Assembly (NCBI GenBank): GCA_038888155.1
Contig: JAWAJB010000013.1
Coordinates: 1-19,801, forward strand
DNA length: 19,801 bases
Origin: Desulfurococcaceae archaeon
GTDB lineage: Archaea; Thermoproteota; Thermoprotei_A; Sulfolobales; Desulfurococcaceae
Direction: 5' to 3'
Part shown: positions 1-19,801 of the stretch, one piece after another
Layout of the letters: each line of letters starts with the position of its first letter
How positions within the stretch are numbered: the first letter of the stretch is position 1
The notes under the pieces: model-generated
The model's database searches: none
What the model was told of the DNA's origin: nothing
Seen by the model: only the letters and a program-made list of their open reading frames with translations
Position numbers and translations under genes: made by a program

Positions 1-228
1 GCATTATTTATGGCGAATTCCGGAGGATTATGGGATAATGCAAAGAAATACATAGAATCTGGTATTTATGGTGGTAAGGGATCTGAAGCTCATAAAGCAG
101 CTGTAATAGGAGATACTGTTGGCGATCCATTCAAGGATACTGCAGGTCCATCATTAAATACTATGATAACAGTAATGTCACTAGTGGCTGAAGTATTCGC
201 ACCATTACTCATCCTATTAACAACATAA
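1..228 (+). CDS. hppA: Membrane-bound H+/Na+-translocating pyrophosphatase, C-terminal fragment (runs off the window start)
   Basis: Frame open from base 1; signature [16 protein letters not shown]...[27 protein letters not shown] followed by a terminal TM helix. Confidence 0.97.
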
Positions 229-335
229 ATCTTAAAACCCAGTATTCTTAACAATCAATTTTATCATTATCTATTGTAATTCAAGCACAACCCTTTTAAA
301 TTAATAATCCTCATATAATCCTACAGTGATTCATA

Positions 336-479
336 TTGGTAGAGGCATATTGTGTGAAATGTAAAGCGAAGAGAACGATAGTTGACACAGAACAAGTGAC
401 TTTGAAAAATGGTAGACCTGCTATTCGTGGAAAATGCTCAGTATGTGGAACAACACTATATAGAATAGGGAAGTTATAA
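336..479 (+). CDS. DUF5679-family small Zn-ribbon protein (47 aa; missing from the ORF track)
   Basis: Manual translation from TTG336: MVEAYCVKCKAKRTIVDTEQVTLKNGRPAIRGKCSVCGTTLYRIGKL*; typical YCVKC...KNGR...GxCxxCGT pattern; AGTGAT SD-like motif and TTTTAAA upstream. Confidence 0.9.
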   Translation: MVEAYCVKCKAKRTIVDTEQVTLKNGRPAIRGKCSVCGTTLYRIGKL

Positions 480-499
480 GTGAATTAAACAAATCAAAT

Positions 500-540
500 A
501 ATTTTTTTAACGTTTTTATAAACAGTTAACTTTATTTTCC
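500..540 (+). terminator. T-rich archaeal-type terminator after the DUF5679 gene
   Basis: T7, T5 and T3/T4 tracts 20-60 nt after the stop codon. Confidence 0.4.
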
Positions 541-1159
541 TCAAGGGAATTCTTATTAAAAAATGTATAGATTTTCGTTATATTTTTTATAGCAGAACCA
601 CCACCAATTTAGTTAGTATTTTAGGCTTTTAATAAAACAAATTTACTAATTTCCAATGAGAAAAGTAAATTCTATAGTGTTCAATGTGTCTAGATTATGT
701 AGATTATTTGGTTTTATGATTTTAATATTGAGTGTTCTTGGATTGTTTGGATCACTTTACTTCTTTGGGCTTATTGATAACTTCTTTACCTCCTCCTGTA
801 TCTCAACCTCACATATGAAAACTATTTCTAATTCACGATTGTAACATCCAAGGACATCCCAAATGCCTTCGTCCTTAACTTTACAAGGCTCTAAACAGAT
901 CTTCTCTAACTTCGGAACGTACTTTGAGGCCGGAATTTCACAAAGATTTGAAACCAGCATGGCGATCCCAAAATAGTATATGGGGAAAAGGTTTAACAGT
1001 TTAGCTCCTAGAACGAGAGAAGAGTGGATGGATCGACGCTAAACAAAGTCAATGCATTCTTATCGGACGACAGGATTGGGGAGATGTTTTCCTTTGAGAA
1101 GTCCTCTTTCAACCTCAAGGAAATAATGGACAATGGGAAGATTTTAAGATTAAGCTTGT

Positions 1160-1445
1160 AGAGGAAAACTTAAGGAGAATGGAGAGGTTTTGAGGATCGA
1201 GATTGAACATTGCTCTCTGAAAGAGTAGATAGAGAAGAACATGAGAAAAAACTTAAAGTATCTGATACGCTTTATATAATGGCCAGCGACGAGATAGTCA
1301 AAAAGAAAGCTATCTGATCGCGTTAAAGACATTGTTCAGGCTTAGGAAAGAGAAAACTGATAAGAAACCTAAAGTAAGAATAGTGAGCATTGACGAACTG
1401 AGGAGAGAAGGATGGGATAAATGGTTAGAAATAGAGATGAATTGA
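1160..1445 (+). pseudogene. Degraded C-terminal PD-(D/E)XK-like domain, possibly from a mobile-element ATPase/nuclease gene
   Basis: Stitched across a stop and frameshifts: ENGEVLRIEIEHCSLKE*IEKNMRKNLK / SDTLYIMASDEIVKKKAI / ALKTLFRLRKEKTDKKPKVRIVSIDELRREGWDKWLEIEMN*; IEIE strand, helix, then a hydrophobic strand. Confidence 0.35.
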
Positions 1446-1481
1446 ATAATGTGAAAAATCAAGTTAAAATGAGGAGAGTCT

Positions 1482-1786
1482 ATGATTCTCAAAGGGGCGA
1501 ATAAGAGTGAAATTAAACTATTAGAATCAGATTTGCCAGTAGATATTTTGAGTCGAGATGCGCCAATGAAATGAGTTTTAAGCCAAAACCCTCCTATTAT
1601 GCTAGATGTAAAGAGCTAGGTACTAAAGCCCCTAAAAACTTTTATGATCCAAAAATTCGCAGCATACATCCCTGGTTAGCTAGGAGGTCGCGTTCGATTG
1701 CTAGGGCTCTCAATTTAGCTTCTCTGCTTTCCACAAGTTTTGCTGATAAATTCCTTGCTTTAATAGGTTTTACTCATGATGAGGTA
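1482..1786 (+). pseudogene. N-terminal fragment of a DUF1156/COG1743 adenine-specific DNA methylase
   Basis: GAGGAG SD then ATG1482 MILKGANKSEIKLLESDLPVDILSRDA; frameshift near 1561 into NEMSFKPKP...IHPWLARRSRSIARALNLASLL (DUF1156 HxWxARR..xRA..LASL motif); truncated at ~1786. Confidence 0.8.
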
Positions 1787-2009
1787 AAAGTCTGTATAAT
1801 GCCTTGCTAATACGCTTCTTGGAACTCTTCCGCAGAATGCATCAACATAGCGATCTGGAACTCCTAATCTTCCCATCTCGCAGGCAAACTACTCCCTTAA
1901 GACTTATGGAGTTATATTTAAGCCGGTTTTAAGTTTTGTCTCAAGGAGTAACTTGTTCTTTTCATCGGTTCTCATTGGAAACAGTTTTTCGCTGTTTTTA
2001 TAGCGCTTT
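1787..2009 (-). pseudogene. SSV1-type tyrosine integrase, C-terminal catalytic fragment
   Basis: Minus-strand translation KLFPMRTDEKNKLLLETKLKTGLNITP*VLRE*FACEMGRLGVPDRYVDAFCGRVPRSVLARHYTDF; box II Arg and catalytic Tyr (RHY) present; in-frame stops at 1904-1906 and 1889-1891. Confidence 0.88.
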
Positions 2010-2117
2010 TAATTATGTGGAACTGTTTTTGTTTAATCCACCTCCACAGCATTTTAGGCTTTAGGTAGAAGGTTAAACTATCTCGTGAACTCGGTAGGTA
2101 TTTCGAAAACTGGCTGT

Positions 2118-2804
2118 TTAACAGTCCTCAATGGGATTTGGAAGGTTTTCCTTCCTTGTGAACTTCATGTAGTTGAACTCGTCAAGCAGCTTAGTTAGTG
2201 TTTTCTTCGCGTCCGAGTAAGCTTCATGGCATAATTCCTCTGGCGATCCACCATATGTTTCAATAACCCTTCTAAGAATTCGCTGCATTTCACGCATAAA
2301 CCTGAGATAACCTATTTCATTACCAGCATAGCCGTATCCGCTTCTAATATTCTCATCCCACATCATGAAAAGTTCAGGGATAACACCATGCATAATTTTG
2401 GAGGCTGATGTGGATCCAACACCTTTAACTTCAGAAAGCCTCTTATAAATTTCCTTTATGACATCTGAAATCTTCATTTCCTGCCCGTCAACATTTACTT
2501 TTTCATCAAAATTGAGGCTTAGCAGGCTCTTGTCACGGAGCGCATCAAAGTATTTATTAAGTTCCTTTAAAGCTCCTCCGAGCGAATTAGGAGCGATCCT
2601 GTTAACGTTTCTAATATTCCAGGCCTTAAGAAACCCAATTATAGTATCTTTTGTTTGGTCTTCATCGATTTGACTAAGATTTTCCCAAACTTGTCTGCGA
2701 TCTAAAACATACTTCTCGTAAGCTTGGCAGAACTTCATCTGAAGTTTCTTGAACAATTCAACCCCTTCTAATAGCGTCCGATAATCCAAGCCCATGCACA
2801 TCAC
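2118..2804 (-). CDS. Helix-hairpin-helix protein, putative DNA glycosylase-like (DUF6308/HhH-GPD-like); start may be ATG2795
   Basis: LSEVKGVGSTSASKIMHGVIPELFMMWDENIR = HhH hairpin plus Lys, with downstream P..F..WD; C-terminal TLTKLLDEFNY motif. Confidence 0.65.
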   Translation of the reverse strand: MMCMGLDYRTLLEGVELFKKLQMKFCQAYEKYVLDRRQVWENLSQIDEDQTKDTIIGFLKAWNIRNVNRIAPNSLGGALKELNKYFDALRDKSLLSLNFDEKVNVDGQEMKISDVIKEIYKRLSEVKGVGSTSASKIMHGVIPELFMMWDENIRSGYGYAGNEIGYLRFMREMQRILRRVIETYGGSPEELCHEAYSDAKKTLTKLLDEFNYMKFTRKENLPNPIEDC

Positions 2805-2887
2805 TAAGAAAATTTAATTAATCTTTTTAATTAATTTATCACTAACACGAACACTTATCACGTAGAAGGTAATTCTTCAAGCAGCAT

Positions 2888-3115
2888 TTGTGTAGAGTTT
2901 ACTTTGAAGTAATAGCTAGATTGGTGGGCCACGATATAGCTTGGAGGGTTGGTGAGTCCGTTAGGGCCGTTGGTCCGCTAATAATTATTTTCATGGAAAT
3001 CTTTGGCTCGCTAATTATTATTGGAGCGATAATAATCGTCCACTTCCACTATCATTACGAAATAAAGCGAGATTTTATTCGGTTAATTCCTGGAAAAATA
3101 ATGCCAGAAATGTGA
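2888..3115 (+). CDS. Small hydrophobic hypothetical protein or gene remnant
   Basis: 75-aa ORF with one long hydrophobic segment (GPLIIIFMEIFGSLIIIGAIIIV); no recognised family. Confidence 0.3.
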   Translation: MCRVYFEVIARLVGHDIAWRVGESVRAVGPLIIIFMEIFGSLIIIGAIIIVHFHYHYEIKRDFIRLIPGKIMPEM

Positions 3116-3188
3116 CGCAATAAATGGTTTTTAGAGAAGGGAAGGCTGCGGATAGCTTTATCTCTCTATAAGTGGGGTATTTTTATAT

Positions 3189-3375
3189 ATGGTGCGCTTG
3201 AATTCATGGCATTATAGATTCTACCGCAGGCATATCAGGACCGCCGCCGAGTGCCCACATTATGGACGTGGGCTCACCGAGGGCATATATAGAAGGCGGA
3301 ATATGCCCCTCATGCAAAAGGCCGCTGAGACGAGAAAATGTGCCTACTAACGGAAAAATAAATGGGCCAGCATAA
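3189..3375 (+). pseudogene. Frameshifted small Zn-ribbon protein
   Basis: ATG3189 MVRLNSWHYRFYRRHIRTAAECPHYGRGLT (degenerate CPxC), then in another frame AYIEGGICPSCKRPLRRENV...*; TTTAT upstream at ~3157. Confidence 0.35.
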
Positions 3376-3491
3376 TAGCTGGCTCTAAAGTTAAGGCTGC
3401 AGCTGCGCATTACACTCCAATTTCCTAGGATTTACAGAGGAAAATTGTTCCTCAAGCACGGCTTTTCATTGGCTTATGGGATGTACCGTTT

Positions 3492-3575
3492 TCATAGCCC
3501 TAACGACTGGTTATCGCAGAGCTCCTTAACGATGACCGTCTTCAAGGTCACGCTTACGTAACCGTTTGGACGCAA
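3492..3575 (-). pseudogene. Ribbon-helix-helix-like N-terminal remnant
   Basis: GTGAAGGG SD-like motif then TTG: MRPNGYVSVTLKTVIVKELCD...; alternating beta-ribbon pattern followed by a helix; early stop. Confidence 0.25.
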
Positions 3576-3763
3576 AACCCTTCACTTTAATAAGCTCTCT
3601 TTAAGCAGCTCGTCCTATTCAAAAATTGCCTTGCTTAAATTTTAATCAAGACAAAGTGGGACCTTGTCCTCTTATAGCTGCTTTGACCGCTAAATATCAG
3701 TGTTTTGCACGGGACTTTGAATGTGCTCTCATAAATCGGTAAGAAAAATATGCCCTAAAACTT

Positions 3764-3779
3764 GATAAGATTTTTAAAA
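3764..3779 (+). promoter_or_regulatory. Putative BRE/TATA promoter of the EVE-MTase unit
   Basis: GATAAGA-TTTTTAAAA about 45 nt upstream of the TTG3824 start, with a GGTGA SD at 3812-3816. Confidence 0.5.
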
Positions 3780-3823
3780 TCGGCCGTATTAAATGATTTT
3801 TGGAAGTGTTTGGTGACCTAAAC

Positions 3824-4261
3824 TTGGTTAATTATTGGTTTTGTGTAACTAATGAGGATAACTGGAATATTATTAAGTCGAAGCATGTTTGGGGCGTTCC
3901 TAAAAGGGGTAGGCGTTATGTTTTAGATGTTAAGATCGGCGATTTTTTGGTCTTTTATATTATTCCAAAAAAGATCGGCGGTATTTTTAGGGCTGTTTCA
4001 GAACCATTTGAAAGTGAGGAAAGAATCTTTAGCTGGATTGATTATGGTAAAGACGAGGTTTTTCCATTTCGCGTTAAAATTGAACCGTTTCTTGTCCCCG
4101 AGAAGGCATTGCCTTTTGATCGGCTTATTGAGAAATTGAGTTTTACTAAGGGACTTAAGCGATGGAGCATTAAGCTGCGTAGGGCTATGTTCAAAATTTC
4201 TGAGGAAGACTTCAACACAATTAAAAACCTATGTAAGTGGTTGAGGACTTATAATGTTTAA
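3824..4261 (+). CDS. EVE-domain protein (UPF0310-like, PUA-superfamily modified-base reader)
   Basis: NYWFCVTNEDNW...VWGV...VKIGDFLVFY...IGGIF..VSEPF...FPFRVKIEP; start moved to TTG3824 behind the GGTGA SD. Confidence 0.92.
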   Translation: MVNYWFCVTNEDNWNIIKSKHVWGVPKRGRRYVLDVKIGDFLVFYIIPKKIGGIFRAVSEPFESEERIFSWIDYGKDEVFPFRVKIEPFLVPEKALPFDRLIEKLSFTKGLKRWSIKLRRAMFKISEEDFNTIKNLCKWLRTYNV

Positions 4262-4349
4262 TTGTATGACTGCTGTTAGTGTGCTTTTTAAGAGATTAAT
4301 GAAAGAAGGAGATAAATTGCAATTATTGTGGTTTTAAGGTCGAAGTAGA

Positions 4350-5777
4350 ATGATTAATCCTCATCTTATTATTAAATTTTGGTCTCGAAAAAACCTAGAT
4401 TTATTTTTGGGAGAGATAAATGAATCAGATGTAATATGCGATCCATTTTGCGGATCTGGTTCTTCGGGTTTTAGTGCCGTTCTTAAGAATTCCTCCGCCT
4501 TTCTCTCAGATATAAACCCGGTTTCAATTTTCATATCTTACAACTTACTAAACAAGGAAAAGTTGGATGCAGAGATAATCAAAGAAGCTGAGAATTTATG
4601 TTTTGAGATTGAAAAAGAGATATATACTATTGATAGTTCGAAAATTGTGAATTTTGCTGTATGGAAAACTAATTACAAATGTCCATTCTGCGGCTCACAA
4701 ATTACCTCTATAAGAAGTAGTAAAGTTCGCTGTAGTGTATGCAATAGAAGAAGCGAAGTTAATGCGTTAATTGTTGATGAGAAGGTAATATCCTTGAGAT
4801 TCTTAACGGGAGAGGAGATAAGTGATGAAGAAAAATTAATTAAAAGATATCTTGAAATTGAAAATTGTTTAAGTTTAGAATGGCATCCCAAGGGAGAATT
4901 TATCTATCCAGGTACAAAAATTAAGTTCAAAGATGGACCACACAAGTCTATAAAAATTGAAGACTTGTTTACAAAACGAAATCTCTATGCGGCATCAAAA
5001 ATCTATTCATTTGTTGAGAAAGTATGGAAGGAGAATAAAGTTCAGGGAGACTTTTTGAAGATGTCTTTTATTGCTTCTCTGGCTAGCGCAACTAAAATGT
5101 TGCCCCACTCAAGGAGTAGTGGTCCTTCTTGGAAAGTACCCAGGTACTGGATCCCACCATTAAGGGAAGAAAGAAACTTCTGTAGGGCTTTTATAAGAAG
5201 AGTTAAGCTCTTGGCTGACTTTAAAACAAGGTGGTTACCCATTTCGTCAAATTATGATATTACGGTATCTTTTGAAGGGGAAATTTTCCATAGTTCCGAA
5301 AAATTTATCCATATATATAGAAGTAATGCTCTTGCAGCATCTCAAAGCATTCCAAAGGTGCATTTGGTAATACTTGATCCACCGCACTATGATGAGATTA
5401 ACTATTTTGAGATGACGTATCTTTGGCAGAAATGGTTGGAAGGAAGCTGTCAGGACAAGCGATTTAGAGATTATAGCTATTGGGAGAGTGAAATATGTGT
5501 TAGTGAAAAAGTTGGTAAAGACTTAAACTGGTACAGTTATCAGCTTCATAACGTTATTCATTCTTACATGAATTGCTTAAAGGAAAACGGTAGAATGCTG
5601 ATTATATTGCATAATAAGGATAGAAGCTTATTGAATGCTACGATTAAGGAGATTACAAGTGACCTCAAAGGAAATGTTAAAGTCGAAATTGAGTATAAAT
5701 ATCCAAGGATTCCTTCATCTACTCAAGGGCTTCATGGGCATAGGAAGTACTTATGTCTCATTAAAATAAAACGTTAG
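4350..5777 (+). CDS. Amino (N6A/N4C) DNA methyltransferase with internal Zn finger, COG1743-like
   Basis: N-terminal H..KFWSRK; motif I VICDPFCGSG; DINP; CPFC...CSVC; LFTKRNL; motif IV variant ILDPPHYDEINYFE. Confidence 0.88.
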   Translation: MINPHLIIKFWSRKNLDLFLGEINESDVICDPFCGSGSSGFSAVLKNSSAFLSDINPVSIFISYNLLNKEKLDAEIIKEAENLCFEIEKEIYTIDSSKIVNFAVWKTNYKCPFCGSQITSIRSSKVRCSVCNRRSEVNALIVDEKVISLRFLTGEEISDEEKLIKRYLEIENCLSLEWHPKGEFIYPGTKIKFKDGPHKSIKIEDLFTKRNLYAASKIYSFVEKVWKENKVQGDFLKMSFIASLASATKMLPHSRSSGPSWKVPRYWIPPLREERNFCRAFIRRVKLLADFKTRWLPISSNYDITVSFEGEIFHSSEKFIHIYRSNALAASQSIPKVHLVILDPPHYDEINYFEMTYLWQKWLEGSCQDKRFRDYSYWESEICVSEKVGKDLNWYSYQLHNVIHSYMNCLKENGRMLIILHNKDRSLLNATIKEITSDLKGNVKVEIEYKYPRIPSSTQGLHGHRKYLCLIKIKR

Positions 5778-8404
5778 AAATTATAAGATAGAATATCAGC
5801 GAACTTTTCCCACATTTTCTCAAATTCTTCCTTTTCTGATTTAACTGCTTCTTGACTCAGCTTAATCTCCGCTCTCTCTAAATTTCCATGAAATGCGCTT
5901 TCAGTTAAATTAAATGATCCTGTAATGACGATGTTATCTATAATATATGTTTTATCATGAACCAACCTTATTCCTGAGATATCTCCGGTCTTGACCAATA
6001 AATTGTTGCTTACGTTGTCCTTTAGTATTCTAAGCGTTTCTCTCTGAAATTCATATTCTTTGTCTTCTTTCCTTGGCATCCAGGTTATGACTCTAATCTT
6101 TACTCCTTTAGAAGATAACTCGATTAATCTCCTAGCGTAAGATGGGGAAATATAGGGACAGACGATATCTAAGTTTTTCTTTACATTAAACAGTATTGGC
6201 TCCACATATTCTCCTAAATTGTTTGATCTTATGGTTAATCCGCGCAATATTATATCCCTTAGCTTTTCCGCGAACTCATAAAGCAATGTTCTACTAGTGG
6301 TTAGTATTTGCTGAACCCCCTCCCCGCAATACCTTTCTAGTCTGACACATCCGTTACATCCATCTAAACACAGTTTAAATTCGTATCTTTCAAGTATATC
6401 GTCAAAAAAGTCGCCTATTTCCTCTACATCACTCTCAGCTAGCATGTCTCCTGCCAAAAGTACTGTTCTGGCGAGGGTTATGTCTAAGTCTATTCCTAAC
6501 CGATCTAATGCTTTCCTAAATTCCTCAATTTTCTTGCATATATTTCGAATCTTATTTGCTTTATTCTGCTCTTCTGGAGATCCTCTTTCTAACCTTTCAA
6601 TAGTTCTCGTTATTGTTTCACCAGCTTCCTTTTTCCTTAAGACGACTAGCCTATCAAAATTGTTAGCATGATTGTTAAGATACTGATATAACCAATTAGA
6701 AAAGTCATATATGAAGTTGTGTAATCCTTTCTCTTTAATTGCTCTAGAAATTGTGTCAACAATGCCTATTTTACCATTTTTAGCATTCTCGGCAAGCACT
6801 ATCCTATCGCTTTTATATCTATAGTAATACTTAGTTAGGATAAAGTTCATATCGACACCCGCAAATTTTTCTAAGATATACTGTGTTAGCATGTGTTCCA
6901 GAGAGTGTATGAGAGTTCTTCTAGCAAAGTCTACTAACTCGTTATTGCTGAAATTGGTAAAATGTCCCATATATTCTTCATATATTCTGCCTTCTTGACT
7001 TATCAGTTCTTTGACAGTTTTACTAAGTCCTTTATAATCTAGAGTCTTGCCTAATGCTTTACTTAAAATGAACTTCACAATTATGCTTTTTCTTATAGAT
7101 TCTTTTTTGAGGGCTTCTAAAATGATATTATTTAATAATTCTCGGTTAAACTCAAATTCCATAACTGATGTAGGAATAGTGTAACCTATTTCTGAATCAA
7201 AGAATATCCTTATTGTTGGTCTCGCATTTATAAACCATGTGCCTATTTCAACGGCGTACCATCTTGATTCAACTCTTTTCATATCATAAGCCGTAAAACG
7301 CATAAGGGATAATGGAAATTCATCTTCATATGTTATTATGCCGCCTCTTCCTACCTTTAGTCTCCTTAGAGGGTAAGATTTTGGATAGAATCTTCTTTTA
7401 TAGTATTTTCCGCTCCAAAATAATCTTCCATCGCATACTCCTCCACGTTTTTGGCTTAACCTACACTTATCTGTAAATGGGCATTTCGCGTCAAATGGGT
7501 CTGTTGATAAACCAAGCCCCTTATAGCAGAAGTATGGGTAATCTAACCTTAACTTCCATGACGCCAAAATATGCCCTATGCTCTTCGGCAAAATGTTTAC
7601 CTTCTCATTCAGAAACTGGATAAATTTCTCCTTCGTTTTGAATAAAGCTGCCTCTTTTTCTATTTGAGAACTACCGAATTTTATAAAAAACTGATACCTC
7701 CCACCAACTTCTAGAGTTATGCTTCTCATAGACAAGTCTATCAATTCTATGGTTTTGGGAACGACTAAATCTCCTTCGAAAGTATATTTTCCTTTAATCA
7801 GTATAGACTTTTTCCCTCCAACCGTTTTTCTTAAAATCTCATCCCAAGAGTCCCAGGAAACTTCCTTTGGTTTTATGAGCCAAAGGAACCTAGAACCTAA
7901 TATGTCCGTCATTTCTTTATCGATGTCTTTCTCATAGACGCATTTCGTTAGCTCAAATGGAGGAGCTCTATACATGAAGTTTGTTATAGATACTTCCGAG
8001 AGAGTTTGTTCGCCTTCATCTAAGCGAATGTTCTCGTATTTTATTTCATCAATTTTATGATCTATCGATTCTATTCCTAGTCCCCTAAATCCTGCTATTG
8101 ACTCAGCTACTAATTTTCCCGAACCCGCAAGTGCGGGTATTTCGGGTAATGATAATAAATATATCAACTCTTCAGGGGAATCTCTAAATTTCTCTGAGAG
8201 CTCAACAAACTTGAGTAGTTTCACTTTACCCTTTTCGATTTTATCTAACGCGTCTAATATACTAATTTCTATTGTGCCGATACTCTTCGCCTTATTTAAA
8301 AGTCTTTTTTCGTAAAACTCCTCCTTCTTTAAGCGAATCTTTTGATAAAGTTTGTTCAGTGTTGCTTCAAGATCTTCGGTCATTTTTATCCTTTCTGCAT
8401 TCAT
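5774..8404 (-). CDS. DUF1998/MZB (DrmB-like) protein fused to a C-terminal PLD-family nuclease (DrmC-like)
   Basis: HSLEHML, E..KNGKIG and CLDGCNGCVRLERYC are DUF1998-type motifs; C-terminal CPYIS...GVKIRVIT...HDKTYIID..VITGSFNLT is an intact HxK(x4)D...GSxN PLD site; ATG8404 overlaps the helicase stop (ATGA). Confidence 0.85.
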   Translation of the reverse strand: MNAERIKMTEDLEATLNKLYQKIRLKKEEFYEKRLLNKAKSIGTIEISILDALDKIEKGKVKLLKFVELSEKFRDSPEELIYLLSLPEIPALAGSGKLVAESIAGFRGLGIESIDHKIDEIKYENIRLDEGEQTLSEVSITNFMYRAPPFELTKCVYEKDIDKEMTDILGSRFLWLIKPKEVSWDSWDEILRKTVGGKKSILIKGKYTFEGDLVVPKTIELIDLSMRSITLEVGGRYQFFIKFGSSQIEKEAALFKTKEKFIQFLNEKVNILPKSIGHILASWKLRLDYPYFCYKGLGLSTDPFDAKCPFTDKCRLSQKRGGVCDGRLFWSGKYYKRRFYPKSYPLRRLKVGRGGIITYEDEFPLSLMRFTAYDMKRVESRWYAVEIGTWFINARPTIRIFFDSEIGYTIPTSVMEFEFNRELLNNIILEALKKESIRKSIIVKFILSKALGKTLDYKGLSKTVKELISQEGRIYEEYMGHFTNFSNNELVDFARRTLIHSLEHMLTQYILEKFAGVDMNFILTKYYYRYKSDRIVLAENAKNGKIGIVDTISRAIKEKGLHNFIYDFSNWLYQYLNNHANNFDRLVVLRKKEAGETITRTIERLERGSPEEQNKANKIRNICKKIEEFRKALDRLGIDLDITLARTVLLAGDMLAESDVEEIGDFFDDILERYEFKLCLDGCNGCVRLERYCGEGVQQILTTSRTLLYEFAEKLRDIILRGLTIRSNNLGEYVEPILFNVKKNLDIVCPYISPSYARRLIELSSKGVKIRVITWMPRKEDKEYEFQRETLRILKDNVSNNLLVKTGDISGIRLVHDKTYIIDNIVITGSFNLTESAFHGNLERAEIKLSQEAVKSEKEEFEKMWEKFADILSYNF

Positions 8405-10755
8405 GGACATACCCTCTTAAGAATCTTAAATAAGCTTTTAGAGAGTTCTGTTATTTCATCGTCGTTGGTCTCTTTACCGAGTTTTGTAGATTTTCTAGCG
8501 ATTACTTTTATGAGCTCAAATAATTCTCCAATTTCAAAAATGTAATCATTCAATTTCCTCCATTCCTCCATTCTTTTGGGTAATTTATTAAATTCCTCTA
8601 AAAGCTCCTGAAGTAATATCTCCGCTTTTACATCTTCATCTTTTCCAACCTTTGCATCAAGGTCGCTCAGAAGGTCTTTTGTTTCATTAGATATCTCCAT
8701 TATTTTGTTTAGGAAAGTCTCTAGGTCTGATAGTTTTCCGTCAGTGCCTAGTATATAAGTATTTTCTCCTTTTCTGGCAATCTCATCTAGGAGTAAAGAA
8801 AATACTTGATACCTTTTTACAGCAGTGTTTTTCCACGCTATAGGTATATCTTTAGCTTTGAAACCCTCTATTAAGGCTTCCGGGTTATATAAGTAGTATA
8901 ATTCCATGGGAGTGTTTCTTAGCACCACTATAGATAGTGTTGTATATAGTGTCTTCTCCGGGTTTCTTCCAGCTCTACCTATCCTTTGTGGTATGCTTTC
9001 CAGCATAAAGGGAACCCCAACTATCGTTATGAACGTTACGTTTGGGTAATCCACTCCAAGCTCAAGCGTTGATGTTGATATAAGAACCCCAAGCTTGCCA
9101 TCTACAAAGTCCTTCTCTATCTTCTCTCTATTTTTAATACCTGCATGATGCAACATTATCCTCTGAAATATTTCATTTGGAGTTTTTTCTGGATCAAATA
9201 CGCTAGGCTTTCCTACGTAGGGCCAATAAGCGTAGGGGTCAGCTGGATCAGGCACTAATCTTTGATTAAAGTGATCTTTTGGTTCATGATAGTATGTTGC
9301 TGCGACTTTTGCTTGATGAAAAACCCTATAGAGTTCTCTTATACTATCAATAAAGATGACTCCTTGCATTCTTCTGTAATAGTGTATTGTGCCTAACAGT
9401 AAGGCGAGCTCATAGACGACCGTTTCCCAAGATCTTAGTGGGTTTACCGCCATTATTAGGTAAATTACTTTTTTGTTCTCTCCTTTCTCTTTAGATTCGA
9501 TAAAAGCAATCTCTTTCTCAGGGTCAAGGTCGAGTAAATCTCTGGCAAAGGTATTTGGTTTGGATATTGTTGCTGAAGAAATTATAATTACGGGTTGCGA
9601 TTCCGAACTTATTTTCAATCTCTTGATTAAATATCGAACATTACCGCCAAGTAAAGATTGGTAAACATGCGCCTCATCTAGGATTATCATTTTTAAGTTC
9701 TTAAAGATGGCGTAATCGTATTGTATTGTTTTGCTCGGGATCCTCCAATCTAAGGTCCAGACATTAGTAAGCAATATATCGGGTTTTTTCTCCCATATCT
9801 CTTCTCGGTAACTAAATATCCAGTCAAAACTAGCGCCACAATGGGAACATCTTATCCATATTCCTTGTGCGGTTCTAACATATTTTAGCTCCCCACCTTC
9901 CTTCCCTTTGCTTCCACATGCTGGGCATATAGCCCCGCGAAAAGATGAATCGGATTCAATGTTCTTTTTCCATGGAGTCTCACCGTCATCTATAGCTATG
10001 GTAATTTTTGCAGTTTTGGGGCCGAAGGTTTGGATATACTGATTAACCCTATATAGAACTGCTAGTATCTTGTTAAATTGATCTCTTTCTAAGGATTTTC
10101 TCGGATAAATTAAGAGGATCTTTATGCTCTTCTCTTTTTCTCCCTTAATTTTATCAGCTAATATTTGAATTAATGCTGGTATGAAGAAGGCGTATGTTTT
10201 TCCACCAGATGTAGGCGCCATTAAAACATATGCCTTTTTGTCGCCTTGCAATATGCTTTTTATCGCTTTAAATTGGAAGTCTGAGAATCCTTCAATATCT
10301 CCTAGTCCTTCTATTCCCTTTGGATCCTTGTATAACGCGTGCTTAATGATCGGATAAATTTCAGAAGGAACTACGCTTGCTATTTCTTCAAACTTGTGAT
10401 CTTCAAAGCTCGGTATTTTCTCATTTCTTACGTAGATTTTTGTTTCTAGAGGATAACGTAAACTCCCATACTCGACGGTTATATTCGATGCTCTGTAAGC
10501 CAAGTCAAAGTGTAAACTTCTTATTTTATTCTGACCATTTGATACTATGAAGCCCATTTGAGTTAATTTATCCAGGATTTTCTTTGCATCGTTTTGACTG
10601 CACCTTAAGGACGCTGTTATAGCGTTAATGGCTTCGCCTTCAGTTAAATAGGCTTCTTTTATTCTTTGTTCATATGCCCTATATTTTGTATATTCTTGGT
10701 CTATAAGAGAATGGTATGCTAAAACAATATCTCTCAAGTATCTTCCCCGTTCCAC
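8401..10755 (-). CDS. YprA/MrfA/DrmA-like SF2 DEAH-box helicase (MZB domain encoded by the next gene)
   Basis: Q motif FSDFQ, APTSGGKT, IYPRKSLERDQ, inserted CPAC...CSHC, PDILLTN, DEAH, SSAT, HHAG, STSTLELGVD, QRIGRAGR; GTG start. Confidence 0.92.
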   Translation of the reverse strand: MERGRYLRDIVLAYHSLIDQEYTKYRAYEQRIKEAYLTEGEAINAITASLRCSQNDAKKILDKLTQMGFIVSNGQNKIRSLHFDLAYRASNITVEYGSLRYPLETKIYVRNEKIPSFEDHKFEEIASVVPSEIYPIIKHALYKDPKGIEGLGDIEGFSDFQFKAIKSILQGDKKAYVLMAPTSGGKTYAFFIPALIQILADKIKGEKEKSIKILLIYPRKSLERDQFNKILAVLYRVNQYIQTFGPKTAKITIAIDDGETPWKKNIESDSSFRGAICPACGSKGKEGGELKYVRTAQGIWIRCSHCGASFDWIFSYREEIWEKKPDILLTNVWTLDWRIPSKTIQYDYAIFKNLKMIILDEAHVYQSLLGGNVRYLIKRLKISSESQPVIIISSATISKPNTFARDLLDLDPEKEIAFIESKEKGENKKVIYLIMAVNPLRSWETVVYELALLLGTIHYYRRMQGVIFIDSIRELYRVFHQAKVAATYYHEPKDHFNQRLVPDPADPYAYWPYVGKPSVFDPEKTPNEIFQRIMLHHAGIKNREKIEKDFVDGKLGVLISTSTLELGVDYPNVTFITIVGVPFMLESIPQRIGRAGRNPEKTLYTTLSIVVLRNTPMELYYLYNPEALIEGFKAKDIPIAWKNTAVKRYQVFSLLLDEIARKGENTYILGTDGKLSDLETFLNKIMEISNETKDLLSDLDAKVGKDEDVKAEILLQELLEEFNKLPKRMEEWRKLNDYIFEIGELFELIKVIARKSTKLGKETNDDEITELSKSLFKILKRVCP

Positions 10756-10810
10756 TAATATTAAGTTTTAATTTTGATTAAATTATTATTGTTTGTGTCG
10801 GTGTTTAAGG
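10756..10810. promoter_or_regulatory. Compact bidirectional promoter between the two helicase genes
   Basis: 55-bp AT-rich gap; minus-strand TTTAAT starts 27 nt before GTG10755; plus-strand TTTTAAT at 10766. Confidence 0.55.
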
Positions 10811-13777
10811 ATGAATATACCTTATCCATTTTGTCTCTTAGATGAACGGATTCAATATTGGATCAGCAGGCTGGGGTTTTTGGAACCAACTGAAATTCAG
10901 AGACTTAGCATAGAGCCGATACTTAGAGGAGAGAGCGTTCTATTGGTTAGCCCAACGGGTAGTGGGAAGACGGAGGCTGCCGTCTTTCCGCTTCTGCATA
11001 GGATTTTAAAGGAGGAAAAGGGAGACTGCGTAAAACTGCTTTATGTTAATCCGCTTAAGGCTCTTACGAGAGACTTAACTGAAAGATTAAGGAGGATTGC
11101 CGATCTTTTAGGGTTGAAGGTTAGGCCCCTTTATGGCGATGTAAGTAAAGCCTTTAGGACCCCTGTTCCCGATATAGTCATTATCACCCCTGAGAGCTTT
11201 GAGATAATTCTCGACTGGGCTCCAAGCTGGTGGCCATATTTTAAGGCAATAAAATATGTTGTTGTTGACGAGGTTCATGAGCTTATTTTCTCTAAAAGGG
11301 GTTATCAGCTTCTGGTACTTTTGGAGAGGTTAAAGCATCTTTCTGGAAATAATCTTCAAAGAGTTTGTCTCTCAGCAACGGTTTGTAATGCCGATCTTGT
11401 TGCCGAGTTTTTTGGTGGCTCGGATGGTAAATTAAAAGTTATTCAAGCTTCTCAAGAAAGAGCGCATAAGTTTGACGTCAAGTTGGCGACACCTTTGTCT
11501 CAGGAGGAGACTGAGAATCCATTTCTTGCTGGTGCCAGAGCTATCTTTGAATCTCTTAATGGTAAGAAGTCTCTAATTTTTGTGGGGTCAAGATATTCCG
11601 CTGAGAGATTAAAGGCGGAGCTAGAAAGATTCGGCATTAATGTGGGTGTGCATCATGGCTCCATTGGTTTGGGGGAGCGGGAGATTTCTGAGGATGTCTT
11701 CAAGAAAGGAGATTTAAAGGCTTTGGTCGCTACTAAAACGCTTGAGTTGGGCATTGATATTGGTGATGTGGAGCAGGTTATTCAGTATAGGTCTCCAGGT
11801 CAGGTCATCGCTTTGATTCAGAGGGCTGGCAGAAGCATGCATAAGCCCGGAGAAGAGTCCCTCTGTAAAATCGTTTCTACGGATCCCGAAGATTTTTTGG
11901 AATGTCTAGCATTAGTAAATCTGTTTGATAGCGGTTTTCTTGAGAGACCAACCATTTTAGATAAACCTCTCGATGTTCTGGCAAAGGAAATTCTTGGGTA
12001 TGCTTTACATAATTATAGCGGTCGTAAAAGGTATGGGCGAGCTTTCACCCCGATAAATTTAGAGTCCATATATACAGTTATTATTCGCTGTTTTCCCTTC
12101 AAATCCTTAAGTGAGGGAGAATTTATAGAGGTCGTAAAAACCCTTGTTGAAGATGGGTTATTAACATTAGAGAAGAATGCGCCCTTTCCTGGACCCAAAT
12201 TTTGGAGAGTTTGGAAGTTTAAGGAGGATGAGGTAGCCGCGTGGCCTTCTTTAAACTTTAGAGAGTTTTTTAGTATGATTCCAAAAAGGGAGGTTTTTGA
12301 GGTTTGGGTTGATTTTGGGTTTGGTAAGCTGAAAAAGATAGGCGAGCTTGACTCCTTTTTTGTTTATAGGAGCCTTGCTACTGGCATGGTTATTAGGTTA
12401 GCTGGTTTTGATTGGAAGGTTGTCGAAATAGATGAAAGGAATCATATTGTTTACGTGACTGAGACTAAAGGTGGCGGCGAGGTTCCTGCTTGGAGAGGTG
12501 AAGGCCCGCAAAGAGATTACGCTATTGCTAAGGAGATGCTATCGATAATCGATAGGCTTATTAAGGGTAAAGTTGCTCTCGGTCCAGCGAGGGAAGACGC
12601 TGTAAAAATTCTCAATGAATACGTTAATAAGGTGGATAAGATCTTTGTAGATTCGCTTTTGAATGGGAAGATTGTTGTTGAGTATTGCCCTAATGAGAGG
12701 ACGTGGATTTTTATAACTTTCCTTGGCGAAAGAATTAATAGATCTTTAGCTTCCGCGATTTATGAGAGGATTGCCGAGAGCAGTTTACTCGTAAAATATG
12801 TTATTTCTCCTATAGGTTTTGCTTTTAAATCTGAGGTTATCAATCCTCTTTCTGCATTAAGGAGTATACGGTCTGATGAAGAGTTTAGGGATCTTGTTTG
12901 GAGACATATCAAGACAGCTTCGCCTTTTACTAGACTTATTAAAGATCAAATTAGCGAACATTTTGGTTTTCCATCTAATGAGGTTTTATTGGAGAGGGAG
13001 GCGGCTAAGCAGGCTAAAGAGGTTTACTATGACCTAGAGGGGGCGTTGGAGGTCTTTAAAAGGATTATATCTGGCCATATAGTGGAGGAGGTTGTGGCTG
13101 AGTTCTCTCAGTTAGGGCAGAGTATACTCCATTATCCTTTCGAGAGGTCATGGCTCGCTAGTCCATCCCTCATAGTGAGAGAAGCATTGAAGCATTATCC
13201 TTCTGGAACATTAGATGAGATTCTTGAGTATCTTTGGGGCAATCCTATAGAGGTTAAGGAGGAAATGAGGAAGTTAACAAAAGAAATCGATATCGTTGCT
13301 TTTCTTGACTTGGATCTGAAGGGTTGGAGCATCGCTCTAGTTCCGTTAGAGGAGGAGTGGGCTACAATTAGGGTTCCAGTTGCAACTAGATATTTTGTGA
13401 TCCGGAGTGATGATGATTTGAAAAAGGTTCAAGAGGAGCTAGAGAGAACTAAGTTCCCATTGAATGAGTTAATGGGACATGTTGTGGAGGTAACTTTCAC
13501 TAGGATTGAGGATGGGGTTGAGGAACCATATGATCTAAAGGTGACAAAGGTTTTTGATATAGTGCTTAACAATATAGTATCGAGCAGGATTATGAAAAAC
13601 ACTCATAAAATTGATTTTAAAGTGCACGTGAAGGGGACAAATGTAACTATAAAGCATTATGGTGTACCGACGGCGGTATTAACCCTATTAATCCGGAGAG
13701 ATATGGCGGCAATCCTCAATCTTCTTAAGCAAGGTATAGTTAGTGGAAAAAGAAATGTCATATTTGAGCTTCCTTAA
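10811..13777 (+). CDS. lhr: Lhr-family SF2 helicase with a C-terminal extension (alternative start TTG10793)
   Basis: PTEIQ, SPTGSGKTEAA, YVNPLKAL, DEVHEL..SKRG, SAT, HHGSI, ATKTLELGIDIG, QRAGRSMH, PLDVLA, IGELDSFFV and VPAWRGE are Lhr-core signatures. Confidence 0.92.
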   Translation: MNIPYPFCLLDERIQYWISRLGFLEPTEIQRLSIEPILRGESVLLVSPTGSGKTEAAVFPLLHRILKEEKGDCVKLLYVNPLKALTRDLTERLRRIADLLGLKVRPLYGDVSKAFRTPVPDIVIITPESFEIILDWAPSWWPYFKAIKYVVVDEVHELIFSKRGYQLLVLLERLKHLSGNNLQRVCLSATVCNADLVAEFFGGSDGKLKVIQASQERAHKFDVKLATPLSQEETENPFLAGARAIFESLNGKKSLIFVGSRYSAERLKAELERFGINVGVHHGSIGLGEREISEDVFKKGDLKALVATKTLELGIDIGDVEQVIQYRSPGQVIALIQRAGRSMHKPGEESLCKIVSTDPEDFLECLALVNLFDSGFLERPTILDKPLDVLAKEILGYALHNYSGRKRYGRAFTPINLESIYTVIIRCFPFKSLSEGEFIEVVKTLVEDGLLTLEKNAPFPGPKFWRVWKFKEDEVAAWPSLNFREFFSMIPKREVFEVWVDFGFGKLKKIGELDSFFVYRSLATGMVIRLAGFDWKVVEIDERNHIVYVTETKGGGEVPAWRGEGPQRDYAIAKEMLSIIDRLIKGKVALGPAREDAVKILNEYVNKVDKIFVDSLLNGKIVVEYCPNERTWIFITFLGERINRSLASAIYERIAESSLLVKYVISPIGFAFKSEVINPLSALRSIRSDEEFRDLVWRHIKTASPFTRLIKDQISEHFGFPSNEVLLEREAAKQAKEVYYDLEGALEVFKRIISGHIVEEVVAEFSQLGQSILHYPFERSWLASPSLIVREALKHYPSGTLDEILEYLWGNPIEVKEEMRKLTKEIDIVAFLDLDLKGWSIALVPLEEEWATIRVPVATRYFVIRSDDDLKKVQEELERTKFPLNELMGHVVEVTFTRIEDGVEEPYDLKVTKVFDIVLNNIVSSRIMKNTHKIDFKVHVKGTNVTIKHYGVPTAVLTLLIRRDMAAILNLLKQGIVSGKRNVIFELP

Positions 13778-13826
13778 CAAATGCAATAATTCCGTTTAAT
13801 GTTGTTTTAAAGGAACTTAATTAAGT

Positions 13827-16800
13827 TTATTCTCCGAGGTTTATTTGCGAGAATATTTTCTTCCAAACCAAGTCTTCAACTTTTGCTCTTATCTTTGCAT
13901 CCGGAATCGTGGTTAATAAGAGATCATTAATATCCTTTTTAAGTTTCTCGTAATCTTTTTCAAAGGCTTCTACTGCTTTCTCAAGAGAATGTTTGTCCAA
14001 GGGTATTTTAACTAAGGATGATCCAGTTAAGGCAGCATAATACACAAATCTGACTTCTTTTTCTTTCCAACTTCTATAAATTTCCTCATCACCCACTTGC
14101 ACATAGAAGCCACTTAAATCGCTTCCAAAGACAACTTTACCTTTAGGAATACTTATTTCATTAGACCATAAACCACGATAGTCCTTTAGATAGTCTCTTG
14201 GAAATTTTTTAACCTGACCAGTTAACCTACTTACAATATTATTGGCTAAGCTTTCAATATTAACTCCTCTCTTCTTCTTTCTTTTTTCAACTGTTTCAGC
14301 CCTTTCAATCCTAGACTTAACAAGGTCTATAACAGCTTTGTAAACTTCAAGTTGCTCATCTTCTGTTAAGCCTAAAATTTCGCCCATAACTATTCTGTCC
14401 AGCTCTCTACGATCAGGCTTGACTTTATCTAGAGAGATTTCTTCCAAAGAAGCTGAGCCTAATTCTTCAAAAATTGAGCCGATCGAGCGTTGAGAGATCC
14501 TTTCTAATGATTTTCTGAGCTTGTATATATGCTGAATAGAAAGGTTGGATGTATTAATAACCGGTAACGAGGCAACTTCATATACAGCAGTAAAGAGTGC
14601 TCCTTGTCCTAACTGAACCGTACCAATCATTTCTGCAAATATAGGAATTACCGTAGAGTTTAGGAATGCGCCTAAGACCTCCGTGTCTCCTTTAGGAAGT
14701 ATGCCATACATCACTTTGTCTATTAAGACATTTCCTTTATTAAGAAAAACTCCAAAGGCTTCGTTATAAGTTGAACGCCATACTAGTGGATAATTCACCA
14801 TCCCTATTTCATACCATCGCTGTCTCGATGCGCATGTTGGACGTTTATGGAATCCCTGTTCTTCCCCCCACTCAATATACTTTAAGACATTTGTTCCTCT
14901 TAGTTTCCTCTTATCCTTATGTATCATTAGAACTCTGTATTTGAGATCTTTAGGATTAACGATTATGGATTTACATTCTCTCGGAGATTTTATTACGTAA
15001 TTCGGAATCCATATAACATTGCCATCTACTAATACATCATCGAGCTTATAGTCTTTTGAATATTGTGAATCCTTGAAATATTCGCCATCTTTATCTAGCC
15101 ATATATCCTCTTTTGGAATATAATCCTTTATCTTAAGCCATTCATCACATCTTACTGGATGCATCCAGAATTCTCTTTCAATCCCAAGCTCCTTTATCCT
15201 CTCTTCAGTTAAGTAGAAAAATTCATTTGCACCTGTTTTAATACCAAATCTCACTTCGGCAACTTTCTTTAAGGGAACAAACAGGTCTTTGCCCTTCTCT
15301 AGGATCTTGAAGAATATTTCCGGCGCCCGTATATATTTACCCCATTTAGATCCCTCATACCTTCCTTCCTCTTCATCCCAGCCCTCAGCCCATAAATCAG
15401 CCTGACTAACCATAGTAATCCTAAAATTATCATCCTCGTACATGAGGAGAGTTTTGCCGAGAAACTCTATCTTCTTAATGCGGTTAGCCAAGCGCTCATC
15501 CCTATCGCAATTCTCTATAAACTCGACAAACCTATCAACAGTTTTCCAGCGCTCCTCACTTTCAGCCACCGGCAAAAGATCCCTAAGTCTCTTCTTCAAA
15601 TAAATAAATTTTACAAGATTTGAGTTCCTAGCCTTTTCATCACTACACTTTTCAAGTATAGTTATCGCCGTATTTATGTCAGCATCCTCAAACCAGCGCT
15701 CAACCTTAGACTCGATAACAGCAATGATCCTAAAGTTCTTTAAGAAAAATTCCTGCAGATGCTTGCCAAAATCAACATCAAGCCACGAATTAGAAGTTAT
15801 AAGACCCATCCTACCATCCTTAGCAAGAAAGCTCGCACCATGAAGGAAGAAATAAACGTATATACTTGACCTCTTGCTAACCTCAATCCCATGAGCTGCC
15901 TTAACAAGCTCCCTAAGTCTATCCTTATACCCGCCAAGAAAGACATCCTCCATTTCCTCCTGCCTAGTATAAGGCGGATTCGTAACAACAGCCTTAAAAT
16001 CTTTGGGAAATTCTGCCTGAAAATCCTCACCCTTAACCTCCGGCAAGGGGAAAGCCAACTCGTATAGTGGCGCCCTCACCTCAGGTCGAACATCAAAAAA
16101 GTCTCTACAAGCAACAGTCGGGACACTTTCAATGGAGGCGATCTCCTCCCTCATTAAATTTATTAATGCAAGATGAGCTGGAAACTTAGCCACATCAACG
16201 CCATAAATCTCTCTTATAAGCTCTTGATGCGATTTAATGGGCTTAGAGTATCTATTCTCTCTAAACAGCTTTTGCGCCAAATACTTCTTCCTCTGATAAG
16301 CCCTAACAAGGAACGTTCCAGAACCACATGACGGATCTATAACCTTATCGTCAGGATGCTTGACCGTGAAGCCCAAAATCAAATCCACAATATCTGTAGA
16401 AGTAAAGTACTGACCAAGCTTGTGCCTTTCAGTCTTAGGTATGAGCTTCTCAAATATCTTGCCAACAATATCGTAACCGAGTTCTGAGAAGTCATACTTA
16501 TTAAGCTCATTAATTAACCGCTTAATATCTTCAACAATAACATCTGGAATAGGAATCTTCTCGAGAAAATCCGTAGCAAATATTACACCATAACGTGGAT
16601 TAATCCTAATCCCATAATTAAAGTACTGTTGCAAAACCTCTTTAAGCTGGTCTCCCGTAATCACACCACTAACATCAATATCCCTTAGCCCCAACTTCTC
16701 CTTGAGAATGTTATAGAAGAGAATCTTATTGATCAGCAAGTATATAGCCTGTCTAGAGACCCTATCATAATCCTCCTCACTATCCTCAAAAATCCACCCT

Positions 16801-17459
16801 TGACTAACAAACCACTCAGCCAGCTTATTAAGAAACTCCGGATCCTTCTCCTTCCTAACAATCAAGTCATTAGAAAGCGGTATGTAAAGCGAATCAACAG
16901 CAGTCCTAAGATAATAAACAAGAATCTCATCGGGAGACAGCTTAGGGAGCACAAAAACCTCAAGAGGCCTAGGCTTGGCGACCTTAACCTCATAATATGC
17001 CCAAAGATTCTTAAGGAATCTAACCAAGAAAGACTTAACCGCTCTTTCAACATCACTTCTAGTCAAATCCCCCAAATCCTTAATGTCGAGAACATCCTCA
17101 TGAAGAAGCCTCCTATCAAGCAGCGTGGTTCCAGGGCGAAAAGTCTCCCAAAGAACAAATTTATTAATGTTCCATGTAGCAAAAAATGGAATCCCCGCCT
17201 CAGTAGCCTTCCTCAAAGCATCGCTAATAAGCTCCTCATCATAAGCGCTAACAGTCGGCCTCTTAAGCTCTATCAAACAAGCAACTCCGCCAGAAGAATC
17301 CCAAATAACAATATCAGGATACTTAACCAAGCCAGAAACAGTCCTCAACTGAACCTCCTGATCAGCCCTAACAAAACCAATCCCCAAATCACAAATAACC
17401 TTATTAAGCCACTGCAAAACGACGCCCTGAGCCCAACGCTCATTATAATGAACGCTCAT
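13827..17459 (-). CDS. Fused restriction endonuclease-N6-adenine methyltransferase (Type IIG-like), 1210 aa
   Basis: N-terminal YPDIVIW...LIELKRP (PD-(D/E)XK); LGQYFT; VIDPSCGSGTFL; VVTNPPY; GIKTGANEFF and a C-terminal TRD-like region. Confidence 0.93.
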   Translation of the reverse strand: MSVHYNERWAQGVVLQWLNKVICDLGIGFVRADQEVQLRTVSGLVKYPDIVIWDSSGGVACLIELKRPTVSAYDEELISDALRKATEAGIPFFATWNINKFVLWETFRPGTTLLDRRLLHEDVLDIKDLGDLTRSDVERAVKSFLVRFLKNLWAYYEVKVAKPRPLEVFVLPKLSPDEILVYYLRTAVDSLYIPLSNDLIVRKEKDPEFLNKLAEWFVSQGWIFEDSEEDYDRVSRQAIYLLINKILFYNILKEKLGLRDIDVSGVITGDQLKEVLQQYFNYGIRINPRYGVIFATDFLEKIPIPDVIVEDIKRLINELNKYDFSELGYDIVGKIFEKLIPKTERHKLGQYFTSTDIVDLILGFTVKHPDDKVIDPSCGSGTFLVRAYQRKKYLAQKLFRENRYSKPIKSHQELIREIYGVDVAKFPAHLALINLMREEIASIESVPTVACRDFFDVRPEVRAPLYELAFPLPEVKGEDFQAEFPKDFKAVVTNPPYTRQEEMEDVFLGGYKDRLRELVKAAHGIEVSKRSSIYVYFFLHGASFLAKDGRMGLITSNSWLDVDFGKHLQEFFLKNFRIIAVIESKVERWFEDADINTAITILEKCSDEKARNSNLVKFIYLKKRLRDLLPVAESEERWKTVDRFVEFIENCDRDERLANRIKKIEFLGKTLLMYEDDNFRITMVSQADLWAEGWDEEEGRYEGSKWGKYIRAPEIFFKILEKGKDLFVPLKKVAEVRFGIKTGANEFFYLTEERIKELGIEREFWMHPVRCDEWLKIKDYIPKEDIWLDKDGEYFKDSQYSKDYKLDDVLVDGNVIWIPNYVIKSPRECKSIIVNPKDLKYRVLMIHKDKRKLRGTNVLKYIEWGEEQGFHKRPTCASRQRWYEIGMVNYPLVWRSTYNEAFGVFLNKGNVLIDKVMYGILPKGDTEVLGAFLNSTVIPIFAEMIGTVQLGQGALFTAVYEVASLPVINTSNLSIQHIYKLRKSLERISQRSIGSIFEELGSASLEEISLDKVKPDRRELDRIVMGEILGLTEDEQLEVYKAVIDLVKSRIERAETVEKRKKKRGVNIESLANNIVSRLTGQVKKFPRDYLKDYRGLWSNEISIPKGKVVFGSDLSGFYVQVGDEEIYRSWKEKEVRFVYYAALTGSSLVKIPLDKHSLEKAVEAFEKDYEKLKKDINDLLLTTIPDAKIRAKVEDLVWKKIFSQINLGE

Positions 17460-17619
17460 GAATAACGCCTCTTAAAATCAATCTCCATCTCTTACTGAAA
17501 TAAATTATCCATACCATGGTTATATTTTTTACTTATTACACTTTCATCCTAAGAACAACAAATATTTCATAATATTCTCAATGACCACCTTCCGAAAGGT
17601 TTCAACGCAACAACCATGC

Positions 17620-17928
17620 CTATGAGTTTGAATGATTCTTCATGCTCTTTCCACACAACATTATTCCATTTAAACGCGTAAAAATAACATACCTAGTTTT
17701 TCCACGACATAACACCCCACAGTGCTCAATAGTCTTAAGAACCCTAAGTTTAAAGTTGTAAAGGAAGCATAGCAGCACCATTACACTGCAATTAGAGCAT
17801 ACTTCATATTGCAGCACTGGCGGCCTCATAATGATGCCATCATCCTCCGCTTCAACAGCACATAAGCAGATCTTCCTAAGACCGAAAACAAGCCTCCTCG
17901 TACCCTCCAATTCTTCCTGCATGCTCAT
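17620..17928 (-). CDS. Hypothetical protein, possibly degenerate
   Basis: GGGGTGA SD before ATG; protein-like N-terminus (EELEGTRRLVFGLRKI...AVEAEDDG) but less convincing downstream. Confidence 0.35.
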   Translation of the reverse strand: MSMQEELEGTRRLVFGLRKICLCAVEAEDDGIIMRPPVLQYEVCSNCSVMVLLCFLYNFKLRVLKTIEHCGVLCRGKTRYVIFTRLNGIMLCGKSMKNHSNS

Positions 17929-17956
17929 CTTCATCACCCCCACTAATAATTGGTTT

Positions 17957-17986
17957 GCAGGGGTTCACATCCTGCCCGGAGCACCA
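17957..17986 (+). repeat. Degenerate tRNA 3'-end fragment (att-like remnant)
   Basis: GCAGG-GGTTCACAT-CCTGC-CCGGAGC-ACCA = T-stem/loop, 3' acceptor strand, discriminator and CCA; no 5' half nearby. Confidence 0.65.
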
Positions 17987-18372
17987 AGAAAATTTCCCTG
18001 TTTTTGAAATGAGGCTTAAAACGGGCTCCACCTGCAGGGGTGAAGTTTGCATGCTAAGGTTTAACCATTGGAGTTATAAATTGTTCTCGATGCAGCGATT
18101 AAATTGGCTTAACCTTATTGAAGAAGCGTCTAAAGGAATGATAAGAAGCCGGAGTCCAAAACCACTAATCAACTAATTAAAAATTAACTCGGTCTTTTTA
18201 AGACTTTAATGACCACTAAGGAGCTGCATCGGCTTTTAGGGTTATCTGACTACACGCTTGCTAAATAAGATTTTTATCTCATACCGTAGGATATAGTTAG
18301 TGCGGCTCCCTTAGGTAAGCGGTATGCGGCTTTACTTGAGGTCTGCCTAGTCACTTTACTCCCGACTTTTGC

Positions 18373-19134
18373 TTGGTGGTTTGGCGAGGCTTATTTAGCC
18401 TATATGCTCTGGCATTTGGCCAAAAATTTATAATGATGTTCATAGCCCTACTTGCCCTCATCTTATCTAGGAGGAGTTTTAGGATCTACGGCTTTCTGCC
18501 AAGAAGCCCGCGCTTCACATTAAAGTGGAGCTCAGCATTTATAGCGGCATTTATCCTACCTACGGTGTTCTCAATTGGGATCTCGGCAGCTTTGGGCATG
18601 GCTAAGCCTGCTGGGCTGTCGCAACTCGGAATAATTTTAAACGTGATCTGGTACATGGTCTTCGTTGGGCTTGTTGAGGAGGCTTATTTTAGGGGTTATG
18701 TGCAGTCTAGGCTCAACGAAGTCTTTGAGAGGCGTTGGCGGAGGCTCGTCTTTAAGACTTGGAAAGTCGATTATGGGGTAGGTCTACTTCTAACCTCCAT
18801 AATTTTCGCCTTGACGCACATACCCAATTACTGGAACCCGATTACATCAAGGTGGGAGCCAGCTTGGTGGATGCCCCTACACATCCTATGGTGTTTCGCC
18901 TTCAGATGCGTCGCCGGGGCTCTAAGAGAGGCATCAGACATTTATGTCCCAGCTTCGCTACATGGAGGCTCAATGACTGCCCCAGCGTTCCTATCCATTT
19001 ATACAAGCGAATTGATCCTGAAGATCAGCTTATTCATCAGCTGGCTCATCTTCTTATGCTCTCTAGCCATTTTCTTCCATGAATCTGAGAACCTAAAGGC
19101 CAGAGCCATAATTATGGATCTAGATAAGGGATAG
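18373..19134 (+). CDS. CPBP (CAAX protease/Abi) intramembrane metalloprotease, probably frameshifted near the N-terminus
   Basis: Multi-TM protein with VEEAYFRGY, IFALTH and PASLHGG; an upstream frame encodes KRYAALLEVCLVTLL, a plausible true first TM. Confidence 0.8.
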   Translation: MVVWRGLFSLYALAFGQKFIMMFIALLALILSRRSFRIYGFLPRSPRFTLKWSSAFIAAFILPTVFSIGISAALGMAKPAGLSQLGIILNVIWYMVFVGLVEEAYFRGYVQSRLNEVFERRWRRLVFKTWKVDYGVGLLLTSIIFALTHIPNYWNPITSRWEPAWWMPLHILWCFAFRCVAGALREASDIYVPASLHGGSMTAPAFLSIYTSELILKISLFISWLIFLCSLAIFFHESENLKARAIIMDLDKG

Positions 19135-19208
19135 TCGTGAAAATTAGGCGGAAATGGAATTAAAAATGTCAGAAAACTTAAACAGAAACTTAAATTAAAA
19201 CAGTTAAC

Positions 19209-19476
19209 CTAGTCTTTTCAAAGAGGCTTTAGCTTCTCAAAATCAATTCCACATGGTCTCTTGGGAAGAGAGCTTCGGCGCATTAACCATGCATGCGAGC
19301 TTCCAATTCTGACCCTAGAGTTGCCTCATGCACCTCTGGATCGCTGGCCACAAGCACCGCTAGTTTTGTGTAGTCGATTGTTCCCCCTTAATGCATTGTA
19401 GCTTATCGTCAGGTATTTGGCTTCCTGCCTCTTTGAAAAGCACAATCATAGATCTCGCTCTTCACACCAAATTCAT
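19209..19476 (-). pseudogene. Degraded fragment resembling an inositol-monophosphatase-family C-terminus
   Basis: Broken frames MIVLFKEAGSQIPD / IDYTKLAVLVASDPEVHEATL recall the EAGG..TD...ASN..LH tail; weak. Confidence 0.2.
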
Positions 19477-19493
19477 TACTTCCAAATTTAAAA

Positions 19494-19517
19494 GGAGATG
19501 AAGGGATTTGAACCCTA
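19494..19517 (-). repeat. Second T-arm-like tRNA fragment just downstream of tRNA-Phe
   Basis: GGGATTTGAACCC occurs at 19503-19515 and inside the tRNA at 19536-19548; the minus strand reads AGGG-TTCAAAT-CCCT-TCATCTCC. Confidence 0.6.
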
Positions 19518-19522
19518 GAGGC

Positions 19523-19599
19523 TGGTGCCGGGGGTGGGATTTGAACCCACGGCGGTCCGGTCTTCAGCCGGATGCTCTCCCAGTCTGAGCTACCCCGGC
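19523..19599 (-). tRNA. tRNA-Phe(GAA), intronless, CCA encoded
   Basis: GCCGGGG TAGCTCAGACTGGGAGAGC A TCCGG CTGAAGA CCGGA CCGCC GTGGG TTCAAAT CCCAC CCCCGGC ACCA folds into a full cloverleaf. Confidence 0.97.
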
Positions 19600-19653
19600 T
19601 AAAATTATTATCGGAGTATTTAATTTATTTACTTTTCTCTCTTACAACTCAAC

Positions 19654-19801
19654 TTATACTATATTGTATTCATGAATGCTTCCCATTTCTAATATCAATA
19701 GTTTGATTAAATTTTCTAAGTCGTTTAGACTTATCGTTTCCACGAGGGAATGTGAATACTTCATTGGTACTCCTATGGCTATTAGCTTACTCCCCCTTTC
19801 T
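19654..19801 (-). CDS. M42-family metallopeptidase (TET/FrvX-like), C-terminal fragment (missing from the ORF track)
   Basis: ERGSKLIAIGVPMKYSHSLVETISLNDLENLIKLL...* matches the IGxPxRYxHSxxE...DLEN tail. Confidence 0.85.
   Translation of the reverse strand, partial: ERGSKLIAIGVPMKYSHSLVETISLNDLENLIKLLILEMGSIHEYNIV

Follow-up and report, generated by a model that had tools for sequence, protein, structure and literature searches.

A candidate mobile defence cassette of an archaeon with a DISARM/Dpd-like core and a linked Lhr-family helicase and Type IIG enzyme

A 19,801-nt stretch of DNA (the window) from a hot-spring Desulfurococcaceae archaeon (GCA_038888155.1, contig JAWAJB010000013.1, positions 1 to 19,801 of the forward strand) carries a gene cassette that resembles the bacterial DISARM and Dpd anti-virus systems and seems to be a relative of them not yet described; no description of this gene arrangement was found in the literature. 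Judged by homology and context, it is probably a defence module of the YprA/DISARM-Dpd kind. Taken whole, the reading that we modestly favour is a mobile archaeal defence cassette with a DISARM/Dpd-like core and a cooperating Lhr-family helicase and Type IIG restriction-modification enzyme (IIG); that all five genes act together as a single system is proposed more tentatively. The host assignment of the contig is uncertain, because its genome bin measures 2.42 Mb with 6.4% contamination, as against 1.3-1.5 Mb for same-genus genomes.

Table 1. Features of the window, in order of position
Feature	Position	Strand	Evidence
DUF6308-like protein, recurrent accessory, intact	2118..2804	-	Pfam DUF6308 2.2e-5, below cut-off
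Stand-alone EVE (PUA-like) protein, accessory	3800/3824..4261	+	Pfam EVE 6e-15
COG1743/DUF1156-like DNA methylase, 475 aa	4350..5777	+	PADLOC, NCBIfam
DrmB-like zinc module with Nuc-type PLD nuclease, 878 aa (876 aa from ATG 8404)	5774..8410	-	Pfam, VIA-align
YprA-family (DrmA/DpdJ-like) SF2 helicase, 784 aa	8401..10755	-	PADLOC, PDB phmmer, AF2 + Foldseek
Lhr-family helicase of the cassette, BrxHI-like, 994 aa from TTG 10793 (ATG 10811)	10793..13777	+	Pfam, PADLOC
Type IIG restriction-modification enzyme, 1210 aa	13827..17459	-	Pfam, PADLOC
CAAX-protease ORF, intact	18373-19134		
tRNA-Phe(GAA), edge of variable island	19523..19599	-	ARAGORN; Rfam 66.7 bits

The six genes from EVE to IIG are intact ORFs, as the preliminary description had reported, and its gaps of 88, -4, -4, 55 and 49 bp all hold given ATG starts; the strand order, which it did not give, is + + - - + -. 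The EVE and methylase genes lie 88 nt apart, the methylase gene converges on the 878-aa gene with a 4-nt 3'/3' overlap, and the helicase and 878-aa genes meet in an ATGA stop/start overlap at the second ATG of the latter. The 55 nt that separate the helicase start from the Lhr ATG are AT-rich and form a divergent promoter region; Lhr and IIG converge across 49 nt. Because the strands alternate, the six genes are not a single operon; the cassette comprises at least four transcription units, and translational coupling looks confined to the helicase and 878-aa genes. Short contigs of one metatranscriptome library mapped to the 878-aa, 784-aa, Lhr and IIG genes, which hints at transcription of cassette genes but does not prove it. 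Domain calls made earlier (EVE, PLD, DEAD/Helicase_C, Lhr winged helix with DEAD_assoc, and N6_Mtase/Eco57I) were borne out by Pfam.

The comparison of the cassette took in 58 distinct related loci, drawn from genomes of archaea and metagenomes of hot springs, with duplicates (L025, L030, L044 and L049) removed and distant loci (L010, L011 and L070) kept apart; the denominators 49, 35, 22 and 48 used below are the assessable loci within this set. The related loci have a common ancestry, and conserved synteny at 40-70% identity weighs less than independent associations would.

The 784-aa protein was confirmed as a DrmA-like helicase. PADLOC matched it to DpdJ (6e-42) and DrmA (1.1e-32), the closest PDB sequence match by phmmer was MrfA/YprA (2.5e-18), and its AF2 model (pLDDT 81.9) retrieved MrfA (6.6e-18) and DrmA (7e-16; TMq 0.49-0.50) in Foldseek, ranked over Ski2/Brr2 and Lhr helicases. 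The protein comprises a winged-helix-like N terminus, a zinc ribbon within RecA1 (residues 277-306), a DEAH motif kept in 40/40 orthologs, and long C-terminal helices, and has no OB-CON-DUF1998 module of its own. Its gene lies before the 878-aa gene in all 49 assessable loci.

The 878-aa protein consists of N-terminal helices (1-75), a DrmB/MrfA-like part (~110-720) and a single-HKD PLD domain (721-878; Pfam PLDc_2 7.3e-19), the last aligning with Nuc at Z 17.9 in VIA-align. Residues 114-717 of the model aligned with DrmB (7s9w_B; Z 11.3, rmsd 4.1, 232 residues), and the non-PLD part aligned with the C-terminal module of MrfA over 182 residues (Z 10.6); DrmB and MrfA were the sole non-PLD, non-coiled-coil entries among the best 50 structural matches. 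Two 4-Cys clusters (295/310/316/326 and 681/685/688/695) and H818/K820 are invariant, and HxK together with a 4-Cys cluster was kept in 47/47 full-length orthologs. These alignments and residues sustain the earlier proposal of a DrmB-like module fused to PLD, although Pfam found no DUF1998 in the protein even at E <= 10 and the PADLOC scan returned no DrmB model for it. The OB-fold part of the model is putative because residues 80-345 were modelled poorly (pLDDT < 50 for most). In the light of work published in 2022, the covalent DrmB-PLD link is mechanistically meaningful.

Modelling of helicase residues 150-784 with residues 1-360 of the 878-aa protein lent weak support to a predicted complex, with an ipSAE of 0.49 (runs of 0.49, 0.54 and 0.43) against 0.00 for the best of three controls, at least 68% of contacts in common between runs and a partner pLDDT of at least 66. 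When the tool was calibrated, 58/80 solved complexes and 2/110 mismatched pairs attained the mark, and the range up to 0.60 held just 7 of the 80 solved complexes along with both passing mismatches. Likeness to DrmAB may contribute to this prediction, because that structure has been solved.

In the methylase, motif I lies at residue 31 and a zinc ribbon spans 111-131; motif IV, at 343, is an unusual DPPH that does not vary. Matches to MTase_II (5.9e-24), PglXI (5.4e-14) and DUF1156_MTase (6.3e-7) in PADLOC, and to DUF1156_antiphage in NCBIfam (1e-9, far under its cut-off), agree with its earlier designation as COG1743-like. It lies convergent and directly past the 878-aa gene in 40/48 assessable loci; the remaining 8/48 lack an adjoining methylase. 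Distant architectures, of which one genome holds two, retain just the methylase, the helicase and DrmB-PLD, without Lhr and IIG, and a zinc-ribbon or DPP[YF] methylase lies at most two genes away in 6/6 of those with enough flank (C33, C57, L010, L011, G057 and G104). The trio of methylase, helicase and DrmB-PLD is the core.

The cassette Lhr contains DEAD, Helicase_C, WH_Lhr and DEAD_assoc domains in Pfam and matched BrxHI in PADLOC (8.7e-108). Its gene lies upstream of the 784-aa helicase gene and divergent from it in 35/35 assessable loci, with an intergenic region of 17-124 nt in 35/36. In a tree, a branch with SH-like support of 100 split all 32 full-length cassette Lhr proteins from 29 genomic Lhr of the order; across 401 genomes of the phylum, the best-matching genomic Lhr attained just 33-44% identity. 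The cassette Lhr is a clade distinct from vertically inherited genomic Lhr. The IIG (Pfam N6_Mtase 8.9e-20 and Eco57I 1.9e-19; PADLOC REase_MTase_IIG 7.2e-49) lies beyond Lhr in 22/22 assessable loci. It had been bracketed as optional, but it is conserved as much as Lhr, and no such bracket is warranted. Of the linked set originally proposed, methylase, Lhr and IIG stood when co-occurrence was scored over homologs, and EVE, near the cassette in 8/58 loci, did not. The tests that the preliminary description had named for its own refutation all left it standing: the methylase, Lhr and IIG linkages are kept, the cassette Lhr does not group with vertically inherited Lhr, and the element is patchy, in changing surroundings. 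Catalytic motifs were intact throughout all full-length orthologs, and identity to the window's proteins correlated with 878-aa identity (Spearman 0.89 for helicase, 0.91 for Lhr, 0.76 for IIG and 0.76 for methylase), the loci being related and the points not independent.

The cassette is patchily distributed, probably horizontally mobile, and lies in a variable island. Searches of 18 other same-family genomes, 4 from the same genus, did not recover the 878-aa protein, and in 150 other genomes of the order just 4 had a match, always a distant one (<=28% identity). Near-identical DNA was present in metagenome runs from hot springs, belonging to at least five studies. GC content is 0.379 in the cassette versus 0.438 in the genome. 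Window positions 19523-19649 match the end of contig C37 without a difference, and positions 401-561 match its start at 98%; therefore, two anchors enclose alternative contents (a different 10-kb on C37) next to tRNA-Phe. The left flank (229-3799) had no counterpart in 40 same-family genomes except one 38-nt match (E 6.5e-4). The earlier description of the genes as surrounded by pseudogenes was not confirmed: stretches 229-2117, 2805-3799 and 17460-18372 are ORF-poor, the small flank ORFs (12 of the 25 proteins scanned) had no Pfam match, and intact DUF6308-like and CAAX-protease ORFs and the tRNA gene are also present. ESM Atlas DUF6308 clusters matched the DUF6308-like protein at 0.97-0.99; its homologs occur in 11 loci counting the window, in the others between IIG and Lhr.

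The preliminary description had the methylase marking self and a helicase/PLD complex attacking foreign DNA; the identities of these parts were upheld, and the mechanism itself is one that we infer. The 784-aa helicase and the 878-aa protein would form a DrmAB-like motor, in which the latter would give the zinc-binding 'canopy' (OB-CON-DUF1998-like) missing from the helicase, and its PLD, by analogy with Nuc, would need to pair with a second copy for an active site. The zinc-ribbon methylase (DPPH) would mark host DNA, and the motor would load onto unmarked invading DNA or its single-stranded ends, translocate and degrade. In the window's sub-family, IIG and a dedicated Lhr-type 3'-5' helicase, whose gene has a short divergent promoter region in common with the YprA helicase gene, are co-inherited with the core and would cooperate with it: unmodified DNA would first be cut by IIG, and its ends would then be processed by both helicases and the PLD.

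Alternatively, a Type IIG enzyme, an orphan defence Lhr and a three-gene DISARM-like module may be independent systems side by side, joined by shared descent and hitch-hiking and not cooperating. We regard this as unlikely, although the alternating strands with separate promoters would suit it, as would the distant cores that lack Lhr or IIG. By its domain content, IIG is predicted to be self-sufficient, having an N-terminal PD-ExK nuclease, an NPPY-bearing N6-adenine methylase and a target-recognition region that is variable. NPPY and the nuclease motif are invariant in 15/15 full-length orthologs, and residues ~770-1000 vary. Its C-terminal part was exchanged separately in L012 (63% identity over the last 389 residues; 97-99% for the other four genes), and its identity is also discordant in L041. 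Unrelated genes are inserted in a variable slot that separates IIG from Lhr (DUF6308-like, kinase, Schlafen-like, AbiJ-like), and defence genes cluster generally, as in the flanks, which across loci hold GmrSD, Hma-like DUF1156+DUF499+SNF2, Schlafen/AlbA, AbiJ, Mrr_N, integrase, resolvase and IS110 genes. Against independence, Lhr and IIG stay linked even where identity of the 878-aa protein falls to 39%, with all sequence beyond the cassette differing and no non-cassette gene family recurring in over 11 of 62 loci; members of this Lhr clade were found nowhere but in the cassette; and the spacer between the Lhr and helicase genes is consistently short.

A modification-dependent, Type IV-like system, in which EVE or zinc modules read an invader's modified bases and guide helicase/PLD while the methylase serves otherwise, is improbable. 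According to Bell et al. (2025), EVE domains are predicted to read modified bases, and DrmA of DISARM class 1 has an EVE-like domain at its N terminus; EVE genes recur beside the cassette in several arrangements, and GmrSD genes are frequent neighbours. However, 50/58 loci lack EVE, as does each of the six distant architectures inspected, and the constant partner is a methylase whose catalytic motifs are intact in 41/41 orthologs, as in modification-protected systems. The EVE protein (NCBIfam PRK00809 4.8e-36, below cut-off; no second genomic copy in tblastn at 1e-5), variable in position and orientation, is an occasional accessory outside the core. A thermophile's DNA-repair module, with MrfA/YprA and Lhr as repair helicases and PLD in the MrfB exonuclease role, is likewise improbable: the closest solved sequence relative of the 784-aa helicase is the repair helicase MrfA, the cassette Lhr resembles ligase-associated and mycobacterial Lhr (closest PDB match M. 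smegmatis Lhr, 4.6e-47), and the YprA family includes a repair branch according to Bell et al. (2025), but the element is patchy, sits beside a tRNA in an island of low GC that has alternative contents, is constantly linked to DNA methylases and a restriction enzyme among varying defence and mobile genes, has the defence models DpdJ, DrmA and BrxHI as best profile matches, and carries an Lhr separate from the vertically inherited clade, the genome's own paralogs lying on contigs C1 and C3.

Cooperation of Lhr and IIG with the core, the reading favoured here, also accords with known systems. According to Bell et al. (2025), a YprA-like helicase, a second helicase and a PglX-like methylase recur in DISARM class 1 and ARMADA, and the cassette layout mirrors these, a further point against separate systems. 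Neither DrmD nor DrmE was among the PADLOC matches listed, as had been noted earlier. Judged by labelled matches, the 784-aa helicase is nearer to DpdJ of Dpd than to DrmA of DISARM. Part for part, Lhr would correspond to DrmD of DISARM class 1, IIG to DrmMI, the 784-aa helicase to DrmA and the 878-aa protein to DrmB and DrmC combined.

The six long intact genes of the preliminary description were reproduced at the same coordinates by ORF listing, and its intergenic gaps were recovered when ATG starts were used. The stop codon of the helicase gene overlaps the second ATG of the 878-aa gene in the sequence ATGA, the methylase and 878-aa genes overlap tail to tail by 4 nt, and 55 AT-rich bases lie between the Lhr ATG at 10811 and the helicase start. 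The 878-aa protein is 876 aa long in its database form. Because gene directions alternate, only the helicase gene and the 878-aa gene that follows it look like a coupled pair. The EVE and methylase genes may form a second transcription unit, and the Lhr and Type IIG genes each stand alone, outside the coupled pair.

Positions and strands of the cassette genes in the window
Gene	Coordinates	Strand	Source
EVE	3800-4261	+	ORF listing
Methylase	4350-5777	+	ORF listing
878-aa protein	5774-8410	-	ORF listing
784-aa helicase	8401-10755	-	ORF listing
Lhr	10793-13777	+	ORF listing
Type IIG enzyme	13827-17459	-	ORF listing

The pseudogenes that had been proposed to flank the cassette were neither shown nor excluded: the small flank ORFs gave no Pfam match, a tRNA was the sole Rfam match, and no counterpart was found in 40 genomes of the same family. 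Long stretches of the window without ORFs of at least 110 aa were observed at 229-2117, 2805-3799 and 17460-18372, and none of the three had a Pfam or Rfam match or a counterpart in relatives. Such ORF-poor flanks are unusual for a compact archaeal genome. Candidate joints from positions 50, 4839 and 17453 to the tRNA end, with sides of only 22-25 letters, were not counted.

A protein word search with the 878-aa family returned 61 clusters at 38-100% identity, and all of those with an organism name were archaeal; pattern scans with the family alignment found 6 loci in species genomes and 59 in metagenomes. Removal of the containment duplicates L025, L030, L044 and L049, with the distant loci L010, L011 and L070 set aside, left 58 distinct loci, in which a gene counted as assessable only where the stored flank extended far enough to include it. 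The helicase gene lay directly upstream of the 878-aa gene on the same strand in 49/49 loci, and Lhr was divergent from the helicase in 35/35. The Type IIG gene, which the preliminary description had bracketed as an extra, was found beyond Lhr in 22/22 (the copy at locus L056 being on the other strand, at 31% identity) and is a companion as constant as Lhr. The methylase gene was convergent after the 878-aa gene in 40 of 48 loci, the exceptions being L045, L046, L047, L056, L058, L059, L061 and L068. EVE had been counted as part of the system; with a copy anywhere in the stored flanks of only 8 of 58 loci, it is accessory rather than core. The catalytic motifs were intact in every full-length ortholog of the cassette genes.

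When 440 ORFs from the window and 61 loci were clustered, only the cassette families were widely common. The commonest other family, DUF6308-like, occurred at 11 loci, usually within a slot of variable content that separates the Type IIG and Lhr genes. Surroundings differed from locus to locus and were rich in defence and mobile genes (Pfam, 150/151 non-cassette ORFs of at least 100 aa), including GmrSD, Hma-like DUF1156+DUF499+SNF2, Schlafen/AlbA, AbiJ, Mrr_N, integrase, resolvase and IS110 genes. Hma-like sets, comprising a DUF1156 methylase, a DUF499 ATPase and an SNF2 helicase with NOV_C, adjoin the cassette at L010:9036-17185, L012:11008-14418, L041:14800-18282 and L063:275-8981. At L063 the set is followed by a remnant, in which the helicase is missing and the 878-aa gene is reduced to its last 297 residues. 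The DUF6308-like protein, encoded at 2118-2804 of the window, recurs between the Type IIG and Lhr genes at L007, L015, L017, L020, L022, L028, L033, L037, L038 and L054; elsewhere this slot holds a Ser/Thr kinase, a Schlafen/AlbA gene, AbiJ_NTD5 or unknowns. The slot is empty in the window (49 nt), where the DUF6308-like gene sits beyond EVE, and an 89% identical copy of the last ~180 nt of that gene was seen on C30, another contig of the same genome bin.

Sequence searches of the 878-aa protein detected no domain besides a C-terminal PLD. The DUF1998/MZB domain (Pfam PF09369) was not found even at E <= 10, the PADLOC DrmB model was absent from the best 25 matches per protein, and PADLOC DrmC models matched at 4.7e-4 or weaker. 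A PDB sequence search with a 19-member family profile returned PLD entries only, and Foldseek with the whole 878-aa model returned PLD folds alone. When 19 members of the family were aligned, two 4-Cys clusters proved invariant; His and Gly-rich motifs were conserved, and the PLD showed its HxK motif. One of these clusters, C681/C685/C688/C695, was invariant in the alignment and present in 47/47 orthologs. As in the YprA family, a zinc-binding 4-Cys module was thus found in the gene adjoining the helicase.

The predicted model of the 878-aa protein (pLDDT 70.8) was good from residue 350 and poor at 80-345, so that the OB-fold part was poorly modelled. Aligned to about 48,000 PDB representatives, its PLD part matched Nuc (Z 17.9), and model residues 114-717 matched DrmB, chain B of the DrmAB complex (Z 11.3, rmsd 4.1, 232 residues aligned); the C-terminal module of MrfA was also matched (Z 10.6, 182 residues aligned). 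The DrmB and MrfA matches were seen only with the exhaustive structural aligner. A single helix (699-723) preceded the PLD. Given these structural matches, the 878-aa protein is predicted to be a DrmB-like module fused to a single-HKD nuclease in one polypeptide, and on the strength of this model the DrmB/PLD fusion of the preliminary description stands. Relatives of the protein were found neither in IMG/VR viral contigs nor, by tblastn, in PLSDB plasmids.

A complex predicted from helicase residues 150-784 and residues 1-360 of the 878-aa protein reached an ipSAE of 0.49 (runs 0.49, 0.54 and 0.43), whereas the highest of 3 controls scored 0.00. Of the 80 solved complexes used to calibrate the tool, 58 reached the mark, as did 2 of 110 mismatched pairs; those that passed at 0.60 or less were only 7 of the 80 complexes and both of the mismatches. 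The runs shared at least 68% of contacts, with a partner pLDDT of at least 66. In the accessible text of Bravo et al. 2022, the DrmA C-terminus wraps the DrmB N-terminus, and DrmC does not co-purify. Since DrmAB has already been solved, memory of its structure may contribute to the prediction. The predicted complex lends weak support to association of the helicase with the 878-aa protein.

The 784-aa protein was identified as an SF2 helicase by Pfam and PADLOC, and the YprA-family trait of an SF2 core with DEAH was present in 40/40 orthologs. Its top defence models were DpdJ (6e-42) and DrmA (1.1e-32) in PADLOC, and MrfA/YprA was its top solved sequence relative (phmmer against PDB, 2.5e-18). 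A model built on 20 homologs (pLDDT 81.9) retrieved MrfA (6.6e-18) and DrmA (7e-16; TMq 0.49-0.50) in Foldseek, both ranked above Ski2/Brr2 and Lhr helicases. Among annotated plasmids searched by tblastn, 5 of 25 records carried a dpdJ label and none a DrmA label; the remainder were mostly haloarchaeal helicases, including a Natrinema plasmid relative from a BRIGADE-like locus that also encodes a tRNA-guanine transglycosylase and a small PLD protein. The protein, which had been described as DrmA-like, is therefore nearer DpdJ by PADLOC, NCBIfam and labelled plasmid matches. Residues 277-306, within RecA1, form a zinc ribbon; a RecA1 zinc module is a reported trait of Dpd and DISARM helicases in the accessible text of Bell et al. 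2025 (bioRxiv 10.1101/2025.09.15.676423).

The 475-aa methylase has motif I, a zinc ribbon and an invariant DPPH motif. It weakly resembles COG1743/PglXI/HmaB-type enzymes (PADLOC: PglXI 5.4e-14, DUF1156_MTase 6.3e-7, HmaB 1e-6) and scored 37 bits against the NCBIfam DUF1156 model, whose cut-off is 1000. The DUF1156 domain itself was not detected in the window's methylase by Pfam, and none of its 22 PADLOC matches was a DrmM model. Motif IV at residue 343 reads DPPH rather than DPPY/F/W in 41/41 orthologs, and the methylases of the distant architectures carry DPPY or DPPF instead.

The Lhr core was complete by Pfam (DEAD 1.4e-32, Helicase_C, WH_Lhr 7.6e-8, DEAD_assoc 4.7e-7). Its top PADLOC score was BrxHI (8.7e-108), its PDB Lhr match reached 4.6e-47, and its NCBIfam scores stayed under the equivalog cut-offs. 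Of 401 genomes of the phylum, 124 had Lhr homologs at E < 1e-80, at only 33-44% identity to the window's Lhr. In a tree of 63 sequences, built with FastTree only and with several long branches, the 32 cassette Lhr proteins fell on one side of a branch with SH-like support of 100, and the 29 genomic Lhr proteins of the order clustered by taxonomic family, as expected for vertical descent.

The 1210-aa protein matched the PADLOC model REase_MTase_IIG at 7.2e-49 over residues 6-657, gave Pfam matches to N6_Mtase, Eco57I and MmeI_Mtase, and was partially matched by DrmMI (1.2e-12, PADLOC). Across 15 orthologs the PD-ExK nuclease motif and NPPY were invariant, and the 770-1000 region was variable. 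From its sequence, the protein is predicted to be a Type IIG enzyme that combines nuclease, gamma-class N6A methylase and target-recognition region in one polypeptide. At locus L012 (3-1190, against window 13827-15000) the last 389 residues of the enzyme were 63% identical while the other four genes were 97-99% identical, a divergence that fits exchange of the recognition/C-terminal region. Positions 13882-15200 of the window were covered less well by DNA runs.

Distant helicase and DrmB-like-PLD pairs, at 24-30% identity to those of the window, were found in the same genome on contigs C33 (L004: 1674-10280) and C57 (L005: 2-7269), so that the window, C33 and C57 represent three paralogous systems in one bin. 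Each of these two pairs is accompanied by a divergent 610-aa zinc-ribbon DPPY methylase and an unknown protein of 475-486 aa; Lhr, Type IIG and EVE genes were absent at both. A related methylase also lay within two genes of the pair in genomes G057 and G104 and at L010 and L011 (Sulfolobaceae, Stygiolobus), the latter two having the order methylase, helicase, partner; in G104 helicase and partner form one fused protein. A profile search of 1.84 billion representatives returned 65 proteins at E < 1e-30, among them proteins of ~1600 aa whose C-terminal half matches the whole 878-aa profile; the fused proteins looked up came from Thermococcus barossii, T. argininiproducens, Culexarchaeum and MSBL1. 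Because a related methylase and the pair recur in the distant architectures, the constant set consists of the methylase, the YprA-type helicase and the DrmB-like-PLD protein; the window's sub-family has Lhr and the Type IIG enzyme in addition.

In proteins P0068, P0070 and P0074 (about 1590-1680 aa; T. barossii, T. argininiproducens and Culexarchaeum), helicase, DrmB-like module and PLD occupy one polypeptide, and at L072:7392-12425, from an archaeon of the window's order, the helicase is joined to the DrmB-like module. A fourth conserved core gene was considered and dropped: the neighbouring proteins of 420-490 aa (C33/C57, G057, G104 and L010) had no BLASTP similarity across architectures, and neither Pfam nor PADLOC matched them.

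Searches of 18 further genomes from the same family, including 4 from the same genus, did not detect the 878-aa protein, and only distant matches occurred in other genomes of the order (4/150). The GC content of the cassette was 0.379, as compared with 0.438 for the genome. The ends of C37 (L071), a 10.6-kb contig of the same bin, match window positions 401-561 (98%) and 19523-19649 (100%), the second of these anchors being tRNA-Phe; between the anchors C37 carries ~10 kb of different genes, including a peroxiredoxin, a broken helicase and an amidotransferase. Since shared anchors enclose different contents, the island is a strain-variable insertion next to a tRNA. The window and C37 look like two strain variants of one island site, or like two co-binned strains.

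The window is the entire contig C13 (19,801 bp) of the genome bin, which comprises 2.42 Mb in 134 contigs with 6.4% contamination; four genomes of the same genus measure 1.3-1.5 Mb. Because the bin is large for the genus and contaminated, assignment of the contig to its host is uncertain, and the bin probably mixes more than one population. Contig GC within it ranged from 0.35 to 0.53. At least five studies yielded hot-spring metagenome runs with near-identical cassette DNA, including one 6.7-kb contig that spans 4587-11322 with 81 differences. One metatranscriptome library yielded short contigs on the 878-aa, 784-aa, Lhr and Type IIG genes, a hint of transcription rather than proof; the same library listed none on EVE or most of the methylase, which is not evidence of silence.

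Tentatively, and with the odds somewhat against us, we propose that the five genes work together as a single, integrated restriction machine with two helicases, which would be an archaeal counterpart of DISARM class 1. In such a machine the nuclease-bearing PglX-like Type IIG enzyme would make the first, sequence-specific cuts, and the dedicated Lhr and the DrmAB-like motor would load on the cut ends. With the PLD welded to the DrmB subunit, motor and PLD would carry out processive destruction of the invader, and the Type IIG and DPPH methylases would provide a double self-mark. If this proposal is true, the covalent DrmB-PLD link would show how DISARM-type motors couple to a nuclease, a question that stands because DrmC is not essential and does not co-purify with DrmAB. 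The mode of killing by DISARM is unresolved; in the accessible text of Bravo et al. 2022, DrmC, its PLD nuclease, is dispensable and shows no binding to DrmAB.

A PLD naturally fused to a DrmB-like subunit, with the helicase joined too in Thermococcus and Culexarchaeum, offers a direct handle on the coupling of YprA motors to DNA degradation. The cassette also extends the DISARM class 1/ARMADA trio to a version with an Lhr/BrxHI-type helicase and a true Type IIG enzyme, and it defines an Lhr clade dedicated to defence. The defence repertoire of hyperthermophilic archaea, whose viruses are unusual, has been sparsely mapped, and the cassette would add an innate system of several genes to it. The invariant DPPH motif of the methylase is a small enzymological curiosity.

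The cassette is of the DISARM/Dpd kind with a new combination of parts, its function and the cooperation of its modules being predicted from sequence. The interpretation of the preliminary description was largely right, and is revised in three points: EVE is accessory, the Type IIG enzyme is as constant as Lhr, and the helicase is nearer DpdJ than DrmA. No description of the arrangement was found by full-text literature searches or in the accessible text of the CoCoNuT paper and of the 2026 BREX survey (PMC12839542). Lhr, Thermoproteota and Type IIG do not occur in the main text of Bell et al. 2025, whose supplementary tables may list the proteins.

As in DISARM, a YprA-family helicase is split from a DUF1998-type zinc module that the following gene encodes, and the locus includes a PLD nuclease and a DNA methylase and lies within defence islands; as in class 1, a second helicase and a PglX/Eco57I-type methylase parallel DrmD and DrmMI. 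In DISARM the PLD nuclease, DrmC, is a protein of its own and usually has a 4-helix bundle at its N-terminus, whereas the cassette PLD is the C-terminal domain of the DrmB-like polypeptide and has no such bundle before it. An Lhr (BrxHI-like) helicase takes the place of the SNF2 helicase DrmD or of DrmE, models of which were absent from the best 25 PADLOC matches of each of 7 window proteins. DISARM methylases are DrmMI (N6A, PglX-like) or DrmMII (C5), but the adjacent methylase is weakly COG1743-like, with DPPH, and the PglX-like component of the cassette bears its own PD-ExK nuclease. At 784 aa the helicase is short and carries an N-terminal winged helix in place of an EVE-like domain and trigger loop, the DrmB model goes undetected by sequence, and the hosts are archaeal. 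The DISARM-type split, the ATGA overlap and the likeness to DrmA/DrmB folds were seen together with a weak ipSAE of 0.49 and no PADLOC DrmB match. The zinc module in helicase RecA1 is a further likeness, and a split helicase is typical of DISARM, in the accessible text of Bell et al. 2025.

Dpd resembles the cassette in that DpdJ is the top labelled match of the helicase (PADLOC; NCBIfam, 1.1e-33; five plasmid records), which shares one RecA1 zinc module and an N-terminal winged-helix-like domain, and in that DpdK is the top named match of the PLD, which lacks a 4-helix bundle, a state typical of Dpd in the accessible text of Bell et al. 2025. The NCBIfam equivalog scores were far below cut-off for both DpdJ (116 bits against 800) and DpdK (29.7 against 100). 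Haloarchaeal BRIGADE is represented by the Natrinema plasmid relative, whose helicase and following PLD gene adjoin the tRNA-guanine transglycosylase. Unlike in Dpd, a methylase replaces the 7-deazaguanine genes (DpdA-C, QueC/D/E), Pfam families of which were absent from the window ORFs (9 + 13 proteins) and from 150 flank ORFs of related loci. The cassette helicase is split and its 4-Cys cluster retained, whereas canonical Dpd lost the cluster (Bell et al. 2025, accessible text).

MrfAB/YprAB includes the closest solved relative of the cassette helicase and zinc module and is likewise a helicase and nuclease pair. However, MrfA is unsplit, MrfB is a DnaQ-type exonuclease, and neither a methylase nor a restriction enzyme is linked. 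MrfAB works in repair and has a different context (Bell et al. 2025, accessible text), whereas the cassette is a patchy island. BREX type 2 shares BrxHI, the top PADLOC score of the window's Lhr, and in the accessible text of the BREX survey (PMC12839542) its Lhr-like helicase travels with a PglX/Eco57I-type methylase. The cassette, however, is without PglZ, BrxC/PglY, PglW and BrxD, and its enzyme has a nuclease domain, scoring 7.2e-49 for Type IIG against 1e-12 for PglX in PADLOC.

With ARMADA the cassette shares a three-part logic of YprA-family helicase-nuclease, second SF2 helicase and PglX-type methylase. According to the accessible text of Bell et al. 2025, ARMADA Type I occurs in archaea, and the ARMADA helicase is unsplit, with BrxA-like, beta-barrel and MarR-like inserts and a Vsr-type nuclease at its end. 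In contrast, the cassette helicase is split, has no such inserts by Pfam and is paired with a PLD nuclease, and the second helicase is Lhr/BrxHI-like rather than BrxHII/RapA-like. Collectively, the cassette fits the theme of a YprA helicase with a second helicase and a PglX-like methylase, with an Lhr/BrxHI-like helicase against BrxHII/DrmD, a Type IIG enzyme against PglX/DrmMI, a fused DrmB-PLD protein and an extra DPPH methylase.
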